Virus record (IMG/VR): IMGVR_UViG_3300045988_120652
DNA length: 64,000 nt
Reading direction: 5' to 3' (one strand)
Origin: a virus
Shown here: piece by piece, positions 1 to 64,000 of the stretch
How the letters are laid out: each line of letters begins with the position of its first letter
Numbering within the stretch: position 1 is the stretch's first letter
Made by a program: the position numbers and the translations under genes
Notes under the pieces: model-generated
The model's database searches: none
What the model was told of the DNA's origin: nothing
Seen by the model: only the letters and a program-made list of their open reading frames with translations

Positions 1-7
1 AAGCGAG

Positions 8-3000
8 ATGAAGCAGGTGGGCGACCAAATGCGCCTTATCGAAGGTCAATACGTCAAGATTGCCGACGGACTAAAGAACGTTTCCAATCAGTCAGACCAG
101 TGGCTCGACAAGGCTATCAAGCAACAGCGCGACCTTGTTGGTTCATTGGAGAAATCGGATGCCGGTTATCAGAAGAACCTCTCTATACTGAAGCAGCTGG
201 AAGCTGAGGAGGATAGACGCAAGGGCAAGATGGGCATTGTGGAAGCTCGTCAGACCGTAACCAGTCAAAACGCTTCGGCATCCGATTTGCGCCGAGCCAA
301 GACCACGCTTACTGAGGCTCGTGACAATACTCCTACAGCAAATACTGGCGACATTGCGCAATACAACAAAGAGCTCCAGGAGATAGAGAAGCGGCTGGAG
401 GCTGTGTCGGGTAAGACTCAGAAAGCATCAATGAGCTGGAAGCAGATGAAGCAGGTATTGGCTGAGCCTAACAAGGCTTCGGGCGAAGACATCAAGCGCA
501 CGATGGAAGTGATACAGCAGAAGATACAGCAACTTCCTGCTGGCAGCAAGTATGTGGCTGACCTCCGTCGCCAATACTCGATGCTTGAACAGACTCTCAA
601 GGGTACCCGTATGTCGCAGAGCGCTCTCAACGACATTCTCGCCCGTAGCAAGCAAGGCAAGGCTTCCCTCGATGAACTGCGTCGTGCCTACAAACAGCTT
701 GAAGAGGAACTGAACCAAATCAATACCAAGAGCAAGGAGTTTGCTGATAGACAGAAGTCTATGAAGGAGCTAAAGAAGAACATCGACGAGGTGACGGGCG
801 CAGCCAACAAGCAGGGCGGAGCATGGCATACAGCCCTGAAGAACCTCACGGCATACGTTGGATTGTTTGCGATGTTCAACAAGGCGAAAGACCTTGTGAC
901 GGGTGCCATCAAGAAGAACTTGGAGTATTCAGGTTCGTTGACCGACATCCGTAAGGTTTCTGGCTTGACGATGGAGCAGGTAAAGCAACTATCTACTGAG
1001 TTGGCCAAAATAGACACCAGAACAAGCGTGGATGGACTGGCACAGCTCGCGTATGAGGCATCTAAGCTCGGCGTAGGAAAGTACGGAGTGGAAGGTATGG
1101 CTCAATTTGTAAGAGCCGCCGATAAAATTAACGTAGCAATCGGCGAGGAAATGGGAGAAAAGGCCCTCCCCTCATTGCTGAAGATGACGGAAGTGTTAGG
1201 TCTTATTCCGAAGATGGGACTTGAGAAATCCATTGAAGCTGTAGGATCTTCCATGTTTAAGTTGGCTTCTACATCTACCGCAACGAGCAACGACATTACC
1301 GAGTTTGCAAAGCGATGTACGGGTGTGGCACGAACAGCCGGAATTACAACCGACCAGTTGCTTGCCCTTGGTAGTGCGTTCAGCGCACAGATGGCTTCGC
1401 CCGAAGTTGCAGCCACCGCCATGTCTAAGTTTATCGTGGCGTTGCAGAAGAACCATAACTTAATAGAAAAAGACCTTGCCATCCCTGCCGGAACCATCAA
1501 TAGCATGTATCAGGCAGGTAACGCAATGGACGCTATTGTCCTTATCCTTGAGAAGATGAAGGAGAAGGGTAATATGAACGCCCTTGGCGAAATTTTCAAA
1601 GACGTAGGCGGCGACGGTCAACGACTCATTTCTTCTATGGTTACTATGGCAAAGAACGTGGATATGCTGAAAGACCATCTCTACGAGTCACAAGAAGCCT
1701 TCAGGGAAGCCACCGCTGTAGGCAAGGAATACTCGATGCAGCAGATGAGCGCAATAGGCATTCTCGAACGTGCCAATAACCTTTGGGAGAAGGCTTTTGT
1801 CAATCCCGATGGCGTGGACGCGGTAAAGGGTATGGCAGAATGGTGGTATGAGATGTCGAAGACCATGACAAGCAGTCCACTGCTGAAAGGTACGCTTCAA
1901 ATCGCTCTGCAAATGGTATTATGGACATTGAAGGGTGTTGCAACATTACTACCAGTTATCATAGGCTACATGGCTTCGCAGGGTGTTTACTCCGGATTGA
2001 GACTTCTGTATCAGTATTTAGCGGCACTCGGTATGGCTGGAAAGGCCATGTTCCAATACGTAAGAGCTCTTTTCGCGGCTAACGCAGCGCAAAGCACGTT
2101 GAACAAAACGATGAAACTGAATCCGTGGATAGCCCTCGCGAGCATCATTATCGGTGTAGCAGGAGCTATATATGGATATACGCAACGGGCAAAGGAAGCG
2201 GCTGCGGCAGCAAAGGAAGCGCAGCGACAAGCTAACGCATGGCGCGAAACTCTCGGACAGGCAGCGGTAGAAACGGAAAACTTAAAGGAAAAGCTCAAGA
2301 ATTACAAGCGAATGATGGGCGAGGAGAACCTTTCGCAAAAGGAACGTCAAGGCCTTATATCGCGTTTCAACAGGGATTTCCGTTCGTACATCGACAACCT
2401 TGGCATTGAAATCAAAAATGTCAAGGATTTGCGCGACCATTACTCTGAGTTGGCACAGGAGGCTGAAAAGGCTACTTACTACCGTATGCGTGAGCAAGCA
2501 AAGCAGCAGGCATTGCCTAAGTTGGACAATGACGTAAACACTGCGTCCAATGCGGTTATGGCGAATGTAGAGAAGTTAGGTTTGGATAAACTTGGCGTAA
2601 AGTTTGAGGATATATACCGGTGGGTAAAAGCAGGAATGAGTGCCAAAGACATTACTATGAAACTGGCAAAAATGCTACCAAAGGACAAGTCGGGTTTGTT
2701 TGATGGATTTAACTGGAAAATAGGAAAACATGGATATATCTATCGTGATACCTACGACAAAAACAGAAAGGCGGGTCCTGCTTCGGATTTTCAGACACAA
2801 CAGCAAATCGCCCAAATGTATAGTGATAACCTTTGGTTTGTCAATGCGTACAGAAGAAGAGGCAATACATTAAATCAAATCAACAAGGCTTACAAAAACT
2901 TTGTGGATGAAGACTACCAGTCGACTCCTCCCGAAACGCCTGGCACTCTTGACAACAACGCCAAGGATAAAGACGCAATAGCCGAAGAGAAACGAAGGGA

Positions 3001-5854
3001 GAACGATCAGAAACGTGCTTGGCGCGAGGATTTACAGCAGAAGCAAGACCAGGCGAAAGCTATCATGGACGATGTGGATAACTACTACGACCGTCAGATT
3101 AACGCTAAGATTGCTCAAGCCATATCTCTTAATATGGACGAAGCCGAGCAGAAGCAGTTTGTCCTTCCCTTGAAGCAAAACAGAGAAATAGTCCGTTCGC
3201 AGGTGCGTCTTGCTGTGGCTGGCAAGGAAAACAAGTGGGAGGATGCGAAGAAGATGATGGCTGCTGATATGGTGGAGCAAGCGGACGAAACAGGTGTGAA
3301 CCTTTCAAAGGATTTGCTTGACGGCATCTTAAACAACAACATTGAGGGCCTGCATAAGCTCATGGGGGTCTTGGGCAAAAATCTTGGCATGTCAATGAGT
3401 TCCATTACAGCGCAGATTTTTGCAAAATCCACTCGTAGCGAACAGGAACTTCTGAAGATGCAGTTCAAGCAGATGGAGGCTCGCCGTAAGATTGCTATGG
3501 AGCATGACTTTACGGGCATTGTTCAGCAGAACTCGTATGACAACTTCAACGAAATGGGGTATGCCGCGCCTACAAAGGAGGAGACTACTGTCACAAAGAA
3601 AATGGTAGACGGCAAGGAAGTTCTCGATACATCTGCTTTTGATAAGCGCAGGAAAGCCATCAAGGATATGTACGAGACAGCTCGCAAGAGTCTCGCCCAG
3701 CTCTATACCATTGATGTTTCAACAACGGATGGCAAAGGTATGCTAATGAAGATGCTGTTCGGGGATGACCCCGACGGCATGGCTGCTCGAATTAAAGCGT
3801 CGTTGGGCGAAAGCGAAGAAAGCTGGAAGGCGTTTTATCTGAATCTTATCCAGTATTCTGACGACTATGCCGCAGCCGAGAAGAAAAAATATGACGAAGC
3901 TAAGAGAATCACTGATTTTTGGTGGTCTTCCAATAAGCGCAATCTTGCCCAACAGGAACGCATACGCAAGATGCAGAACGAGAGCAATCTTTTCGGCAAG
4001 CGTACAAACCTCCTCTCTAATCTCGGTCTTGCCAATCTTACAGCCGACCCCGAGATAGAGCTGATGAAGGCTCGTATGCAAGCTGCCGAAGACTACTATG
4101 CCTTTGTGGAACGCAACACGAAGAACAAGCAGCTAATCGACGAGGCAGAACGTGCCCGTCAGGAAGCCGAGCTTGCTTATGTTAATCAGATGGCTACAGC
4201 AATGAAGTCGCGTCTCTCACAGATGAAGGAACTCGTGCAGCCTATCGAGAATTTCGGTGCTGCCGTAGGACAGGCTCTCGCAGAAATGCGCTATGATGCC
4301 GAGAGCGCAAACGACGCTATCAAATCTGCCCTTAAATCCATGCTTGAATCATGGGGTAAGATGGCTCTCAACGATGTCAACACACAGATGTGGAAAGCCA
4401 TTAATGACGCAGCAGCCAAGCGAGGTAAGGATAAGGCACAGCCCGATATTGAAGCAGCTCGTGCGAACGCAAAAGTCAATTATACCGACTTCAGCGGTAT
4501 CGACTGGCATAATTTTGGCACAGAGTCTAATCCGTTGTGGGTACGCTGGACTGGTGACCATTACGAGAATAAATCGGGCGATGCTGTCTATACCAAGGAG
4601 GATGGCACACCGTTGCCTAACCCCGATGGCAGTGTTCCTCAGTCTAACGAACCTCCAAGAGCATGGAAAAAACGCCATCCCGACGGAACCATTGACGACT
4701 ATAACAAGGAAATAAAAAGCCTTGGCGGGCAGATGGGCACGTCGATGGCAGAACAGACTGGCACTGCCGTAGCCGGTGCCGTTACCGGAAATAGTGGTTT
4801 TGGCGATGCTGCCGCTGGTATTGCCATGAGTGGTGCGGATGCTCTTCTTAACGCTCAGATTAAAAAACCTTCAAAGAGCGAAAAAGAAAAGAAGAACCAA
4901 CTCAAGGAAGAGAAGAAACATCAAAAAGACCTTACCAAGGAAACAAAGAAAGGTCTCTCTGACCGTGAGAAGGCTACCGACAAGGGAGTTAAGAATATCA
5001 CAAAGACAACCGAGCAGGGCAATGACGAACAAAGCAAGGGTACGGAGTTGGCGCAAAAAGGATTGCTTGCAGGAACGGAAACCTTCTTGAACACTTCTTT
5101 CCAACTGAAACAAAAGAACAATAACGAACAGGCAAAGGCTGATGCGGATCTTGCAGAACAGCAGATGACGTTCTCTATAGCTGGTGCTATTGGTAAGTGT
5201 TTCCAATTCTTAGGTCCGATTGCAGGACCTATTGCAGCAGCTGTAGTAATGTCAACCCTTACGGGATTGATGCAGTGGGCATTAAGTTCGGCTTTCAATA
5301 AGAAGAAAAGTTCGTCCAAAGGTCCAAATACGAAGGTTGTTTCCGGTATGCTCACCTACGATTCCGGCAACGTGCAGGACCTCCGTCCGTTCGTAGGCAA
5401 CGATGGCAGTCTCTATTGGGCAACCGAGGACAACAAGCCACACAACGGTGTGTCGCTCCTCACACAGCCTACGGCCACTACCATTAACGGGCATCCGTCC
5501 CTGGTAGCCGAGAATGGTCCCGAGCTGGTAATCGGACGTGAGACCACGCAAGCAATGATGATGAACAATCCTCAGTTGCTCAAGGCTCTCGTAAATTACG
5601 ACCGCAACTATTCCGGTCGCCGAGCTTATGACAACGGCAATATTGCGGAATCATCCGCCACAATCGCCCCACAGCTGTCCGCAACTGATGAAATGTTATC
5701 TGCACAAGCCAATACTAATATTGCGCTCCTGCAAGCCGTAAACACGCTCCTGCAACGCTTGGAGCAGCCTATCGAAGCCAAGATTGATATGTATGGCCGT
5801 GGCAAACTCTACGACAGCATGACAAAGGCTAATCAGTTTATGAAGAACAAGTGA
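8..5854 (+). CDS. Tail tape measure protein (~1948 aa). The frame is open to the window edge, so the N-terminus may lie upstream
   Basis: Very long ORF. The central region (ALKNLTAYVGLF...SGSLTDIRKVSGLT...LAQLAYEASKLGV...INVAIGEEMGEKALPSLLKM) resembles the TP901-type tape-measure core. It also has coiled-coil-like K/E/Q-rich stretches and hydrophobic segments. The many antisense ORFs inside it are taken as spurious. Confidence 0.85.
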   Translation: MKQVGDQMRLIEGQYVKIADGLKNVSNQSDQWLDKAIKQQRDLVGSLEKSDAGYQKNLSILKQLEAEEDRRKGKMGIVEARQTVTSQNASASDLRRAKTTLTEARDNTPTANTGDIAQYNKELQEIEKRLEAVSGKTQKASMSWKQMKQVLAEPNKASGEDIKRTMEVIQQKIQQLPAGSKYVADLRRQYSMLEQTLKGTRMSQSALNDILARSKQGKASLDELRRAYKQLEEELNQINTKSKEFADRQKSMKELKKNIDEVTGAANKQGGAWHTALKNLTAYVGLFAMFNKAKDLVTGAIKKNLEYSGSLTDIRKVSGLTMEQVKQLSTELAKIDTRTSVDGLAQLAYEASKLGVGKYGVEGMAQFVRAADKINVAIGEEMGEKALPSLLKMTEVLGLIPKMGLEKSIEAVGSSMFKLASTSTATSNDITEFAKRCTGVARTAGITTDQLLALGSAFSAQMASPEVAATAMSKFIVALQKNHNLIEKDLAIPAGTINSMYQAGNAMDAIVLILEKMKEKGNMNALGEIFKDVGGDGQRLISSMVTMAKNVDMLKDHLYESQEAFREATAVGKEYSMQQMSAIGILERANNLWEKAFVNPDGVDAVKGMAEWWYEMSKTMTSSPLLKGTLQIALQMVLWTLKGVATLLPVIIGYMASQGVYSGLRLLYQYLAALGMAGKAMFQYVRALFAANAAQSTLNKTMKLNPWIALASIIIGVAGAIYGYTQRAKEAAAAAKEAQRQANAWRETLGQAAVETENLKEKLKNYKRMMGEENLSQKERQGLISRFNRDFRSYIDNLGIEIKNVKDLRDHYSELAQEAEKATYYRMREQAKQQALPKLDNDVNTASNAVMANVEKLGLDKLGVKFEDIYRWVKAGMSAKDITMKLAKMLPKDKSGLFDGFNWKIGKHGYIYRDTYDKNRKAGPASDFQTQQQIAQMYSDNLWFVNAYRRRGNTLNQINKAYKNFVDEDYQSTPPETPGTLDNNAKDKDAIAEEKRRENDQKRAWREDLQQKQDQAKAIMDDVDNYYDRQINAKIAQAISLNMDEAEQKQFVLPLKQNREIVRSQVRLAVAGKENKWEDAKKMMAADMVEQADETGVNLSKDLLDGILNNNIEGLHKLMGVLGKNLGMSMSSITAQIFAKSTRSEQELLKMQFKQMEARRKIAMEHDFTGIVQQNSYDNFNEMGYAAPTKEETTVTKKMVDGKEVLDTSAFDKRRKAIKDMYETARKSLAQLYTIDVSTTDGKGMLMKMLFGDDPDGMAARIKASLGESEESWKAFYLNLIQYSDDYAAAEKKKYDEAKRITDFWWSSNKRNLAQQERIRKMQNESNLFGKRTNLLSNLGLANLTADPEIELMKARMQAAEDYYAFVERNTKNKQLIDEAERARQEAELAYVNQMATAMKSRLSQMKELVQPIENFGAAVGQALAEMRYDAESANDAIKSALKSMLESWGKMALNDVNTQMWKAINDAAAKRGKDKAQPDIEAARANAKVNYTDFSGIDWHNFGTESNPLWVRWTGDHYENKSGDAVYTKEDGTPLPNPDGSVPQSNEPPRAWKKRHPDGTIDDYNKEIKSLGGQMGTSMAEQTGTAVAGAVTGNSGFGDAAAGIAMSGADALLNAQIKKPSKSEKEKKNQLKEEKKHQKDLTKETKKGLSDREKATDKGVKNITKTTEQGNDEQSKGTELAQKGLLAGTETFLNTSFQLKQKNNNEQAKADADLAEQQMTFSIAGAIGKCFQFLGPIAGPIAAAVVMSTLTGLMQWALSSAFNKKKSSSKGPNTKVVSGMLTYDSGNVQDLRPFVGNDGSLYWATEDNKPHNGVSLLTQPTATTINGHPSLVAENGPELVIGRETTQAMMMNNPQLLKALVNYDRNYSGRRAYDNGNIAESSATIAPQLSATDEMLSAQANTNIALLQAVNTLLQRLEQPIEAKIDMYGRGKLYDSMTKANQFMKNK

Positions 5855-5960
5855 CCTTGCGCAACAAGCAGTCCACGTCAAGCGGACTGCGATACATATC
5901 TTCCGCAAGCAATCTTTTCAAGTGACAAAGCATATATTCTCAAGCAACAAATCATTTATT

Positions 5961-5995
5961 AGGTCGTCGCGCCGTTAGGCGTGGCGACCTTTTTC
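5961..5995 (+). terminator. Intrinsic terminator after the tape measure gene
   Basis: AGGTCGTCGCGCC-GTTA-GGCGTGGCGACCT forms a 13-bp stem (two G-T pairs), followed by TTTTT. Confidence 0.7.
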
Positions 5996-6031
5996 TATCA
6001 TTCTTTTATTGTTTTCTATCATATAAAGAAT

Positions 6032-6694
6032 AAACTTCAGTCCCCAAAAGTCCAAAATCTCGAATTTTCGTAACTACCTAATAATCATGGACTTTATCTG
6101 AAGTCTACTCTTCAAAAGTCCAAAAATCTACTAATTCAGGCTACTACTATATATAAATTTCGCCAATTTTCTTTCTTTCCTATTTTCAAAACTCCCCAAC
6201 CCTAACAATATAATTAGTAGCATTAATGCCTATGGCGTAAATAGTTGATATTTAATAAGTTAAGGGGTATGAGAAAAGGCAACTAAGCGAGAGAAACACT
6301 ATAAAAATGGCCTTATTTCTACTATTCTTTATATATTTTTTGTTCTTTGCGCTCGTATAAGTATATAAAAAATTACCCCGTTTTTAAACTTTTAATAGAT
6401 AAATAGCGGAAAATCAGAAAGTTAAATCACTTTTTGAAAAATTCATTGGGGGGTCACGATGTGGATTTTGGGTGGACAGTAGAAGCGTTTTTCAAAATTA
6501 CGAACTTTTCAGTTTTCGGCGTTTTTTTGGAAAATGGACTCAAAGTTTAAAATTTGGACTTTTGGAGGCTGTAAAGTTCAAAACTAAACTTCAGACTTTG
6601 TACAGTTAAACAACGGTAAGAATTGTTGATAAATAAAATAAAAGTTAATAACAATAGTAAGAATTGTTTTTATCAATTATAATTATTAAATTTG
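6032..6694. repeat. AT-rich ORF-free region with iteron-like repeats (possible origin or early control region)
   Basis: CAAAAGTCCAAAA occurs at 6045-6057 and 6113-6125, and inverted at 6553-6565. AAACTTCAG occurs at 6032 and 6586 and inverted near 6097. GTAAGAATTGTT occurs twice (about 6615 and 6657). No ORF of 60 aa or more lies between 5909 and 6731. Confidence 0.4.
6687..6694 (+). promoter_or_regulatory. Bacteroidetes-type -7 promoter element TAAATTTG upstream of the 6732 gene
   Basis: Matches the TAnnTTTG consensus, 38 nt upstream of the ATG. Confidence 0.45.
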
Positions 6695-6731
6695 CAACGG
6701 TAAAATACAATGGTTACTAATTATATAAAAT

Positions 6732-7832
6732 ATGTTCGACGAGATATGCTCCATATATCAAGATGCGCATGATGCCAAGGGAAAGTTTGTTGACCAAGAA
6801 ACTGGCGAGTGCATCACGCAGATGTCTATCCGTGAGTTCTGCTTGACGGATAGATGGAAGCCCTATGTGCAGCATCTTCGCGCTATGCGCAAGGAGTATG
6901 GCAGTAAGGCGAAGCAGATGCCGGAGTATATCAAAACAAAGAAAAAGTTACCTGGTGCCACTCTTAGCGGCTTGTTCGCTCTATATGAAGATGACAGCCT
7001 TACACATCCAGGACAGCGGGTAATGGTGAGCCGTCGGGAGACCCACTTGAAGCAACATACCGGCTGGCTCGCCATCGACATAGACCTCGACGACAACAAG
7101 CACCTTACTCAGTTCGATAATGTGCGTTTTGTATGCCAATATCGCCCTGAGATAGCCTTGCTGATGCGGTCATGCTCTGGCAGCGGATATTTCGGTCTTG
7201 TGCGCTTGGCTTATCCAGCCAGGCATAAAGACCAGTTCAAGGCCCTGTTGAAGGATTATGCTGCTTGTGGCATTACGCTTGATAGGTCGTGCGGTAATAT
7301 AGGTCGTGTACGTTTTGCGTCATGGGATGATCCTGAGCATATATATATCAATGAGAAGGCAACTGCCTATACGGGACTAAATGACCAAGTGGTGATGCCT
7401 CTGCCTTTGTCTCGCTTACATCATTCATCTTATGCGGAAACTCGCCATGGATCTTCAGCTAAGAATGGTGTTGTCATTGGCGATTGGCATGATGACACCC
7501 CCGAAATAGTTTACCGTAAGGTGAAACGACTTGTTGAGAAGGTAGAGCAACAACATGTAGATTTGATGGCAGGACACGATGCTGGATATATAGAGTGGGT
7601 GTATTGTGGAATGTCTCTTTATCATCTGGTAGGGCAGGTTGGTTACGACTTCTGGAAGCGTGTATCGCGATTCCGTCCGGCGGATTCTACTTGCGGACAC
7701 CATGAGAGCGACTTCGCTAAGAGGTGGCCGTCGTTTGCCCAATACTCCAATACAAAAAATTTCTTCTTCAAGCAGTGTATGGATAAAAAAATCACATTGA
7801 CGAGGGATGATTTGTTGGAGATATACGGATAA
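6732..7832 (+). CDS. Putative replication protein, archaeo-eukaryotic primase-like (BT4734/VirE N-terminal-like)
   Basis: WLAIDIDLDDN (DxD-type motif) followed by MRSCSGSGYFGLVRL. The gene sits next to the putative origin region. The family assignment is from memory of motif patterns only. Confidence 0.45.
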   Translation: MFDEICSIYQDAHDAKGKFVDQETGECITQMSIREFCLTDRWKPYVQHLRAMRKEYGSKAKQMPEYIKTKKKLPGATLSGLFALYEDDSLTHPGQRVMVSRRETHLKQHTGWLAIDIDLDDNKHLTQFDNVRFVCQYRPEIALLMRSCSGSGYFGLVRLAYPARHKDQFKALLKDYAACGITLDRSCGNIGRVRFASWDDPEHIYINEKATAYTGLNDQVVMPLPLSRLHHSSYAETRHGSSAKNGVVIGDWHDDTPEIVYRKVKRLVEKVEQQHVDLMAGHDAGYIEWVYCGMSLYHLVGQVGYDFWKRVSRFRPADSTCGHHESDFAKRWPSFAQYSNTKNFFFKQCMDKKITLTRDDLLEIYG

Positions 7833-7985
7833 AGAACCTAAGATTTCAACGAAACACTTTTTCACAAGCGTTAAATCGAAAACTCGAAAAGCGGCTAAAA
7901 CACCCCGATTTTCGCAAAAAGCGAAGCCTATGCGAAGCTTACGCATATTTTACGGTTATTTTACGATCCTTTACTGATTGCTCAA

Positions 7986-8510
7986 ATGTTAAAATTCAAA
8001 CAAAAACGAGATATGAAATTAATAACAATTACCGGTCCGAGTGGTGCAGGAAAGGACACTGTGGCTCGGATGCTTTCCGACTTGGGCGGCTATAAAGTGA
8101 TATGTTCTTATACCACCCGTCCGAAGCGTGAAGGCGAAATTGACGGTGTGGAACATCACTTTGTGGAGAAGTGTGCTGTGCCGCACGACAAGATGCTGGC
8201 TTATACGCAATATGGCGGCTATGAGTATTGGACCACCGTAGAGCAGGTGGGCGACAAGGCTATCTATGTCATTGATGAAGACGGATTGAAGTCGCTTTGC
8301 AAGAAGTTTCCTGATATAGAGCTGTTCAAGATTTGCGTGTCGGCAAAAGAGCGTACACGTCTTCGCCGAGGCGTTACTCCTGAACGTATGGCACGTGACA
8401 AGCAGCGCAAGTGTCTGCCGTTATCGTTCTTCAATGCGGTAATCTTCAACAACGATTCGCCAAGCGATTTACAGGAAGAAGTGCAGCGTGTGAGATACAT
8501 GATTGTGTAA
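7986..8510 (+). CDS. Guanylate kinase-like nucleoside monophosphate kinase (likely start at ATG 8013)
   Basis: P-loop ITITGPSGAGKDT, and YTTRPKREGEIDGVEHHFV matching the guanylate kinase signature TTRxxRxxExxGxxYxFV. Confidence 0.75.
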   Translation: MLKFKQKRDMKLITITGPSGAGKDTVARMLSDLGGYKVICSYTTRPKREGEIDGVEHHFVEKCAVPHDKMLAYTQYGGYEYWTTVEQVGDKAIYVIDEDGLKSLCKKFPDIELFKICVSAKERTRLRRGVTPERMARDKQRKCLPLSFFNAVIFNNDSPSDLQEEVQRVRYMIV

Positions 8511-8565
8511 GCATCGAGAATGAGAATGCACTATCTATTAAATAATCAACTAAAATTCATAAGCA

Positions 8566-9462
8566 ATGAAATTCACCGAGCCACAAGTAGAATGGTGGCA
8601 GCAGACCTCTCTTGCACAACATATAGCAAGAGTGGGCAGAATATGCTACAAGACTAAGGGCAAGCAGCCAGAAGAAGGAATGACCGAAGAGGAGGTGGAA
8701 GCCTTCATTCAGAAGCGCGACGAGGAACGCTGCAAGGGCTTCTGGGAAAGCGGACATCGCTCGATGTATCGTCACGGCACCGTCTACTTTTTCATGCCCA
8801 GCGAAAAGGGTCTTCCTAACTACATCTGGGCGTATCTGAATGCTTCGCCTTACATCGACTATGCCACAAAGAACCATAAGGTATGGATCAGCACTAACAT
8901 GCAGTTCATGCTTGAGAACAAGAATCTTATGGACGCGCTTAGTCCGTATGGTGTCAGCGAGGACGAGTTTATTGAGAAGGCTCAGAAGTACGAGTGTGAG
9001 GAGGCATTCTCCATTATCCGCATGACGCTGGTAGTAACCACGCAGATAAGCACATCGCGCGAGCTCAACCGCACATCGCCCAACAGCATAGCCGAGCAAA
9101 GCACGCGCTACTGTAATATGGAGAAGAAGGGAGGCGTACAGATAGCACGTCCGCATTGGTACGATGAAGGCACTCGTTGGCAGCGCATGGTGTATGGCTT
9201 TGTATGCCGAGTATGCGAGTGGGGCTACAACCGATTGCTGAAGGCGGGATTGAAGCCGCAGGATGCACGAGGTGTTTTGCCTCTTGACACCTATACCGTT
9301 GTGGCATATACATACACTATTGCCGACTGGAAGCATATTCTTGACTTGCGCTATCACGGCAAGACCGGCACACCGCATCCCAATGCAAAGATTGTTGGCG
9401 AGAAGATACGCAACATCATCCTTGAGCGTATGCGCCAATACTTTGCGGTGTTTGACATTTAA
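8566..9462 (+). CDS. thyX: Flavin-dependent thymidylate synthase (ThyX)-like protein with an atypical signature motif
   Basis: ESGHRSMYRHGTVYF resembles the ThyX GHxSxxEH block. TSRELNRTSPNSIAEQSTRY aligns with the ThyX signature SRxxxRHRxxSxxxxSxRY, but RHR is replaced by NRT. Confidence 0.6.
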   Translation: MKFTEPQVEWWQQTSLAQHIARVGRICYKTKGKQPEEGMTEEEVEAFIQKRDEERCKGFWESGHRSMYRHGTVYFFMPSEKGLPNYIWAYLNASPYIDYATKNHKVWISTNMQFMLENKNLMDALSPYGVSEDEFIEKAQKYECEEAFSIIRMTLVVTTQISTSRELNRTSPNSIAEQSTRYCNMEKKGGVQIARPHWYDEGTRWQRMVYGFVCRVCEWGYNRLLKAGLKPQDARGVLPLDTYTVVAYTYTIADWKHILDLRYHGKTGTPHPNAKIVGEKIRNIILERMRQYFAVFDI

Positions 9463-9486
9463 TCATCAATATAAACTATATATATC

Positions 9487-9876
9487 ATGGCGAATTTAAC
9501 ATTAAACGAATATCAGAACAAGGCAATGAGTACTTGTATGCCTGAGAGTGACAATCTCTTCTATATGCTTGCTAATCTCGTAGGCGAGGTCGGCGAGTTT
9601 GCAAGCAAAGCCGGCAAGCACATGCGTAAGGGCAAACTGCATATAACTACAACACAACGCGACGAAGAAGGCAAGATCTTGCATACACAGGTGTGGAATG
9701 TATCTGACGAGGAACGTCATCTTATGCTTTCAGAAATCGGCGACATTCTCTGGCAGACTGCAGGACTGGCAAAAGTAATGGGCGTTACGCTCGAAGATGT
9801 GGCAGAAGAAAACCTCGCAAAACTTGCCTCTCGCAAGCAGCGAAATGTCATTGCTGGTGATGGTGACGAGCGTTAG
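9487..9876 (+). CDS. MazG-like nucleoside triphosphate pyrophosphohydrolase
   Basis: LNEYQNKAMST...LANLVGEVGEFASKAGK...EIGDILWQTAGLAKVMGVTLEDVAEENLAKL is the typical small all-helical MazG pattern with the EVGE acidic motif. Confidence 0.8.
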   Translation: MANLTLNEYQNKAMSTCMPESDNLFYMLANLVGEVGEFASKAGKHMRKGKLHITTTQRDEEGKILHTQVWNVSDEERHLMLSEIGDILWQTAGLAKVMGVTLEDVAEENLAKLASRKQRNVIAGDGDER

Positions 9877-9919
9877 TATTTTACTTCGATAATCGACCTT
9901 ATGATAAATAGCACAAATT

Positions 9920-10876
9920 ATGGCTAAATCAAATCCTATCAAAGCGCGAGAAGAACTGGTGCGCAGTCAGCCCACCATCTACTCTTTCAACTTCCGTGAT
10001 GTGCCTTCAAGCAAGTATGTTGAGACACTGGACGTGCTTTTTCATAATCCGGATTATAGCGAAGCCGTTGAGAAGCGCAATCGACTTGTAAAGTCTGCCG
10101 AACGTCTGCGTACTGGTTCAAGTGAAATGGCAAATCTTGTGCGTACCATCCAGCAGCATGACCGCAAATTGGCGGACACCATGTATGCCTCCATCGTGCA
10201 GACAAATCTACATTCAGAGGTTAGCTATGATTTTCTTTCGTTCGGCACTCTACTGAAGTACTACGTTGATTACAAGAAGGACGGTATGCGTGAGCGTGTT
10301 GACCGCATGGCAGCTAATCTTGATAAGGTTACGTTCCTCGCCGACATGCTTGAGAGTATTGTTACTGACGTGAAAGCCGATATGCGGGAGGTGTTTGATG
10401 GCAGCATTGAGTTCAATCAGTTTGATGCGGTACTGCAGGTCCTTACTCAATTAAGAGGATTCTTTAAGTCTGCCCGACGTGGCGATGCTGATTCGCCCGA
10501 AGCCCAACTTTATTTCGATTACTCCGACTCCATCAACGAGTATATCGAGAAACGACTGAAAACGTACACTGCCAAATATCGCAAGATACATCCTGTGGCT
10601 AAGGTCTACACCGAAGCCGACCTTGTGGAAGGTCTCAATCAGTTCTTTGGTCGTAATGATAAGTTCGACATGAGCGTTATCGGTCATACCGAGTCAGGAG
10701 GTTGCTATATTGACTTGGCGCAGCTCTGTCTCCGTCTTAGTCGTAATGACATCGAGAAGATAGAAAAAGTGGTTGGAAAGATGCAGTCTAACAACATGAC
10801 CGATGCCGCATTGCGCTACAGCTTCAATGCCACTGATTTAATTATGAGTCAATACAAACGGCCCAAACCAAAATAA
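9920..10876 (+). CDS. Hypothetical protein
   Basis: 318-aa ORF in the co-oriented gene string. No recognisable motif. Confidence 0.5.
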   Translation: MAKSNPIKAREELVRSQPTIYSFNFRDVPSSKYVETLDVLFHNPDYSEAVEKRNRLVKSAERLRTGSSEMANLVRTIQQHDRKLADTMYASIVQTNLHSEVSYDFLSFGTLLKYYVDYKKDGMRERVDRMAANLDKVTFLADMLESIVTDVKADMREVFDGSIEFNQFDAVLQVLTQLRGFFKSARRGDADSPEAQLYFDYSDSINEYIEKRLKTYTAKYRKIHPVAKVYTEADLVEGLNQFFGRNDKFDMSVIGHTESGGCYIDLAQLCLRLSRNDIEKIEKVVGKMQSNNMTDAALRYSFNATDLIMSQYKRPKPK

Positions 10877-10884
10877 TAACCATT

Positions 10885-11619
10885 ATGCCTAACATTTACC
10901 TTCGCCTACCCACCAGCCGTTGCCAGTTTTTCCGCAATCGTGAGCCTAAGCACGTGCTTGCCAAGGACGAGCCGTTGGTGTTTAGTCCGTATATGCCTCA
11001 CCACTTCGTACTGCGCAAGTATATAACCAACATTCCTGCCGTTGCACAAAAGGTGAACCCGCAATGCTTCTCACATCAACAATGGCGTAACATGATGCAA
11101 GGCAAACACCCCAACGGTGGTGAGATTGTCACAAAGCGCGATTCGCATGAATATTTGTCTTTTGACGAGGTGCAACGGTTTTATGGAATACAGGAATACT
11201 CTAAAAGTGACAAAGAAGACTATTTGTGTATAAAGCTACCTTCGGAGGTAGAGGTGATAGACGTGGTTCGTCAGGTCACGCCGGCATGGAATCTGAGTAC
11301 GCGCGGCATCCGTCAGTTGCTTATCATGCTGAACGACGATTTTAAGCGTAGTGTCGTAGAATGGGCTTTAGCCACATTCGACTATTGCACATCCAACAAG
11401 CGTATAATTTGCCGTCGTCAGACAGCCATGCTTGAGCGTTTCTTGATGCGCTATGGCATAGACCAGAACGAGAACGAAAAAGACACCATGCGTCGCATCA
11501 TCAATCGATGGCTAAGCTCGGATCATAGCAATTTCAAAGCCTATTCATGCGCTGATATGCAGTACATAGATGAAAGCGAGAAGGTTTACTTCGTAGATGA
11601 TGTATTGTTCGATGATTAG
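10885..11619 (+). CDS. Hypothetical protein
   Basis: 244-aa ORF, 8 nt after the preceding stop. No recognisable motif. Confidence 0.5.
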   Translation: MPNIYLRLPTSRCQFFRNREPKHVLAKDEPLVFSPYMPHHFVLRKYITNIPAVAQKVNPQCFSHQQWRNMMQGKHPNGGEIVTKRDSHEYLSFDEVQRFYGIQEYSKSDKEDYLCIKLPSEVEVIDVVRQVTPAWNLSTRGIRQLLIMLNDDFKRSVVEWALATFDYCTSNKRIICRRQTAMLERFLMRYGIDQNENEKDTMRRIINRWLSSDHSNFKAYSCADMQYIDESEKVYFVDDVLFDD

Positions 11620-11688
11620 GGCAATGTAAACAAGAGTTAAATTGAAGTTTAAAACAAGTTAAAAAACAACCATTTTAGGTGTACAAAA

Positions 11689-12180
11689 ATGCAACTACCC
11701 AATAAATGCAAAGAATTGTTCCTTGATGGCATTACCGATGTAATGTTTTATCCAATGGAAGAGTGTGTAATCCCTGTGCCGTTCAATATGGCACAAGTGT
11801 TATATATCAATAATTGTAGTTTGCCTGCCGAGCCTGCTTTGCGCTTGGCTACGAGTGGCGAAAACTACGTTATTGTAGAGAATCTTAAAGTGAAGATGAC
11901 GCTCGCCAAACAGGGCAATGGCACTATATATACCTATGATATTAGTGCTAATGTGGTAAATGGAGGCGAAAATGTGCGTGAAGCCTACAGAAATATGCGC
12001 GATAAGGAGTATTATGTGGTGTTGCGCAAGCTGGACGGTTCGTTGCAGTTATGCTACACCCTACCCCATACATTCGGTATTGGTGGCACCTCGGATAATA
12101 GCCAGACTGAGTTGGCGCGAACCTTCACAGCCACCACACAAGCCTTGTCGGAGCCAATACCTATCACGCTTCGAGAATAA
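11689..12180 (+). CDS. Hypothetical protein
   Basis: 163-aa ORF followed by a strong terminator. Confidence 0.5.
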   Translation: MQLPNKCKELFLDGITDVMFYPMEECVIPVPFNMAQVLYINNCSLPAEPALRLATSGENYVIVENLKVKMTLAKQGNGTIYTYDISANVVNGGENVREAYRNMRDKEYYVVLRKLDGSLQLCYTLPHTFGIGGTSDNSQTELARTFTATTQALSEPIPITLRE

Positions 12181-12224
12181 AAGATGTGAGCCATTTTTTT
12201 TGATACCTTATAATATAATGTTTG

Positions 12225-12257
12225 AGCCGCTATTCGTGAGAATGGCGGCTTTTTTTG
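12225..12257 (+). terminator. Intrinsic terminator (GTGA tetraloop hairpin plus T7)
   Basis: AGCCGCTATTC-GTGA-GAATGGCGGCT followed by TTTTTTT. Confidence 0.75.
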
Positions 12258-12282
12258 TCCTAATGTTAAAAACCTTGGTCTT

Positions 12283-12290
12283 TAATTTTG
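12283..12290 (+). promoter_or_regulatory. -7 promoter element TAATTTTG upstream of the head-module operon
   Basis: TAnnTTTG match between the terminator at 12225 and the 12365 start. Confidence 0.45.
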
Positions 12291-12364
12291 CATACGGATA
12301 ACATAGGCAACCAGGTAAAAGGGTTGTATTCAGGATAACACAACACAAAACACAGATTTTACTA

Positions 12365-14056
12365 ATGAAAGGCTTATTTGAAATACTTACCGAAAAGAAG
12401 TGGATGGTCAGTCCCGACTTTGTGCATGGTATTCGCAAGTCGCTTGAGCATAATCTGAATACTCATGCGACTTTCAGCAAGCCGGAGAAGACTTGTGGCT
12501 ATGTCACAGCTAAGGATAAGGATGGCAACATCTATTATCCAGAGGAATATCAGGTTTCAGAGGATGGTACACAGGTGAGAGGCAACTGGTGTCTGGGCCT
12601 CCCTGCTGATGACGAGGATGCGCAGACGTTTCCTTTCGTTTCGGTTCTTACTGTTGACGGCCCTATCACACGCAACGGCGGCTATTGTTCGTATGGTTCA
12701 ATAGACCATCGCGACATGATGATGCGAGCAGCCGATCATCCTCTTTGTCGTGGTCATGTTTTCATCATCAACACTCCTGGCGGTTCTGCTTGGGCAAAGA
12801 ACGATTATGCTCTTGCCATCGACTATGCCCACTCAAAGGGTCAGAAGGTTATAGCCTTGGTTGATGGTCTTTGTGCTTCAGCTGGTATGTACTTCGCTTC
12901 GCTTTGCGACGAACGCTATTACATGAATACGAAAGACCAGGTTGGTTGCATCGGTGTAATGGCAGCGTTCTATACTCTTGCCGATGGCACGGTAAATCAG
13001 TTTACCGATGAAACTTATCACGAGCTTTATGATCCGAAGTCGTTTGACAAGAACAAGGCTTATCGCGACCTCGCTAATAAGGATGATGACAAGGAACTTA
13101 TCAAGGAACTTGCTGATCTTGGTGTTGAGTTCCGTGCCGACGTAAAGAAAGCTTGCCCTAATGCTACCGACAAACATCTGCATGGCAAGGTGTTTAATGC
13201 CGAGGACGTGAAGGGCATTCTGATGGATGGTCAGTCATCATTTATGGGAGTGGTGCAACATGCCTTTGAACTTTATGATGGCAGAGCCGAACTTATCAAC
13301 CGTGAGCAGACGGTTGAGCCACAGAACGAGCCGGAGAATGAGCCGGAACCAGAGAAACCGGAAGCAACCAACACAAACACTAATATAAATATGGAGAAAT
13401 ATCCTCTTATTTGCAAAGCTTGTGGATTGCAGGCTGGCGAGATTGCCGTTACTGAGGAGGGCGCGTATATGAACGCCTCGCTTCTTGACTCTCTCGAAGC
13501 TCACATGAAGGAAGTCGAGCAGAAGGTGACTGATGCCGAGCTGAAAGCCACCACAGCGGAGAACGCTCTCGCAGAATTGCAGGGCAAGTTTGATGAACTC
13601 TCCGCCAATGTAAACGCAGCCAACGAAGCAAAAGCAGTCGCGGAGACCGCACTCGCCCAGGCTAACGAGGCTCACAGTACAGAACTAAGCGACCTTAACG
13701 CACAGCACACCGAGGCTCTTGCCAAGAAGGACGACGAGCTGAAAGCTCTCGCCGAGGCAAAGGGCAAGGAGATTGCCCAGCTCACAGCCGACAAGACTGA
13801 TGCCGAGGCAAACCTTCAGACTGCTAAGGACGCACTCGCCACAGCCGAGCAGTCGCTTGCCGACAAACAGGCTCAGATAGCTGCCCTCACCAATGAGGCT
13901 GGCGAAGAGCTAAACAGCGGCGAGGCTCCTGAGAACAATGGCGAGGGAGCTAACATAAAACATGCTCAGACCGGCTATCCAAAATGGAACCAAGCCGATC
14001 CCGTAGGCTCAAAGAAGGCTATCGACGAATACAAACGTAAGAACGGTATCCTTTAA
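12365..14056 (+). CDS. Prohead protease of the S49 (SppA/ClpP-fold) family fused to a coiled-coil scaffold-like C-terminal half
   Basis: IINTPGGSAWAKNDYALAIDYAHSKGQKVIALVDGLCASAGMYFASLCDERY matches the S49 peptidase core with its nucleophile Ser context. The C-terminal ~200 aa are Ala/Glu/Lys-rich heptad-like sequence. The gene lies directly upstream of the capsid gene. Confidence 0.75.
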   Translation: MKGLFEILTEKKWMVSPDFVHGIRKSLEHNLNTHATFSKPEKTCGYVTAKDKDGNIYYPEEYQVSEDGTQVRGNWCLGLPADDEDAQTFPFVSVLTVDGPITRNGGYCSYGSIDHRDMMMRAADHPLCRGHVFIINTPGGSAWAKNDYALAIDYAHSKGQKVIALVDGLCASAGMYFASLCDERYYMNTKDQVGCIGVMAAFYTLADGTVNQFTDETYHELYDPKSFDKNKAYRDLANKDDDKELIKELADLGVEFRADVKKACPNATDKHLHGKVFNAEDVKGILMDGQSSFMGVVQHAFELYDGRAELINREQTVEPQNEPENEPEPEKPEATNTNTNINMEKYPLICKACGLQAGEIAVTEEGAYMNASLLDSLEAHMKEVEQKVTDAELKATTAENALAELQGKFDELSANVNAANEAKAVAETALAQANEAHSTELSDLNAQHTEALAKKDDELKALAEAKGKEIAQLTADKTDAEANLQTAKDALATAEQSLADKQAQIAALTNEAGEELNSGEAPENNGEGANIKHAQTGYPKWNQADPVGSKKAIDEYKRKNGIL

Positions 14057-14112
14057 AACACAACAACACAAGACAATTAAAAGCACAACCAACACAAAAA
14101 TTAAACAAGACT

Positions 14113-15402
14113 ATGGCAACACCTAAAGACTTTATTGGTATCAGCGCACTTCAGGAAGTGGCTAATCAGGTATTCGCAAGTGTAGTACAGGGTCCTGCTT
14201 TTGCTAATCCCGAGGAGATGAAGCGACTCGGCATCAAGACTATTAGCGGAGTCCAGTACAAGCGCACAATGAACGTGTTCGTCCGCAAGGGTGGCACTAC
14301 TCGCCGTAAGGACATGAACCCGACCATGAACGGCACAATCGGATTCCTCAAGGAGCGTGTTTTGACAGCTAAACTCGCCTGGTTTAAGGGTACTGACAAT
14401 ATCGACCGCTACTGTGAGACAGTATTCGGCGTAAACGCACAGGGTGCTTATCCTCTCTCTACCGTGGCAGTGGAAGCAGTAATCAAGACTCACGCCGACG
14501 ACCTTTACAACAACCTCTGGTGGGGCGACATCGACAACGACGTGCCAGGTGCATCGGAGGAGAAGAAGGCAATGGGCCTTTACGACGGTTTCATCACTTG
14601 CATCAAGCACGACATCGAGGACGGCATCATCAGTGAGGCTAACCATAACCTCATTCACTGTGAGGCAATCTCGGCTCCTGCCGACGCTACTGACTCATCG
14701 GCTTACAAGAACTTCCGTGAGGCTTATATGAGCCTTGATCCACGTCTGCGTCGTCAGAAGGTTTACGCCTATATGACTCCCGAGACTGCCATCAACATTG
14801 CTGACGGCTACGCTCTTCAGTCATACGGCACACACAAGCTCAATGTTGTGGACGGTGGCAACTACGTCATCCCCGAACTGCCTAAGCTCACCATCGCGCC
14901 GGTTGAGGGCATGGGCGCAGGCGACCGCATCATCTTCTCAGTAGAGGGCAACCTTATCTATGCTGTTGACACCGAGAGCAACCAAACTTTCGTTGAAGTG
15001 GCTCTTGGCTCTGACAACGATTTGAGAGACGTTGTTTTTCAGTGTCAATCAATACAGGGATCAATGGTGGCCTCTACGCTGGCTTCCTCGTTTGCCGTCA
15101 CAGACGGTTCGCTTGAGAGCACAGACTTCCAGTCGGGCGACTACACCCACTCTAACCTTGTCGTTACTCTTGCTCATTCTGACTCAGACACAGGCAAGAT
15201 TGACGCAAAGGTTAAGGTGGACGGCGTAGAATACAAGACTCCGATTGAGACGACTCCAAACCAGATTATCTCTCTCGTAGCTGAAGACAGCACAACTTAC
15301 AAGTTTGTGTCATGGAGCAACGGCAAGACCGATAAGACAATCCAGCTTACCGCTTCCGGTATGAACATGGGCTTGACAGCCTTCTTCAAGAAGAACGGCT
15401 AA
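14113..15402 (+). CDS. Putative major capsid protein with a C-terminal decoration-like domain
   Basis: The call rests on position directly after the protease-scaffold gene and on size (429 aa). The C-terminal ~70 aa (YKFVSWSNGKTDKTIQLTASGMNMGLTAFF) resemble a divergent InlB B-repeat/Ig-like module. The fold was not verified. Confidence 0.55.
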   Translation: MATPKDFIGISALQEVANQVFASVVQGPAFANPEEMKRLGIKTISGVQYKRTMNVFVRKGGTTRRKDMNPTMNGTIGFLKERVLTAKLAWFKGTDNIDRYCETVFGVNAQGAYPLSTVAVEAVIKTHADDLYNNLWWGDIDNDVPGASEEKKAMGLYDGFITCIKHDIEDGIISEANHNLIHCEAISAPADATDSSAYKNFREAYMSLDPRLRRQKVYAYMTPETAINIADGYALQSYGTHKLNVVDGGNYVIPELPKLTIAPVEGMGAGDRIIFSVEGNLIYAVDTESNQTFVEVALGSDNDLRDVVFQCQSIQGSMVASTLASSFAVTDGSLESTDFQSGDYTHSNLVVTLAHSDSDTGKIDAKVKVDGVEYKTPIETTPNQIISLVAEDSTTYKFVSWSNGKTDKTIQLTASGMNMGLTAFFKKNG

Positions 15403-15526
15403 TCTTTCAACGGAGTTTCTTTCACTCTATATTTTCAAGGGCGATGGTCGTGGCTGACCTGACGGAATATGCGAACCCGTCGCCCTTCTTTTTAATCAAC
15501 ACAACAACACAAAAACTTATAAGAAT

Positions 15527-16090
15527 ATGGCAGTAACAGCAACATGTCCTGAGATTAAGGACGTTCTCGCAGCTAATGAATGTCTTGAGAACTTTGGTGG
15601 TCTTGGTGTCAATGTCTACGTCTTCAATAAGGCAGACCTTAAAGCTCCCTTGAAGGCCGAAAAGAACATCTACCCTGCATTGACCTCTGAGTCGTTCAAC
15701 ACTGGTAAAGGTCTTTACAAATTCGAGTGTAAGGAGAGTAGCCAGGGTCACTCTTTTGAGTCACTTGGCCGAAGAGGCGGTTATAAACAGACGATTGACT
15801 ATGTACTCGAAAGCGTAAACGCAGAGTCGGCAGAAGTGGCACGTGCTCTGAACAACCTCGATCTTGGCTACATCTTCCAGGATGGTGAGAAGAGCATCAT
15901 CGTGTATGATTCTCAGCATAAGGTGGAGTATGCCTCTGGTGGCATTAAGGGCGACACGGGCAAGAAATCTGACGATGACCGTAGCGTTGTTTGTAGCGGA
16001 ACTCTCCAGCCTACAGCCTACGGACGTTATGAGATTCCAGAGCCTGAGACCGGCGGTTGGGACTCGCTTCTCGCTTCAAAAAAAGAGTAA
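15527..16090 (+). CDS. Virion structural protein (possibly tail tube). A possible -1 frameshift extension would run to 16212
   Basis: 187-aa ORF after the capsid gene. It ends in TCA AAA AAA GAG TAA, with a hairpin 6 nt downstream (see the next feature). Confidence 0.45.
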   Translation: MAVTATCPEIKDVLAANECLENFGGLGVNVYVFNKADLKAPLKAEKNIYPALTSESFNTGKGLYKFECKESSQGHSFESLGRRGGYKQTIDYVLESVNAESAEVARALNNLDLGYIFQDGEKSIIVYDSQHKVEYASGGIKGDTGKKSDDDRSVVCSGTLQPTAYGRYEIPEPETGGWDSLLASKKE

Positions 16091-16124
16091 GCGATATTGA
16101 CGCACAGAGCGAGGACAATATCGC
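16078..16124 (+). promoter_or_regulatory. Candidate programmed -1 ribosomal frameshift signal
   Basis: A AAA AAA heptamer at 16078-16084 in the zero frame, a 6-nt spacer, then a 9-bp stem GCGATATTG/CAATATCGC (16091-16099 / 16116-16124). The -1 frame stays open for 42 codons (RVSDIDAQSEDNIAKEVLDDADSSFFSTSDEEEGTTAKKSKK) to TAA at 16210-16212. Confidence 0.4.
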
Positions 16125-16249
16125 AAAAGAAGTGCTCGACGATGCCGATTCTTCTTTTTTCAGCACAAGTGACGAAGAGGAAGGAACAACGGCAAAGAAG
16201 AGCAAGAAATAATCGCTCATACGAGGAAGGTTTTTCATCATACGACAAA

Positions 16250-16298
16250 ATCCCTGCATCAATCCTTTATATAAAAGGTATTGATGCAGGGATTTTTT
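16250..16298 (+). terminator. Intrinsic terminator upstream of the LysR cassette
   Basis: 14-bp stem ATCCCTGCATCAAT / ATTGATGCAGGGAT followed by a T-run. Confidence 0.75.
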
Positions 16299-16384
16299 AT
16301 TATACACATATTAGTATTTTGACAAAATAATACTAAAATTAGTATTTTTAATACCAAAGCGAAACCAAATACGATAAATGTCTG

Positions 16385-16392
16385 TAATTTTG
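16385..16392 (+). promoter_or_regulatory. -7 promoter element TAATTTTG for the LysR gene
   Basis: TAnnTTTG match about 67 nt upstream of ATG 16459. Confidence 0.45.
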
Positions 16393-16458
16393 CAATTAAG
16401 AAAGATTTTTTGATTATGTTTTGTTATAAGCGTAGTATAACTAAAACTTATAGGATTT

Positions 16459-17385
16459 ATGGAACTAAGACATTTGCGTTCGTTTGTAAACGTAGCTGAA
16501 ACCAAGTTATTTAGTATGGCAGCCACACGTTGTTGCGTTACCCAGTCGGCGGTAAGCCAGCACATTCGTGCCCTGGAGGACGAGTTGGGCTGCAAATTGC
16601 TTATCCGCACATCACACGGCATTATGCTCACCGAAAGCGGCGAAGCCCTGTTGCCTCGTGCAAAAGAAATACTGAAACAGACCGAGGACTGCAAAGAGCA
16701 AATCTATGCCCTCAACAACTGCATGACGGGCGAACTGCGTATAGGCGTAGGCTCGTTTATATCTCCATACATCCGCATGGCAGCATTGATATTCATGGAG
16801 AGATATCCAAACGTCCGTATCAATGCCGACTTCACCAAAGCCTACCTTCTCAACCAATCACTAAGGGCGCACATGTTAGACCTCGCCTTCACCATGAACA
16901 TGGCATACAGCCACGAAGGTATAGAGACTATACCCTGCATACCTTTTAACGTATATGCCATCATGCGCGACACCCATCCGCTTGCCTCGCTCTCAAAGGT
17001 GTCGTATGAGGACATTCTGAAGCACCCAATCATCATGCCCGACATAGGCGAACGTGCCATTGAGACTTTTCATCAATACATACAGCGCGACCTATATAAG
17101 CTCAACATTAAGTGCATCATCAGCGACCCCGACGAAGCCCTTGCCTCGGTGGAAGAAACCAAGTATATAACCTTCATGCCTAAGCTCTACCTGCGCAACC
17201 ACCCTACCCTTGTGGCGCGTCCCATCGTCGGACTCGAACAGCAGTTGATGAGCAACGCCCACTGTATGCAGGACGTACCTAAGAAGCGAGCTGCACAACT
17301 CTTCCTCGACATCATCCGCGACGAGGTAGTGCCATACATTTCCGTAGCCGAAGAGTCGCAAGGGAAGTTCACACCGCCACCTTGA
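16459..17385 (+). CDS. LysR-family transcriptional regulator
   Basis: N-terminal winged HTH MELRHLRSFVNVAETKLFSMAATRCCVTQSAVSQHIRALEDELGCKLLIRTSHGIMLTESGEAL is the canonical LysR signature. The remaining ~200 aa look like a substrate-binding-like domain. Confidence 0.9.
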   Translation: MELRHLRSFVNVAETKLFSMAATRCCVTQSAVSQHIRALEDELGCKLLIRTSHGIMLTESGEALLPRAKEILKQTEDCKEQIYALNNCMTGELRIGVGSFISPYIRMAALIFMERYPNVRINADFTKAYLLNQSLRAHMLDLAFTMNMAYSHEGIETIPCIPFNVYAIMRDTHPLASLSKVSYEDILKHPIIMPDIGERAIETFHQYIQRDLYKLNIKCIISDPDEALASVEETKYITFMPKLYLRNHPTLVARPIVGLEQQLMSNAHCMQDVPKKRAAQLFLDIIRDEVVPYISVAEESQGKFTPPP

Positions 17386-17414
17386 TAGTCATTAGATTTT
17401 CTTATAATGAACCG

Positions 17415-17443
17415 AGCCTCACGTTAGCAGCGTGAGGCTTTTT
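17415..17443 (+). terminator. Intrinsic terminator after the LysR gene
   Basis: AGCCTCACG-TTAGCAG-CGTGAGGCT followed by TTTTT. Confidence 0.75.
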
Positions 17444-17527
17444 AATTTTAGTATTAGCCGAAATTATATGTTATCCCATAGCAAGAACACTTAATAAGAA
17501 ACTCTTCGCCCCCACCACTTTCTCCCA

Positions 17528-17535
17528 TACCTTTG
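17528..17535 (+). promoter_or_regulatory. -7 promoter element TACCTTTG
   Basis: TAnnTTTG match 15 nt upstream of ATG 17550. Confidence 0.4.
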
Positions 17536-17549
17536 CAATAAGTTCAATA

Positions 17550-18095
17550 ATGAACGAAACCAACCAAACACAAACAACTATGCAGATTAAAACTAATGAC
17601 GGCAACTATGATGTTGCCAGCAAGGGACTCGGCAACACAGCCTTGGGTCTCGGCATCGCAGGCTTGGCAACGAGCCTATTGGGAGGCAGCGCCTCGCTTC
17701 TGGGCATTGGAAGGAACAACGGCATGACAGCCAACCCGTCCGACCCTGACGCGCGTTTCGTAACTAAGAGTGAGACTAACCTTATCCAGGAGAACAGCAC
17801 TCTGAAGACCGAACTCGCCATTCAGAAGAGCGAGAACTACACCGACAAGAAGCTCGTGGAAGTGACACAGTATCTCGACGCGAAGTTGCGCCGTGTGGAA
17901 GACAAAGTGGATGCAAACAAGGATGCGCAGCAAGCCGTCAACGCACAGCAGATGGCTTACAATGCGGCTGCTAACGCCAGCATCGACGTGCTCAAGTCGC
18001 AGGTGGCATCGTTGTCGAGCGTAACCAAGCTGTTCATCCCTTCAACCAACGTATGCCAGACCGGTTGCGGTTGCGGTTGCGGATGCAATCAGTAA
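17550..18095 (+). CDS. Membrane-anchored coiled-coil protein with a C-terminal (Gly-Cys)4 tail
   Basis: Gly/Ala/Leu-rich hydrophobic segment (GLGNTALGLGIAGLATSLLGGSASLLGIG), then heptad-like sequence, ending CQTGCGCGCGCNQ. The tail is encoded by GGTTGC x3 plus GGATGC (18063-18086). Confidence 0.55.
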   Translation: MNETNQTQTTMQIKTNDGNYDVASKGLGNTALGLGIAGLATSLLGGSASLLGIGRNNGMTANPSDPDARFVTKSETNLIQENSTLKTELAIQKSENYTDKKLVEVTQYLDAKLRRVEDKVDANKDAQQAVNAQQMAYNAAANASIDVLKSQVASLSSVTKLFIPSTNVCQTGCGCGCGCNQ

Positions 18096-18121
18096 GAGAA
18101 TGACGTAATCCAGTTATATAT

Positions 18122-18544
18122 ATGGAATACAAAAACTCACAGATCTTGGCGGCAGTCGTGTCCGAATGGGCACGACCCGCCATTTCGCAGATAGCTGCAG
18201 GCAACCTCATGCGCCTACCTATGCTTCAGTCTCTGCAAGCCACCATCAGCTCGTTAGGCATTGTCAGTGGCAACTATGCCCTACAGAAGGACATCGAACC
18301 ACTCATTCAGCCCATCGTCAACTCGCTCGTCGCACCTATGCTTGCCCGATATTTCGGTCAGATACCCGAAGAGAGCATACCGCAGATGGCACACGACTTA
18401 GTGGAGAAGATGCGAGGTAACGGACCGCTGTCGGTGCTCGAAGGCATGGTGACGTTTGAGGAGGAAGACCTCAACGAGCTTGCCGATCTTCTTGACAAGA
18501 ACCTTCCCGTAGAGCAGACGCAAGGCTATCAGGTAAAACATTGA
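18122..18544 (+). CDS. Hypothetical protein
   Basis: 140-aa ORF in an operon-like string. No motif recognised. Confidence 0.45.
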   Translation: MEYKNSQILAAVVSEWARPAISQIAAGNLMRLPMLQSLQATISSLGIVSGNYALQKDIEPLIQPIVNSLVAPMLARYFGQIPEESIPQMAHDLVEKMRGNGPLSVLEGMVTFEEEDLNELADLLDKNLPVEQTQGYQVKH

Positions 18545-18602
18545 ACAGAGTAACAAACCAAGCGGCGGCAAGCATCGTCGCTATAATAAAACAAAAACGA
18601 TT

Positions 18603-19031
18603 ATGAACAAACGTACCATTCCGGCTATCATCATAGCCACACTTGCGGCAGGTGCAACCGCCGCCGCACCCTATTATGATGTCAACATCACACAGCAGCT
18701 CTGCACACCGGCTTGTGTAGACGAGACACCCGTGTTCGCTCCGAAGTTTTCCGTCAAGAGCATTGCCAACGTAGGCACATCACAGTATATCATCGTCATT
18801 CACGTTGAGGGCGTAATAAGCTACATCCCTTGCAACTGCGGCTCGTGCTGCACACGCTCACAAGTGGTGTCGCAAGACTTCACCATACCCGTGTTCAGCG
18901 CCACCGCCATCAATTCGGCAACAATAGCAGTGGGAACCGTCCAGAACGGCATTGCACGCATATCGTGCTGCAACTGCTCCAAGACTTTTGTTTCCGACTG
19001 TCCCGTAACGCTCACCATTGTAACTACATAA
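18603..19031 (+). CDS. Secreted cysteine-rich protein
   Basis: N-terminal signal-like segment MNKRTIPAIIIATLAAGATAAA. Clustered Cys residues follow (CTPAC, CNCGSCC, CCNCS, DC). Confidence 0.5.
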   Translation: MNKRTIPAIIIATLAAGATAAAPYYDVNITQQLCTPACVDETPVFAPKFSVKSIANVGTSQYIIVIHVEGVISYIPCNCGSCCTRSQVVSQDFTIPVFSATAINSATIAVGTVQNGIARISCCNCSKTFVSDCPVTLTIVTT

Positions 19032-19035
19032 AGCC

Positions 19036-19335
19036 ATGATAGTTCTGATAGCTATAGCCACCATGATAGCCGCCACGCTCGCCCAACACCTCGGACTGGC
19101 CGAAGCCATTGCCCGTGTTGTTGACAAGGTGGCATCGTGCCCTCAGTGTTTCACCTTTTGGGTTACAATGTCGGCATTGCTCTACCTCGGCCACGATGTC
19201 TACACATCGGCATTGGCGGCTATTGTGGTGGCGTATCTGTCAAACTGGTTTGTGTTGTTGCTGCTTATTCTTCAACGAAAATTCACAAAGCTATATGAAA
19301 AAGAAAGACACACAACCGACCGCCTCGACCATTGA
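19036..19335 (+). CDS. Small integral membrane protein (about 3 TM segments)
   Basis: The 99-aa ORF is mostly hydrophobic (MIVLIAIATMIAATLAQ..., FWVTMSALLYLG..., ALAAIVVAYLSNWFVLLLLIL). Confidence 0.5.
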   Translation: MIVLIAIATMIAATLAQHLGLAEAIARVVDKVASCPQCFTFWVTMSALLYLGHDVYTSALAAIVVAYLSNWFVLLLLILQRKFTKLYEKERHTTDRLDH

Positions 19336-19409
19336 GGCAAAGGCAGAAAGCAAGCCCGAGGCGCAGACATTCTTTCCTATATTGCATGTCTCTGTGCAAA
19401 AAAGTCTGA

Positions 19410-19442
19410 TTGTCCCACATTTTCGGGGCATTTGTCCCACAT
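19410..19442 (+). promoter_or_regulatory. Direct repeat TTGTCCCACAT x2 (22-bp spacing) upstream of the 19468 gene
   Basis: Identical 11-mers at 19410-19420 and 19432-19442, 26 nt upstream of the ATG. Confidence 0.35.
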
Positions 19443-19467
19443 GTTAAACATATAAAACTCAAACAAA

Positions 19468-19971
19468 ATGAATTACAAACAGATGATTGAACAGGCTCGT
19501 GCCAATGGCATGGCTACCGAGAAGAAGATGTGGGCAGCAGTAGAAACTCTCTCTACCGACCTCCTTGCGCTTGAGCAGACCGACCCTAAGCTCTACTGGC
19601 ACATCCTGCGCCGTCAGCACGCTGTTCTCTACGGACGGCACTACTCTGAGAAGATGGCCAACCACGATGTGAACGCCCTCGTCTATAGCGGCATGTACGA
19701 TGAAGAGGGTATGCCAACCGACGGAGGCGCACACTGGACCCGTCTCAAGGTAGACGAGCTGACTAAGGGCATGAAGTTTCACGCTAACGTCAACGCATGG
19801 GACAAATATGTCGCCTTCAACTCTATGTATGCCGACCTTTGTGCTTGCATGAGCGAGGAAGAGATAATCAAAGCCGCCTACGCTTTCTACTTTTGCGATG
19901 ACGACTGGCAACCATGCGAAGATGATTGCACTAAGGTGTGGGACTATAACGCCCTACACGCCACCCTCTAA
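19468..19971 (+). CDS. Hypothetical protein
   Basis: 167-aa ORF. No motif recognised. Confidence 0.5.
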   Translation: MNYKQMIEQARANGMATEKKMWAAVETLSTDLLALEQTDPKLYWHILRRQHAVLYGRHYSEKMANHDVNALVYSGMYDEEGMPTDGGAHWTRLKVDELTKGMKFHANVNAWDKYVAFNSMYADLCACMSEEEIIKAAYAFYFCDDDWQPCEDDCTKVWDYNALHATL

Positions 19972-20154
19972 CACTCGGCTTTTACATTTGTTTTTAAGCC
20001 AATGGAAAACTCGAAATTAACAGAAAATTTGCACTCTTTTCTGTTTCTTTTGTGTATTCTGTTGGCTTATATTTTTTCGTGCAATTAGCGAAATTCGTTG
20101 TTTCTCCCCTCCGTTGTCCGCTTTCGATGTCCGCCTCACCAAAATAACTTCCCC

Positions 20155-20162
20155 TATCTTTG
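20155..20162 (+). promoter_or_regulatory. -7 promoter element TATCTTTG
   Basis: TAnnTTTG match 32 nt upstream of ATG 20194. Confidence 0.4.
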
Positions 20163-20193
20163 TCCTCGGAAAGTTTAATTAATTTATTGTTTT

Positions 20194-21276
20194 ATGTTCA
20201 ACACACCCGATACCCGAAGCATCGACCTGCGTATGCCCCGTTCGTGGAACGAGTGCTCCACCACGCAGCTTGAGCTAATCTCCCGCGTCATGCTTGAGCA
20301 GATACAGCGCGTAGACCGCTATCATCCCTTTGACATGCGCAACGTGAAGATAGCTTGTTTCTTCCTGCTTGCCGAAGTAGATATAGTGAAAGGTCCTGAC
20401 GAGTCGCTGCCCATCGAAGACCAGTACTATCTGTGCCGGATGGCATCCGACCGTCCTCGCCGCATACGTCTGCCCCGCAAGAGCGATGACGAGAAGGTTT
20501 TCCCTATTTATCTCTGGCAGCTCAACCATTGGCTCACGGCCAAGCCCAAGACCGACGACCGCAACTCGCCCGAATACATTGCTGCAGGAGCTGGCACACT
20601 CGACTGGATGGATAGCGAGAAGGACAGTCCGCTCACGCGTTTCCCCTACCCCACGCTTCGCCTACGCAATCCGCAGCACTGGTTACGCAAGCGCACCGAG
20701 TTCTCCGGTCCGGCACCCGACATGGACGGATTCTCATGGCAGCAATACCGCTTCGCTACCGACCTCATGGGCCAATACACCCAGCTCTCCAACAATCTCA
20801 TTAAGATGAAGATGGGTAAGTTCACGGCCGAGCAGATGCAGTTGCAAGCTGACAGCGTAGACCAGGCACGCTCCATGTTCCTCGCCACCATCTTCAACCA
20901 ACGCATCCCCTACCTCGACCCGAACACCTCGCTGCGCACCGTAGACTTCCATTACGACACCCGTCAGTTCAACGACAACGCAGCCTACTTCCGTCGCTTC
21001 CCCGACTACCAATGGCAACCCATCCTCTTCTGGTGGACCGGCATGATGCACACCCTCTCACGGCGTTATCCTCATGTGTTCAAGGTGCAGAAGATCGACC
21101 GCACACAGCGACCCTCCACCCCACTTGAGATATACACTGCCACCATCGCCACCATGCAGAAATACGCTTCGCTCACCGAAGACCAGGTGAACAACCAGTC
21201 GTACTCGCTTGTGCTGGAGCATCTGGAGCGACTCTCGAAGGAGAATGAGGAGATGGAGAAACTACGGAAGAACTGA
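20194..21276 (+). CDS. Hypothetical protein
   Basis: 360-aa ORF. No motif recognised. Confidence 0.5.
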   Translation: MFNTPDTRSIDLRMPRSWNECSTTQLELISRVMLEQIQRVDRYHPFDMRNVKIACFFLLAEVDIVKGPDESLPIEDQYYLCRMASDRPRRIRLPRKSDDEKVFPIYLWQLNHWLTAKPKTDDRNSPEYIAAGAGTLDWMDSEKDSPLTRFPYPTLRLRNPQHWLRKRTEFSGPAPDMDGFSWQQYRFATDLMGQYTQLSNNLIKMKMGKFTAEQMQLQADSVDQARSMFLATIFNQRIPYLDPNTSLRTVDFHYDTRQFNDNAAYFRRFPDYQWQPILFWWTGMMHTLSRRYPHVFKVQKIDRTQRPSTPLEIYTATIATMQKYASLTEDQVNNQSYSLVLEHLERLSKENEEMEKLRKN

Positions 21277-21395
21277 TAGATATTATTGTCATCGGATGAA
21301 ACGGATTTTTGTTCATCATCGAATGAAGTAAATGAGACAAACTGAGAAATCCGTGAAATCCGATGTTAAGTAAAACAACGAAAATATAGAGAATC

Positions 21396-21779
21396 ATGGG
21401 AAGATATGCAACAAGGGCGACATTAAGGTATTATTGCGCCCAAGCCGACATCACGCTCTACCCCCATCGGCTCGATGGTGTCTCCTATCAGTATTGTGCC
21501 GGAGGATATGTCGTGAATGGCTATTTGGGACGTAGCAAGTCATGGTCTGATTTGAAATATTGTATGCAGCAAAAACTTATCTTTTTGCTAAAGTATGGCT
21601 CTGATGACAATCCTACGATATACAGCGATGGAACAGTTATAGAGTGGCACAAAGAGCCGCACGCAATTCTGCCGTTAGCCCAACCTCTTATCGACAACAA
21701 CGGCATGAAGATACGCACACTTTGGCCACCCGAATGTGACGAGGAATTACAGGATTACTACAATCTTCTTAAATCATAG
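21396..21779 (+). CDS. Hypothetical protein
   Basis: 127-aa ORF preceded by the 17-nt motif AACGAAAATATAGAGAA. Confidence 0.45.
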   Translation: MGRYATRATLRYYCAQADITLYPHRLDGVSYQYCAGGYVVNGYLGRSKSWSDLKYCMQQKLIFLLKYGSDDNPTIYSDGTVIEWHKEPHAILPLAQPLIDNNGMKIRTLWPPECDEELQDYYNLLKS

Positions 21780-21816
21780 CAAGCGATAAAGTATTAACGA
21801 AAATATAGAGAACATT

Positions 21817-22326
21817 ATGAGAACATTCAAATTCAGAGGCAAGTGTACAGATCCTAAGTACGATGGCAAAACGGCATGTGGCTCGCTGCTTTCTTTCCCC
21901 AATGGAGAGACAAAGATTTTTGAGCACGACCACGACAAGACGTTCAACTATTTCGGTGTTGACCCCGCGACCGTCTGCCAGTTCACCGGTTTCCTTGACA
22001 AGAACGGCAAGGAGATTTATGAAGGCGACGTGTTGCGGTCAGACGAATATCCTTATAGCTGCATCGGAGATAAAAAACGCGACAACTATTATGCCGTAGT
22101 TTATTACTGTGAGGAAGGAGCTTGCTTTGGCACTGTGACGGCCAAGAATCCCAGTTCTGACGTAAGAGGCATTTCAGACGGCATACTTGATGATGTAGAG
22201 CGAGAGAAAATGAAGACCTTCGAGGTTGTCGGCAATATCCATGAAGAGAAGTGGCAACAATACGGCGAATATTTTAAGACTGAAGAAGAAAAGGAGGCAG
22301 ACAATGATTTATGCAGAAGACCTTAG
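21817..22326 (+). CDS. YopX-family protein
   Basis: MRTFKFRGK...VCQFTGFLDKNGKEIYEGDVL matches the YopX hallmark (KFRxW... QxTGLxDKNGKxIYEGD). Confidence 0.7.
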   Translation: MRTFKFRGKCTDPKYDGKTACGSLLSFPNGETKIFEHDHDKTFNYFGVDPATVCQFTGFLDKNGKEIYEGDVLRSDEYPYSCIGDKKRDNYYAVVYYCEEGACFGTVTAKNPSSDVRGISDGILDDVEREKMKTFEVVGNIHEEKWQQYGEYFKTEEEKEADNDLCRRP

Positions 22327-22765
22327 AATAGGCGACATTGTGCAGATAAACAAAGACTGCATGTTTCCGAAAGACACGTTGTGCATCGTTACCGAAATCC
22401 ATCCCGACCGACAGTATGAAGACAAGAAGGGAGTTGTCAGTCTGAAGGCTGTCAACGACGACGATGACGGACCATGGGGGGCTTGGTGCTGTAATATTGA
22501 AGGCGTGCCCGTCACGCCCGAAATACTTCGCAATAATGACTTTAAGGAAGAGGTCGAGGGCAAGTACTTCACAAGACCAATTAAAGCCAGATTTGGCAGT
22601 TCCCTTGCCAGATATTTGGTTGTAGAACGGAAAAAATACGCTTGGGCAATATTCATAAAGTATTACAACGTGACAGGCTTTGCACTCTTATGTCATATAA
22701 AGTACGTTCACGAACTACAGCTCGTCCTCAAGATAATGAAATTTAGTCCGGAAATTAAAGTATAG
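22304..22765 (+). CDS. Hypothetical protein (start chosen at ATG 22304 within ORF 22226..22765)
   Basis: An in-frame ATG preceded by AAGGAGG. This start overlaps the YopX gene end by 23 nt. Confidence 0.45.
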   Translation: MIYAEDLRIGDIVQINKDCMFPKDTLCIVTEIHPDRQYEDKKGVVSLKAVNDDDDGPWGAWCCNIEGVPVTPEILRNNDFKEEVEGKYFTRPIKARFGSSLARYLVVERKKYAWAIFIKYYNVTGFALLCHIKYVHELQLVLKIMKFSPEIKV

Positions 22766-22769
22766 CTCT

Positions 22770-22876
22770 ATGAAAGCAAAAAACAAGGTGCTGCTTGACA
22801 GAAACGAGAGTTCTCGCCCGCCCTTCTAGCCACCGACTACAAATGCCTACACTGTATAATGATTGAATATGATTAA
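22770..22876 (+). pseudogene. TRD-like mini-ORF U1 (frame-disrupted)
   Basis: ATG 22770 opens MKAKNKVLLDRNESS..., which stops at TAG 22827. Another frame reads EFSPALLATDYKCLHCIMIEYD*, a paralog of U4. It is not connected to an in-frame ATG. Confidence 0.5.
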
Positions 22877-23003
22877 GCAGCATCCATTCGACGATTTTCA
22901 TCAGCGCATCTATTGGAGCGGAACCTGTATAGGAACCGTAACTCAACAATGGGGTAATCCTGCGCCTCGTCACGGATGGAGATTAATGATTGAATATGAC
23001 TGA
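22869..23003 (+). CDS. TRD-like mini-ORF U2 (44 aa)
   Basis: MIKQHPFDDFHQRIYWSGTCIGTVTQQWGNPAPRHGWRLMIEYD*. The ATG lies 5 nt before the U1 stop. RIYxxxGxxxTV resembles the C5-MTase variable-region pattern. Confidence 0.55.
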   Translation: MIKQHPFDDFHQRIYWSGTCIGTVTQQWGNPAPRHGWRLMIEYD

Positions 23004-23313
23004 CCCTCACTACAAACGCGGCACCATCCGCAAGGATGGCAAGCTGTATGGCCGCTATCCCGACGGATCGCTCTACCGCATCTACTCCTCCACCGACCTA
23101 CCTTTCCTACAGTTGGTGGACCGAGCGGGCGAGACGTTCCTACGCATACGCCAAGCCACCGAGCTGGGCTACACCGACTGTCCCTGCCCTGGAGCCGCCG
23201 ACCTAAGTTATCCGTCCTCGGCTCTGAGGCGTAGTCGCACAGTCGGGAGGGGTAAGCTCGTAAACGCTCTGACCGCTGCAAGTGGCGGAATTTGCGTGTT
23301 TGTTGAATTATAA
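22996..23313 (+). CDS. TRD-like ORF U3 (105 aa)
   Basis: IRQATELGYTDCPCPGAADLSYPSSALRRSRTVGRGKLVNALTAASGGICVFVEL* resembles the ATKxGY...PxSxTRRGRVGxxxxxTLT block seen in the variable region of many Dcm-type enzymes. Confidence 0.55.
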   Translation: MTDPHYKRGTIRKDGKLYGRYPDGSLYRIYSSTDLPFLQLVDRAGETFLRIRQATELGYTDCPCPGAADLSYPSSALRRSRTVGRGKLVNALTAASGGICVFVEL

Positions 23314-23328
23314 AAGGAGAAATAAATT

Positions 23329-23700
23329 ATGATTATAACGAATGATTGGCGGCTCTGGCTCGCATCAATGTTGTTTACGTTTGTCGTAACAATTTTGTTT
23401 ATGGCTTACATTTGGTGGACAGAGCGAAAGCTAAAGAAAGAGATAAAAAATGATAGAGAAATAGACTATCAGAATTGTGATGGGTATTTCTTGTGTGTGT
23501 TTACCAAAGGTGGTGGATGCGATTTGCACAGAGCCTCGGATGTCAAGCAGGTTGTTTCGTCTGTAAATAAAGATTACATCAACGTAATAATGACAGATGG
23601 TGAAGTAACGCATTATGAAGATGTCGTATCGTATGAGTTCAAACACGTTTTAGATTTGTCCTTGTATAATTTGAATACAGTAAAAAGAGTAGCTGAATAG
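23329..23700 (+). CDS. Membrane-anchored hypothetical protein
   Basis: One N-terminal TM segment (WRLWLASMLFTFVVTILFMAYIWW). The gene interrupts the TRD array. Confidence 0.45.
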   Translation: MIITNDWRLWLASMLFTFVVTILFMAYIWWTERKLKKEIKNDREIDYQNCDGYFLCVFTKGGGCDLHRASDVKQVVSSVNKDYINVIMTDGEVTHYEDVVSYEFKHVLDLSLYNLNTVKRVAE

Positions 23701-23729
23701 GCTTGTAGAACATTTAACTAATAAAATTT

Positions 23730-24101
23730 ATGAAAAGAGAAAAACGACTGCCCGATGTGCTGTTAATGTCGGCTAAAGCATCCACCTTAATGTCAAACTC
23801 AACCAAGGACGCTTGCATCTGCGTCGAGTCTGACGAACAAAGTGTAAGTTTTAAGGACGAACCGTCGGAAGGTGTAACGATGGATATTACAGCCGAGTAT
23901 CGCAACATCGTTCAGTTGTGGCACCCTGCCACAGAAAAGCCTCATTGCATAGGTCAACTTCTCTGTTGGTGTTACGACAGAACATTCTTCGTACACAACC
24001 ATTACAGCCATGACGATGAAAATTGGCATTTATTCATCAGCACTAACAACATAAAGCGTTATTGCTATATTTCCAATTTGGAACCCGAATGGTTTATTTG
24101 A
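23730..24101 (+). CDS. Hypothetical protein
   Basis: 123-aa ORF. Its stop lies 2 nt before the U4 ATG. Confidence 0.45.
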   Translation: MKREKRLPDVLLMSAKASTLMSNSTKDACICVESDEQSVSFKDEPSEGVTMDITAEYRNIVQLWHPATEKPHCIGQLLCWCYDRTFFVHNHYSHDDENWHLFISTNNIKRYCYISNLEPEWFI

Positions 24102-24102
24102 G

Positions 24103-24234
24103 ATGACTGACATTAAGATATCCGTGCATCCCGTTAGCCATCGGCTCGAATGGCGAGGATGGGGTGATTTCTCGCCCTCCCTTCGAGCCACCGACTACAA
24201 ATGCCCACACTGTATAATGATTGAATATGACTAA
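24103..24234 (+). CDS. TRD-like mini-ORF U4 (43 aa)
   Basis: MTDIKISVHPVSHRLEWRGWGDFSPSLRATDYKCPHCIMIEYD*. SPSLRATDYKxP matches the sPTLtAxDYKxP pattern of C5-MTase target-recognition regions. Confidence 0.6.
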   Translation: MTDIKISVHPVSHRLEWRGWGDFSPSLRATDYKCPHCIMIEYD

Positions 24235-24355
24235 TCTTGACTTCTACCAATATCCTCGTGGCAAAAACGGGGGGGTACTAAACACTATGATTTGTCCGAC
24301 CGTTACTATATCTTCATGGCAGCACAACTATTTTCTGATTGAAGAATATGATTGA
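24227..24355 (+). CDS. TRD-like mini-ORF U5 (42 aa), contains a G7 tract
   Basis: MTNLDFYQYPRGKNGGVLNTMICPTVTISSWQHNYFLIEEYD*. The G7 run at 24269-24275 is in frame. The ATG lies 5 nt before the U4 stop. Confidence 0.55.
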   Translation: MTNLDFYQYPRGKNGGVLNTMICPTVTISSWQHNYFLIEEYD

Positions 24356-24488
24356 CATCCAACCCTTAAATGTCTGTATGGGAGGAATAGCAGTAACACT
24401 GAATACACGATACGAGCGACTTTGCATTGAGCATTTGATGTCACTTGCCCACTTTCCGAGGACAGGCGTAATGATAGAATACGAATAA
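24348..24488 (+). CDS. TRD-like mini-ORF U6 (46 aa)
   Basis: MIDIQPLNVCMGGIAVTLNTRYERLCIEHLMSLAHFPRTGVMIEYE*. It ends 10 nt before the motif IX-X ORF. Confidence 0.55.
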   Translation: MIDIQPLNVCMGGIAVTLNTRYERLCIEHLMSLAHFPRTGVMIEYE

Positions 24489-24498
24489 CAGTAACTAT

Positions 24499-24936
24499 AT
24501 GATCACAAAACTCAATTTCACCGACCGCACCATCAAGAGCTATGCCATCCGCAAGCTCACGCCCAAGGAGTGTTTCCGCTTGATGGGCGTTCGCGACAAC
24601 GTAATCGGCACGATGCAGAGCAGCAATGCCCAGGCAGCCGAACGTCTGCCCGACTGGAAGGGCAAGGGTAAACCCGAAGACATGGCTATATCTGCATCAC
24701 AGCAGTACAAGCAAGCTGGAAACAGCATCGTGGTGGACGTGTTGGCCCACATCTACGAGCAGCTTTTCTACCCCGCCCCGCCCAAGCCTCGCCCTGGCGA
24801 ACAGCTCACGCTCTTCGACGACCTCGAAGACTCGCTGCCCGCTTTGCCGCCCCCCCCGCAGCCGACAAGAACGAGGAGAAGATATTCCTCACCACGTTCT
24901 CCGGCTACGACTCTCAGCTCATGGCAGCCGACGTGA
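24499..24936 (+). CDS. C5 DNA methyltransferase C-terminal module (motifs IX and X) plus a Pro-rich linker; the reading frame is lost at the C8 tract
   Basis: IRKLTPKECFRLMGV is motif IX and QQYKQAGNSIVVDVL is motif X. After ...DDLEDSLPALPPPP, the tail (QPTRTRRRYSSPRSP...) looks like out-of-frame sequence. Confidence 0.8.
   Translation: MITKLNFTDRTIKSYAIRKLTPKECFRLMGVRDNVIGTMQSSNAQAAERLPDWKGKGKPEDMAISASQQYKQAGNSIVVDVLAHIYEQLFYPAPPKPRPGEQLTLFDDLEDSLPALPPPPQPTRTRRRYSSPRSPATTLSSWQPT
24850..24857 (+). repeat. C8 homopolymer at the junction between the motif IX-X and motif I-VIII reading frames
   Basis: Read as GCCG-CCCCCCCC-GCAG. One extra C would give ...LPALPPPPAADKNEEKIFLTTFSGYDSQLMAADV..., fusing the two ORFs in frame. 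Confidence 0.8.
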
Positions 24937-25811
24937 TACGCGAGTGGCATCCCGACTTCCGATGGACGTGCAAGGGATGGAGCGACATCGACAAATACGC
25001 CTGTCAGATGCACAACCTCGTCTTCCCTCAGTTTGCCGACTGCGCCCTGGGCGACATCACCAAGATTGACTGGCACGAGGTGAAACGCTCGCTCAAAGGC
25101 CGCGAGGTTGACCTCTTCACCTATTCCTCGCCCTGCCAGGACATCAGTCAGGCTGGCAAGCAGATGGGTTTGCAGGAGGGCAGCGATACCCGAAGCGCAC
25201 TGCTTTGGCGTGTGGCGGATGCCGTGGAGGTGCTTCGCCCGAAGTATCTCTTGCAGGAGAACGTGGCGGCACTGGTAAGCCAGAAGTTCATGCCCGACTT
25301 TCAGAAGTGGCTCGACAAACTCTCCTCGCTCGGCTATGTCTCTCGCTGGGCTCGTCTTAACGCCAAGAACTACGGTGTGCCGCAGAACCGCGACCGTGTG
25401 TTCTGCCTCTCCATGCGCCGTGACGTGGCCTTCGACTATCAGTTTCCCGAACCCTTCGAGCTGCTTATCCGACTGGAGGATGTGCTCGAAGAGGAAGTGT
25501 CCGACCGCTATTTCCTCAAGGATGATGCCGTGAGCAAGTTCCTCAAGGCAAACGACTCTGACAATGCCTTATTCCTTCAATTCGACCTGCCACCGACACA
25601 TGAGGCGGCAATGTTCCTCAAGACATGGCTCACGCTGCGCATGAACACTTTCAACGGATGGGAGAGGGATTTGGACGAACTGCGCGATTGCATCGAGAAC
25701 GAGCGAGATGTATTAAACAGCGATTTTGCAAGTTTCAGCGAGTATCATACATTCCCTTGCGAAGGTTTTGAGGAATTGTTTAAGGAGAATATGAAGAGGA
25801 AGAAGGAATGA
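24921..25811 (+). CDS. C5 DNA methyltransferase catalytic module (motifs I-VIII). Motif I lies upstream of the first ATG in the same open frame
   Basis: This frame is open back to at least 24783 and encodes KNEEKIFLTTFSGYDSQL (motif I, 24897-24917) before ATG 24921. It continues with WSDIDKYA (II), SSPCQDISQAG (IV, catalytic PCQ), TRSALLW (V), LLQENV (VI) and NYGVPQNRDRVF (VIII). A ~100-aa tail of unknown function follows, with no motif IX/X. Confidence 0.85.
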   Translation: MAADVIREWHPDFRWTCKGWSDIDKYACQMHNLVFPQFADCALGDITKIDWHEVKRSLKGREVDLFTYSSPCQDISQAGKQMGLQEGSDTRSALLWRVADAVEVLRPKYLLQENVAALVSQKFMPDFQKWLDKLSSLGYVSRWARLNAKNYGVPQNRDRVFCLSMRRDVAFDYQFPEPFELLIRLEDVLEEEVSDRYFLKDDAVSKFLKANDSDNALFLQFDLPPTHEAAMFLKTWLTLRMNTFNGWERDLDELRDCIENERDVLNSDFASFSEYHTFPCEGFEELFKENMKRKKE

Positions 25812-25999
25812 GAACTGACAACCCACCCGACCGTGTAATCCGTATCATAGCTGATATGATTAGGGGTGGTAGGTTGCTCACCTGCCCTGCCTCGATGTTC
25901 AGCGCAGAACGTTTCAACGGAGCATTTCACGGCATAGCAATAACCATCATGTCGCGCACCGATTGCAGCGACGTATTCTTTGTAGCAGTAGAATTATGA
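25808..25999 (+). CDS. TRD-like ORF U7 (63 aa)
   Basis: ATGA start/stop overlap with the catalytic module. ...RFNGAFHGIAITIMSRTDCSDVFFVAVEL* has the same VEL ending as U3 and U16. Confidence 0.5.
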   Translation: MRTDNPPDRVIRIIADMIRGGRLLTCPASMFSAERFNGAFHGIAITIMSRTDCSDVFFVAVEL

Positions 26000-26142
26000 T
26001 ACTCCCATTTAACACAGAATCCGATGGTACATCACACACTATTAAATCCCAATATTTCAAAATGGGAGCAGCGAATGTGCTCGCCATTTCGTTTGACGGT
26101 GCCAACTTCAAAGCCACTGGCGCAATCGTGATATATGAATAA
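25996..26142 (+). CDS. TRD-like mini-ORF U8 (48 aa)
   Basis: MILPFNTESDGTSHTIKSQYFKMGAANVLAISFDGANFKATGAIVIYE*. TxKSQYxKMGxxN resembles a known C5-MTase TRD pattern. ATGA overlap with U7. Confidence 0.55.
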   Translation: MILPFNTESDGTSHTIKSQYFKMGAANVLAISFDGANFKATGAIVIYE

Positions 26143-26287
26143 CAACCCTCGCCCCATTATCCTCGGCTCCTACAGCCCCTCGCAGAACGGCATCATCGTG
26201 TCGCCACACGGCATAGCCTTGTGCATAGTCGGGGGAGGTAAGGGTCACGACGTGGATAAACCGAAAATATTGATAGAGTATGATTAA
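26135..26287 (+). CDS. TRD-like mini-ORF U9 (50 aa)
   Basis: MNNNPRPIILGSYSPSQNGIIVSPHGIALCIVGGGKGHDVDKPKILIEYD*. It resembles SQxxRVYxxxGxxPTLxAxxGGxxxxxPxIL. Confidence 0.6.
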   Translation: MNNNPRPIILGSYSPSQNGIIVSPHGIALCIVGGGKGHDVDKPKILIEYD

Positions 26288-26463
26288 TCGTTCCGTCCTC
26301 GTCCAACTACCGCACCGAGGAAGCCAAAGCCTTCCGTCAAGAGCATGGCGACCGAGGAGGGTGTAAATACGGCGACAAGTATCACCGCCCAAGTCCGTGG
26401 CCGTAGAGCAATTCGATAACAACAGTAACAAAAGACAACCTATTATGCTTAACATTCATCTGA
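26280..26463 (+). pseudogene. TRD-like unit U10 (degenerate)
   Basis: The TRD-like frame reads NYRTEEAKAFRQEHGDRGGCKYGDKYHRPSPWP(TAG)SNSITTVTKDNLLCLTFI*. It is a paralog of U11, but the ATG (26280) is in another frame and there is an in-frame TAG at 26404-26406. Confidence 0.45.
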
Positions 26464-26621
26464 TACACGAAGCCAGAACCGAACACGCGAAAGCCGTGCG
26501 TCGCTTAATCGGCACTAACGACTTCCGTGATAAGGAATGGCATCTGCGACAAGGATGTTGGATGCAATGTATAGGTACTTCCCTCACCACTGACAATCTG
26601 ATTGCAATATGTTACGATTAA
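26397..26621 (+). CDS. TRD-like ORF U11 (alternative start ATG 26445)
   Basis: ...HEARTEHAKAVRRLIGTNDFRDKEWHLRQGCWMQCIGTSLTTDNLIAICYD* fits the RTExAKxxR...R...LTTxxKDNL class of Dcm variable regions. Confidence 0.5.
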   Translation: MAVEQFDNNSNKRQPIMLNIHLIHEARTEHAKAVRRLIGTNDFRDKEWHLRQGCWMQCIGTSLTTDNLIAICYD

Positions 26622-26648
26622 TAGTACAAATAATAAACAAAAAGAAAT

Positions 26649-26942
26649 ATGAGTCTTTACGCAGAAAAAATAATAGTCAGAGACCACGAACGTAATGAAG
26701 ATGTTGATGTGGCTTTCGGGCACAACACTATTTGCGACTGTGTTACTATCCGCCGAGGAGAAGATACTGTTTGTTTGTCGGACGACGAGTTCGATGCCCT
26801 TGCAGTGTTGATGATACGCGACTTTGTATCGAGGGAGAGTATCGAAAACGCAATAGAGCTAACCAGTACAGACAAGAAGAACCCATATCGCATATTCATA
26901 GCACGAACTGTGGATGATGAAAAATGGAATGGGGATGATTGA
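26649..26942 (+). CDS. Hypothetical protein embedded in the TRD array
   Basis: 97-aa acidic ORF with no TRD-like pattern. It ends ...GDD*, with the U12 ATG 5 nt before its stop, which is the same junction geometry. Confidence 0.45.
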   Translation: MSLYAEKIIVRDHERNEDVDVAFGHNTICDCVTIRRGEDTVCLSDDEFDALAVLMIRDFVSRESIENAIELTSTDKKNPYRIFIARTVDDEKWNGDD

Positions 26943-27106
26943 CTTTCGCATAGCAGCCTTCCGAGGCCGTGCCCCCGATAATCCGTCCAACCGCAAGCAT
27001 CCCTCCAACGGACGCTTCTTTCAGCGAATGGAGATAAACGGGGGGTACAACCAACACCCTCACATCAGTAGGCAAAGACAATATGGTATTGATAACGTAT
27101 GATTAA
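26935..27106 (+). pseudogene. TRD-like unit U12, out of frame at a G6 tract
   Basis: MIDFRIAAFRGRAPDNPSNRKHPSNGRFFQRMEINGG runs up to G6 (27040-27045). The next frame continues TTNTLTSVGKDNMVLITYD*. Seven Gs would give one intact ORF of the RGRxxxNP...QRxE...NTLTSVxKDN class. Confidence 0.55.
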
Positions 27107-27247
27107 ACAAATCCCTTTCGTACAACGCATATCCCAGCTCTGCCCACGTCGGGGTATTCCACGGCATTGTCCGCCCGCTACGACGGATGGGCAGGGCTCT
27201 ACGATGAACACGGACAGCACGCCATTGTATTGATAGAATATGAATAG
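27099..27247 (+). pseudogene. TRD-like unit U13, out of frame at a G4 tract
   Basis: The ATG frame reads MIKQIPFVQRISQLCPRRG (like U2). The TRD-like continuation GYSTALSARYDGWAGLYDEHGQHAIVLIEYE* (like U6) is in another frame. One extra G at 27151-27154 would join them. Confidence 0.45.
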
Positions 27248-27380
27248 GCATACACTAAATTGTCCGTCCGGCATCTGCTGCGTCCTGACATCGCATTACG
27301 CAAGAGAAGGATGGGCGAATATAGCAAGCAATACAACATCACAATGCAAAGCACCCGCAGTATTGATAGAATATGATTGA
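27240..27380 (+). CDS. TRD-like mini-ORF U14 (46 aa)
   Basis: MNRHTLNCPSGICCVLTSHYAREGWANIASNTTSQCKAPAVLIEYD*, a paralog of U8. Confidence 0.55.
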   Translation: MNRHTLNCPSGICCVLTSHYAREGWANIASNTTSQCKAPAVLIEYD

Positions 27381-27543
27381 CAAGTATTACATCGGATGGG
27401 TACGCAGCGGCAAGGGCCTCGTAAAGAGACTACCGCGCAAACGGATAGCCAATGCCGTGACAACATCGCCACCAGGCTGCTTTGCCGACCCTCGCGATGG
27501 ACTGGGCAACACCACACCGCATATAGTATATGAATATGAATGA
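27373..27543 (+). CDS. TRD-like mini-ORF U15 (56 aa)
   Basis: MIDKYYIGWVRSGKGLVKRLPRKRIANAVTTSPPGCFADPRDGLGNTTPHIVYEYE*. Confidence 0.5.
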   Translation: MIDKYYIGWVRSGKGLVKRLPRKRIANAVTTSPPGCFADPRDGLGNTTPHIVYEYE

Positions 27544-27700
27544 CACCGCACGCATCTTCGTAGTCGGCATGATGCAGACACCACCCTACGACCGAATGTT
27601 TGAGCAGAGCTGCCGCGTGTATTCCGCAAAAGGAATATCGCCTACGCTGCATACGCAAGGGGGGGGGGATAGAGAGATAAAGGTATTAGTGGAACTATAA
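27530..27700 (+). CDS. TRD-like mini-ORF U16 (54-56 aa), contains a G10 tract
   Basis: M(NM)NDTARIFVVGMMQTPPYDRMFEQSCRVYSAKGISPTLHTQGGGDREIKVLVEL*. RVYSxxGISPTLxxxGGG is a classic Dcm variable-region pattern. The G10 run (27659-27668) is in frame and encodes GGG. Confidence 0.6.
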   Translation: MNMNDTARIFVVGMMQTPPYDRMFEQSCRVYSAKGISPTLHTQGGGDREIKVLVEL

Positions 27701-27712
27701 TACACAGAAATT

Positions 27713-27856
27713 ATGGAAGAAATGTTATTGAGCGACTATATCGCTATGCTCCAGAAATTAAAGGAACAGCATGGCAACATAATAGTGAGAAGTGATAGCG
27801 GATGCGATTTGTCCGCTTACTATTCTGACTGGGATGATGTGATAGTAGTGAATTAG
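27713..27856 (+). CDS. Small hypothetical protein (47 aa, below the ORF-track cutoff)
   Basis: MEEMLLSDYIAMLQKLKEQHGNIIVRSDSGCDLSAYYSDWDDVIVVN*. It fills the gap between U16 and the next gene. Confidence 0.35.
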   Translation: MEEMLLSDYIAMLQKLKEQHGNIIVRSDSGCDLSAYYSDWDDVIVVN

Positions 27857-27876
27857 CAAAAAACAAAAGATTGAAC

Positions 27877-28245
27877 ATGAGAGAATTTGTGAGAAAGGCA
27901 TTGCGAAACTACGGCTACCGATTTCTTGGGTATCAGAGCGGTAGCTACATTTTTGGCAAACCGCTTGGCTACGGCATACTTAGTGCGGAAATGCGCGAGG
28001 GTGAAAACTCCGTAAGTGTCATGCTGATGGTTAAAGGAAACATGAAGGACGGCAAGCGCCCGAATCTGCTATGGCAGGAGACAAGCCGGGACTTTCCCGA
28101 AGAACATGACGAACAGAAGATGTACGAGGCGTTGGTGCAAGCTGTTGCCGACTGTGAGGCAGACATCTTCTCTAAAACGCCTGTGGCTTGGTTGCAAAAC
28201 CGAGACGTGAGATACGACTTCGAGGAGAATGTCCATATCGAGTAA
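27877..28245 (+). CDS. Hypothetical protein
   Basis: 122-aa ORF starting at the ATG within ORF 27871..28245. Confidence 0.45.
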   Translation: MREFVRKALRNYGYRFLGYQSGSYIFGKPLGYGILSAEMREGENSVSVMLMVKGNMKDGKRPNLLWQETSRDFPEEHDEQKMYEALVQAVADCEADIFSKTPVAWLQNRDVRYDFEENVHIE

Positions 28246-28295
28246 AAGGAATAATCTACCTTTGCCCATAGTAGAACCAACCGCTAAAAACGTGA

Positions 28296-28349
28296 GGTTC
28301 GAACCTTTGAATGAAAAGGTTCGAACGAATTGAGCAAAACGTTCGAACC
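28296..28349. promoter_or_regulatory. Three GTTCGAAC palindromes at exact 22-bp spacing (operator-like array)
   Basis: GGTTCGAACC at 28296-28305, GGTTCGAAC at 28318-28326 and GTTCGAACC at 28341-28349. Their centres are 22 bp apart, and the array ends about 30 nt upstream of ATG 28380. Confidence 0.5.
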
Positions 28350-28379
28350 CATGTGGTTTGCTCATAAAACTTAATAACT

Positions 28380-28916
28380 ATGGCGATTAAAGCTAAAGTG
28401 ATAGTAAGAAGCAATTCTATCACGAAAGAAAAGGTTGCAAGTGCCAACATCGTTGACTTGCAGCCGATGTCATTCACCGAGTTTTGCGACTACATGGCGC
28501 AGGACTCTACAGTAGGCGTGGCGGACGTGATGGCCGTGATGACGCAGTTGGAGAAGAAGTTGCCGCTTCTGCTCGCTCTGGGCACCAAGGTGCAGGTGTC
28601 TGCCGAGGGCATGGTGGTACGCCCTACCGTTAGCGGCTCGCTCACTCAGAGCCAGCTCAAGGCGAAGCTCGAAGCTCGCAAGGCAGAGGGCGAGGATGTT
28701 GACGTGAACCGCGAGATTACCGCTGCCGACCTCACCACTAAGGACCTCACAGCAGGCGTGGCCATCGACTTCTCAAGGAAGTTCAACGCTGCCTTCGCAC
28801 AGCACGGAATGTTCAAGCGTGTGGGCGACGCTGCTGCAACGAACGCTCCGTCGGCTCCCGGAACAGGTGGCGAGCAGAAGCCGGATGGAACACCGGGCGG
28901 CGAGGTGGACGCATAA
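28380..28916 (+). CDS. Bacteroidetes-type HU-like DNA-binding domain protein
   Basis: SFTEFCDYMAQDSTVGVADVMAVMTQLEKKLPLLLALGTKVQVSAEGM resembles the HU_2-type domain common in Bacteroidales. The C-terminal tail is low-complexity Gly/Pro. Assignment is from memory of the family pattern. Confidence 0.5.
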   Translation: MAIKAKVIVRSNSITKEKVASANIVDLQPMSFTEFCDYMAQDSTVGVADVMAVMTQLEKKLPLLLALGTKVQVSAEGMVVRPTVSGSLTQSQLKAKLEARKAEGEDVDVNREITAADLTTKDLTAGVAIDFSRKFNAAFAQHGMFKRVGDAAATNAPSAPGTGGEQKPDGTPGGEVDA

Positions 28917-28924
28917 TATTCGGA

Positions 28925-29009
28925 ACTACAGAGAACACAGAGAACACAGAGACAGTTTTTACATCGGATTCTTCGGATTGAACTCCGTGTCCTTTGTGTC
29001 CTTTGTAGT
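28925..29009. terminator. Long imperfect hairpin (CTACAGAGAACACAGAG family)
   Basis: Arms at 28925-28951 and 28983-29009 pair over about 27 positions, with G-T pairs and two mismatches. A related hairpin lies at 53931-53992. Confidence 0.45.
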
Positions 29010-29167
29010 TCTACTTCCCACTTATCCCGAAGGCCAAGGGACCGTACTCAGTGAGCCGCATGTCGCCACTCCGTTCAACGTATCTAACGGGCTCTGGTGC
29101 AGACGAGCGAGGAGAAGGAAAACTCAACCACTGCACATTTCTTTCATTAACGGATTTATAGAGAACA

Positions 29168-29791
29168 ATGAACACATTTATATCTACTTTTTTAGGATGG
29201 GCATTCTTTCTTGCTGCCATCTTCGGCTGGACGTTTTTTCTCGCCTTTGTCGTTTGGCGTGTGCGGATAATGCACAAGGAACGTCTTGCAAAGAAAAGCC
29301 AGCGGAAGAGAGAGGAGAAGCGGAAGACCGACTCTGACGACATGCCTGTGCTCCTCAATCCGAAAGAGCGTCGCGAATACATGCTCAACCACATCGAGGA
29401 CGGACGTTTTTACGCAATCTCCTCGCTCCGTGGCTCTGACACCACCATTGTATGCGCCAAGCCGTATGATGCCGAAGAACAAATGCTATCTTGCTACGCT
29501 TACCTCTGGATAAGCGGGCGTGGTGTGTATAATCTGCACGTTAGTGACCCTCGCGGTATATTAAAATTTCGTGATTTTTTTGGCAACAAGGCCCTGCGCA
29601 TCGACTTCGACCGTAATCCTCACCTTGTTGTCTTTGAAGAAGAGAACATTTCTCAGTATATCGTAGATAGAGACTACAACGACTTCGTGCAAAGCTTGCA
29701 AAAGGCAGGATTCGACTGGAAGATTGAGAAGGGCGAAGATAACGGACTGGGCTCTTATAAATATCTCTTGAAAGAAACAAGAACAAAATAG
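29168..29791 (+). CDS. Membrane-anchored hypothetical protein
   Basis: N-terminal TM (FISTFLGWAFFLAAIFGWTFFLAFVVW), then a soluble domain of about 150 aa. Confidence 0.5.
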   Translation: MNTFISTFLGWAFFLAAIFGWTFFLAFVVWRVRIMHKERLAKKSQRKREEKRKTDSDDMPVLLNPKERREYMLNHIEDGRFYAISSLRGSDTTIVCAKPYDAEEQMLSCYAYLWISGRGVYNLHVSDPRGILKFRDFFGNKALRIDFDRNPHLVVFEEENISQYIVDRDYNDFVQSLQKAGFDWKIEKGEDNGLGSYKYLLKETRTK

Positions 29792-29830
29792 CAAGCAACA
29801 ATTCAATAAAACAATTAAATTTCATTTCTT

Positions 29831-30649
29831 ATGAGAAAATTATTTTCAATTCTTTTTGCGTTTGTCGCAGTAGTGATGTTATCCTCGTGCCGTTTTGTGT
29901 CGCCCGATGCCGACGAGGAAGCCGTGTTGGTGAAGAAGCCTTGGTTCTTCGGACACGGAGGAGTAGACAACGACCCCGTTCAGAGTGGTCTGACATGGTG
30001 TGCCATGAGCACACGTGCCGAGACGTTCAAGATTGTTCCGGTACGCCATGAGGTTGTTCTTGACGACATCTTCTCTGACGACAACACACCGCTTGACTTC
30101 CATTCTGTCATAGTCACTCAGGTGGAGCAAGGCAAGTCGCCCGTGCTGTTGCAGAACTATGGACGCGACTGGTTTAACACCAACCTCTACAACTACTTCT
30201 GCAATCTTGTCAGAGACCATATCTCGCAGTATAGTCCGTTCGACTTGATGTCTAACCGTCAGGTATTGAGCACCATCGACAAGAAGATTCTGAAGCAGAT
30301 GCAGGAGTACGTTGCTGCCCTCTCCAAGCACAAGCCGATGCCCGTCATCATCAAGGACGTTATCATCGGCAAGGCTACACCCAACAAGGAACAGCTTGCC
30401 GAAATGAACCGCACGGCAAAGATGGTACAGGCCAAGCAGACGCAGGAACGTGAATATGAGGTTCAGGTGGCTCGCGAGAAGGCCGAGCGCCAAAAGGCTG
30501 TGGCAGACAAGGCGTATATGAGCGAGATGAATCTTAGCCCGCAGCAGTTTATTCAGCTTAAATGGGTGGAGACGGTGGCTCAGAAGCAGGGCGCAAACAT
30601 AGACGTGCTCGTAGGCCCGGCTGAGCACATGTGGAATATCAAACGATAA
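29831..30649 (+). CDS. SPFH/band-7-like lipoprotein
   Basis: Lipoprotein signal MRKLFSILFAFVAVVMLSSC. The body has a prohibitin-like pattern and a C-terminal coiled coil (QAKQTQEREYEVQVAREKAERQKAVADKA). The 260-aa antisense ORF is considered spurious. Confidence 0.55.
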   Translation: MRKLFSILFAFVAVVMLSSCRFVSPDADEEAVLVKKPWFFGHGGVDNDPVQSGLTWCAMSTRAETFKIVPVRHEVVLDDIFSDDNTPLDFHSVIVTQVEQGKSPVLLQNYGRDWFNTNLYNYFCNLVRDHISQYSPFDLMSNRQVLSTIDKKILKQMQEYVAALSKHKPMPVIIKDVIIGKATPNKEQLAEMNRTAKMVQAKQTQEREYEVQVAREKAERQKAVADKAYMSEMNLSPQQFIQLKWVETVAQKQGANIDVLVGPAEHMWNIKR

Positions 30650-30678
30650 AAAGTATATCAATCAAAAATAAAATAATC

Positions 30679-31092
30679 ATGAATATCATTTTTTCAACAC
30701 TCATCGTGATTCTCATCATCCTGCTGTTCACCATCTTTGCAGCATGGATAGACAAGTTCAACGCAAAGCACAAGGAGGCTTTCATTGAGGAAACTCTCGA
30801 CCGTAAGGAGGCGTTCATTGAGAAAGCCATTGACAAGGTTTCATCGCTCCTTACTTCCAAAATCGCCGTGGTGATGGATCAGTACAAAGCTGGTCCGTGG
30901 TATCTTGTGGTATATACCAAGGAAGCCAACCACCCTATATGGATCTCTAACAACAATATCCGCAGCGTACACCCCGACCCGAAGAACCGCAAAATCATTA
31001 TCAAGCAGTTCTGTAATGAGGATATGGTGATTGAGAACGTGGAGAACTACGAGTTGTGCTCTGCCAACGAAATGTGCGACTACGACATGTAG
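30679..31092 (+). CDS. Membrane-anchored hypothetical protein
   Basis: Start chosen at MNIIFSTLIVILIILLFTIFAAW (TM segment). Confidence 0.45.
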   Translation: MNIIFSTLIVILIILLFTIFAAWIDKFNAKHKEAFIEETLDRKEAFIEKAIDKVSSLLTSKIAVVMDQYKAGPWYLVVYTKEANHPIWISNNNIRSVHPDPKNRKIIIKQFCNEDMVIENVENYELCSANEMCDYDM

Positions 31093-31152
31093 GCAACGAA
31101 TACTTCATACTTTGACTGGATGTTTCATACGGAAATGTTAACTTTTGCTTTA

Positions 31153-31185
31153 GCTCTGCCGTCCGTGAGGATAGCAGGGCTTTTT
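31153..31185 (+). terminator. Intrinsic terminator (GTCC-GTGA-GGAT hairpin family)
   Basis: GCTCTGCCGTCC-GTGA-GGATAGCAGGGC followed by TTTTT. Confidence 0.7.
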
Positions 31186-31215
31186 CTATGTCCGCACCTT
31201 CTCCCCGTCTTTCCT

Positions 31216-31223
31216 TAACTTTG
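31216..31223 (+). promoter_or_regulatory. -7 promoter element TAACTTTG
   Basis: TAnnTTTG match between the terminator and ATG 31260. It argues for the 31260 start rather than 31188. Confidence 0.4.
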
Positions 31224-31259
31224 CGCTATAGACATTCAACAAAACACATATTCAACACA

Positions 31260-33020
31260 ATGACAACAGTTAGCAACTTAAACGAGCTCCAACAACGTAG
31301 TGAGGAGCTTCAGTCGCAAGGCTACGAGGCCGTTCTGCCTGGCGCGTTCTGTGCGCCCAAGCAGGGAGGCAGCAGTGTGTGTTCATGGGGCGATTACGTT
31401 CACCAGAAGCTCACGGCTTCGGCCACCATGACCGGAGCGGAAGGCAATGCGGCAAGACGGGAGATTTCTGCCGTGTTCGGCTCGTCGGGCGGCGAGAACA
31501 AAGCCAAACCCGAAGGTGTGGGCACTAAGGGATTGGGCTTTATGGAGTGGGGATTGGACAACCGACTGCCTAACCTCATATATCTGCTCTCCAAGATGTC
31601 GCCCTTTCCGGCAGCGGGAGTTGACTTCGTGAAGAAAATCCTCGTGGGCCGTGGGCCGTGCGCCAAGTATCACTATACGCAGTATGTCGGTGGCAATATC
31701 ACCGAGAAGTCTATTTCCTACCCTTCGGCTGGCACCTTGCTCCGCGGGCAGATAGCCGACCTCAAGGCTAAGGAAAAGCAAATGTCAGAATCGGAAAACC
31801 AATCTTCACAATCGGATAACCAATTCACAAAATCGGTTAATCAACTCTCACAATCGGCAAACAATTCTGAGAGTGAAGACAGCGAGGAAATGAAGTCGTT
31901 GAAGGCAGCATTGGAAGAATGGAAGCGCACCAACGAGGAGTTGCAAGCCTTCATCGAGAACAACGACCTCCACAAGACCTACCTTGAGATGGCAGGCGAT
32001 ATGTCGCTCATGTCGCAATGCTTCTGCGAGTTGCAGCTCAATCAACGCCAGTTGGACGAAAACGGCCGTCCCGTGCCTACGTCGCAGTGGAACCCGAAGA
32101 TTGTGGGCATAAAGCCTCGCTCGGTGTTCACCACCCGACTGGAGCGCATGGACAGTCAGTATCGCATCAACTATGCCTACCTCTCTAACCAGTGGCTCGA
32201 CTCCACGCAGACGCTCGCCGAAACCGACCGTCGCATTGCCGCCGTGCCTTATCTCGCAGCCGACACAGCCGTAGCTGATCTCAACCGCCATGTGCGTGAG
32301 GCTCGTCAGCAGCGTGTGAGCCGCAAGAACCGCCCAACACGCTTCATCATGTCGCCACGCGACTTTGGCGGTCCTTACTATGCCGATGCCATGTGGCACA
32401 GCATCTTTGCCGGAAGCATCTTCGAGTATGCCTTCACCATCATCGACGACCGACTCACTCGCAAGCGCAACAGCAACATTATCGGTCGTGTCATATACAT
32501 CCATCAGGAATACCTCAAGCAGCTCTACACGCAGCAGGGCGAGAACAAAAGCAAGACGATGGCTCAGATACAGCAGGAGGTGTTCACCGACATCAACCGC
32601 TGGCTCTCCAATCCCGACAATGCAGGTCAGGCTCTTATCTCTGCCGTGTTTACCGGACTGGACGGCAAGGAGCACAAGGCATGGGAGATTGTGGAGATTG
32701 AGAGCAAGGCCAACTCGCAAGCGCAAGCCGAGAAGACCGAGCTTCAGGAAATATCTTCCATCATCTTCTTTGCCATGGGCTTGGACTCGAAGCTCATTGG
32801 CAACACCCCAGGCGACGCTACATCATCGGGCGGCACCGACCTCCGCGAGCGTTTCCTTGTAAAGCAAATTCAGTTCGCCCCATTGCAGCAGCTCATGCTC
32901 CGACCGTTGGAGGTGATAAGCAAGTTCAATAAATGGGACTCGCACCTTGTGTGGCAGATAGACCGCGAAGTGCTCACCACGCTGGATAACTCGAAAACAG
33001 GGGTGACGATGCAGGAATAG
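31260..33020 (+). CDS. Large virion-module protein, possibly portal (not verified)
   Basis: 586-aa ORF at the head of a late operon, with an internal Ser/Gln/Glu-rich linker. No diagnostic motif was recognised, so the portal idea rests on size and position only. Confidence 0.3.
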   Translation: MTTVSNLNELQQRSEELQSQGYEAVLPGAFCAPKQGGSSVCSWGDYVHQKLTASATMTGAEGNAARREISAVFGSSGGENKAKPEGVGTKGLGFMEWGLDNRLPNLIYLLSKMSPFPAAGVDFVKKILVGRGPCAKYHYTQYVGGNITEKSISYPSAGTLLRGQIADLKAKEKQMSESENQSSQSDNQFTKSVNQLSQSANNSESEDSEEMKSLKAALEEWKRTNEELQAFIENNDLHKTYLEMAGDMSLMSQCFCELQLNQRQLDENGRPVPTSQWNPKIVGIKPRSVFTTRLERMDSQYRINYAYLSNQWLDSTQTLAETDRRIAAVPYLAADTAVADLNRHVREARQQRVSRKNRPTRFIMSPRDFGGPYYADAMWHSIFAGSIFEYAFTIIDDRLTRKRNSNIIGRVIYIHQEYLKQLYTQQGENKSKTMAQIQQEVFTDINRWLSNPDNAGQALISAVFTGLDGKEHKAWEIVEIESKANSQAQAEKTELQEISSIIFFAMGLDSKLIGNTPGDATSSGGTDLRERFLVKQIQFAPLQQLMLRPLEVISKFNKWDSHLVWQIDREVLTTLDNSKTGVTMQE

Positions 33021-33042
33021 TAACGAATAAATGATATAGAGA

Positions 33043-33813
33043 ATGATAGAACTGAATAAGATATATAATGAAGACTGCCTCGAAGGAATGAAAAGGATTC
33101 CAGACGGGAGCGTGGATTGCATCGTATGCGATTTGCCGTATGAAGTTCTGAACAAAGGCAATGAAAAGGCACGATGGGATAACATTATCCCGATGGAGCC
33201 TCTATTCAAGGAATACTGGCGAATAGCAAAAACTAACGCTCCTATTATTCTCTTCGGTCAAGGAATGTTTACGGCACAGCTAATGATGGCAGAACCTGAC
33301 ACATGGCGATATAATCTGATTTGGCAAAAAGACAGACCAACAGGATTTCTCAATGCGAAGCGGATGCCTATGCGGAGCCATGAGGATATTGCTGTGTTCT
33401 ATCGTGCGCTACCTACATACAATCCACAAATGAGACAAGGTTTCCCCTCTCACACACGAGGGCATAAACACGGAAAAGCAAAGGGTAATGTCTGTTATGG
33501 CAACTATAATATTGAGACCTACTCAAAAGAAGTAACAACAGAGAAATATCCTATATCTGTATTGTTCTTCGACAAAGAAAAGAATCTTGATATGCACCCC
33601 ACTCAAAAGCCCGTAGCTCTTATTCAGTACCTCATTCGCACTTACTCCAACGAGGGCGACACCATCTTAGACAACTGTATGGGTAGCGGAACCACCGCCA
33701 TTGCAGCCATCCGCGAGAAGCGCAACTTCATCGGCTTCGAGCTCAACAAGGAGTATTACGACAAGGCTTGCAAACGCATTAAGTTGGAGCAAGCGCAGCT
33801 CAAGCTGTTCTGA
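33043..33813 (+). CDS. N6-adenine or N4-cytosine DNA methyltransferase (beta class)
   Basis: The catalytic motif IVCDLPYEV (DPPY-type) is N-terminal. The SAM-binding motif ILDNCMGSGTTAIAAIREKRNFIGFELNKEYY is C-terminal. This order is typical of beta-class amino-methyltransferases. Confidence 0.85.
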   Translation: MIELNKIYNEDCLEGMKRIPDGSVDCIVCDLPYEVLNKGNEKARWDNIIPMEPLFKEYWRIAKTNAPIILFGQGMFTAQLMMAEPDTWRYNLIWQKDRPTGFLNAKRMPMRSHEDIAVFYRALPTYNPQMRQGFPSHTRGHKHGKAKGNVCYGNYNIETYSKEVTTEKYPISVLFFDKEKNLDMHPTQKPVALIQYLIRTYSNEGDTILDNCMGSGTTAIAAIREKRNFIGFELNKEYYDKACKRIKLEQAQLKLF

Positions 33814-33829
33814 CAACTCAAAAATGGAT

Positions 33830-33878
33830 AATTCCTAATCGCCAACGGCGACAATTCAAAATTCAAAACTCAAAATTC
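33830..33878 (-). repeat. Intergenic repeat family copy (inverted): short GC hairpin plus GAATTTTGAGTTTTGAAT-type flank
   Basis: AATTCCTAATCGCCAACGGCGACAATTCAAAATTCAAAACTCAAAATTC is the reverse complement of the element at 52801-52850. Confidence 0.6.
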
Positions 33879-33882
33879 GCAC

Positions 33883-34920
33883 ATGATACTATCAACCACC
33901 AAGGAGCTTCGGCTCCACATCCCCAGCAACGCCATTGACGACATCAGCTATCTTCAAGGCATACTCGACAACAGCGAGAAAGATTTTCTGCGCGACAAGT
34001 TGGGCGACTCGCTCTACAACCGTTTGTGCGAGTATTATCATACCGTTTCGCCCGACGACTTCTACATGGCAGTCTGTAACGGAGAGCACACACAGCAGCC
34101 CTGGATGCAACTCCTGCTTATGGCACAGCGCATGGTGACATACGATGCCATGTCGCGCTTCGCCTACACACAGGCCCTCTCCATCAACGGCACCGGCATC
34201 AACGTGGCTTCAAGCGAAGACTACGGCACGGCATCCAAAGACCTTCTCGACAAGGGAGTGCAAGGCTACAAGCGCGAGGCAATGGTGTCGCTCAACCAAA
34301 TGCTTGTGATGCTCGAAGGTTGGGCTAAGAAGATGGCTACACCCGCAGCCATTGCCGAAGCCGACTCCACCGACCCACCGACCACCGAACCAAAGGACGA
34401 GGAGCACAAAGCCATTGAAGAGATAAGCCTATTGTGGCAGGAGAGCCAGTACTACTACGCCCACCACGACCTCCTCATTGCCACATGTGCCGACCTTCAG
34501 CACTACCTCGACATCTACGAGAGCCGTGAGAAGTTCATCCGTCTTCTGCCTGATCTCCACTTCATTCAAGACGAATACATCAGTGAGGCAATAGGCGAGC
34601 CGATGGTGCAGCACCTGCTCACCACCACCGACCCTGCCGACAAGCCACTCCTTCGCAAGGTACGCCGCCTGATGGTAGCTCACCTCGAAGAGCGCACAAC
34701 AATTCTCACTATTGACAAGGCACGCCGAGCCGCTGCCCACAACGAAGCCATCGCCCTACGCACCTCGGTGCTCCGGCTCATGGAAATGCGCAAGGCAATG
34801 GACGCTGCCAACGCCACCCCTACCGACAAGCCCTCAACCAACACCACCGACTCAACAAGCAAAGGCTACGAGAACAACCAGCCAGACAGTAAAATATTCG
34901 TGTCGCCACTACTGTATTAG
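33883..34920 (+). CDS. Late-module hypothetical protein
   Basis: 345-aa ORF. No motif recognised. Confidence 0.5.
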   Translation: MILSTTKELRLHIPSNAIDDISYLQGILDNSEKDFLRDKLGDSLYNRLCEYYHTVSPDDFYMAVCNGEHTQQPWMQLLLMAQRMVTYDAMSRFAYTQALSINGTGINVASSEDYGTASKDLLDKGVQGYKREAMVSLNQMLVMLEGWAKKMATPAAIAEADSTDPPTTEPKDEEHKAIEEISLLWQESQYYYAHHDLLIATCADLQHYLDIYESREKFIRLLPDLHFIQDEYISEAIGEPMVQHLLTTTDPADKPLLRKVRRLMVAHLEERTTILTIDKARRAAAHNEAIALRTSVLRLMEMRKAMDAANATPTDKPSTNTTDSTSKGYENNQPDSKIFVSPLLY

Positions 34921-34929
34921 TATTCCCAA

Positions 34930-35006
34930 GGCTTAGAAAGGCCCAGTAAGGGTCATAATCCCCAAAGGCTTAGAAAGGCCCAATAAGGCCCAGTAAGGCT
35001 TAAAAA
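34930..35006 (+). repeat. Array of 10-bp phased decamers GGCYYAGWAA (7 units in 2 blocks)
   Basis: Units start at 34930, 34940, 34950 and at 34967, 34977, 34987, 34997. The array ends 10 nt before ATG 35016. Confidence 0.8.
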
Positions 35007-35015
35007 TAAAAATTT

Positions 35016-36077
35016 ATGGAAGAAATAATCCGCATCCTAACCCCTGCCCTCTCCGCTCGCATGCTCACCTCCGACCAGCGTGAAGCTTTCGAGCGTGGTC
35101 TTACTCTTCTCGAGCAGAATCCACGGGCAACGTCGTTCGTAAAGGAGAGCCGACGATTCCGCGACTACCATCGTCGTGTGCGTCAGCTCCTCACCTATCT
35201 GCAAACCATGCAGACCTCTCGTACGGAGATAAAGCGTCACGTCGGTCGTCCCACCCGTGAGGAACAGGCACTCTATGCCGAGCAGCAGAAGGAGAAGGCT
35301 CTTGAGGAAGCGCGTCGCTCGCTCTTCCCCGACTTGCAGCCCGACCTCACCTTGCAGCCTCTCACCTACGGCGGCATCGTGGCCAACCCTAACGGTGAGA
35401 CCATCGCGTCCACCATGCCCAACCTCATGCAGCTCCGACCGTTCCTCTCCGAACGTCTGCAAGAGCAAGTCAACTCCGTGCGCTCCCTGCGCAACGAGAT
35501 GGCAGCAAAGTCTGAGCAAGCCAAGACCATGGCCGAAGCCAACGAGAAGGCTGGCCTACCTATCTACACCGAAGAAGAGATTGCCCTTCTCGCCACCCGT
35601 GCCGTAAAGATAGAAAGCGAAATCCTGCCTCGTATCTACATCAACGTTGACCGCGAAATAGGCGAGGCATACCTTCGCCTATCCCCACGCACCGGCGACC
35701 CCGAATACATCGCCCGAATAGAGAAGGCGTGCAACGTTCCACCGCAGAACCTACGCGCCCAGTTCCGTCCCTTCTACGACAAGGCACTCGCCCGTGACCC
35801 TCTCTTCGCCCAGTCGGTAGCCGACAAGATAGCCAACGACCGCCCCGAGGTGAAAGCCGCCCGCGATGCAGCAGCCAAGCATAAAGCCGAAGCCGACGCT
35901 CTCATCAAGTACATCATGCGCAAGGACAAGCCATCGACCAAAGCCCGCATAAAGGGCCTTACCGACCGTATCGCCAAGCTCCGCAAAGACTACGCCGACA
36001 TTGTGAGCGAGGACGAACTGAAAGGCTACGAGGCTATCTTAGAGAATGTTAAGAGAAAAGTGAAAAGTGAAAAGTGA
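35016..36077 (+). CDS. Late-module hypothetical protein (helical, charged)
   Basis: 353-aa ORF. The 3' end contains GAAAAGT x4. Confidence 0.5.
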   Translation: MEEIIRILTPALSARMLTSDQREAFERGLTLLEQNPRATSFVKESRRFRDYHRRVRQLLTYLQTMQTSRTEIKRHVGRPTREEQALYAEQQKEKALEEARRSLFPDLQPDLTLQPLTYGGIVANPNGETIASTMPNLMQLRPFLSERLQEQVNSVRSLRNEMAAKSEQAKTMAEANEKAGLPIYTEEEIALLATRAVKIESEILPRIYINVDREIGEAYLRLSPRTGDPEYIARIEKACNVPPQNLRAQFRPFYDKALARDPLFAQSVADKIANDRPEVKAARDAAAKHKAEADALIKYIMRKDKPSTKARIKGLTDRIAKLRKDYADIVSEDELKGYEAILENVKRKVKSEK

Positions 36078-36114
36078 AAAATCCAATAGCTAAGAGCAAT
36101 CAAGTTTCACCACG

Positions 36115-36184
36115 GCTTAGAAAGGCCTAAAAAGGCTTAGAAAGGCCCAGTCAAAAATAAAAAGGCTTAGTAAGGCTTAAATAC
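36115..36184 (+). repeat. Array of 10-bp phased decamers GGCYYAGWAA (6 units plus one A-rich unit)
   Basis: Units start at 36115, 36125, 36135, 36145, (36155), 36165 and 36175. The array ends 8 nt before ATG 36192. Confidence 0.8.
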
Positions 36185-36191
36185 AAGACCC

Positions 36192-36833
36192 ATGACCTCA
36201 TTCGATCAACTCAAACAAATCTGCACCACCGCCTGCCACGACCGCCACGCTTGCGCCGAAGGCTATCGTGCCATGCTCGCCACCGAAAATATCAGTCAGC
36301 TAATGGCTGTGTGGCGAGCCAACTGGGAAGACCTCGTTGAGAGCAAATACGCCGACATTATCAACGAACTGCTTCCTGTTTTCTACCCCTCACTAAAGGA
36401 AGAAATGAACGCAGCTGGCATCTACGTCAACGAATGTCCGCAGACAGCACCCGAGTACGTCCTTGTTATTGTTACCGACTACGACCACATCGTTGAGATA
36501 AACGACTACGCCAAGTGTTACGTCATTGGAAAGGCATGGGTTCGAGCCTTGGATCACGCCCAGGTGTATAGCGAAAAAAGCAAAAGAGCCTTCATTGCTC
36601 TTTACGATTACTCCTACGGTCACGTCAGCAAAGGTAAGACGGTAGCCTTTGGTCGATCTCGTCTATGGACCTCCACCAACGCTTCGCTTAATGGCAGCGT
36701 GACGTGCGAAGCCCACGGCGGCGAGATACATACCATCAGCTATCTGAAGATTGAAGCCTATGGCGATACCAAGGTGTTCAGCAAAACCGACCGCAATATC
36801 ACACTATACGGCAACGCCAAGATAATAGTATAA
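36192..36833 (+). CDS. Late-module hypothetical protein
   Basis: 213-aa ORF. Confidence 0.5.
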   Translation: MTSFDQLKQICTTACHDRHACAEGYRAMLATENISQLMAVWRANWEDLVESKYADIINELLPVFYPSLKEEMNAAGIYVNECPQTAPEYVLVIVTDYDHIVEINDYAKCYVIGKAWVRALDHAQVYSEKSKRAFIALYDYSYGHVSKGKTVAFGRSRLWTSTNASLNGSVTCEAHGGEIHTISYLKIEAYGDTKVFSKTDRNITLYGNAKIIV

Positions 36834-36840
36834 CAAGAAA

Positions 36841-36880
36841 GCCCAGTAGACCCCAGTAAGGCTCTGTAAGACCCATTAAA
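36841..36880 (+). repeat. Degenerate array of the same 10-bp phased decamers (4 units)
   Basis: GCCCAGTAGA CCCCAGTAAG GCTCTGTAAG ACCCATTAAA, directly upstream of ATG 36892. Confidence 0.6.
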
Positions 36881-36891
36881 AAACAACCAAA

Positions 36892-39729
36892 ATGAACAGC
36901 AAACTCACAATTCTTGCCGACGGCAAGCCGCTCGCCCTAAAGGAAGACGCATCCATCAGCATAGAGTTGAGCAATCCTTTGTTCAACGACACCGAGATGT
37001 TCTCCTATCCCGTGGAGCTGCCCATCGAAGGCAACCGACATTTCCTAAAAAACGTGGATGATGTCAGCAGCGACATCCGTCCAGTGAGCTACGAACACAC
37101 GCCGATGCAGATCATTGCCGACGGAGTGCCCTTTGCCTCCGGCACAGCCATCATTCAGGAAAACGAACGGATAGAAGACTCTCTCTCGCTCAATGTCGAT
37201 GCAAGCACACAGTCGTTCTCCGACCTCATTAGCGACCTCAAGTGCAACGAAGTGCCTATACCGCAGAAATATCACGACCAGCTCTTGATAGGCGAGAAGA
37301 TAGACAAGGTGGACGTGAGCGTGAAATACAACACGAGCGTTGTCATAAAATACGAAGGCAAGAAAGGCAATAAGAAGTATGGCTCGGTGGGCGAAGACAA
37401 GACCGAAGCGTCCTTTTCTCCGCAAGCTCTCGGCTTCTCTTATCCGGCGCAATGTGTGGAGGAAGGCAACAATCACGAAGCCAAGCTGAAGAAGACTTAC
37501 ACCTATCCGCGCGGCAACGAAGTTAAGGTGCCCGAAGTGCTGAAATCATATATCAACGTAAGCGACCCCTACCCTCTGAAGCCATACTGCAATGCCCGTG
37601 TCTGCTATAAGCATTACGATATTGACGAAAAAGGAGAAACATCATCCGATGTAGTAAATTCTATCACCGGTCGTGATGGTGAGAACAACCTAAGCACACT
37701 GGAGCAGGAAATGTACGAAGACCGTGGTCCTGTATGGGTATTGGATGCCGACCGCCCGCAGTCGGGCATCTGCTTCTATGTGCTGTTCTTCCTCGACTGT
37801 CTCTTTGAACATCTTGGCGTACAGTTCGACAATTCGGCTCTTACAGCCATCGGCGACTTGAACCGCTTATGCTTCTTCACCACAAAATGCGCCTACAACA
37901 TCGAACCGCTTTATGCCAAGGAAACCTACAAGGAGAACGATAAAGAGGTTATTGCCGGACTGAAAAAAAAGGGCGACGTGAAGGTTGGCTTTTTCCAGAA
38001 ACAAGCCAACAGCGAAAAGGACGTTGCTAATCTGTTCGATGATGTAAACGCATGGCTCAGTTCGCGCGGTTGTGGCGGCAAACTGAAACTTGAAAATCCG
38101 AAAGACAAGAGCGTTCAGGAGGTGAAGTATCGCAAGGTGACGTATAAGGTAGTAGAGAAGCCGTATGATGGTAGCTTCTACAACCAAGGCGTGTTTAAGG
38201 ACACCGAGGTTGTGACGGTGGAAGATGATAGTTGGACTACCGTCACTGTAGGCACCGATAAAGTGGCAAGCATCACTTGTAAGAGCACCATCAAGTCGGC
38301 ACAGATGAGTGCAAGTATCTTCCGTATGTATGCCAATGAGCAGAACTTCCCTGCTGAGTCGGTATCAGATGTTATCAACTCGCTTGAGCAGCAGTTCGGC
38401 ATTAAGTTTCATTACGACTACGAGCAGAAGAAGGTAACTGCCTATCTTATCCGTGACGTGTTCCGCAAGCAGAATCCCGACCCTCGCACCTTCCATGCCG
38501 AAGTGCTGTCTATGGTGCCCATGACGGAGAAGATAACCGGTGTACGTGCCGGATATGCAGCCGAGAGTGAGGCGAAAGAGCAGAAAGACAACGTAAAGAA
38601 TGCCGTTAAGGATTTCAATACCGATTACGACTATATCGGATACCCTAAAGACCACACCGTGACGAGTCTTACATATAAAGACATCATTCATCGTGTCAAG
38701 AATACTGAAATGAGCGTGTTCGTAGACCTTCAGACGGGCAACAAATATCGTGTAAAGATAGACAAGAATTTTACTGATGCAAGCAATATGGAGCCTCGCT
38801 TGTTTGAGGTGGCAGCCATGAAGGGAGTGGAAGTAGGTGATTGTTCGACAATAAACGAAGACTTTATTCAGGAATTTAAGTCATCGTTCGTTCCCGTTGG
38901 TATGGTGGATGCCAACTATCGCAAAGCCCTATCGTCAAGCACGGGCAGCAAATGCGCCACTGACAACACAAAGCAACCTGCCGAGGTGGGCAAGCAATAC
39001 AGCGGATATGAGTTTGGCGAGATAAACGGATCTTACGCCAAGACTCAGATGGCAGCTCTCATTGACGAGGATATGGAGCATGAGTTTGTGAAGCAGTACA
39101 TCAAGAATACCATGTCGTCAATGGTAGCCGACTTCTACGTTACCGAAGAACTCTCGCTGCGTGAGAGCTATGACCCCTCGAAGACCGATGACGGCAACTC
39201 GCCCCTTCAGTCATACGATTGGGGCTTGTCGGTGGCTATCATGCGAGGTGGCGGCGTGGACTCAACACACGAAGCCTATGATTACAACTATGACGGGTTC
39301 GGTAACTCCAAATGGCGCACCAAGGCGGGCGAGTATGCCCTGACTACCGACTCCATCGACCCCTACGGCGTAGAGTACGACTACAATGGCATTGAGCCGG
39401 GCAATGGTAACGAGGAGCGTTTCTCCCTGAAGCCTCGTGCTTGGGTGCAGCCCGAATGGGCAGATGCTCCGCTTGTGGTAAACACTCCGTCGGTCAAGAA
39501 CCGTGGCTATGTAGACGTGTTCCTCGTCGATTACATCTATTTTCTCCTACATCGCAAGAAGTATTACGTCAAGTGTCTTGCCTCTGTCGCTCAGATAGCC
39601 GATATTCAGAATCATTGGAAAGAGTGGTGGACCATCGACGGCAAGAAATGCCTTATCAACAAGGTAAATGCTGACGTATCGGCAAAGGAAGGAATGGGAG
39701 AAGTAGAGCTTGAAATTTATAGCATTTAA
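36892..39729 (+). CDS. Large tail/baseplate-associated structural protein
   Basis: 945-aa ORF in the late module, immediately upstream of the fibre genes. No specific motif recognised. Confidence 0.5.
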   Translation: MNSKLTILADGKPLALKEDASISIELSNPLFNDTEMFSYPVELPIEGNRHFLKNVDDVSSDIRPVSYEHTPMQIIADGVPFASGTAIIQENERIEDSLSLNVDASTQSFSDLISDLKCNEVPIPQKYHDQLLIGEKIDKVDVSVKYNTSVVIKYEGKKGNKKYGSVGEDKTEASFSPQALGFSYPAQCVEEGNNHEAKLKKTYTYPRGNEVKVPEVLKSYINVSDPYPLKPYCNARVCYKHYDIDEKGETSSDVVNSITGRDGENNLSTLEQEMYEDRGPVWVLDADRPQSGICFYVLFFLDCLFEHLGVQFDNSALTAIGDLNRLCFFTTKCAYNIEPLYAKETYKENDKEVIAGLKKKGDVKVGFFQKQANSEKDVANLFDDVNAWLSSRGCGGKLKLENPKDKSVQEVKYRKVTYKVVEKPYDGSFYNQGVFKDTEVVTVEDDSWTTVTVGTDKVASITCKSTIKSAQMSASIFRMYANEQNFPAESVSDVINSLEQQFGIKFHYDYEQKKVTAYLIRDVFRKQNPDPRTFHAEVLSMVPMTEKITGVRAGYAAESEAKEQKDNVKNAVKDFNTDYDYIGYPKDHTVTSLTYKDIIHRVKNTEMSVFVDLQTGNKYRVKIDKNFTDASNMEPRLFEVAAMKGVEVGDCSTINEDFIQEFKSSFVPVGMVDANYRKALSSSTGSKCATDNTKQPAEVGKQYSGYEFGEINGSYAKTQMAALIDEDMEHEFVKQYIKNTMSSMVADFYVTEELSLRESYDPSKTDDGNSPLQSYDWGLSVAIMRGGGVDSTHEAYDYNYDGFGNSKWRTKAGEYALTTDSIDPYGVEYDYNGIEPGNGNEERFSLKPRAWVQPEWADAPLVVNTPSVKNRGYVDVFLVDYIYFLLHRKKYYVKCLASVAQIADIQNHWKEWWTIDGKKCLINKVNADVSAKEGMGEVELEIYSI

Positions 39730-39758
39730 ATAATAACTACTAAATAACAACTGAAGCA

Positions 39759-40805
39759 ATGGCAAGTTTACTTAGATTACATTCAGGTTCGGTATTTAAT
39801 GGCAATCCTATTGTCTTCATCGTCTGGCCTATCGCACTTAAAGAAACGCCTTCGTTTCATCGTATGATATTCGAGGTGAAGTGTCGCATGAGTGGCATGA
39901 GTGACGGCAAATACGAGACAATAAAGATGTCCGAGCCTATAAACAACGAAAAAGGCAATCCAATAACTGTAGATATTTCGTCTGCCCTGCGCTCCTTCCG
40001 CGACTCCTATGAGTATTCGCCTGAGCCAGGTGTTATGCCAGTAGTGAAATTTAACGTTTCGGCATACGACGAGTATATGACTAATGGCGAACTGCATAAG
40101 TCGGAACCCGTGTCGTATCTCGCTGGCGAGGACGTGAAGCAAACCTTGTTCGGTGGATTCTCTGACTACGACCGACTTATGGCTACAAACGACACTATGC
40201 CCGTTAGCCGAATGACTCGCAAGCCTACCACCATACCACAGTTGGCGTGTGTAGGCGAAACCATCATCTACGTAGAGCCATACTCTCCTGCCGTTGACTT
40301 CACAACCGCCACATGGGAAGCTCCCGAAGCCAAAGCCTACAAAATAACGGCAGAAGGCGCACAGACCGTAGGCGGACAGCAGCTCTTTGCCCTGCCTGCT
40401 TCCGAGGCAGCACGTCGCACGGAGTTCCGCTTCATCAATTCGTTCGGCGTATTGGAGAGCGTCAGCGTGCCGAGAGTGTATAGCAAGAAACTTGGCATTA
40501 CCACCACCAACTACACCGTGACACGGAAGGAAACACTACGCTCGTTCTCTCGGGCTACAGTACGCAAGCAGGGCAACATGGAAGGTTGGAACTATATGAC
40601 CGACCCGTTGGATGAAAAATGGCTCGCTTGGTATCTTCACGAATTGCTCATGTCCGAACACGCATGGATAAACATCAACGGCAAGTTCCTGCCTTGCACC
40701 ATTACAGCCGACGAAGAAATCTCGTTTGACGATAAGACTAAGGAAACGATGCACAGTGTGTCGTTCACGGCAAAACTCGACTTCCATGGAAGCACAATCA
40801 TTTAA
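39759..40805 (+). CDS. Tail/baseplate-associated structural protein
   Basis: 348-aa ORF. The call is by position. Confidence 0.45.
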   Translation: MASLLRLHSGSVFNGNPIVFIVWPIALKETPSFHRMIFEVKCRMSGMSDGKYETIKMSEPINNEKGNPITVDISSALRSFRDSYEYSPEPGVMPVVKFNVSAYDEYMTNGELHKSEPVSYLAGEDVKQTLFGGFSDYDRLMATNDTMPVSRMTRKPTTIPQLACVGETIIYVEPYSPAVDFTTATWEAPEAKAYKITAEGAQTVGGQQLFALPASEAARRTEFRFINSFGVLESVSVPRVYSKKLGITTTNYTVTRKETLRSFSRATVRKQGNMEGWNYMTDPLDEKWLAWYLHELLMSEHAWININGKFLPCTITADEEISFDDKTKETMHSVSFTAKLDFHGSTII

Positions 40806-40870
40806 ATTAGGAATTACGAGTTAGGAGTTTTGAGTTAGGATTTAAGAATTGGTCGTTTGCGTATGTCCGT

Positions 40871-43800
40871 ATGAATAAAACGTTTTATACTAAATTCGCA
40901 GTAGAAAAAACTAAATATATGACATTAACAACAACTAAAGACTATTGGGTCTCGCCCACTGCCCTACACATAGAACTTAACGCTATGTCACGCCCCGACT
41001 ACGTACAGGCATCGTGTACCGGTGAAGCTCAGATACTTGTGTATGTCAAGGACATCATTGACTACGATGCTGGACATAACTATCGCCGTTGGCCATTGCA
41101 GGCCTCGCCTACTGTCTTTAATAGTCATTCTGAAAAATATGTCTATGCGGCTATACCTCGTAGTCTAAATTCGGCTGCGTCCGCATGGATTGTTTTCCCT
41201 TCCGAACAGATTGATATCTACGGCAAAAACGAGAAAGAAGAGCAGATTGGTGACGAGCGTTTTTATTATATCTTCCTGCAAGGCATTATTACTTCTTCGG
41301 GCGATAACGGTACGGTAAATCGAGATTGGAAAGTTGAATATTTCTCTGGCTATTTGTCTTCCGACGAAGCTATCTCATCGATCTTGAACGATTCAGTTTG
41401 GTATAGCTACAGTACAGTGTCTAATACGGTCACATTTCTAAAGAATATGACCATGAAAGCGGGTACTTGGTTTCGTGATTTTTTCGCTAAGACCGTTACT
41501 ATAGTGTCAGGCGGCAGTATCACGTTCGAAGGTGACAAACAGGCTTCGTTGTCGGGTATAGCTCACGAAAACACTTCGCTTGAAGTAGAAGACCGAATCG
41601 TGACACCTAAATATCTTGACCTGAAAGCCCTCTCGAAAGTACATGACGATGAAGCGCAGGGAATGATCCGTTTTTTGAACGGGCTGAAACTCGGGAATAC
41701 GGAAAAAGGACTAACAGGAGTAGGTGACGCTGTGCTGGGCGATGTTATCGTTGACCGTGTGCATGACGTGGACTCTACTCCTGCCGACCGTGTGGTTGTG
41801 GGCGCACAGGGCTTCGACCTGTACTTGGGCAAAGACGGCAAGAGTCACCTGTATATTGACTACCTGGTGGCGAGGGTGAAGGCTTTCTTCGCACAGTTGG
41901 AGATTCGCAGGGTGTCGTACTCGGGCGGCACGACTATCTTCTCGAACGCGGGCTCGACTATAGCAAAGGTAATGGAGCTGAAAAACGGCAATGAGACAGT
42001 GGCGTACAAGTGCTATGCCGTTGCCGACGACGGCACTACGAAAACGATGAACTGGTGGCATGTGGGCATGATGGCGCTGTGTCAGACGTTCAACGTGAAG
42101 TCGGACACGAGCAATGATGTGTCGAACCGATACTATTGGCGACTTGTGGTTGACACCGGGCAGGAGGTGCTGGCTGACGGCAAGACTTACGACTATGTTG
42201 TGTTGTCGAACTTAAAGGATTTTGACGGCAATGGTACGGTGCACGGGGATATAAGACCGTTGTCTGCTTTGTTTGAGGAGTACGAGAAAAAGACTGCTGA
42301 CGATAGCAAAACCCCGGTAGCGAGCCGTAGGTTTTACGGCTACGAGGCTGTGGACGGTGGCGAGCCTGACGCTCCTGCGGAGGGTGACGTGATTGTGCAG
42401 GTGGGCGACCAGATCAGGTGGGAGTCGTATGGCAATGTGATAAAGCTCGCTACTTCGACCGAGGATAATAACACGGGCAATGCTCCTTCTATTACGATGT
42501 ATCACGGCATTGGCGCGCCTCGCATGGTGGGCACTGCGGTCACGCCTTACGTATGGCAGGAGGTGACGTGTATTCTGTCGCCGGGGAAGGTGAGAATAAA
42601 TGCTGACATGTTCGAGTTGTTTTCGGCCAGTACGGGCAATGTGATTGAGCCTTACGTGGTGTCGTATGAGCTGGTGCCTACGAGCAGGACGCTTGTAAAG
42701 CACGACGACGGCACGACGACTCCGAATGGCTTCGGGGTGGACGTGATAAAGCGTGTGGGCAGCTCGAAGACGGTGCTAAAGGCTGATGAATACACGGTGA
42801 AGGCTGAGGTGACGTATGAGGATGGAAACACGGAGACGTTTAGTCTTGCTGACCTGTACGAGAGTGTACTTCGCAATCTGACTGCCTTGAAGCTGGTAGC
42901 TTGCAGCGCAAAGGATGCTACTGATGTGCTTGCAGAGACAGACATTGCCGTGCTGAGTGACGGCAAGAAGGGCGCTGACGGTGCAAATGGAAACGACGGT
43001 GCAAACGGTACGGACGGTGAGAGTGCGATTGATGTGATATGGTATCCTAATCCGCTTGTTATCAACACGACGAGCGACGGCAGTGGCAATGTGTATGCTG
43101 ACTGTAGCAATGCTACGGCACGAGTGAGTTTTTGGCGCGACAACGAAAATTGGGGAGAAAGATATATCGACCAAATCTCTGTGCAGAATGAGGTAAACTG
43201 CCATGCGACCGCCGAGATTCAGAATGGCGATTTTACGGTTAAGATATTAAGCATTGAACATGATAGTATAAAAACTAAAGACGGTAAGTCGATAACGGTG
43301 CCTCGTACTACTGCGAGCGTGACGATAGCAGCCCGCTATTGGGTGACTGCGAGCATGTTCACTCACGTATTCGCAACGCTGTCTATCAACGTCAACGTAT
43401 CGGCGGTGTGGGGCGGCATCGAGATGAATATGTACGGGTTGACAAGTAGTTTCTCTGAGATTAGCAATAAATACAATGGCCTACCGCTGAAGACACAGGG
43501 CGAGCTGACGGACTATACTTCGACTATCAAGCAGACGGCACGGGATATTTCGCTGAAGGTGAGCGAAACGGCTGTGGGCAGGAAGAATATGCTTGTGGGC
43601 TGTGCGCTGAGACGGCAGGGTGAAGGAGTGAGAATACAAACACAAGAAGGTGGCGGTATAGAGACTATCGGAGGCGTAGGCGGTGTGAATTGCGTTCACG
43701 TAGTAGCTACAACAGCGAATCACTACTCGGGATTATTCTGGTGGGGAATCACTCCCAATGATACGAAGTGTATAAAGATTGAAAAAAACAAGACTTACAC

Positions 43801-45652
43801 GGCATCTGTTTGGGTGAAATGCGACAGAACTGATGCTAAGGTTTACATCGAGGCTAAGTGGGCGGAGACTGCAACTGGTGGCGAGCGCCTTGACTCCGTG
43901 ATACAAAGCGGCGACAATCTGTTTTCTGTCAAGCAGGCGAACACATGGCAGTTCTGCTCGGTGACGTTCAACACCAACGACGAGACAAAGTTCAAGGACT
44001 ACATCGAAATGAACTTTTGGGTTAACAACAAAACCGAGGGAATAACTACTAATGCCTGGTTCTGTCAACCCATGTTGGTCGAGGGCGACGAATATGTAGG
44101 ATGGTCTATGTCGAAGGAGGATGCTGAGTATGTTGGCGGCAACCTGCTGGATAATACTGATACGCTGAAGACTGGCGGCACGCTGACAGTGGCGACTGAG
44201 AATACGTGGCTGCATCCGACAAACGGCAGCGCGGACGAAATTGCACGGCAGACTTATAACGGTTGCGCTACGCTCAACTCGGACGCTCGCTACTATACGA
44301 AAAACATCGACACTGTACAGTGGGATTTGGGTGATACGGGCTTTATTAAGCGAGGACAGGACTATATGCTTAGTTTTTGGGCTAAAGGCAACAAGGGCGA
44401 ACGTTTTTGTGCATATCTGTATAAGGACGGCTCGCAGGGTATTTATGCAGAGGTGCTTGACCATGTTGACGGGCATAACCAGCTGACAAGCGGTGACGGT
44501 TACGCCATGGTGGAGTTTGACAAGAATTATGAATGGAAGCAGTACTGGGTGCATTGGAGAGTGGTAGACAGCAATCTGCCTAAATACGTGCTTATACGCT
44601 GTGTGCAGGGTTGTAACCTCTGCATATCTCAGCCTAAGCTGGAGTATGGCGCTACGGTGACGGACTACACCACAAGCCGCTCTATGTCGTCGCGACTGCT
44701 TGACGCTGGCATAGACATAAACAGCAAGCAGATAATGCTGACGGCAGACAAGACTAAGTTCCGCACGCAGTCTGGGGATGAGGTGGCTGTGTTTGACGAT
44801 AAGGGTATTAATGCAAAGCTGCTCAATGTGGATAATGCTGTTGCTAATGTAATAAAAACCAATGAATTGACAGCTAAAAATCTGAATGTGACAGGCAGCA
44901 GTACGTTCGGAATATGGAAGATTGAGCATGACAGTACTTATAACTGCGACATCATCACTGCCAATGTTGATACGTGGGGAGGGGTGAACATAAGCGGCAG
45001 CATGATACAGTACACCCCTGCCTTTGTGAGGAGCGGCGACCCTTTGAGCGGATACATGCGTGTGGGCGCTTACGTGACGGAGTTCGGCTTCGGCGAGAGC
45101 AGCGGTCAGTACTATTCTGGGGTGTGGCTGGGCAGGGCTGCATATACTGTTGCTAACGGAAAGCAGAACAGCTGGGGTCTGCCTTCGGCATACAAGATGG
45201 CGGATGAGTCTGTGGACGCGACGAAATTCGTAGCTTACGTATACTCGCCTTATAGCGGCAATACGCCGTCGGTGTACATGTACAAGCCGAAGGGTGGCGT
45301 GGTGATGGAGACGAATGCAGGTATACGTGCTGCCTTTATCAGTCATGTGCACGACACTGGCAGCGATTCGGGTGCAGGTGACAGCACTGGACTCATAGTC
45401 ACTACCAACAACAGCTACAGTATCACGGTGAAGCTGCCGAATAACCCTATAGCTGGACAGCAGGTGACGGTGGTGCAGAAGGGCCGCGGCAAGGTGAAAA
45501 TAAAAAGCACAACGGCGAACATACGCACAGCTGGCGAGTCTTCGGCTACGCAGCAGCGTATTAGCGACTCGCAGGGACAGATAAGTCTTTTTGTGTTTGA
45601 CGGCACTGACTGGAACTGCTCTTACTTTAACAGCAGAATGTATTCGAGCTAA
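40871..45652 (+). CDS. Giant tail fibre / host-adhesion protein (1593 aa)
   Basis: The call rests on size and position. There is a short collagen-like Gly-X-Y run (GADGANGNDGANGTDG, about 42960-43020). Two regions resemble carbohydrate-binding jelly-roll modules (...QPMLVEGDEYVGWS..., ...ISQPKLEYGATVTDYT...). The 539-aa antisense ORF is treated as spurious. Confidence 0.6.
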   Translation: MNKTFYTKFAVEKTKYMTLTTTKDYWVSPTALHIELNAMSRPDYVQASCTGEAQILVYVKDIIDYDAGHNYRRWPLQASPTVFNSHSEKYVYAAIPRSLNSAASAWIVFPSEQIDIYGKNEKEEQIGDERFYYIFLQGIITSSGDNGTVNRDWKVEYFSGYLSSDEAISSILNDSVWYSYSTVSNTVTFLKNMTMKAGTWFRDFFAKTVTIVSGGSITFEGDKQASLSGIAHENTSLEVEDRIVTPKYLDLKALSKVHDDEAQGMIRFLNGLKLGNTEKGLTGVGDAVLGDVIVDRVHDVDSTPADRVVVGAQGFDLYLGKDGKSHLYIDYLVARVKAFFAQLEIRRVSYSGGTTIFSNAGSTIAKVMELKNGNETVAYKCYAVADDGTTKTMNWWHVGMMALCQTFNVKSDTSNDVSNRYYWRLVVDTGQEVLADGKTYDYVVLSNLKDFDGNGTVHGDIRPLSALFEEYEKKTADDSKTPVASRRFYGYEAVDGGEPDAPAEGDVIVQVGDQIRWESYGNVIKLATSTEDNNTGNAPSITMYHGIGAPRMVGTAVTPYVWQEVTCILSPGKVRINADMFELFSASTGNVIEPYVVSYELVPTSRTLVKHDDGTTTPNGFGVDVIKRVGSSKTVLKADEYTVKAEVTYEDGNTETFSLADLYESVLRNLTALKLVACSAKDATDVLAETDIAVLSDGKKGADGANGNDGANGTDGESAIDVIWYPNPLVINTTSDGSGNVYADCSNATARVSFWRDNENWGERYIDQISVQNEVNCHATAEIQNGDFTVKILSIEHDSIKTKDGKSITVPRTTASVTIAARYWVTASMFTHVFATLSINVNVSAVWGGIEMNMYGLTSSFSEISNKYNGLPLKTQGELTDYTSTIKQTARDISLKVSETAVGRKNMLVGCALRRQGEGVRIQTQEGGGIETIGGVGGVNCVHVVATTANHYSGLFWWGITPNDTKCIKIEKNKTYTASVWVKCDRTDAKVYIEAKWAETATGGERLDSVIQSGDNLFSVKQANTWQFCSVTFNTNDETKFKDYIEMNFWVNNKTEGITTNAWFCQPMLVEGDEYVGWSMSKEDAEYVGGNLLDNTDTLKTGGTLTVATENTWLHPTNGSADEIARQTYNGCATLNSDARYYTKNIDTVQWDLGDTGFIKRGQDYMLSFWAKGNKGERFCAYLYKDGSQGIYAEVLDHVDGHNQLTSGDGYAMVEFDKNYEWKQYWVHWRVVDSNLPKYVLIRCVQGCNLCISQPKLEYGATVTDYTTSRSMSSRLLDAGIDINSKQIMLTADKTKFRTQSGDEVAVFDDKGINAKLLNVDNAVANVIKTNELTAKNLNVTGSSTFGIWKIEHDSTYNCDIITANVDTWGGVNISGSMIQYTPAFVRSGDPLSGYMRVGAYVTEFGFGESSGQYYSGVWLGRAAYTVANGKQNSWGLPSAYKMADESVDATKFVAYVYSPYSGNTPSVYMYKPKGGVVMETNAGIRAAFISHVHDTGSDSGAGDSTGLIVTTNNSYSITVKLPNNPIAGQQVTVVQKGRGKVKIKSTTANIRTAGESSATQQRISDSQGQISLFVFDGTDWNCSYFNSRMYSS

Positions 45653-45684
45653 TGCTAAAAAAGTCTAACATAATTGATTGAAAT

Positions 45685-46467
45685 ATGAAAAAGATTGTAA
45701 GAGGTAATGATTTTACGCTTCGCATCCCGGTGCGTAAAATCGTGGGTGGGCAGACGGAAAAATTTCCGCTGCCTGCCTGTGAGGAGGTGGAGGTGAACCT
45801 TGTGAATGCCTTCAGGCGCAGAAAGCTGACGTTCGCGATTAGTGCGGAAGACGACTCGCTGATAGAGGCTACGGTGCGAAGCTCGGAAATGGCACTCGGC
45901 TCATACGCCCTGGAGGTACACGGAAAGCTGTTCGGCTGTTCTTGGCGCAGTAACGAGTATGAGCAGATTATGCTCGTGGACAATAATGCCAAGGGTGATA
46001 CGGCGTTTGGCGAGGTGATAGAGGGCGAGGACTCGGTGGAGATGGACACGGCTATCGTTGTGCTGCCTCCGAGCGTGGAGCTGGGCAAGCTGATTGAGAG
46101 CGCTGGCGAGGCTATCGGCAAGGTGGACGCTAAACTGAGCGAGGTGGACGTGCGCATAGACAAGGCTGTAGGGGATGCTGGCGCTGCTACCATATCGGCT
46201 AATACCGCTGCCGGATATGCTAACGAGCAGGGCGACCGTGCCAAGGCGCTGGCTGACCATCCGAACATCATCGGTGAGGACGGATATTGGATGAAGTGGA
46301 ATGAGGAGACGGGAGAATATGAAAAAACAGACAAATACTCCAAGGGTTCGTTTGATTACCCGACGTTTGACGTGGTAGAAGGTAAGCTGATTGCCTGTAT
46401 CACGGAGGGCGATATGGACAGATTCAAATTGTCGGAAGAAGGACATCTGCTCGTAGCACAGAACTAA
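45685..46467 (+). CDS. Tail fibre-associated protein
   Basis: 260-aa ORF between two fibre genes. Confidence 0.45.
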   Translation: MKKIVRGNDFTLRIPVRKIVGGQTEKFPLPACEEVEVNLVNAFRRRKLTFAISAEDDSLIEATVRSSEMALGSYALEVHGKLFGCSWRSNEYEQIMLVDNNAKGDTAFGEVIEGEDSVEMDTAIVVLPPSVELGKLIESAGEAIGKVDAKLSEVDVRIDKAVGDAGAATISANTAAGYANEQGDRAKALADHPNIIGEDGYWMKWNEETGEYEKTDKYSKGSFDYPTFDVVEGKLIACITEGDMDRFKLSEEGHLLVAQN

Positions 46468-46494
46468 TACGAAGAACGATTTTTATAATAACAA

Positions 46495-49194
46495 GTGAAT
46501 ATGGAAAAGAAGTACATTGACATGGGTAGTGTCGGCATGCACCCTAAAGGGGCATACGACGCGAGTGTGACTTACTGTAAGCTACAGCTTGTGACGCACG
46601 GCGGCAACACCTATCTGAGCAAGGCGGACGGCAACATCGGGCACGAGCCTGTGGGTGAGGACGAGTGGTGGAGCCTGCTCGTGGACGCTAAGAGCGCTCA
46701 CGACGGTGCTCAGAGTGCGCAGGAGGCTGCGGAAGCGGCTAACGCTGCCGCCCAGACTGCTAATGACAAGGCTGCGGAAGCTGCCCAGGCTGCGGAGAGC
46801 GTGACTACTGCTACGGCAGGGCTACAGGCTGCTTTGGACAAGGTGGATGCAGCGGCTACGGCTGCGACTTCGGCTTCGGCTTCGGCACAGGCTCAGGCAA
46901 GCCGTGCGCAGGAGGCTGCTGAGCAGGGCGAAGCTCTCAACCTACAGCTTACCGACACGCTGCGTAAGGCTAAGGCGGAGGTGGATAAGGCTGTGGCTAT
47001 TAACAATACGGCAACAGCTAATGAGCAGGAGCGCGTGAAGGCTGAGCATGAGCGTGCAGATGCCAGCCAGCAGGCTGTGATGAACGCTAACACGGCTGCT
47101 GATTCTGCAAATACTGCTGCCGAGAAGGCTAACGGAGGCGCAGAAAAGGTGTCTGCTGCGGTAACTGCTGCCAGCAACGTTAACGCGACTCTTGCTGACG
47201 ACGGATTGCTGACTGTGACTAATCGCAACGGTGAGAGTAAAAGCGTGAAAGTAGGTGAAGGCGAGAAGGTGAACCAGCTTGTAGCGGACATGAAGGAGAC
47301 TAAGGAGGCTGTGGCACAGAACGCTGCGGACATTGCCGAACTGAAGGAGAACGTTAAGGACTACTATGTAGGCGAGAACGACGAGGTGACGGGCGACCCT
47401 CACTTCAAGAACTGCAAGGGCAACAAGGATTTCTTGGGCGAATGGCATCCGTTCCTTATCGACCATACCGACAACACTGGCGAGGCTACACACCCCGTAG
47501 GTCAGCTGATGGACAATAATCACTTCCGCTTTGTGTCGGGTGCGTTTGCGCCTACCGTTGGTATTACAGAGGAAATGCGTGCTGCGTGTGATGTACAACT
47601 CTATACCGATGCCGAGCACACTACCCCACTGACACTGAAAAATGGTGTCGTCGTTACTGATAAGGCTGGCGCACATCCTTACGATGCAACAGAGGTGTAC
47701 AACTCGCTTGGTTTGGTAGACTTGTACGACGGCGAGGGTAACAAGGTGCGTCAGTTATTGCCTTGGGAGACCACAGAGACCAAGTATTCGGTGATGATTG
47801 GTCGCTACGACACCCTATATCCAGTAGACCGCCAGACAGGCGAGAGCGGTAAGGTGCTGTCGGGTATATTCAAGCGTCAGGTGCGCTACGACGGCATTGA
47901 TACGGGCAAATACCCGTTGCTTGGTACGGCATTGGCACCATGCCTGGTGACGACAGTGGGCAACAAGACACGCAACTTCTTCTTTGCGTATGCGGTAGGT
48001 GACGCTAATACTGCAAGCGGTGCGAGCTCAGCAGGCGCGGACATGTGCTCGATGTTTGACGGAGAGGACAGGACTTATCCGCGGTACAGTATTAACCAGA
48101 TGAGTGACATGCAGTACGCACGAGCTAACAATGCTGACGTAAATGCACCAGTGCCGTTTGCCGAAGGCGGTTATCACGCTATCAACACCTTCACGTTGTG
48201 CATGGAACTGCTTTATGGTACAAAGTATCTGCATGACAAGAACTTGTTCGGCTCGGGAATATCGAGCAACGACTCATGTGCATCGGCGGATGACTGGATG
48301 AATAACGGTGGCGTGAGGGTGCGCGAGAAAGGCACTACAGACTGGACATATAAAAAATGGGGCGACCAAACGCCGTTTGGCGTAAAGTCGGATATGAGCA
48401 AGGTTGGTTTTTCGAACTTTGTCAATCAGGAGAAACCGAAGGAGCAGTGTATGGAGAGTCAGATGGCAGCATCGTGGGCTGTGGAATTTGGCATAGCAGA
48501 AGATACGGAGTATGAGGCATACGGACAGACGTATCGCTACAGAAATGTGACAGGAGTAAAGGGACTGGCTGACGGCGTGATGAACTGCAAGGTGTATCGC
48601 ATCAAGACAGGTGCGTGTATGGGTTATAAGGCTGCGGACAGTAAGGTTGAGTATGACTGTGAGTTGTGTCTACGTCTTAGTCTTGTACATGGTATGAACC
48701 TAAGCGGAGACGTGTTCGGCTACTGGGGCGGCGGCATGGAAATGGTGGGCACGGGAAAGCAGCAGGAGAATACTATCCAGGACAAGATAAAGAACACCTA
48801 CATAGACTTCTACCTTGAGCCAAAACAGAAGAACTGGCTCATGGAAAATAAAACCACCCTTAGCGACTTCAAGACGTTTGCATTTGAGGGCGTGTATGCC
48901 AAGATAGGCACGTTCGGACCTCCAATATTAGGCGGCGGTTACTTCAAGAAGCGTATGGGGCTAACTCCTTACAAGACGGAGAACGGCGGAAATATAGATT
49001 CTTATCAATGCTGCTACGGATGGGCAGAACCGTATTGGCTTGACCGATACGGGCAGCGCGTTCGTATAGCCGTGCGCTTTCGTGGCTTTGCGTCTGCTGC
49101 GTATTGTTCGCCTCGGTTTCTGTATGCGTACTACTCGGCTGCTCATACGTCCGTGTCTTATGGCGGTTCTGCCCAGTGTCGCATCGTGCAATAG
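46495..49194 (+). CDS. Tail fibre / receptor-binding protein carrying the DGR variable region at its C-terminus (likely start ATG 46501)
   Basis: Ala/Gln/Glu-rich coiled N-terminal part. The C-terminal 38 codons are the VR (RFRGFASAAYCSPRFLYAYYSAAHTSVSYGGSAQC), which corresponds to the TR-encoded RFRGNANNANCSPRYLNANNSAANTNVNNGGSAQR. Confidence 0.8.
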   Translation: MNMEKKYIDMGSVGMHPKGAYDASVTYCKLQLVTHGGNTYLSKADGNIGHEPVGEDEWWSLLVDAKSAHDGAQSAQEAAEAANAAAQTANDKAAEAAQAAESVTTATAGLQAALDKVDAAATAATSASASAQAQASRAQEAAEQGEALNLQLTDTLRKAKAEVDKAVAINNTATANEQERVKAEHERADASQQAVMNANTAADSANTAAEKANGGAEKVSAAVTAASNVNATLADDGLLTVTNRNGESKSVKVGEGEKVNQLVADMKETKEAVAQNAADIAELKENVKDYYVGENDEVTGDPHFKNCKGNKDFLGEWHPFLIDHTDNTGEATHPVGQLMDNNHFRFVSGAFAPTVGITEEMRAACDVQLYTDAEHTTPLTLKNGVVVTDKAGAHPYDATEVYNSLGLVDLYDGEGNKVRQLLPWETTETKYSVMIGRYDTLYPVDRQTGESGKVLSGIFKRQVRYDGIDTGKYPLLGTALAPCLVTTVGNKTRNFFFAYAVGDANTASGASSAGADMCSMFDGEDRTYPRYSINQMSDMQYARANNADVNAPVPFAEGGYHAINTFTLCMELLYGTKYLHDKNLFGSGISSNDSCASADDWMNNGGVRVREKGTTDWTYKKWGDQTPFGVKSDMSKVGFSNFVNQEKPKEQCMESQMAASWAVEFGIAEDTEYEAYGQTYRYRNVTGVKGLADGVMNCKVYRIKTGACMGYKAADSKVEYDCELCLRLSLVHGMNLSGDVFGYWGGGMEMVGTGKQQENTIQDKIKNTYIDFYLEPKQKNWLMENKTTLSDFKTFAFEGVYAKIGTFGPPILGGGYFKKRMGLTPYKTENGGNIDSYQCCYGWAEPYWLDRYGQRVRIAVRFRGFASAAYCSPRFLYAYYSAAHTSVSYGGSAQCRIVQ
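49068..49181 (+). repeat. DGR variable region (VR)
   Basis: 114-nt alignment with TR 49424-49537. There are 19 differences, and at 18 of them the TR base is A, mostly at positions 1-2 of AAY codons in the VR reading frame. The remaining one is C in TR versus T in VR. Confidence 0.9.
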
Positions 49195-49202
49195 GCGCAG
49201 CC

Positions 49203-49236
49203 GGGTGCAACCCAGTGCAGCGCGGTGCAACCGCGC
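49203..49236 (+). promoter_or_regulatory. Hairpins just downstream of VR (GGTGCAACC x2); candidate DGR homing-enhancing structure
   Basis: GGGT-GCA-ACCC (49203-49213) and GCGCGG-TGCAA-CCGCGC (49220-49236), 22-55 nt after the end of the VR homology. Confidence 0.5.
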
Positions 49237-49423
49237 CATGTCTTTGGCAATCAGAAACAAAATTAGTAACTTTATAGTGGTTTAAAAGATAGAATAAAAT
49301 GAATCAAGACAAAATATTTCCTCAAAAACAGGACAAGCTCAGCATGAGGGCCGAAGCCTCTGAAGCCTGCATGAGAGGTGACGCTATCCATATAGATGAT
49401 AGCTAAAGAGGTTGGTGTCTCCG

Positions 49424-49537
49424 AGCCGTGCGCTTTCGTGGCAATGCGAATAATGCGAATTGTTCGCCTCGGTATCTGAATGCGAACAACTCGGCTGCTA
49501 ATACGAACGTGAATAATGGCGGTTCTGCCCAACGTCG
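49424..49537 (+). repeat. DGR template region (TR)
   Basis: Adenine-rich counterpart of VR, lying in non-coding sequence 226 nt upstream of the RT gene. Confidence 0.9.
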
Positions 49538-49763
49538 GGCATCATAAATGATGCAGAACTAAGAACACGGGAACACCACTCTCGCTCAGGAGAAGCAGAA
49601 AATATCAAAGACAAGGGATGTGAGCGTAGCACGATGGCTGTACGTGATGCGGCGAACGTGACCGAGAGACATCCTGACGGGCAGACAGTCCCGTCAACCT
49701 TTTAAGCCCGACACTGAATATCAACAGCGGAGAAATCCGCATAAAAACATATATATAACAAAC

Positions 49764-51152
49764 GTGCATAGACCTAACTACATCCCCTTCACTGCCGACG
49801 ACTACATAAAGGCTGTGTGGAGTGCCGCAAAAGGCAGAAAGAAAAGACCCGAGGTAAAGGAGGCATTGAAGGATGTAAAAGGGCTATGCGCAAGTATTGA
49901 ACAACATCTCAAAGATGGAAGCTGGCATGAGGACATCAAGTACCGGAAGCTGACCAAGGTGAACAACAACAAGAAGGTGAGGCATATCGACGCGCCTACG
50001 TTCAGAACTTTAGTGTATGAACATCTGCTGAAGAACAAGTTGGAGCCGATATACCGCAGACGCGACCCGTTGGTGTCGATTAACTGCAAGGAAGGATGCG
50101 GAATAACACCATCGGCGAAGCACAAGGAACTGAAAAGCCACTATGTGCTGCCAAGAGTGAAGCACCTGTTCTACGACCTGCGGGATATGGACTGGGTAGT
50201 GACTGCCGACCAACGTCAATGCTACGCTCACGTGAAGCCGAGCGTACTGCGCAAGGAACTGAAATATCTTATTGGCGACAAGTGGCTGATAGACTTCGCT
50301 GTGGAGCTGTGCTTTGTTGACGGGCAGTTGCCTGTAGGCACACCTACGAGTCCGCTGGCTCACCACATACTGATGCTGAGATTCCATGAATGGCTGTGCC
50401 GAAACACCGAATGGCGGCTGTGCTATGCCGACAACTGCATGGTAGCTTGCCGGACGAAGGAAGAAGCACAACAGATGAAGTGGCGAATAAGGCAGTATTG
50501 GTGGTATGAGCTGAAGATGAGGGCGAAGCGTACAGATACGAAGGTTGCTAATATCAACGACGGTAGAGGGATTGACTTCTGCGGTTATAGGGTGATACGC
50601 AACGCCGACAAGAACGTGACAGACTCGAACAAGGGATATTGCCTTATACGCAAGGGCACATTGCTGAGAGCAAGGATGTGTAACAACGACAATTCGTGGG
50701 GCAGCTACTTCGGACTGATGCGGCACACGGACGGATTCGGAGAGATGGTAAAAATAGAAAAGGAGATGAAGTTAAGAGAACTGACAAAAAAGATTCGCAT
50801 AGACCGCAAGATGGACGCTCCGAATATCAAGCCTCTGGAGTTGGCACGTAGCGGACAGGCGTTCACGGTGTTCGATTACGAGATACGCAAGAGCGAGAAG
50901 TCGGGCGAGCCTAACTGGATTAAGATGCTGATAGGTATGCCGGAGGTGACCGAAGACGGCGAGCTTACGGGCAAGATTGTTGCCAGGGAGGTGCATGGTG
51001 GAATGATGGGCATTGTGGCTTGGATGGTGGCAGCGGAGCAGGAGTATGGCAAGAAGACCTTGCTGCCGTTGGAGGACGTGAGGATTGTGGACGAGTGCGG
51101 ATATATCTTTGAAGGCTCGACTAATCAGATGCAGTACATTGATGAATGTTGA
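49764..51152 (+). CDS. Reverse transcriptase (DGR-associated, divergent; GTG start)
   Basis: RT-like blocks are DQRQCYAHVKPSVLRKEL (motif 2-like), QLPVGTPTSPLAHHIL (motif 4-like) and RLCYADNCMVAC (motif 5, YADN in place of YxDD). A C-terminal extension of about 140 aa follows. The gene is adjacent to the TR. Confidence 0.8.
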   Translation: MHRPNYIPFTADDYIKAVWSAAKGRKKRPEVKEALKDVKGLCASIEQHLKDGSWHEDIKYRKLTKVNNNKKVRHIDAPTFRTLVYEHLLKNKLEPIYRRRDPLVSINCKEGCGITPSAKHKELKSHYVLPRVKHLFYDLRDMDWVVTADQRQCYAHVKPSVLRKELKYLIGDKWLIDFAVELCFVDGQLPVGTPTSPLAHHILMLRFHEWLCRNTEWRLCYADNCMVACRTKEEAQQMKWRIRQYWWYELKMRAKRTDTKVANINDGRGIDFCGYRVIRNADKNVTDSNKGYCLIRKGTLLRARMCNNDNSWGSYFGLMRHTDGFGEMVKIEKEMKLRELTKKIRIDRKMDAPNIKPLELARSGQAFTVFDYEIRKSEKSGEPNWIKMLIGMPEVTEDGELTGKIVAREVHGGMMGIVAWMVAAEQEYGKKTLLPLEDVRIVDECGYIFEGSTNQMQYIDEC

Positions 51153-51189
51153 GTGTTGAATTTTAAATGTTTAATGTTAATTTTTTATT

Positions 51190-51774
51190 ATGGAGAAGTA
51201 TTATTTTGACGAGGCACAGCCGAGACTGACTGTTGGCGACGGTGTCGTTCTGCTGCTTATCAACGGCAAGGAAGAGACGGAGTTTTCGGACGGTATGCCT
51301 GACGAGAACGGAATGGCGACTACCGAAGCGGTGGTGCGCAAGGTGTGGGTATATGACGGTGTGCGCCTGGAGACGGGCGGCATGACATCGGAGGCTGCGC
51401 TTACTGCTGCGGCACAGAAGATGGTGTTGGCGGAGATTGAGAAGTACGACACGTCTCCTGCTGTAAACAGCTTCATCCTTAACAGACAGCGTGTGTGGCT
51501 GGACAAGGCGACTCGTGTGGGACTGATGAACTCTACTACTATCGCTAAGGCTATGGGACAGCCTACTACTACGCTGTGGCTTGGCGATGCGAAGCTGGTG
51601 GTGGAGTGCGACAAGGCGATACAGTTGCTCTCGGCACTGGAGATGTATGCTCTGGAGTGCTTTAATGTTACGGCTGCGCATAAGAAGGCGGTAGCGGAAA
51701 TGAGCACGGTGGAGAGTGTACTGGGGTATGACTATACGAAGGGGTACCCAGAGGTGCTGACGATGAACGTTTAA
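51190..51774 (+). CDS. DUF4376-like protein (possible tail fibre assembly/chaperone)
   Basis: The C-terminal pattern ...LECFNVTAAHKKAVAEMSTVESVLGYDYTKGYP resembles the DUF4376 ending (HK..I..L.T.EEL..YD...GWP). This is from memory only. Confidence 0.4.
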   Translation: MEKYYFDEAQPRLTVGDGVVLLLINGKEETEFSDGMPDENGMATTEAVVRKVWVYDGVRLETGGMTSEAALTAAAQKMVLAEIEKYDTSPAVNSFILNRQRVWLDKATRVGLMNSTTIAKAMGQPTTTLWLGDAKLVVECDKAIQLLSALEMYALECFNVTAAHKKAVAEMSTVESVLGYDYTKGYPEVLTMNV

Positions 51775-51791
51775 CTTTTAACTTTAAGAAT

Positions 51792-52265
51792 ATGGTAGTA
51801 TTGAGTTTTATTGCGGCATTGCTGTTTGTAGCTTTGCTGTACATAGTGATTAATAAGTATGGAGTGCCTGACATGGTATCGTCTATCTATTACTTGATGG
51901 GCAAGAAGGGTTGGGTGTTCCAAGTGGTGATGATGCTGTTTGGTGCAATGATGATGGTGTGCTTGCTCGACAGCGGACTGGGTGTGCCGTGCCTTGCTTT
52001 CTTGGCTTGTGCAGGGCTGATGTTCGTGGGTGCTGTGCCGAGGTTCCTGGATGAGAGCGAGAGGAAGGTGCATAAGACGGGTGCTATCGTGTCGGCTGTG
52101 GCGAGCGTAGGCTGGTGTCTGACGGTGGATTGGAAGATTGTGGTTGCACTGTTGGGGTGGTATGCAGTGTTCTGGGCGTGTAGGAGCGAGGACGACCATC
52201 CGTGGTTTATGGCGGAGATAACGGCTGTATGGATGGTATTGTTGACGTACTGGAGCGTATTCTGA
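51792..52265 (+). CDS. Multi-pass membrane protein, candidate holin
   Basis: 157 aa with about 4-5 hydrophobic segments, immediately upstream of the lysozyme gene. Confidence 0.45.
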   Translation: MVVLSFIAALLFVALLYIVINKYGVPDMVSSIYYLMGKKGWVFQVVMMLFGAMMMVCLLDSGLGVPCLAFLACAGLMFVGAVPRFLDESERKVHKTGAIVSAVASVGWCLTVDWKIVVALLGWYAVFWACRSEDDHPWFMAEITAVWMVLLTYWSVF

Positions 52266-52372
52266 ATGTTGAATTTTGAATGTTGAGTTTTGAATGGTGC
52301 GCCGTTGGCGCATGTTGAATTATTCAATTATGAATTGAGTTTTTTTGTGTTAAATTTTTAACTTATAAATTT

Positions 52373-52804
52373 ATGAAAGCAAGTGACGTATTGATTGAGA
52401 AGATTAAGCAGTTTGAAGGGTATCGGGCGAAGGCGTACCGATGCCCTGCTGGGGTGTGGACGTGTGGGTATGGGCATACCAAGGGTGTGACGGCTCGCAC
52501 GGTGTGCGACAAGAAGAAGGCGGAGGAGTGGCTGAGGGCTGACCTTGCTCCTATCGAGAGCTTCTTGTCTGCCGTGCCGGAGGTGTGTAAGTCGCAAGGA
52601 CGCTTTGACGCTTGTGCGGACTTCTGTTTCAATCTTGGTACGGGTGCGTTCCGTGGGGCTACGCTGTTTAAGCTGATACAGAAGAAGGCTTCGGTGGCTG
52701 CTATCCAGGCGGAGTTCTTGAAGTGGGTGTATGCCGGAGGTAGACAGATTGAAGGACTGAAGACGAGGAGACGGTGGGAAGCGGGACGCTTCGCGGAGTT
52801 TTGA
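52373..52804 (+). CDS. Endolysin, GH24 (T4/lambda-type) lysozyme
   Basis: IKQFEGYRAKAYRCPAGVWTCGYGHT aligns with T4 lysozyme [23 protein letters not shown]. The catalytic Glu and Thr26 equivalent are conserved, while Asp20 is replaced by Cys. Confidence 0.85.
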   Translation: MKASDVLIEKIKQFEGYRAKAYRCPAGVWTCGYGHTKGVTARTVCDKKKAEEWLRADLAPIESFLSAVPEVCKSQGRFDACADFCFNLGTGAFRGATLFKLIQKKASVAAIQAEFLKWVYAGGRQIEGLKTRRRWEAGRFAEF

Positions 52805-52874
52805 ATTTTGAGTTTTGAATTAGGAATTGGTCGCCTTTGGCGATTAGGAGTTATTAATTTTTGAGTTTTGAATT
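52801..52874 (+). repeat. Intergenic repeat family copy: TTGAATTTTGAGTTTTGAATTAGGAATTGG-TCGCC-TTT-GGCGA-TTAGGAG
   Basis: Related copies lie at 33830-33878 (inverted), 40806-40860, 52262-52330 (hairpin GCGCC-GTT-GGCGC) and 63976-64000. A degenerate copy lies at 51153-51189. Confidence 0.6.
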
Positions 52875-53117
52875 ATGGAGAATGTTATTACAAAGCTTGT
52901 GGATAAGGTGGGTAGCGATAAGGTGATGCACGTTGAGACGTGTGCGCTTATAGCTGTTGTGGCGAAAAGATGTTCGGGCAGTGTGGTGATAGGAGCTGCT
53001 GTTGCCCTTGGTGTAGGACTGCTTAAGGAGCTGTATGATGTGGCTACGGGAGAGGAGTTTGACATGAAGGACGTGGCGGCAGATGCTGTGGGAGCGGTAA
53101 TTGGAGCAACGATGTAA
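52875..53117 (+). CDS. Small membrane protein (lysis-cassette associated)
   Basis: 80-aa ORF with hydrophobic stretches and acidic residues (KELYDVATGEEFDMKDVAADAVGAVIGA). Confidence 0.4.
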   Translation: MENVITKLVDKVGSDKVMHVETCALIAVVAKRCSGSVVIGAAVALGVGLLKELYDVATGEEFDMKDVAADAVGAVIGATM

Positions 53118-53190
53118 AAAAGTAAAAGAGTAAAAAAGGTAAAAAAGTAAAAAGAGTAAAAAAGTAAAAAAGGCAAAAGGGTAAAAAATA
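53114..53190 (+). repeat. A-rich tandem repeat, about 9 units of GTAAAAAR (8-9 bp period)
   Basis: GTAAAAAA GTAAAAGA GTAAAAAAG GTAAAAAA GTAAAAAGA GTAAAAAA GTAAAAAAG GCAAAAGG GTAAAAAATAAGG. Confidence 0.8.
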
Positions 53191-53191
53191 A

Positions 53192-53217
53192 GGCTGCTGT
53201 CCTCACGGATAGCAGCC
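53192..53217. terminator. Bidirectional terminator hairpin (inverted member of the GTCC-GYGA-GGAT family)
   Basis: GGCTGCTGTCC-TCAC-GGATAGCAGCC, with an A-run upstream and TTT downstream. The loop is the reverse complement of the GTGA seen in the other copies. Confidence 0.65.
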
Positions 53218-53319
53218 TTTAAGTTTTTAACATTTTAAATACTTTATAGAATATGTAATTCTAATAAAATACTTGTGCAAAGGTACACATTTTTTCTTTC
53301 TCCTGCAAGACAGCTCGCA

Positions 53320-53889
53320 TTAATTGACAAGCATTGGTCCTGTATTGCGGCCTGTAAACGATATGTTGATGTCGCGGGCATAGTCGCCATTCTTTTCCGT
53401 CATTTCGTCAACGTGTAGCGTCACGCGGAACGTCTTTCTTCCATACTCGTCGCCTTTGTCGAGAGTCTTTATCTCCGCCCATGCGCCTTTGACAGGCTGG
53501 TTGTTGTCCCATGTGCTCAGTTCGTTCTTCTTGTATTCGGGCTGCCACTGCTCCTTCCATCCCCACACCGAAGCATTTACTTGCATCACTTCATAACGAC
53601 CGTCGTACATGTCGTTCTGCGGAGCATTATATACTATTATTCCTATTGTATAATAGTCGTTTTTGAAATTGCCTTCCATTGGGTCGCTATAGAGGGCGAA
53701 AAAACCCTTGCCGTAATTCTGTCCGTAACTCAACTGATGTACTGGCTTCTCCTTGAGAAGTTTTGAAAAAGCCGACTCCACCGGCACATATTCCTCTTCC
53801 TTGTCCTCGCCACTACTACAACTCGCTACACTTGCGCCCATGGCAAGCAGCATGGCTGACATGAACAAAAAACTGAAAATCTTTTTCAT
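53320..53889 (-). CDS. Lipoprotein (moron-like, minus strand)
   Basis: MKKIFSFLFMSAMLLAMGASVASCSSGEDKEEE has a lipobox (VASC). It is one of the few minus-strand genes. Confidence 0.7.
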   Translation of the reverse strand: MKKIFSFLFMSAMLLAMGASVASCSSGEDKEEEYVPVESAFSKLLKEKPVHQLSYGQNYGKGFFALYSDPMEGNFKNDYYTIGIIVYNAPQNDMYDGRYEVMQVNASVWGWKEQWQPEYKKNELSTWDNNQPVKGAWAEIKTLDKGDEYGRKTFRVTLHVDEMTEKNGDYARDINISFTGRNTGPMLVN

Positions 53890-53930
53890 TGTGAATTTAT
53901 TGTTTTTAGTTAATAATGTTATTTTTTTAA

Positions 53931-53998
53931 ACTACAGAGGACGCAGAGAACACGGATTGTGGGGTATTCGTGTCCTCTGTGCTCTCTGTAGTTTTTTT
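53931..53998. terminator. Long imperfect hairpin (CTACAGAGGACGCAGAGAACACG family) plus T-run
   Basis: Arms at 53931-53954 and 53969-53992, followed by TTTTTTT. Related to the hairpin at 28925-29009. Confidence 0.5.
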
Positions 53999-54258
53999 AC
54001 GCCACACCCCGATGTCCGATGTTTCACGCGCCTTTTTTATACCTTTAAAGGTGGAAAGTTCGGGGTGTCGGACTGGAGTGAACAATCAGTGAATAACAAG
54101 TGAATATGAAGTGAATATGCAGTGAATACGTTTTTGGACGTTTTCGGCTGCTTTTTCGGTCATTTTCGGTCGTTTTCTTGCGGAATGTTTCACGGATTCT
54201 CGTTGTCGGTCCACGCTCACGTTTTCCTGTATACTTTATGTTTAACATCTAAATCTTT

Positions 54259-54708
54259 TTGCGTATGCCAAAGGTTAGATTTTCTTCGGACATTCAGTCC
54301 ATTTCCGGTAAGTTATGCTCCCGAGAGGGCGTAATTTACAGTGTGAACAAACAGACGGGCGAGACCTACCGTTCCGACCGTCACAGTCATCACGATGCCA
54401 ACACTGCCGAGCAGCAGCAGACTCGCGCCTCCTTCAAAAAGAAGTCGCAGTTTGCGTCTTCTTGGTGGAAGCAGAACCGCCCGTCCGCAACGTCGTCCAA
54501 GGGCACGGAGGCTTACCTCGCCGTGATGAAGGCCTACAAGGCGCAGCACAAAATCGGCAACCCTTACAGCTACATGCGTTCCCTCGTCACCGATGACCTC
54601 AAGGTCATGCTTGCCGGCAACGATATCACGGGTGGCGTGAAGCCCGGCGGCTCCACCACTGAAGGTGGCGGTGGCTCAACGGGCAATCCAGGCGAAGTGG
54701 ATGGATAG
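54259..54708 (+). CDS. Hypothetical basic protein with a Gly-rich tail
   Basis: 149-aa ORF. The C-terminal GGSTTEGGGGSTGNPGEVDG resembles the tail of the HU-like protein at 28380 (GTPGGEVDA). Confidence 0.4.
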   Translation: MRMPKVRFSSDIQSISGKLCSREGVIYSVNKQTGETYRSDRHSHHDANTAEQQQTRASFKKKSQFASSWWKQNRPSATSSKGTEAYLAVMKAYKAQHKIGNPYSYMRSLVTDDLKVMLAGNDITGGVKPGGSTTEGGGGSTGNPGEVDG

Positions 54709-54865
54709 TCCGTCGCACACGCTAAGGCGGTCATTTCCCACGGTAGGCACACGAGGCTTGCCGTGGGATTTTTTGTTTGCTGTAAAGTATGTAAAAGTGT
54801 TGCAAAGATACAAACAATCTTTCATAAAAACAAAGAAAGTCGAAAAGCGTTACCCCCCTATGTTT

Positions 54866-55309
54866 TTACCCTACCCCATTCTTCTCCTCTGCATACCGTG
54901 GAATGTTGGTTACGAGAAAAGCCGTGGCGCAGTTGGGGCATACCAATACCTGACGTGCGTTTTGCGGTTCTTGTGCGAAGAGCGGACCGAGCCGTTCACG
55001 CTCGGCATACTCCTTCAGTTTCTCGAAGCTCACCTTTGGTTCTTCGATGATGGTGCCATCGGGAGCCATGCGATAGAAGAAGTCGCGAGGGTCAACGTCT
55101 ATTGCCCATGCTATCTTATAGATAGTTGACATGTTCGGGTTGCCCGAAATCATTTGCGATACGGCTGCCTTGGTTACGCCCAATCGCTCTGCCACTTCTT
55201 GAAACGATACGCCACTTCGATGCAGCGTCTCCTTGATGTTCAACTCTGTCACGGGGGTATAAGGCTGTATCACCTTGCGTCCGTCCTTCTTAATCTCAAT
55301 ATCTACCAT
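54866..55309 (-). CDS. XRE-family HTH regulator (repressor-like) with a C-terminal CxxC segment
   Basis: GVSFQEVAERLGVTKAAVSQMISGNPNMSTIYKIAWAIDVDPRDFF is a classic XRE HTH. The C-terminus contains VCPNCATAF. Confidence 0.75.
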   Translation of the reverse strand: MVDIEIKKDGRKVIQPYTPVTELNIKETLHRSGVSFQEVAERLGVTKAAVSQMISGNPNMSTIYKIAWAIDVDPRDFFYRMAPDGTIIEEPKVSFEKLKEYAERERLGPLFAQEPQNARQVLVCPNCATAFLVTNIPRYAEEKNGVG

Positions 55310-55699
55310 AATACAGTGTTGTTTTGTTTGTTTGTGTTGTGTATATAATGCAAAGTTAAGGTATTTTATTTTATTGGTCGGACATACTGTGCGTTTCGGG
55401 CGTTTTTGGTTAAGTTTGTTGTAAGAAATAAGCTTTGTGAGTGTAGTTTTTAGTTATTTTTAGGGATAAAATAGCCTTGTTTTTTTTAATAAAATATACC
55501 CTAAGAACATTGTTTTATTTCCCTATGTGTAAAGAGCCGTCTTTGCGTGCAGCCTCCTGCAATCGAATCTAAGTTTCTATTTGATAGAGAATAAGTTAGC
55601 GTTTTCGATGCCGCCGCACAACGGGCAGCAACCACCGCACTGTAACCCATTGGTTTAGTGTCGGTTAGTCAAATCTTACCATATATTCGGACGCACACC

Positions 55700-55925
55700 C
55701 CAGACGGGGCGAGGGTGCACGGCTGGGCACAGAGGGCGCACGGCTCAGGGCGTGAGGCATACCAGACGGGGCGAGGGTGTGGCGGTCGGTGCTCGGCTCC
55801 TGATGTGTCGGCGGTGTTAGCTGTGGATCTTGTGGCGGTCGGTGGCTCTCGTTGTCGGTGCTGTGGATGCCTGAACGGTGGCGAGGTGGTGGGTGGTGGT
55901 GGTTGCCTCTCACCTCTTTTAATAA
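55700..55925 (+). repeat. GC-rich, G-skewed island with short direct repeats in otherwise AT-rich non-coding DNA
   Basis: CCAGACGGGGCGAGGGTG x2 (55700-55717, 55762-55779), GTGGCGGTCGGTG x2 (55778-55790, 55832-55844), GTCGGTGCT x2 and CTGTGGAT x2. The ORFs called here overlap in several frames and are low-complexity. Confidence 0.6.
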
Positions 55926-55996
55926 GCAAGCAAGAAAAAAAATAAATATACTACAAAAAAGTTATATAAAAATTTGGTTGTATAACGTTTTTGTAG

Positions 55997-56004
55997 TACC
56001 TTTG
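55997..56004 (+). promoter_or_regulatory. -7 promoter element TACCTTTG for hicAB
   Basis: TAnnTTTG match 43 nt upstream of ATG 56047. Confidence 0.45.
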
Positions 56005-56046
56005 CAGTGTGTTAATAAAACAAATGTTTAATCAATTAAAAACAAA

Positions 56047-56229
56047 ATGAAATGGAATGAATTAAAAAGACAGGCTTTAAAACATGGTTTCGTACTTGAC
56101 AAGCACGGCAGCAAGCACGATATTTATGTTAATGAAAAAACAGGCGTTACCGTGCAACTTGAAAGACATGGAGCTGCAGAAGCAAAAAAGGGCATCGCCT
56201 TAAAGCTTCGCAAGCAAATAGGATTCTAA
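56047..56229 (+). CDS. hicA: HicA-family mRNA interferase toxin
   Basis: MKWNELKRQALKHGFVLDKHGSKHDIYVNEKTGVTVQLERHG... fits a 60-aa HicA pattern (GFxxxxxxGSxHxxxxxxxxxxxxxxPxH-like). Confidence 0.8.
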   Translation: MKWNELKRQALKHGFVLDKHGSKHDIYVNEKTGVTVQLERHGAAEAKKGIALKLRKQIGF

Positions 56230-56286
56230 CAACAAGGGCGAGGGGGTGGCACTCCTCCCCCTCGCCTTTAAAAAGATATTAAACAG

Positions 56287-56700
56287 ATGAAAGATAATAA
56301 TTTTTTTGTGACCATCGAGAAAGACAGCGACGGCACATTTATAGCGTACAACGTAGACGAAAGCCCCTACACGCTCATAGGGCGAGGGGCTACAGTGAAG
56401 GAAGCAAAGGCAGACTTTGCAAACTCCATGCAGGAAGTAAAGGCAAGCGAGGAGGAAAGGGAAGGCGCAGCCGCTCCCATTCTGTCGGCTGTGCCTGTGT
56501 TTAGCTTCGATCTCTCGTCGCTGTTTGAATATTATTCGATGCTGAACGTGAGCGCCTTTGCGCGCTATCTGGGCATTAACGAGACTTTAATGCGTCAGTA
56601 TAAGAAAGGAAATACATATATTTCTGATGTGCAACTACAAAAGATTGAAGACGGTTTGCACCGTTTAGGGGCTGACTTCCTCGGGCTTCGGCTCGTGTAA
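56287..56700 (+). CDS. hicB: HicB-family antitoxin with a C-terminal HTH
   Basis: FFVTIEKDSDGTFIAYNVDESPYTLIGRGATVKEAKADF fits the HicB N-domain pattern. The C-terminal FARYLGINETLMRQYKKGNTYIS is HTH-like. Confidence 0.7.
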   Translation: MKDNNFFVTIEKDSDGTFIAYNVDESPYTLIGRGATVKEAKADFANSMQEVKASEEEREGAAAPILSAVPVFSFDLSSLFEYYSMLNVSAFARYLGINETLMRQYKKGNTYISDVQLQKIEDGLHRLGADFLGLRLV

Positions 56701-56730
56701 GGGCTGCGCCCTTTCGTTTCATTTCATTTT

Positions 56731-56767
56731 ATCCCGACAAGGTTTTCACCCTGTCGGGATTTTTTTT
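56731..56767. terminator. Bidirectional terminator between hicB and the convergent HTH gene
   Basis: ATCCCGACAAGG-TTTTCA-CCCTGTCGGGAT followed by TTTTTTT. Confidence 0.75.
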
Positions 56768-56772
56768 GCTTT

Positions 56773-57120
56773 TTATTTCTTTGCTTCTTCTTCTCGCTCC
56801 AGCTTCTCAACGATAGCGCGGAGCTGCTGCACGGTGTCGGCGGTGTAGATCTCACAACCTGCACGCACAACACCCACCAAGCCACCACCGCCACCGGCTG
56901 AACGCTGCGCCCTGGCTTGCTTCAGCTCCTCCACAACGGAAGGAGGGGCGAGGAGCTGCCACGGTTCGACATCTAAGGCGGCGGCAATGCGCTCCAGGGT
57001 GGGAAACGAGGGGCGCGAAATTGTGGCGGACACACTGGGACGCGTAACGCCTAAAAGGTCGGCTAAAGCCTGTTGCGTCATGCCCTTTTGTGTTAATATC
57101 TCTTTTATGTATGCTTTCAT
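56773..57120 (-). CDS. XRE-family HTH regulator
   Basis: MKAYIKEILTQKGMTQQALADLLGVTRPSVSATISRPSFPTLERIAAALDVEPWQLL. The start is chosen at the MKAY methionine inside ORF 56773..57171. Confidence 0.75.
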   Translation of the reverse strand: MKAYIKEILTQKGMTQQALADLLGVTRPSVSATISRPSFPTLERIAAALDVEPWQLLAPPSVVEELKQARAQRSAGGGGGLVGVVRAGCEIYTADTVQQLRAIVEKLEREEEAKK

Positions 57121-57237
57121 CTTTTTATTTATTTTGTGCAAAGATACACATATTATATATAAGGTAAACAAGTGTTTACGTTAATTAATGTTTAAGGTAA
57201 AGGAATATTTTCGTATATGTTTGCTTGGTAAAGATAT

Positions 57238-57295
57238 GTTTACTATCTTTACAAGCGAAAACAAATAACAAACAAAAAAATACAAGATTATGAAA
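57238..57295 (+). promoter_or_regulatory. Promoter-leader cassette, copy 1 (TTTACTATCTTTACAAGCGAAAACAAATAACAAAC...TACAAGATTATGAAAG)
   Basis: Near-identical to 58023-58081. It contains TATCTTTA, one mismatch from TAnnTTTG, and ends at the ATG of the 57290 ORF. Confidence 0.5.
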
Positions 57296-57442
57296 GAGAA
57301 AATAAAAGATTTCGGAGAGTTCAACGTTTTTCGCGGTTGCATGGGTTTGTATTTCAATACAAAACAGCTTCGCCCCTTGAAGAAGTACGGTATAACAGCC
57401 GCTACAACGTTAGAAGAAGCATATAACATTATTAACGAATAA
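57290..57442 (+). CDS. Small hypothetical protein (50 aa, below the ORF-track cutoff)
   Basis: MKEKIKDFGEFNVFRGCMGLYFNTKQLRPLKKYGITAATTLEEAYNIINE*. It starts at the same position in the duplicated leader as the 58075 gene. Confidence 0.4.
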   Translation: MKEKIKDFGEFNVFRGCMGLYFNTKQLRPLKKYGITAATTLEEAYNIINE

Positions 57443-57451
57443 TATAGCAAT

Positions 57452-57661
57452 ATGGATTTTAACGAACTTACAACGATTTCGGGGGCGGTTGTCTTCATCA
57501 AACGCCCCGCCCCCTGGAACTGGCAAGCTATAGACGATAAAGGCGTAATTTGTGCAGCTCCTACAAAAAGAGAGTGCCAGCGCAAAGTAAATGTAATGCG
57601 CAAGGCTGGGCGTTATTCTCCATCCTTGGATAAATCAACGTGTAAAGGCTTCCCGCAATGA
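57452..57661 (+). CDS. Small hypothetical protein
   Basis: 69-aa ORF. Its 3' end overlaps the convergent HTH gene. Confidence 0.4.
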   Translation: MDFNELTTISGAVVFIKRPAPWNWQAIDDKGVICAAPTKRECQRKVNVMRKAGRYSPSLDKSTCKGFPQ

Positions 57662-57897
57662 GGACACACAAGGCGCACGCCTTGCCCCGTCTCTTGCGGT
57701 GTGCTGGCTGCAACCTCTTCAGGGCTGGCAAAAAGTTGCCACATCGGAATATTAAGCACGGCCGCCCACTTCTCTAACGTGGGATATGATGGCGTTTTGA
57801 TTTGCTGATACAAACCGACTGGAGAGATACCGAGCAGGGCGGCGAACTCCTTTTGCGTAATATTTCGCTCTTTTAGTATTTGCTTTATCCTATTCAT
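57613..57897 (-). CDS. XRE-family HTH regulator with a C-terminal CxxC segment
   Basis: MNRIKQILKERNITQKEFAALLGISPVGLYQQIKTPSYPTLEKWAAVLNIPMWQLF, then ...LVCPHCGKPLHV. Confidence 0.75.
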   Translation of the reverse strand: MNRIKQILKERNITQKEFAALLGISPVGLYQQIKTPSYPTLEKWAAVLNIPMWQLFASPEEVAASTPQETGQGVRLVCPHCGKPLHVDLSKDGE

Positions 57898-58022
57898 AAT
57901 ATATAATATTAGTATTTGGTATTGCAAAAGTATATAAAATATTAAAAGTATATAGTATATACTTAGTTAATAAGTATCAAATGTATAGTGTTTTCTATTG
58001 TTTTATTTTGTTATACTAAGTA

Positions 58023-58081
58023 TTTACTATATCTTTGCAAGCGTAAACAAATAACAAAACAAAAATACAAGATTATGAAAG
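58023..58081 (+). promoter_or_regulatory. Promoter-leader cassette, copy 2, with a perfect -7 element TATCTTTG (58030-58037)
   Basis: TTTACTATATCTTTGCAAGCGTAAACAAATAACAAAACAAAAATACAAGATTATGAAAG. Confidence 0.55.
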
Positions 58082-60414
58082 CAACATTTAATGAAATCAT
58101 CGAGAACTTAGTAAAAGTATTAACCGACAAGGCCGAGAGCGCACAGTATTACAGCGATAACGAGCAATATATTTGCCTGTGCGGATGGTGTGGCATCATG
58201 TCGCCCGTATCTCGCCCGGCATACGTTAAGACATTCGGCAAGGACACAACCGAGGAAGCCGAGGCCAAGGCCCGCGAGATCATCGCCAAGAAGGAGGCAG
58301 CACGCCAGCGCACCAAGTACGCAGAGCACGCACGCGAAGCCGACAACCTCGAAGGAGTGCCCGCCGTTGGTGGCTTTTTCTGGGCAGATAATAGCGGGCT
58401 AAAGTGTGACGGAGGCCGCGGCCTATTCGAGGAGCTGCACGCCCTCAACTACTACACACACGCAGCCGAGAAGCCCGCCCGCTTGTGCTGCGTTGAGCAA
58501 ATTATAAAAGTATCTGATGAAGATCTTGCACGCCCTGGACTCGCCGACGAGCTTGTAACACGTTACAACCTTCAGGGCTTCGCACGCTCTGAGGATGTGA
58601 ACGAAGATGATAACACATATAACGACGACCCCGAGAAATTGGCAACCTTTTACACCGTTGGCGCTCTCGTTGTGTCGCCGTCGGGCAAATACTACCTAAT
58701 CGACTCCGAGGGCTACAACTACGCCCGTTATATTTACGTCCCTATCGAATGGCCCGTAATGCTCGCCGACGAGGTGGCAAGCGTCAAGGCAGAGGAAGAA
58801 GCACGCAAGGCAGAAGAGGAGCGCCAGGCAGCAGAGGAGAAGGCGCAGCGCCTCGCTGAGTATCGCGCACGCTGTGCGAAGTGGTCGCCCCTTATGCGTA
58901 ACGTGGAGGAAATGGAGCAGGACGGCACAGCAACCGCCCGAAAGATAGACAACGCTCGAAAGGCTAATATATTGGCCATGTGTGCCGCTGCCTTCCCCGG
59001 TGTCAAGTTCTCCGTATCTGTTCGCCGTGGCTGGGGTGCCGATTTTGAATTAACATGGACCGACGGCCCGACGGTTGAAGAGTTCAACGAAAAAACCGAC
59101 CTTAATTTGTTTTGCAGCCGTCGCGACACATTCGACGGCTGGGACGATTCAACCGATGTTATTTTCTCCGAGTTTTCCTACTTCGCACGCCTGACGATGG
59201 GCAGCAACGGCGGAAACGTTAAGACCATCCGCGAAATGTCGGACGAGGCACGCGCCGAACTGTTGGCGCAGATCTTCGAGGCCGTGCCAGCTGCCAACAA
59301 CCGCGACAAATACGGCTATACAGTAGCGTACACCTACACCAACAAGGAGGCCGAGGCAGTGGCCGCAGCCTTAGGCGTGGACGTGTTCGACATCTTCGCG
59401 CACGGCTACACCGAGAACGCCGAGACCATCGCCCGCCGTGCCTGGAATGTGCGCAGCTACACCAAGACCACAACGCCAGAGCCTACCGACCCGAAGCCGG
59501 GCAAGGCTCAGGCGAAGGCGACCGAGCAGACCGAAGCCGCACCCGCTCAGGATGCAGCACAGACCGACGACGCACCCGCCGAAGGTCTGGAGCTGGTAGA
59601 GACCGCCGAGGGCGTGGCAGTGATAGGCGACAGCCGCACGACATACCGCAACCGCAAGGCGATAAAAGCACACGGCGCACGATGGAACAAGACCGCGCAG
59701 CAGTGGCAAGCAAGCGAGCCGGAGGCCGTGGCACGTCTGCGCGAGTGGTTCGGGGTATCAACTACCCCGACCGTTGAAGAAGGCGACACAACCAACGAGA
59801 GCGAGCCGCAGGACGAGCACACACACACCACCGAGAGCGACAGCACAACCGCCCAGACTGCCGCAGATGCTACGTTATACGAGGCCGACGAAATCACGGC
59901 AACCGCACCGACCGACACCGCCGAAGACTTTGCGGACGTGCTGGCAGCCGACCGCCTGAAACTGTTGCGCAGTGCTGCCGCTGACTTTGACCGACTGACA
60001 CAAGCCGGGGAGCATGTAGCCGCAGTAAATGCGCGGCTTTCCGCCCTCTTTGCGTGTGGCGTGGACGTTGCCGACCTCGTGCGGCTTCACGACTACAAGG
60101 CCGACTATTACGCGCGACAGCGTGCCGCCGTAGTGCTCACGGCTGACGAGTTCCGCACGTTGTACGGTTGCAGCAAGGAGCACGCCGAGGACTGCGGCAG
60201 GGTGTGGCAGTTCGCACGGGGAACGTATAACGCCATCGACTACGAATTGCACGAAATTCGAGAGTTTGGCGGGGTTTATAGTATCGTGTTTAATTTATGC
60301 GAGCTATTCCCCGAGGGTTCCTTTTCTGTTAGTTATAACACCTACGAAGAAGCTGCGGCGAAACTTGAAAAACTTCGCCCTGGTGTGCGACTGATTGCCG
60401 AACCTGCGGCATAA
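58075..60414 (+). CDS. Large early protein (779 aa) with an Ala/Glu-rich coiled segment and a DUF5710-like module
   Basis: The start is set by the duplicated leader. SRTTYRNRKAIKAHGARWNKTAQQWQA resembles the KxxAKxLGARWDxxxKxW module found at the ends of some primase/topoisomerase-type proteins. Function unknown. Confidence 0.55.
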   Translation: MKATFNEIIENLVKVLTDKAESAQYYSDNEQYICLCGWCGIMSPVSRPAYVKTFGKDTTEEAEAKAREIIAKKEAARQRTKYAEHAREADNLEGVPAVGGFFWADNSGLKCDGGRGLFEELHALNYYTHAAEKPARLCCVEQIIKVSDEDLARPGLADELVTRYNLQGFARSEDVNEDDNTYNDDPEKLATFYTVGALVVSPSGKYYLIDSEGYNYARYIYVPIEWPVMLADEVASVKAEEEARKAEEERQAAEEKAQRLAEYRARCAKWSPLMRNVEEMEQDGTATARKIDNARKANILAMCAAAFPGVKFSVSVRRGWGADFELTWTDGPTVEEFNEKTDLNLFCSRRDTFDGWDDSTDVIFSEFSYFARLTMGSNGGNVKTIREMSDEARAELLAQIFEAVPAANNRDKYGYTVAYTYTNKEAEAVAAALGVDVFDIFAHGYTENAETIARRAWNVRSYTKTTTPEPTDPKPGKAQAKATEQTEAAPAQDAAQTDDAPAEGLELVETAEGVAVIGDSRTTYRNRKAIKAHGARWNKTAQQWQASEPEAVARLREWFGVSTTPTVEEGDTTNESEPQDEHTHTTESDSTTAQTAADATLYEADEITATAPTDTAEDFADVLAADRLKLLRSAAADFDRLTQAGEHVAAVNARLSALFACGVDVADLVRLHDYKADYYARQRAAVVLTADEFRTLYGCSKEHAEDCGRVWQFARGTYNAIDYELHEIREFGGVYSIVFNLCELFPEGSFSVSYNTYEEAAAKLEKLRPGVRLIAEPAA

Positions 60415-60430
60415 ACTCCTATATTATAGC

Positions 60431-60459
60431 GTGTGCGAAATATTGAGGATTCCGCACAC
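60431..60459 (+). terminator. Hairpin after the large early gene
   Basis: GTGTGCG-(15 nt)-CGCACAC with no clear T-run. It is flanked by two CCTATATTATAG motifs. Confidence 0.4.
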
Positions 60460-60509
60460 GCTCGAGAAAGAAACCCTATATTATAGAATCCTTAGAACAT
60501 TAGAAAATT

Positions 60510-60779
60510 ATGGCAAATCACAATCCAGTTATAACAAACACCCTCCCTACATGGGTATTTATTCAGTCCACAGCATCAGGCAACTATCGCCACGAAATTC
60601 AGCGCGTGCCTTCTGGCTTCATGGTGTTCGTCAACGTGAGCGACGAGAACGGCGGTGGCTGCTCCTTTCCTCAGAAGTTCGCCACCTATCAGGCAGCATT
60701 TGAAATGCTTGTGCACTTTCGCCCTGGCTCAAAGCTCACGGAGCGAATCAACGGAGCCGGCGACATCAAAATTTATTAA
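60510..60779 (+). CDS. Hypothetical early protein
   Basis: 89-aa ORF preceded by CCTATATTATAG (60475-60486). Confidence 0.45.
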   Translation: MANHNPVITNTLPTWVFIQSTASGNYRHEIQRVPSGFMVFVNVSDENGGGCSFPQKFATYQAAFEMLVHFRPGSKLTERINGAGDIKIY

Positions 60780-60815
60780 ACCTATATTATAGACCCTATA
60801 AAATATTGAGGACTT

Positions 60816-61100
60816 ATGAAACGAGTATATATATTAAACACTTGCGATGAATGGAAATCGTGGAGTTCATTCCATCTTTATGGTATCTGGGCATCTTCTA
60901 AGGCTGGCACCCGTCGTCTTTTAAATGCTATTATTGCAGGCATTGAAAAATACTATTTTTCGTATGAAGACAAGTATATGGATATAGCGCAACAAATAGA
61001 AAGTTTGCGTGAAGATGCAAAAACAGATTGCAACACCTTTTATTCTCTTTTGCAGAGTAAATTGATTTACGGATCAATCGAATTGGTGGAGATTCAGTAA
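60816..61100 (+). CDS. Hypothetical early protein
   Basis: 94-aa ORF preceded by CCTATATTATAG (60781-60792). Confidence 0.45.
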   Translation: MKRVYILNTCDEWKSWSSFHLYGIWASSKAGTRRLLNAIIAGIEKYYFSYEDKYMDIAQQIESLREDAKTDCNTFYSLLQSKLIYGSIELVEIQ

Positions 61101-61153
61101 TAACGAAGCATTGACATTTTAATACTTTATAGAATCGTATTTTTTGTTTTTAG

Positions 61154-61236
61154 GCTGTTGGCGGTCCGTGAGGATAGCCACAGCACACCGCCCGCACGGA
61201 TGGCACGTGGACGAGGTTCGACTCCTTGTCGGGCGA
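61154..61236 (+). ncRNA. Structured element copy 1: GNRA-loop hairpin (61154-61184) plus tRNA-like acceptor/T-arm minihelix (61189-61236)
   Basis: Acceptor-like stem CGCCCG/CGGGCG (61189-61194 / 61230-35). Inner hairpin CACG-GATGGCA-CGTG. T-arm CGAGG-TTCGACT-CCTTG (61212-61228). There is no D arm or anticodon arm. Confidence 0.4.
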
Positions 61237-61269
61237 CTATGTTATAAACCCTATAAAAAATTAGACGAT

Positions 61270-61551
61270 ATGAAAGCAACAGTAACAACACCGACCGCGC
61301 CAGACGTGAGCGCAGCGGACGTGGCAAGATCTCTCGGCAGATGCCTGGCGCTCTGCCTTATGTTCCTCTTGCAGTGTATGGCGAAAGCCTTCGGATTGGC
61401 ACAGCGTGCAGTATTGAGCGTGTGTCAGTGGCTTAATACTCGCCACAACTTCACCGACCAGGAAGACCCTTTGATTATGACCGGATGGCAATATCTCGGC
61501 TTTGGTGTGATGGTAATGTTCGTGGCAACAGTAATCTCTATTAAATGGTAA
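61270..61551 (+). CDS. Small membrane protein
   Basis: Start at MKATVTT, an internal ATG of ORF 61144..61551 whose upstream part reads through the structured element. Two hydrophobic segments. Confidence 0.45.
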   Translation: MKATVTTPTAPDVSAADVARSLGRCLALCLMFLLQCMAKAFGLAQRAVLSVCQWLNTRHNFTDQEDPLIMTGWQYLGFGVMVMFVATVISIKW

Positions 61552-61602
61552 AAAAGCCCCTCAAGGGTGTCCTATTATAGAACATTAAAAATACTAAGGA
61601 TT

Positions 61603-62226
61603 ATGGCAAAGATATTTGTGGACGAGACTGTAGGTAATTTGCAAAGTTTTGTTGGATTCTATGATTCAATCTGGAGCCCAGATGATGAATTATATTATGA
61701 GTGCGTAGAAGAAGATCTGAAGGAGGATGTTGATTTTACCTTCGACTATAAGCAGTATCAGAACGACATCTGCAAAGCATATACGGAGGTCTGGGAATTG
61801 TGGATGCAGGAGTTTATCAGCGACGATATAGAACTGGAGTTCGTAGAGGTTCACAGTCCACGATACTACAATTTCGAAAATGATTCTTGTCGCGTAAAAA
61901 TTAGCTTGACACAGGCTGCGGAGGATGCTATTATAGCCAAGATAGAACAACACCGCAATCAGCTGGCCAAGTGGATAAAGAAGAACCACACAAGCTATGA
62001 TGGCTTCTTTTCTAATCTATCCAACGACATCGATCAGTGGCCCATTCGTTTATTTGACAACGATGAAACTTTTCAGTCTGCCTATCTCTTTTGTATGCTC
62101 TATTATATTGTTAAGGCAGAATATATAGCGACAGGAGAAACTGAAAGTCTTGAATACGAGGCATGCGGTCGCATACGTAAAGATATTAGCGTAACTTCAT
62201 ATATGAAGGATATAAAAGTTGCTTGA
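61603..62226 (+). CDS. Hypothetical early protein
   Basis: Start at MAKIFVDE, preceded by CCTATTATAG (61571-61580). Confidence 0.5.
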   Translation: MAKIFVDETVGNLQSFVGFYDSIWSPDDELYYECVEEDLKEDVDFTFDYKQYQNDICKAYTEVWELWMQEFISDDIELEFVEVHSPRYYNFENDSCRVKISLTQAAEDAIIAKIEQHRNQLAKWIKKNHTSYDGFFSNLSNDIDQWPIRLFDNDETFQSAYLFCMLYYIVKAEYIATGETESLEYEACGRIRKDISVTSYMKDIKVA

Positions 62227-62490
62227 TTGTATGAAAACATCCAGTACAATTCATTCCTTCCTGCTCAGTGAGCAGGAAGGATACGCTCCTCACGGCTCAG
62301 GAACGCCCCTGAAGCGTGTTGCAGGTTATACCCACCACTCCGGCAGACTTCGATCGCACGGTGGCAGCTCTCAAGGAGCGAGGCATGATAGCCCATCACG
62401 ATACCGACCGCACATTCTGCATCATCCACCTGGCAAGCGGCGACCACGACGGGAAGCACCCAGAACGGCACATTGCCATCACCTATTACA

Positions 62491-62569
62491 GGCGGTCCGC
62501 GAGGATAGCCACAGCACAACGCCCACCACGGCAAGGCGTGGCACCAGGTTCGAGTTCCTGAATGGGCGA
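62491..62569 (+). ncRNA. Structured element copy 2: hairpin (62491-62510) plus tRNA-like minihelix (62520-62569)
   Basis: Acceptor-like stem CGCCCA/TGGGCG. Relative to copy 1, G-C is replaced by A-T at the same pair. Inner hairpin CCACG-GCAAGG-CGTGG. T-arm-like CAGG-TTCGAGTT-CCTG. The 3' flank GGGCGACTATGTTATAAACCCTATAAAAA is identical to copy 1. Confidence 0.4.
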
Positions 62570-62601
62570 CTATGTTATAAACCCTATAAAAATTAAGCAA
62601 T

Positions 62602-63231
62602 ATGATTCTACAATTAACAAAACAGAGTACAGCCCAAGAAATAAAGGCGTACTTTGAAGAAGTATTAAAATTGTCGAAAGACAGCAAGGAATTTTCGGTT
62701 AATCTGGATGATGTGTGGCCGTTGGTGTATTCGGCTAAAGAAAAAGCGGTCAGAGCTTTAAAATCTAACGATTTGTTTCTGCAAAACGTTGATTATCAAG
62801 TTTTAGCCCAAAATGGCGAAAACTCTGGAGTTTTAGCCCAAAACGGGGGAAAAGTCAGAGATGGTCGCCCGACAGAGATTTACATGCTTTCCGTCCCCTG
62901 CCTTGAGTTCTTCATCGCCCGTAAGGTTCGCCCAGTGTTCGAGGTCTACCGTCAGGTATTCCATAAGGTGGCAAGTGGTGAGATTATTCATCCGGTACCT
63001 GTATACTCTAAGCCTTGCGACCTGGAAACTACCCTCTTGCCATTGCGAGACTACACAAATGAGATTTATCAGCGTTGGAAGCGGCTCTTCAACCTCTCAA
63101 ATAATAGCGACCGAGTAAAAAAAGAATATGATAACTGGATTGATACATATGAGAACCTCTGTTATTACACCTCGCAGATGATATATCTGGAGACGATGGA
63201 GAAGCTGGAGGGAAATCATTTTATAAAATAG
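62602..63231 (+). CDS. Phage antirepressor-like protein (Ant/KilAC-like; tentative)
   Basis: DDVWPLVYSAKEKAVRALKSN...GRPTEIYMLSVPCLEFFIARKVRPVFEVYRQVFHKV resembles phage antirepressor domains. There is an internal duplication VLAQNGENSGVLAQNGGKV. Confidence 0.4.
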   Translation: MILQLTKQSTAQEIKAYFEEVLKLSKDSKEFSVNLDDVWPLVYSAKEKAVRALKSNDLFLQNVDYQVLAQNGENSGVLAQNGGKVRDGRPTEIYMLSVPCLEFFIARKVRPVFEVYRQVFHKVASGEIIHPVPVYSKPCDLETTLLPLRDYTNEIYQRWKRLFNLSNNSDRVKKEYDNWIDTYENLCYYTSQMIYLETMEKLEGNHFIK

Positions 63232-63265
63232 AGAAGTATTTACGAACAAATAAGAATAAACAACA

Positions 63266-63445
63266 ATGGAAAAGACAGTTATAACAATCGACATGGACAA
63301 AGCAAGCCTCCGTGAGGCAATGACACGCATCATCGAGTACATCACTCTTACACCTCCCGATCCCGACGAGTTCGGCAGCAAGGAGCGTATAGAGTACAAC
63401 TTAGGACTGGACGCATTATTCACCTGTTTGCGCCAAACTTACTAA
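63266..63445 (+). CDS. Small hypothetical protein (59 aa, below the ORF-track cutoff)
   Basis: MEKTVITIDMDKASLREAMTRIIEYITLTPPDPDEFGSKERIEYNLGLDALFTCLRQTY*. Confidence 0.4.
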   Translation: MEKTVITIDMDKASLREAMTRIIEYITLTPPDPDEFGSKERIEYNLGLDALFTCLRQTY

Positions 63446-63510
63446 AAAGACGGCATGATATAACATCATACGTATTAATCAAATCATTAACTAACAAAAA
63501 TTCAGAATTT

Positions 63511-63846
63511 ATGAACAAAGAGAAATCTGACAAGCTTAAGAAGCTGATCAATGACTTTCGCGCCGACTTTCAGAAGTTGACGGAAGGAGAGAAAGGCTTC
63601 GGCCTTGTGCTTGTACATCACAACGAAATAGAGCCGGCGGAAGAAGACGGCAACGTTGCCGTAGCCACTTTTGTTGCAGGCGAGAAAAGCGACGTATTGT
63701 ATTCTTTGCATGCGCTTGACAAAAAGACGGATCTGATAAGTGATTACGCCAGACTGCGTGCATCAATAGCCTTAGACAAATTCAAGGAGTTGCTGTTAGG
63801 CGACTCCGAGAAGAAGGACGGCGAGAGCAACAAGCTCGCTAACTAA
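63511..63846 (+). CDS. Hypothetical early protein
   Basis: 111-aa ORF. Confidence 0.45.
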   Translation: MNKEKSDKLKKLINDFRADFQKLTEGEKGFGLVLVHHNEIEPAEEDGNVAVATFVAGEKSDVLYSLHALDKKTDLISDYARLRASIALDKFKELLLGDSEKKDGESNKLAN

Positions 63847-63855
63847 CACACTCCA

Positions 63856-63905
63856 TCCCGCGCCCGGCAAGGCCCTTTGCGAAGGTTCGACTCCTTCGGT
63901 GGGAT
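63856..63905 (+). ncRNA. tRNA-like minihelix copy 3
   Basis: Acceptor-like stem TCCCGC/GTGGGA (one G-T pair). Perfect T-arm GAAGG-TTCGACT-CCTTC (63881-63897). About 36 nt downstream lies a terminator of the same hairpin family. Confidence 0.4.
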
Positions 63906-63941
63906 CTTATAATCATAATCAAAGTATTTTTTTTGTTTCAG

Positions 63942-63978
63942 GCTGCTGGCGGTCCGCGAGGATAGCGAGCAGCTTTTT
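63942..63978 (+). terminator. Intrinsic terminator (GTCC-GCGA-GGAT hairpin family)
   Basis: GCTGCTGGCGGTCC-GCGA-GGATAGCGAGCAGC followed by TTTTT. Confidence 0.7.
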
Positions 63979-64000
63979 GAATTTTGAATTAGGAATGTTG

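Follow-up and report, generated by a model that had tools for sequence, protein, structure and literature searches.

Known DGRs and their relation to the locus

The DGR (diversity-generating retroelement) most similar to the one analyzed here is that of crAssE-Sib (OR575929.1; Viruses 2024, PMC11054128), an epsilon crAss-like phage whose GenBank record annotates the order target-VR-IMH-TR-IMH*-RT. DGR RTs usually contain the motif GxxxSQ, and myDGR reportedly misses the crAssE-Sib lineage owing to its GxxxSP (PMC11054128). The experimental prototype, BPP-1, is arranged as mtd-VR-avd-TR-brt. A third group, the Avd-less "lineage 3" DGRs, is found in Bacteroidota/crAss-like phages such as crAssphage LMMB (PMC7290462).

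In the window (the whole 64-kb stretch of viral DNA analyzed), the order on the plus strand is target gene, VR (with IMH), hairpin array, TR (with IMH*), spacer, and RT. At 43–45% amino acid identity, homology to the crAssE-Sib DGR extends over the entire cassette, from receptor-binding module through RT: the receptor-binding proteins share 43% identity over 602 aa (E=8e-150) and the RTs 45% (99% coverage), including the GxxxSP motif 4. The VR-encoded peptide is similar, GCA-triloop hairpins follow VR in both, and Avd is not annotated in the crAssE-Sib record either. In contrast, motif C is YADD in crAssE-Sib and YADN in the window, the TR-RT spacer is about 92 nt there versus 226 nt here, and a long coiled-coil shaft at the N-terminus distinguishes the window target. 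The phage genomes themselves are unrelated: the window phage encodes a tape-measure protein (PF10145), and a homology search revealed no crAss relatives for its portal or the 429-aa product of ORF 14113–15402.

With BPP-1, the locus shares the adenine-specific signature of TR-to-VR homing, the C-terminal position of VR in a tail-fibre receptor-binding protein, the AAY codon design, a GC-rich IMH with a non-identical IMH*, and a GC-rich hairpin after VR with conserved loop and variable stem (PMC3240598). However, BPP-1 carries avd, Brt has YMDD (PMC3240598) where the window RT has YADN (besides GxxxSP), and its single 8-bp hairpin has a GAAA (GRNA) tetraloop instead of the 3-nt GCA loop of three tandem hairpins; similarity of Mtd to the window module is not detectable at the sequence level. 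The lineage 3 DGRs have the same TG-VR(IMH)-TR(IMH*)-RT architecture, likewise target a tail or tail-collar fibre protein, and likewise end a structural gene cluster (PMC7290462). Nevertheless, the RTs of Suoliviridae crAss DGRs are merely 21–25% identical to the RT family of the window; those of cr6_1 and cr55_1 both contain YADD, and GxxxSQ (as IGNYLSQ) was found in cr55_1 only. The host of the window phage presumably belongs to the Bacteroidota.

TR-to-VR transfer

A repeat search identified a gapless direct repeat of 114 nt with 83% identity, consisting of VR (49068–49181) and the non-coding TR (49424–49537). Recounting confirmed the 19 mismatches of the preliminary description and the 18 TR adenines among them, which read T in VR 11 times, C five times, and G twice; the lone exception is a C>T at 49533/49177. 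Since TR contains 27 A, the binomial probability of at least 18 of 19 mismatches falling on A is 8e-11. The earlier statement that these mismatches lie at the first two positions of AAY codons is nearly exact (16 of 18); the other two lie at position 2 of a TAT (49474) and at position 3 of a CAA (49532). Attributing all 18 to mutagenesis went one too far, because the mismatches at 49176–49177 (GT in VR, AC in TR) are identical in 27 of 27 VR/TR pairs. On this comparison, they are a fixed marker that sets IMH (49162–49181, GGCGGTTCTGCCCAGTGTCG), with its GC-rich core, apart from IMH* (49518–49537, GGCGGTTCTGCCCAACGTCG) at the 3′ end of TR, and not products of mutagenesis. Thus, 17 of 24 mutable adenines are mutagenized in the window. 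The GC-rich IMH core is also kept in three distant relatives (L001, L015, and L016).

The 27 distinct VR/TR pairs were obtained from viral and metagenome contigs of related phages by an RT-based and an IMH-based scan. Of the 368 mismatches in them, 360 fall on TR adenines; roughly 50% of these adenines are changed, compared with only 0.1–0.7% of C, G, and T. The window and three relatives (L002, L003, and L004) have an identical TR and four different VRs, which depart from TR almost solely at A (only L003 shows a further change, T>G); the flanks of the four are merely 83–94% identical. Lineage-specific (minor) non-A alleles of TR were found in the cognate VR in 166 of 168 cases. This was also true for 95 of the 97 synonymous ones, which indicates that the match reflects copying rather than selection at the protein level. 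Within a cluster of target proteins (90% identity), variation affects 16 of the C-terminal 45 columns but 3 of the 195 before them.

That the repeat is a plain duplication kept up by homologous gene conversion, with the A-bias generated by selection and no reverse transcription involved, has next to no probability. Direct repeats 356 nt apart could indeed recombine, and the database protein P0248 ends in the translation of TR, as though VR had been fused to TR. Gene conversion, however, would neither confine 98% of the differences to the adenines of one copy nor produce a 3′ marker that is fixed and directional, and the adjacent RT gene is always present and under purifying selection. In the 64-kb window, neither a second RT nor a second VR-like copy was found; outside VR, at most 41 of the 87 non-A positions of TR are matched.

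The confinement of mismatches to adenines, the copying of TR changes into VR, and the intact RT gene with low dN/dS together indicate that the DGR was active during divergence of the lineage. The region is therefore very probably a complete DGR without Avd that operated while the phage lineage diverged; the earlier DGR call holds and is made much stronger by the 27 VR/TR pairs and by the selection acting on the RT. Activity in the window phage today is suggested by comparison between assembled contigs. As to mechanism, a transcript that spans TR and the conserved spacer, and probably the RT message too, would be copied by the RT into cDNA with misincorporation opposite adenines; reverse transcription itself and its priming site are presumed here. 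The cDNA would then replace VR by one-way homing, the direction of which would be set by the GC-rich IMH.

The mutagenized segment of VR (49087–49160) comprises 24 variable positions in 13 codons (11 AAY, one TAT, and one ACG), none of which can be converted into a stop codon. Randomization of the TR adenines can thus give ∼1.4e14 possible stop-free C-terminal sequences of the receptor-binding module, while TR keeps restoring the scaffold codons. The VR-encoded residues presumably contact the receptor.

A reverse transcriptase with YADN

The RT gene (49764–51152; 462 aa, GTG start) lies 226 nt after TR, as previously described. Its product matches Pfam RVT_1 (37.1 bits; cut-off 29.6) and PHROG RT, and carries Asp149 of motif A (50208–50210), VGTPTSP as motif 4 (50334–50354), and YADN as motif C (50424–50435). 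It deviates from the DGR norm twice, GxxxSP replacing GxxxSQ and YADN replacing YxDD; because of the GxxxSP, the myDGR run recommended earlier would probably fail. The C-terminal region of ∼130 aa (residues 330–462) has no Pfam match, and neither the Pfam search that identified RVT_1 nor one with these residues detected Avd or another accessory gene. At this end, the RT is about 130 aa longer than Brt.

From what holds for other RTs, loss of the second Asp in motif C might be expected to impair catalysis. VR could thus have been diversified in an ancestor and be frozen in the window phage, its YADN/GxxxSP RT now being dead. The noncanonical motifs and the lack of a detectable Avd would fit, as would the observation that in many cassettes related to that of crAssE-Sib the RT gene is fragmented or deleted (PMC11054128). 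Yet this is quite improbable. YADN is present in 24 distinct RT genes (the window, L002–L014, and further relatives) and so predates their divergence, and still VRs differ at A under an identical TR, and lineage-specific non-A changes of TR, synonymous ones included, have been copied into VR. The gene is intact in all 24 variants, with a dN/dS of 0.05–0.10 at a dS of up to 1.25, and the Asn codon of YADN itself switches between AAC and AAT. Furthermore, 21 of the 120 best RT homologues have YADN, some of these being merely 47–49% identical. Taking YADN as a sign of inactivity therefore needs care; its conservation, with synonymous changes and under strong purifying selection, argues for a maintained functional state, and the RT appears still to work. 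In an otherwise ordinary DGR, the conserved YADN is the only feature that is mildly surprising.

Hairpins downstream of VR

VR is followed by an array of three hairpins (49194–49236), each with a GCA triloop: GGC-GCA-GCC (49194–49202), whose first base is also the final one of the TAG stop codon, GGGT-GCA-ACCC (49203–49213, GGGTGCAACCC), and GCGCGGT-GCA-ACCGCGC (49220–49236, GCGCGGTGCAACCGCGC). The preliminary description had correctly placed two at 49203–49236 and missed the first. A fourth GTGCA motif lies at 49215–49219, and the GRNA tetraloop of characterized DGRs is absent from the array. The stems covary (94.7% of cells paired, five pairs with compensatory changes, a score reached by 0 of 500 shuffles), and distant relatives have other stems with the same GCA loop after VR.

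That these hairpins serve only as intrinsic terminator of the tail-fibre gene, with no part in homing, is unlikely. In its favour, a scan for terminator-like structures flagged the 7-bp hairpin (49220–49236), which is followed by a weak T tail (CATGTCTTTG); TTTT or TTTG comes after the final hairpin in some relatives, and the region's DNA does not fold with exceptional energy (z=0.08). However, the GCA loop is invariant while the stems covary, and it recurs in two to four tandem hairpins of relatives whose RTs are merely 44–45% identical. The array contains the only GC-rich GCA hairpins of the window, other gene ends there having nothing comparable, and no GCA-triloop hairpins were found after VR in the sampled Suoliviridae crAss DGRs (cr6_1 and cr55_1), which have different RTs; as far as these comparisons reach, such hairpins are specific to the RT lineage of the window. 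Efficient homing in BPP-1 requires a GC-rich hairpin 3′ of VR whose loop is sequence-specific (PMC3240598). We propose that the array is a target-site recognition or homing element, and possibly also a terminator, since one role does not preclude the other; as DNA hairpins directly 3′ of VR, the GCA triloops would probably assist homing.

The target protein

The target gene (46495–49194) encodes 899 aa if counted from the GTG at 46495, but the ATG at 46501 is the more likely start. In the protein, an N-terminal anchor is followed by a coiled-coil shaft rich in Ala (about aa 60–285) and then by a conserved receptor-binding module of 615 aa (47347–49191) with VR at its C-terminus. The N-terminal part matches a PHROG tail-fibre family (E=4e-5), and in BFVD the fold matches phage receptor-binding and tail-fibre proteins (E 1e-30 to 1e-12). 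The target protein matched no Pfam family, and none of the 334 homologues spanning the module has a Pfam domain or a name.

The structure prediction suggested earlier yielded a confident AF2 model of the module (pLDDT 92, pTM 0.93), although its C-terminal 376 aa (residues 240–615) gave no confident fold when modelled alone. Direct evidence for the anticipated C-type-lectin fold is weak: the Foldseek match to DGR variable proteins with this fold, TaqVP (PDB 5VF4) and TvpA (PDB 2Y3C), was not significant (E=0.11, TM 0.27/0.40), the module shows no sequence relation to either, and it is much larger than both. Such a fold at the C-terminus is supported only indirectly.

The small ORF and the TR-RT spacer

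Between the hairpin array and TR, ending 17 nt before the latter, lies a 35-codon ORF or conserved RNA segment of uncertain status (49299–49406). ATG and frame are kept in 26 relatives, even across 3-nt indels; the frame is broken in L039 and L050, and the ORF is absent from the distant relatives L001, L015, and L016. Its dN/dS is ∼0.4, and variability is flat over codon positions.

The TR-RT spacer (49538–49763), presumably the 3′ part of the DGR RNA, is highly conserved among 24 variants and matches no Rfam family. Directly after IMH*, a hairpin (GCATCAT-AAA-TGATGC) is located at about 49539–49555. The two spacer hairpins described before were both recovered: GACGGG-N8-CCCGTC at 49676–49695, for which RNAalifold showed compensatory changes, and GCGGA-GAAA-TCCGC at 49727–49740, which is deleted in L012. 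The spacer motif AAAGACAAG is common to the window and distant relatives.

Differences between the repeats are confined almost entirely to template adenines

Between positions 46000 and 52000, the repeat search returned a single long direct repeat, composed of 49068-49181 (the variable repeat, VR) and 49424-49537 (the template repeat, TR), each 114 nt in length and aligning without gaps at 83% identity. Base-by-base comparison yielded 19 mismatches, in 18 of which TR carries an A (11 A to T, five A to C, and two A to G); the remaining one is a C to T exchange at 49533/49177. With 27 adenines among the 114 nt of TR, the probability of finding at least 18 of the 19 mismatches at A is 8e-11. The repeat and its adenine-biased differences, as reported in the preliminary description, were thus confirmed. 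The adenine mismatches had also been assigned to the first two positions of AAY codons in the frame of the tail-fibre ORF 46495-49194, which holds for 16 of them; the other two affect position 2 of a TAT and position 3 of a CAA codon. The stop codon of this ORF lies 13 nt past the end of VR and TR is intergenic, 356 nt downstream, an arrangement (VR within the 3′ end of the target gene and a non-coding TR nearby) that is a feature of diversity-generating retroelements (DGRs). No second VR-like copy was found in the 64-kb window.

In the window, 17 of the 24 mutable adenines are changed. They belong to 13 mutable codons (11 AAY, one TAT, and one ACG), which allow for 2.8e14 DNA and 1.4e14 protein variants; a stop codon can be reached from none of the 13.

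Changes in TR recur in the cognate VR

Related phage and metagenome loci (designated by L-numbers) came from scanning IMG/VR with the reverse transcriptase (RT), which gave 15 loci (13 with RTs 83-99% identical and two with RTs 44% identical), and from scans for the exact 20-nt IMH, the GC-rich 3′ end of VR (49162-49181), which gave 12 viral and 22 metagenomic stretches; the metagenomic IMH matches L029 and L043 are chance matches. The combined set comprised 27 distinct VR/TR pairs on 20 distinct TRs. At their 3′ ends, all VRs read ...CCCAGTGTCG and all TRs ...CCCAACGTCG. The 2-nt difference between IMH (GGCGGTTCTGCCCAGTGTCG) and its TR counterpart IMH* (49518-49537; ...AACGTCG) is fixed in 27 of 27 pairs; as GT and AC are found in every pair, this difference is a marker of IMH versus IMH* and not the result of mutagenesis. 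After exclusion of these two fixed positions, 360 of the 368 mismatches are located at TR adenines, which corresponds to substitution of half of the TR adenines versus 0.1-0.7% of C, G, and T. Four phages with the exact TR of the window carry four different VRs, which deviate from the shared TR almost only at A (the sole exception being a T to G exchange in L003), and the flanks of these phages are only 83-94% identical.

Lineage-specific, non-adenine changes in TR were also present in the cognate VR in 166 of 168 cases, and among those synonymous in the VR frame, 95 of 97 had been copied. Since even synonymous changes of TR appear in VR, their presence there is not explicable by selection on the protein. 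The co-variation of TR and VR is the trace left by TR having been copied into VR repeatedly since the lineages separated, and the comparison as a whole constitutes strong evidence for an adenine-specific, one-way transfer from TR to VR. The variability is also reflected in the target proteins: in one cluster at 90% identity, variation affects 16 of the final 45 columns, versus 3 of the 195 before them (another cluster, cluster 3, mixed RT-containing with target proteins and was uninformative). The evidence for activity is comparative throughout, and the working DGR to which it points is one deduced between contigs. Together with the RT gene, the adenine-specific repeat pair and the comparative transfer support the interpretation as a DGR put forward in the preliminary description.

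One database target protein, P0248 (from the cluster of P0013), ends in the exact translation of TR (...RGNANNAKCSARYLNANNSAENTNVNNGGSAQRR-AS), including IMH*. Either the assembly jumped between the two repeats here, or VR and TR were genuinely recombined or joined by a deletion.

The RT deviates from two signature motifs

ORF 49764-51152 (plus strand) is the only RT gene in the window (Pfam RVT_1, E=3.5e-9, 37.1 bits versus a cut-off of 29.6; PHROG RT, E=2.4e-27). Assignment to other RT classes was tried and rejected: the NCBIfam models for retron and group II intron RTs scored 21.7 bits versus a cut-off of 235 and 57.5 versus 300, respectively, and for a defense-associated RT, PADLOC returned generic, sub-threshold RT models only. 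The closest relative in GenBank, with 45% identity at 99% coverage, is the RT of the epsilon crAss-like phage crAssE-Sib (OR575929.1), for which a DGR has been published. The RT gene noted previously was verified; its motifs differ from the GxxxSQ and YxDD signatures.

Motif 4 reads VGTPTSP (GxxxSP), and the DGR-typical [LIV]GxxxSQ, which is the motif used by DGR finders and is typical rather than mechanistically defining, is absent. Of the 120 best homologues, almost every one carries a motif of the GxxxSP type, usually GTPTSP. The RT of crAssE-Sib shows the same deviation, and its authors report that the finder myDGR fails because of it (PMC11054128). Judged by its functional signature in sequence, the element is a DGR that fits the recently described type of cassette with a GxxxSP RT, a lineage which standard DGR finders probably overlook.

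Motif C is YADN (residues 221-224; nt 50424-50435) instead of YxDD; solved RTs have FADD or YADD at the aligned positions. Among the 120 best homologues, 99 contain the YADD type ([YF]ADD, including crAssE-Sib) and 21 contain YADN, some of the latter being merely 47-49% identical to the RT of the window. Nearly all known RTs retain the second Asp of YxDD, and our literature search found no relevant paper on a YADN motif in reverse transcriptases. The exchange could mean that the enzyme is dead, yet the comparative evidence says no. The window and L002-L014 have YADN, as do 24 of 24 distinct RT genes from related loci, all of which are intact (dN/dS 0.05-0.10 at dS up to 1.25) and among which both AAC and AAT occur as the Asn codon; moreover, the substitution is older than the divergence of lineages in which VR later diversified and TR changes were passed on to VR. 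On these grounds, the YADN enzyme is judged to be alive. The direct metal ligands of polymerase active sites are the first Asp of YxDD and the Asp of motif A, and GDN occurs naturally in some RNA-dependent polymerases, which makes Asn at this position plausible, albeit unusual. A conserved YADN in an evidently functional RT is, hence, a natural experiment on the second Asp of motif C.

The C-terminal region of the RT (residues ∼330-462; 50751-51149), ∼130 aa in length, is conserved and without Pfam match. By this length the protein exceeds Brt, the RT of the Bordetella phage BPP-1, and the region may represent an accessory domain or a thumb of increased size.

GCA-loop hairpins follow VR in tandem

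Directly 3′ of the stop codon of the target gene lies an array of hairpins with stems of 3, 4, and 7 bp and GCA as the loop in every case: GGC-GCA-GCC (49194-49202), GGGT-GCA-ACCC (49203-49213), and GCGCGGT-GCA-ACCGCGC (49220-49236), starting 12, 21, and 38 nt, respectively, after the end of the homology. The two GC hairpins described earlier are therefore present where they had been placed, but as part of an array of three with GCA triloops. The 7-bp stem is the sole GCA-loop hairpin of at least 5 bp in the 64-kb window, and together with its 4-bp neighbor it constitutes the window's only GC-rich GCA-loop hairpins. Across 15 relatives the stems covary (e.g., GGG/CCC to AAG/CTT, or G-C to C-G to A-T in the long stem), with 94.7% of cells paired and compensatory changes at five pairs, a covariation score that no shuffle reached. 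In L015, L016, and crAssE-Sib, whose RTs are 44-45% identical, two to four hairpins with unlike stems but the same GCA loop were found. No GCA hairpins follow VR in the two sampled DGRs of Suoliviridae crAss phages (cr6_1 and cr55_1), which have distant RTs. In single-sequence DNA folding, the energy of the region after VR was no better than that of shuffles and the centroid retained the 7-bp hairpin only; because the folding energy is unexceptional, the case for the hairpins rests on the comparison.

GNA triloops, when closed by a sheared G-A pair, make for DNA mini-hairpins of exceptional stability, so that the array fits a role at the level of DNA. The 7-bp hairpin is also terminator-like and may therefore have a dual role in homing and termination. 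In phage DGRs, the consensus is a GC-rich hairpin or cruciform with a 7-10 bp stem and a GRNA tetraloop, 4-34 bp from VR, and in BPP-1 this structure is needed for efficient homing, the sequence of the stem being free and that of the 4-nt GRNA loop not (PMC3240598). The array departs from this consensus in the tandem arrangement of three stems of 3, 4, and 7 bp, in its triloop, and in its distances from the end of the homology. It looks like a lineage-specific version of the BPP-1 homing signal, in tandem and with a triloop. The invariant GCA triloop, the covarying stems, and the occurrence in two to four copies make it a candidate signal for target recognition in this lineage, inviting comparison with the GRNA tetraloop of BPP-1.

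Downstream of the hairpins, L002, L006, L009, L012, L045, and others contain variable tandem units of GGAGTTA, GGAATTA, or GTGAAGA before a small ORF. The equivalent stretch of the window (∼49240-49298) is AT-rich instead, with a sigma-70-like match at 49271-49300; it is likely the fast-evolving promoter region of the TR-RT transcript.

The regions flanking TR

The 226-nt spacer 3′ of TR is very conserved, with a hairpin immediately after IMH*. Its GACGGG/CCCGTC hairpin shows compensatory changes; the GCGGA/TCCGC hairpin, deleted in L012, is dispensable. The ORFs, the 226-nt gap between TR and RT, and the four hairpins named in the preliminary description proved to be positioned correctly within one base. 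The motif AAAGACAAG is common to the spacer and the much shorter spacers of distant relatives. By analogy with the spacer RNA of BPP-1, the spacer probably positions or primes cDNA synthesis. Searching 48900-50000 against Rfam at a permissive threshold returned no family, neither a retron msr/msd RNA nor intron domains. Two further elements were discarded: a stop-free antisense frame over TR (49272-49532, minus strand) as a gene, which is an effect of composition and not kept in all relatives, and a stem between CCTCT upstream of TR and AGAGG just before it, which lacks compensatory changes in close relatives.

Most, but not all, DGRs contain an accessory gene (Avd or HRDC). No Pfam match to Avd or HRDC was obtained for any neighboring ORF on either strand or for the C-terminal region of the RT, and cassettes consisting of target gene, VR, TR, and RT without Avd are known for DGRs of Bacteroidota and crAss phages (PMC7290462). 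A 35-codon ORF (MNQDKIFPQKQDKLSMRAEASEACMRGDAIHIDDS; 49299-49406, plus strand), which ends 17 nt upstream of TR, occupies the position that Avd has in canonical DGRs. In 26 relatives the ATG and the frame of this ORF are preserved, also across 3-nt indels; dN/dS is ∼0.4. In L039 and L050, both of which still have A-mutated VRs, it is broken by a shift of frame or by truncation, and distant relatives lack it. The ORF could encode a micro-protein or be the 5′ part of the DGR RNA.

The target protein

The tail-fibre or receptor-binding target (ORF 46495-49194, plus strand) comprises 899 aa when read from the GTG at 46495; as an ATG follows two codons later (46501), its length is more probably 897 aa. 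A short N-terminal part with weak similarity to PHROG tail fibres is followed by an Ala-rich coiled-coil shaft and a C-terminal module of 615 aa. The module has conserved counterparts in 334 database proteins, all of them unnamed and lacking a Pfam domain, and shares 43% identity over 602 aa with the receptor-binding protein of crAssE-Sib.

The structure of the C-terminus, the prediction of which had been proposed with an expected C-type-lectin-like fold, could be modeled confidently for the entire module (AlphaFold2, 37-sequence alignment; pLDDT 92, pTM 0.93). In BFVD, the model matched receptor-binding proteins of phages as well as their tail and tail-collar fibres, at E-values between 1e-30 and 1e-12; among these are proteins of RT-carrying crAss-like phages. 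A protein annotated after Treponema TvpA was matched, too (E=9e-5). The best match in the PDB is a DGR variable protein, TaqVP (5vf4), but this C-type-lectin match is below significance (E=0.11; TM 0.27/0.40), and a sequence profile of the target family found no relative among PDB sequences. When the C-terminal 376 aa (residues 240-615 of the module) were modeled alone, the result was poor (pLDDT 69) and the PDB search returned noise; in the models, the module is confidently folded only as a whole. Of the folds expected to display VR in DGRs (C-type lectin or Ig), a C-type-lectin fold is regarded as likely for the target, with indirect support from the homology to crAssE-Sib and the BFVD matches.

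Carrier phage and spread of the cassette

The record of crAssE-Sib annotates VR, IMH, TR, IMH*, and RT in the same order as in the window, and the RT and target module of the window are homologous to those of Epsilonunovirus phages, with like gene order. The carriers differ: crAssE-Sib is a crAss-like podovirus, whereas the carrier represented by the window is an unrelated phage with a tape-measure protein (8-5854; 1948 aa; PF10145). It further encodes ThyX (8566-9462), two DNA methyltransferases (24921-25811 and 33043-33813), a 1593-aa protein with the carbohydrate-binding module CBM_4_9 (40871-45652) immediately upstream of the fibre genes and the target, and a lysozyme (52373-52804) just downstream of the cassette. 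By the sequences of the genes tested, it is not a member of the Crassvirales. Its putative portal (ORF 31188-33020) and a 429-aa ORF (14113-15402) have their sole matches, of 24-25% identity, in an unclassified fecal phage and a phage of Polaribacter; the 429-aa ORF was also considered as the major capsid protein, for which no support was found. When the cassette was compared by Megablast with 50,697 phage records, no nucleotide match was obtained; as the protein matches in the phage collection reach only 24-25% identity, the phage represents an undescribed lineage. A scan of 185,579 representative prokaryotic genomes revealed no relative of the RT and hence allowed neither a prophage nor a host to be assigned; one RT homologue stems from a Bacteroidales MAG, and the host is probably a member of the Bacteroidota. 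Evidently, the receptor-binding module and VR have traveled in company with the hairpins, TR, and RT.

Switching of tropism via tail fibres by DGRs is established biology, and the element itself is, for this reason, not surprising. The main points of interest are the conserved YADN, the GCA-triloop hairpin array, and the probable blind spot of the finders. The GxxxSP RT lineage, described recently in epsilon crAss-like phages, is active by population-level evidence and also exists outside the Crassvirales; as it is reportedly invisible to myDGR as well, surveys of hypermutation in gut-type viromes would undercount it. A combined reading, to which we give slightly less than an even chance as a whole, would be that the YADN RT is fully active and adenine-mutagenic without the second Asp of YxDD; that it belongs to a distinct subtype, marked by GxxxSP, YADD or YADN, the conserved C-terminal region of ∼130 aa, and the lack of Avd, using arrays of GCA-triloop hairpins as target-site signal and systematically overlooked by current DGR finders; that the cassette, receptor-binding module included, was transferred as a unit between crAss-like podoviruses and phages unrelated to them that bear a tape-measure protein; and that Avd may be replaced by either the RT's C-terminal region or the small ORF of 35 codons preceding TR.

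The composition of the cassette showed no anomaly compared with its neighbors, and the tRNA scan found no tRNA genes in the window. Directly after the RT gene, ORF 51190-51774 (plus strand; 194 aa) matches DUF4376 just below threshold (24.1 bits versus a cut-off of 25) and a PHROG tail fibre; its product could serve as a chaperone for the fibre or be another of its components, and the gene lies outside the region homologous to crAssE-Sib.

What the first reader, a model, noticed from the sequence alone, without database searches (positions are those of the whole stretch)
61154..63905. Three copies of a ~50-nt tRNA-like acceptor/T-arm minihelix in the early region
Intergenic sequences at 61189-61236, 62520-62569 and 63856-63905 each contain a T-arm (stem plus TTCGACT or TTCGAGTT loop, the GGTTCGAnTCC hallmark of tRNAs). 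This is followed by a 6-bp stem that pairs with sequence about 30 nt upstream, like an acceptor stem. A small inner hairpin replaces the D and anticodon arms. Between copies 1 and 2 the acceptor-like stem changes from CGCCCG/CGGGCG to CGCCCA/TGGGCG, a compensatory G-C to A-T change that supports real pairing. Copies 1 and 2 are preceded by a GNRA-loop hairpin (GGCGGTCC-GYGA-GGATAGCC). They are followed by an identical 29-nt block (GGGCGACTATGTTATAAACCCTATAAAAA) that runs into the next gene's start region. They are too short to be tRNAs. Possible roles are RNase P or tRNase Z processing signals that punctuate early polycistronic RNA, decoys for tRNA-targeting host defences, or tRNA-3'-half-like recombination targets.
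Basis: seen in the sequence. Interest (0 to 1): 0.7.

Follow-up and report, generated by a model that had tools for sequence, protein, structure and literature searches.

The report
tRNA-like minihelices punctuating phage early genes
A gut (probably Prevotella) phage carries a conserved family of about 50-nt RNA structures that copy only the top half of a tRNA and sit between its small early genes. They most likely let the host's tRNA-processing enzymes cut the long early transcript into stable pieces, but no cleavage has been shown.

Summary
Three 48-51 nt elements (61189-61236, 62520-62569, 63855-63905) fold as an acceptor-like stem, a small inner hairpin and a T-arm with a canonical T-loop.

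They belong to a family with at least 58 distinct hairpin+minihelix modules. A covariance model finds 133 minihelix copies in 78 gut viral and metagenomic loci plus the window. One relative lies in a Prevotella MAG.

Covariation is strong: 92% of cells pair in register against 33-44% when slid, and 15 of 28 pairs show compensatory changes. G·U pairs fit only the coding strand, which argues for RNA.

The acceptor and T stems stack to about 12 layers in every structural type parsed. Most copies have an ACNA tail and no CCA. ARAGORN finds no tRNA and Rfam finds no family in the window.

Two thirds are preceded, 3-4 nt upstream, by a conserved GNRA hairpin. At homologous operon ends that hairpin is followed either by a U-run (a terminator) or by a minihelix.

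The best reading is that these are host RNase P/RNase Z entry sites. They would punctuate a polycistronic early RNA and leave hairpin-capped 3' ends. This function is inferred, not shown.

I class it as a new variant of a known kind.

The parts
58007..58037 (+). Canonical Bacteroidota-type promoter (TTTG-N19-TATCTTTG). It is the likely start of the transcription unit that contains all three minihelices.
   Evidence: It is one of only two + strand matches to TTTG-N18-22-TANNTTTG in the window. No such match lies between it and 64000. Its role as a promoter is inferred.
61140..61153 (+). U-rich tract (TTTTTTGTTTTTAG) that regularly precedes the GNRA hairpin in close relatives.
   Evidence: It is conserved as GTATTTTT(T)GTTTT in the close lineage but absent in distant ones (L051). 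It does not fit TANNTTTG exactly.
61154..61184 (+). GNRA hairpin 1. An outer stem GCUGU.GGC/GCCACAGC encloses a G·A mismatch and the inner stem-loop GUCC-GUGA-GGAU.
   Evidence: Fold. Covariation of the outer stem, and an invariant inner stem with a G·U pair.
61185..61188 (+). 4-nt single-stranded linker (ACAC). The predicted RNase P cut lies between 61188 and 61189.
   Evidence: The linker is 3-4 nt in most modules of alignment A2; copy 2 of this window has 9 nt. The cleavage is inferred.
61189..61236 (+). Minihelix copy 1 (type A1). It has a 6-bp acceptor, a 4-bp inner hairpin with a 7-nt loop, a 6-bp T-stem with loop TTCGACT, and discriminator-like A61236.
   Evidence: Model R1 scores it 64.2 bits. 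Covariation.
61237..61269 (+). A/U-rich leader that includes the conserved block TTATAAACCCTATAAAAA, running up to the ATG at 61270.
   Evidence: The block keeps its distance from the ATG, not from the minihelix, in L028, L096 and L012.
62491..62510 (+). GNRA hairpin core of module 2. The outer stem is missing, and a recombination junction lies at its 5' edge.
62520..62569 (+). Minihelix copy 2 (type A2). It has acceptor CGCCCA/TGGGCG, a 5-bp inner hairpin, a T-arm with an 8-nt loop, and A62569.
   Evidence: Model R1 scores it 66.9 bits. It lies inside ORFs 62231-62596 and 62316-62561.
62564..62592 (+). Second copy of the 29-nt block, identical to 61231-61259. It runs into the start region of gene 62602-63231.
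63855..63905 (+). Minihelix copy 3 (type B). It has a 6-7 bp acceptor, a 3-bp inner hairpin and a 6-bp T-stem with loop TTCGACT. It begins 9 nt after the stop codon at 63844-63846.
   Evidence: Model R1 scores it 15.6 bits, E 0.037. The type-B family shows covariation.
63906..63941 (+). A/U-rich spacer (CTTATAATCATAATCAAAGTATTTTTTTTGTTTCAG) between the B minihelix and the next GNRA hairpin.
   Evidence: ATAATCATAATC and the T-run are conserved in relatives.
63942..63978 (+). GNRA hairpin 3 followed by UUUUU. This is an intrinsic-terminator-like end of the unit. In some relatives an A2 minihelix takes the place of the U-run.
   Evidence: Fold of -24.1 kcal/mol, z = -4.0. Alignment A5.
31152..31186 (+). 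Fourth copy of the GNRA hairpin (CGUCC-GUGA-GGAUAG core) followed by UUUUU. It is terminator-like and sits just upstream of the portal gene.
   Evidence: Fold of -19.3 kcal/mol, z = -3.6. Portal assignment.

Best explanation
The three elements are RNA structures transcribed with the early genes. They mimic the acceptor/T-arm "top half" and elbow of a tRNA and have no anticodon arm.

**Proposed mechanism**
- A long early transcript probably starts at the host-type promoter at 58007-58037. It ends at the hairpin+U-run at 63942-63978.
- Host RNase P recognises each minihelix through its T-loop and its 12-layer helix, and cuts at its 5' edge.
- Host RNase Z, or another 3' tRNA-maturation activity, may cut after the discriminator-like A.
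- These cuts split the polycistronic RNA into separate messages.
- Where a GNRA hairpin lies 3-4 nt upstream, the RNase P cut leaves the upstream RNA ending in that hairpin. That is the same end an intrinsic terminator would produce, but transcription does not have to stop.
- The B-type copy just after a stop codon would either be cut away or be left as a tRNA-like 3' cap.

**Shown:** the structure, its conservation and covariation, its strand, its intergenic placement, the 12-layer geometry, and the interchange of minihelix and U-run.

**Inferred:** the promoter and transcript extent, every cleavage, and the enzymes involved.
For: 1. **The structure is under selection.**
   - 58 distinct modules: 92.2% of cells paired against 33-44% in slid registers.
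   - 15 of 28 pairs have compensatory changes.
   - Covariation score is 0.249 against a shuffled mean of 0.106 (0 of 500 shuffles reach it).
   - Type B: 93.3% paired, with two T-stem positions compensatory.
2. **It is RNA of the coding strand.**
   - There is an invariant G·U pair plus U·G variants that would be A·C mismatches on the other strand.
   - The elements share the strand of the long ORFs in 83 cases against 9.
3. **tRNA hallmarks are kept.**
   - G52 G53, C56 and A58, and C61 C62 are invariant; U54, U55 and R57 are nearly so.
   - By eye, the 3' strand from T-loop to acceptor end is 12 nt in most of the structural types parsed (A1, A2, B, CACTCC, CGCTCC, and elements in L014 and L078). 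It is 11-12 in the TGGGCAC and GGGGCG types.
   - 12 is also the mode in an automatic fold survey: 42 of 102 distinct sequences, 13 of which did not fold with a closed T-loop.
[quoted passage not shown] Replacing the T-loop shifts the site. The 12 bp act as the ruler (PMC11143913).
5. **Punctuation-like placement.**
   - In L078, single minihelices lie 12-13 nt after a stop codon and about 40 nt before the next ATG, and this repeats between consecutive genes.
   - In L065 and L051, hairpin-N2-3-minihelix units repeat between genes.
6. **A natural swap.** At homologous operon ends the GNRA hairpin is followed by TTTTT in the window, L004 and L007. In L042, L070 and L041 it is followed by ACAA plus an A2 minihelix.
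7. **No internal host-type promoter.** No canonical host promoter match lies between 58037 and 64000.
8. **Host enzymes would be required.** No tRNA-processing enzyme was found among the roughly 55 window ORFs scanned against Pfam.
Against: - There are no RNA data of any kind, so no end has been mapped.
- The +1 base is C, U or A rather than the preferred G, and -1 is A or C rather than U.
- The 3' tail is ACNA, so the RCCA contact with RNase P is at best half kept.
- Several A2 copies, including copy 2 here, have an 8-nt T-loop and a mismatch or bulge in the stack.
- U55 is C in some relatives.
- The U-rich tract before the hairpin resembles a degenerate -7 promoter box. If it fires, the hairpin+minihelix would be a 5' leader rather than an internal site.
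- In this window the B copy has no protective hairpin upstream, so a cut there would expose the upstream message.
- The strict sequence conservation of the GNRA hairpin core is not explained by a simple end-protection role.
Confidence: 0.45

Rival explanations
1. The minihelices are precursors of trans-acting small RNAs. Once excised, and perhaps given a CCA end, the roughly 50-nt anticodon-less tRNA mimics would bind or saturate a host factor that recognises the tRNA elbow or acceptor arm. Candidates include a tRNA-targeting defence nuclease, the CCA-adding enzyme, EF-Tu or SmpB.
For: - The T-loop and 12-layer stack are conserved more tightly than a cutting signal might need.
- There are several diverged types per genome, and tandem units not followed by a gene. 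Examples are A2 at operon ends and the tandem modules in L010.
- One relative scores as the tRNA-like domain of tmRNA: RF00023, 22.3 bits, E 4.7e-5, below the gathering score of 47.
Against: - No anticodon loop is present, which is the usual target of tRNA-directed defence nucleases (general knowledge).
- There is no G3·U70 and no encoded CCA.
- Placement tightly between genes is what a cis signal predicts.
- No partner protein is encoded nearby.
Confidence: 0.2
2. They are stable structural caps and spacers. Cutting happens in the A/U-rich spacers by a general endonuclease such as an RNase E/G- or Y-type enzyme. The minihelix and the GNRA hairpin simply block exonucleases at the new ends. No tRNA enzyme is involved.
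For: - A/U-rich single-stranded spacers lie between B and the next hairpin.
- The structures are G+C-rich and stable.
- The GNRA hairpin also works with a U-run as a terminator-type end.
Against: - End protection does not require a T-loop sequence, a fixed 12-layer stack or a conserved AC after the stem. All of these are conserved across diverged types.
Confidence: 0.12
3. Hairpin+minihelix is a 5' leader of independently transcribed early genes. It would act in cis as a regulatory element, for example a binding site for a tRNA-binding protein or an antitermination signal for RNA polymerase.
For: - The module lies 33 nt upstream of the ATG of the same gene (MKATVTT...) in many relatives. It is preceded there by a T-rich tract ending in TTTG that resembles a -7 box.
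Against: - Copy 2 lacks the T-rich tract.
- Many A2 copies are followed by no gene but by the next operon's promoter region.
- The same T-rich tract precedes hairpins that are terminators.
- No alternative pairing typical of a switch is visible.
Confidence: 0.1
4. The primary role is at the DNA level. The conserved cassettes would be recombination substrates that shuffle early genes, like the PeSL cassettes of T4-type phages. The RNA fold would be secondary.
For: - There is a clean indel of exactly the A2 minihelix.
- In this window an A2 centre carries A1-type flanks, including the identical 29-nt block.
- The module has moved into the end of an ORF, with a junction inside the hairpin.
- Nearly identical cassettes flank different genes in L065.
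Against: - Recombination needs sequence identity, not compensatory base changes. The covariation and the strand-specific G·U pairs show selection on a folded single strand.
- Shuffling is more likely a consequence than the reason for the structure.
Confidence: 0.08
5. They are decayed tRNA genes, or attP-type fragments of a host tRNA or tmRNA 3' end.
For: - The T-arm and acceptor 3' strand look like a tRNA 3' half.
- ARAGORN forces a 93-nt 'tRNA-Ala' over hairpin+A2 in L010 and L018.
Against: - That ARAGORN call builds its acceptor from G·U pairs with the T-tract and ignores the covarying stem.
- Both acceptor strands are kept and covary.
- There are up to 5 copies per locus.
- No integrase was found among the ORFs scanned.
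- The shortened form is conserved in 78 loci.
Confidence: 0.03

Closest known systems
Acceptor-stem/T-stem-loop 'minihelix' model substrates of bacterial RNase P (AT1, pMini3bp and similar)
   Same: Both have a coaxial acceptor and T stem of 12 bp capped by a T-loop, with a single-stranded 5' leader. Such hairpins are cut at the correct site by RNase P RNA with or without its protein. The T-loop and the 12-bp distance set the site (PMC11143913).
   Different: The model substrates are laboratory constructs that carry a 3' RCCA. These elements are natural and sit inside an mRNA. They carry an extra inner hairpin at the junction and end in ACNA. Cleavage has not been tested.
MALAT1 / MEN-beta 3'-end module with mascRNA (Rfam RF01684)
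   Same: By analogy, a small tRNA-like structure lies immediately downstream of an end-protecting structure. In that system RNase P cuts at its 5' side to make the mature 3' end of the upstream RNA and RNase Z releases the small RNA (own knowledge). Copy 1 gives the only tRNA-type Rfam hit in the region: 17.6 bits, E 4.5.
   Different: mascRNA is a eukaryotic nuclear RNA with a cloverleaf that keeps a short anticodon arm, and its protecting structure is a triple helix rather than a GNRA hairpin. The Rfam score is far below the gathering score of 42.5, so this is a resemblance and not membership.
tRNA-like domain of tmRNA (RF00023)
   Same: The topology matches: acceptor stem and T-arm with the anticodon side replaced by another helix. 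One relative (L051 10628-10685) scores 22.3 bits, E 4.7e-5, on the two ends of the tmRNA model.
   Different: These elements have no mRNA-like part, no pseudoknots, no G3·U70 and no encoded CCA. ARAGORN finds no tmRNA, and the score is below the gathering score of 47.
tRNA punctuation of mitochondrial polycistronic transcripts
   Same: tRNA-shaped structures lie between coding regions with almost no other intergenic sequence. There they serve as the signals by which RNase P and RNase Z release the messages (own knowledge). The layout in L078 is the closest parallel.
   Different: In mitochondria the punctuating elements are functional tRNAs. Here they lack an anticodon arm and cannot decode.
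RNase III processing hairpins of the phage T7 early region; RNase P processing of the P1/P7 C4 RNA and of E. coli operon mRNAs
   Same: In these cases a phage or operon uses a host endoribonuclease to cut a polycistronic RNA at structured intergenic sites and leave stable 3' hairpins. The RNase P examples are cited in PMC11143913; the T7 case is from own knowledge.
   Different: The T7 sites are long double-stranded hairpins for RNase III. The known RNase P sites in mRNAs are idiosyncratic. They are not a repeated, conserved tRNA-top-half family.
PeSL (promoter-early stem-loop) cassettes of T4-type phages
   Same: Repeated regulatory cassettes flank small, variable early genes and act as recombination points (own knowledge). 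Indels, relocation and chimeric modules are seen here.
   Different: PeSLs are a promoter plus a simple stem-loop. They have no tRNA-like part.

Membership tests
Canonical tRNA | Cloverleaf with D-arm and anticodon arm, recognised by tRNA finders | tested here: not met
   ARAGORN finds 0 genes in the window. Rfam gives no tRNA hit even at E<=10 in 60900-64000. The elements are 48-51 nt.
Canonical tRNA | T-arm with the T-loop consensus (G53, U54 U55 C56 R57 A58, C61) | tested here: met
   G52 G53, C56 and A58, and C61 C62 are invariant and U54, U55 and R57 are nearly invariant in 58 modules. Copy 2 has one extra loop base.
Canonical tRNA | 12-bp acceptor/T-stem stack | tested here: met
   It is met as 6+6, 7+5 or 5+7, with mismatches counted as layers. 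The modal 3' strand length is 12 nt, supported by manual parsing of the sequences.
Canonical tRNA | Encoded or addable 3' CCA after the discriminator | tested here: not met
   The tails are ACTA, ACAA, GCAA, ACGA and, for type B, TCTT. Whether CCA is added after trimming cannot be tested here.
RNase P minihelix-type substrate | Acceptor and T-stem stack of 12 bp with a T-loop and a single-stranded 5' leader | tested here: met
   A 3-4 nt unpaired linker precedes the stem in most modules; copy 2 of this window has 9 nt.
RNase P minihelix-type substrate | 3' RCCA that pairs with the P15 loop | tested here: not met
   Only A73 and C74 are kept; position 75 is A, U or G.
RNase P minihelix-type substrate | Cleavage by RNase P at the 5' edge of the stem | not testable with these tools
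   This needs in vitro cleavage or end mapping.
tmRNA | tRNA-like domain together with a tag reading frame and pseudoknots; G3·U70 | tested here: not met
   ARAGORN finds no tmRNA. Only a sub-threshold hit to the tRNA-like domain occurs, in one relative. The acceptor stems have no G3·U70.
mascRNA-menRNA (RF01684) | Score at or above the Rfam gathering threshold | tested here: not met
   17.6 bits against 42.5, E 4.5.
Intrinsic terminator | G+C-rich hairpin directly followed by a U-run | tested here: met
   This is met for the hairpins at 63942-63978 and 31152-31186. It is not met for the hairpins before copies 1 and 2, which are followed by the minihelix.
attP / tRNA 3'-half remnant | Identity to the 3' end of a host tRNA or tmRNA gene, with an integrase nearby | tested here: inconclusive
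   No integrase was found among the scanned ORFs. No host genome was available for comparison. Covariation of both acceptor strands argues against this reading.

The most novel reading that the evidence does not exclude
The minihelices are excised by RNase P and RNase Z into a new class of phage-encoded, anticodon-less mini-tRNA mimics of about 50 nt, possibly repaired with CCA. These would act in trans during takeover, for example as decoys or inhibitors of host factors or defences that read the tRNA elbow and acceptor arm. The cutting of the early transcript would be a by-product.
Probability: 0.15. Interest if true: 0.85.

Novelty: new variant of a known kind. Interest (0 to 1): 0.62.

Why it matters
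**If the processing model holds**
- It would be the first bacterial-virus case of dedicated, non-decoding tRNA-shaped signals used to punctuate messages. That principle is known from mitochondria and from MALAT1.
- It would show that a hairpin plus an RNase P site can stand in for a transcription terminator.
- It would give a handle on gene expression in abundant, uncultured Prevotella phages of the human gut.
- It would provide a compact, portable RNA-processing module for Bacteroidota engineering.

**If the elements act in trans instead**
- They would be a new kind of tRNA mimic in phage-host conflict.

**In either case**
- The covariation-supported model allows such elements to be annotated in viromes, where tRNA finders miss them or mis-call them as in L010 and L018.

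Tried and rejected
**Searches that found nothing**
- ARAGORN and Rfam at gathering and E-value thresholds found no tRNA, tmRNA or other family in the window.
- Megablast of 60000-64000 and blastn of the module against GenBank phages gave no match.
- Four literature searches, plus a search for the hairpin sequence itself, found no description of this element. One candidate catalogue paper has no supplement held as text.

**Leads dropped**
- The genome-contig scan gave one true hit, a Prevotella MAG. The four Schaalia/Actinomyces hits are chance matches in G+C-rich coding DNA.
- The ARAGORN 'tRNA-Ala(agc)' over hairpin+A2 in L010 and L018 was rejected. Its acceptor is made of G·U pairs with the T-tract, and it conflicts with the covarying stem.
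- The sigma-70 promoter and simple terminator scan was uninformative for this host type.
- The T-rich tract as a canonical Bacteroidota promoter was rejected as an exact match. TTTG-N-TANNTTTG occurs only at 55973 and 58007 on the + strand. A weak promoter cannot be excluded.
- Searches for phage-encoded tRNA enzymes or an integrase found none among the ORFs scanned.
- The automatic count of stack length from minimum-energy folds was noisy, because flanks create alternative folds. I relied on the mode and on manual parsing.
- MAFFT mis-aligned type B with type A, so type B was analysed separately.

Full report
**1. The observation**

Reading 60900-64000 confirms three elements at the stated positions.

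- Copy 1 (61189-61236) has a CGCCCG/CGGGCG outer stem and a CACG-GAUGGCA-CGUG inner hairpin. Its T-arm is ACGAGG-UUCGACU-CCUUGU, and an unpaired A follows the outer stem.
- Copy 2 (62520-62569) has CGCCCA/UGGGCG and a CCACG/CGUGG hairpin. Its T-arm is weaker: 4 bp plus a C·A mismatch, with an 8-nt loop UUCGAGUU.
- Copy 3 (63855-63905) has (A)UCCCGC/GUGGGA(U), a 3-bp inner hairpin and CGAAGG-UUCGACU-CCUUCG.

Minimum-energy folds give exactly these Y-shapes. The energies alone are only modestly unusual: z = -3.6 and -2.3 for copies 1 and 2 folded with their upstream hairpins, and -1.0 for copy 3. ARAGORN finds no tRNA or tmRNA in the window. Rfam finds nothing at gathering thresholds. A permissive Rfam search gives only a chance-level hit of copy 1 to mascRNA-menRNA (17.6 bits, E 4.5).

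The GNRA hairpin GGCGGUCCGYGAGGAUAGC is present four times against 0.03 expected. It lies before copies 1 and 2. It also lies after copy 3 at 63948 and at 31157, and at those two sites it is followed by UUUUU. The 29-nt block occurs twice.

**2. The setting**

- All long ORFs are on the + strand.
- The window encodes a tape-measure-like protein, a head-maturation protease and a portal distantly related to that of a Polaribacter phage.
- It also encodes a lysozyme, DNA methylases and nucleotide-metabolism enzymes, and a diversity-generating retroelement.
- It is therefore a tailed phage, and it has no close relative in GenBank phage records.
- The only genuine hit in reference genomes is a contig binned in an uncultured Prevotella MAG from a Hadza gut sample.
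- Promoters of the Bacteroidota type (TTTG-N19-21-TAnnTTTG) occur on the + strand at 55973-56004 and 58007-58037.
- The host is therefore probably Prevotella.
- The 55-64 kb stretch holds many small ORFs of unknown function, a polyvalent LPD29-domain protein and a HicA-like toxin. It looks like an early, host-takeover region. That label is an inference.

**3. A family, not three chance hairpins**

Scanning IMG/VR for the hairpin gave 28 loci. Scanning metagenomes for the hairpin followed by a T-loop motif gave 63 more, mostly from human gut assemblies. Most of these carry hairpin+minihelix modules in several diverged structural types.

An alignment of 58 distinct modules was tested against the four-helix structure:

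- 92.2% of cells form standard pairs, against 33-44% when the 3' partners are slid by 1-3 columns.
- 15 of 28 pairs have changes on both sides.
- 126 cells show double changes, against 32 in shuffles.
- The covariation score is 0.249 against 0.106, and 0 of 500 shuffles reach it.

RNAalifold independently recovers the hairpin, acceptor and T stems.

There is an invariant G·U pair in the hairpin, and there are U·G variants elsewhere. These would be A·C mismatches on the other strand. The fold therefore belongs to the strand that is transcribed with the genes. The elements share the strand of the long ORFs in 83 cases against 9, with 41 unclear.

A covariance model of the minihelix alone behaves as follows:

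- It finds only the three copies in the 64-kb window.
- It finds 133 copies in 78 sources, with one to five per locus.
- 96 of the 133 have the GNRA hairpin within 30 nt upstream.

Type B (copy 3) forms its own subfamily, with 93.3% pairing and compensatory changes at two T-stem positions.

**4. Anatomy that points to tRNA-handling enzymes**

- The T-loop positions that define the tRNA T-loop are invariant or nearly so.
- The split between the two stems varies: 6+6, 7+5 or 5+7. Mismatches and a bulged A occur in some types.
- Even so, the 3' strand from the end of the T-loop to the end of the outer stem is 12 nt in most types I parsed by hand. It is 11-12 in two types.
- 12 is also the mode of an automatic survey: 42 of 102 distinct sequences, 13 of which had no closed T-loop in the fold. 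Most outliers are alternative folds caused by the flanks.
- After the stem comes A (sometimes G or U) and then a nearly invariant C. The next base is rarely C, giving ACUA, ACAA, GCAA or ACGA. CCA is not encoded.
- A 3-4 nt unpaired linker, usually RCAM, precedes the stem in most modules. Copy 2 of this window has 9 nt.

According to a recent review of RNase P (PMC11143913):

- Replacing the T-loop lowers efficiency and shifts the site.

The elements meet these requirements. They do not meet the 3' RCCA requirement.

**5. Arrangement**

- *L078.* A lone minihelix lies 12-13 nt after a stop codon. It is followed by ACAA and about 40 A/U-rich nucleotides before the next ATG. The same unit repeats after the next gene.
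- *L065.* Two consecutive genes are each followed by the same string of elements. In order these are a small hairpin, a B-type minihelix, an A/U-rich spacer, the GNRA hairpin, a second minihelix and ACAA.
- *L051.* Two hairpin-N3-minihelix-ACAA units stand in tandem.
- *The window.* The unit that probably starts at the 58007 promoter contains module 1 between genes 60816-61100 and 61270-61551. Module 2 lies before gene 62602-63231. Copy 3 begins 9 nt after the stop of 63511-63846. The GNRA hairpin with a U-run follows at 63942-63978.
- No canonical promoter match lies inside this stretch.

**6. A natural swap**

I aligned the operon end of seven relatives. After the B minihelix, the spacer and the GNRA hairpin, two alternatives appear:

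- The window, L004 and L007 continue directly with UUUUUGAAUUUUGAAUU.
- L042, L070 and L041 have ACAA plus a complete A2 minihelix before the same UGAAUUUUGAAUU repeats.

At one homologous position, then, the hairpin is completed either by a U-run, making an intrinsic terminator, or by a tRNA-like minihelix. This suggests that the two arrangements give the same result, namely an RNA whose 3' end is the GNRA hairpin. That is what an RNase P cut 3-4 nt after the hairpin would produce. It is the logic of the MALAT1-mascRNA module, here in a phage.

**7. Recombination**

- In this window, copy 2 has an A2-type centre but A1-type flanks, including the identical 29-nt block.
- Its hairpin has lost the outer stem.
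- It sits at the end of an ORF (62382-62561 in its shortest form). In that ORF, two of the three differences from L001 are synonymous, so it may be a real gene that now ends inside the minihelix.
- In L084 the same A2 lies in the usual place, after B.

The modules therefore recombine through their conserved ends, much as PeSL cassettes do in T4-type phages. I take this as a consequence of repetition rather than the reason for the fold.

**8. Explanation and rivals**

I put the RNase P/RNase Z punctuation model at about 0.45. It accounts for several observations:

- the T-loop and the 12-layer ruler;
- the single-stranded borders;
- the coding-strand polarity;
- the intergenic packing;
- the pairing with an upstream hairpin, and the swap with a U-run;
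- the absence of phage-encoded tRNA enzymes among the ORFs scanned.

Its weak points are these:

- There are no RNA data.
- The bases at +1, -1 and 75 are non-preferred.
- The T-arm is imperfect in many A2 copies.
- The U-rich tract before the hairpin could be a weak promoter.
- The near-invariant sequence of the hairpin core is unexplained.

The rivals, with my estimates:

| Rival | Estimate |
|---|---|
| Trans-acting tRNA mimics or decoys | 0.2 |
| Plain structural caps with cuts in the A/U spacers | 0.12 |
| cis-regulatory 5' leaders | 0.1 |
| Recombination cassettes as the primary role | 0.08 |
| tRNA or att remnants | 0.03 |

**9. Comparison with known systems**

- The elements work most like RNase P minihelix substrates and like the MALAT1/mascRNA 3'-end module.
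- Their layout recalls mitochondrial tRNA punctuation and the T7 early RNase III sites.
- Their topology recalls the tRNA-like domain of tmRNA. One relative gives a sub-threshold tmRNA hit (22.3 bits, E 4.7e-5).
- They are not members of the tRNA, tmRNA or mascRNA families, because the defining tests fail.
- ARAGORN's 'tRNA-Ala' in L010 and L018 is an artefact.
- I found no description of the element in the searchable literature.

I therefore class it as a new variant of a known kind. The structure and its conservation are well supported. The function remains to be shown.

Noticed in passing
window 46495-51152: This is a complete diversity-generating retroelement. The variable repeat (49068-49181) lies at the C-terminus of the 899-aa protein (46495-49194). 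The template repeat is at 49424-49537 and the reverse transcriptase at 49764-51152. Every difference inside the repeat is an A in the template.
   Followed up: partly
window 63974-64000; L004 6483-6570: Five or more TTTTGAAT(T) repeats flank a G+C-rich hairpin (GTGCGCCGTGGGCGCA) just after the terminator. A perfect TTTG-N20-TAccTTTG promoter follows. This may be an operator or origin-like control region between two transcription units.
   Followed up: no
window 55973-56700: A HicA-toxin-like 60-aa ORF (56047-56229; Pfam HicA_toxin, E 1e-8) is followed by a 137-aa ORF that looks like its antitoxin partner. A canonical Bacteroidota promoter at 55973-56004 precedes the pair.
   Followed up: no
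window 16459-17385: There is a full-length LysR-type transcription regulator (HTH_1 plus LysR_substrate) inside the phage structural/replication region. This is unusual cargo for a phage.
   Followed up: no
window 24499-25811: A C5 cytosine methylase appears split and permuted. The upstream ORF (24499-24936) matches the C-terminal end of the Pfam profile (positions 270-322). The overlapping downstream ORF (24921-25811) matches positions 24-216.
   Followed up: no
window 62255-62281: A very stable 12-bp hairpin (UCCUUCCUGCUC-AGU-GAGCAGGAAGGA; the 46-nt stretch folded gives -22.8 kcal/mol, z = -4.4) starts about 30 nt after the stop of gene 61603-62226 and has no U-run. The 62227-62490 stretch is G+C-rich and its coding status is unclear. 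L001 and L091 carry a deletion of about 62 nt there.
   Followed up: partly
L014 5080-5187 (- strand): A relative has a longer tRNA-like element after the GNRA hairpin. It has an acceptor stem, a 7-nt GG-containing joiner, a 9-bp arm with a 13-nt loop, a T-arm, and a tail that reads C-CCA. It may be an intermediate between a D-armless tRNA and the minihelices. ARAGORN does not call it.
   Followed up: no
L010 11980-12072 and L018 8757-8849 (- strand): ARAGORN reports a 93-nt 'tRNA-Ala(agc)' that spans the T-tract, the GNRA hairpin and the A2 minihelix. Its acceptor stem is almost all G·U pairs. This is a likely source of false tRNA annotations in gut viromes.
   Followed up: yes
window 7986-9876: A nucleotide-metabolism cluster holds a guanylate-kinase-like protein, a ThyX-type thymidylate synthase and a MazG pyrophosphohydrolase. 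A BT4734-like primase-type protein lies next to it at 6732-7832.
   Followed up: no
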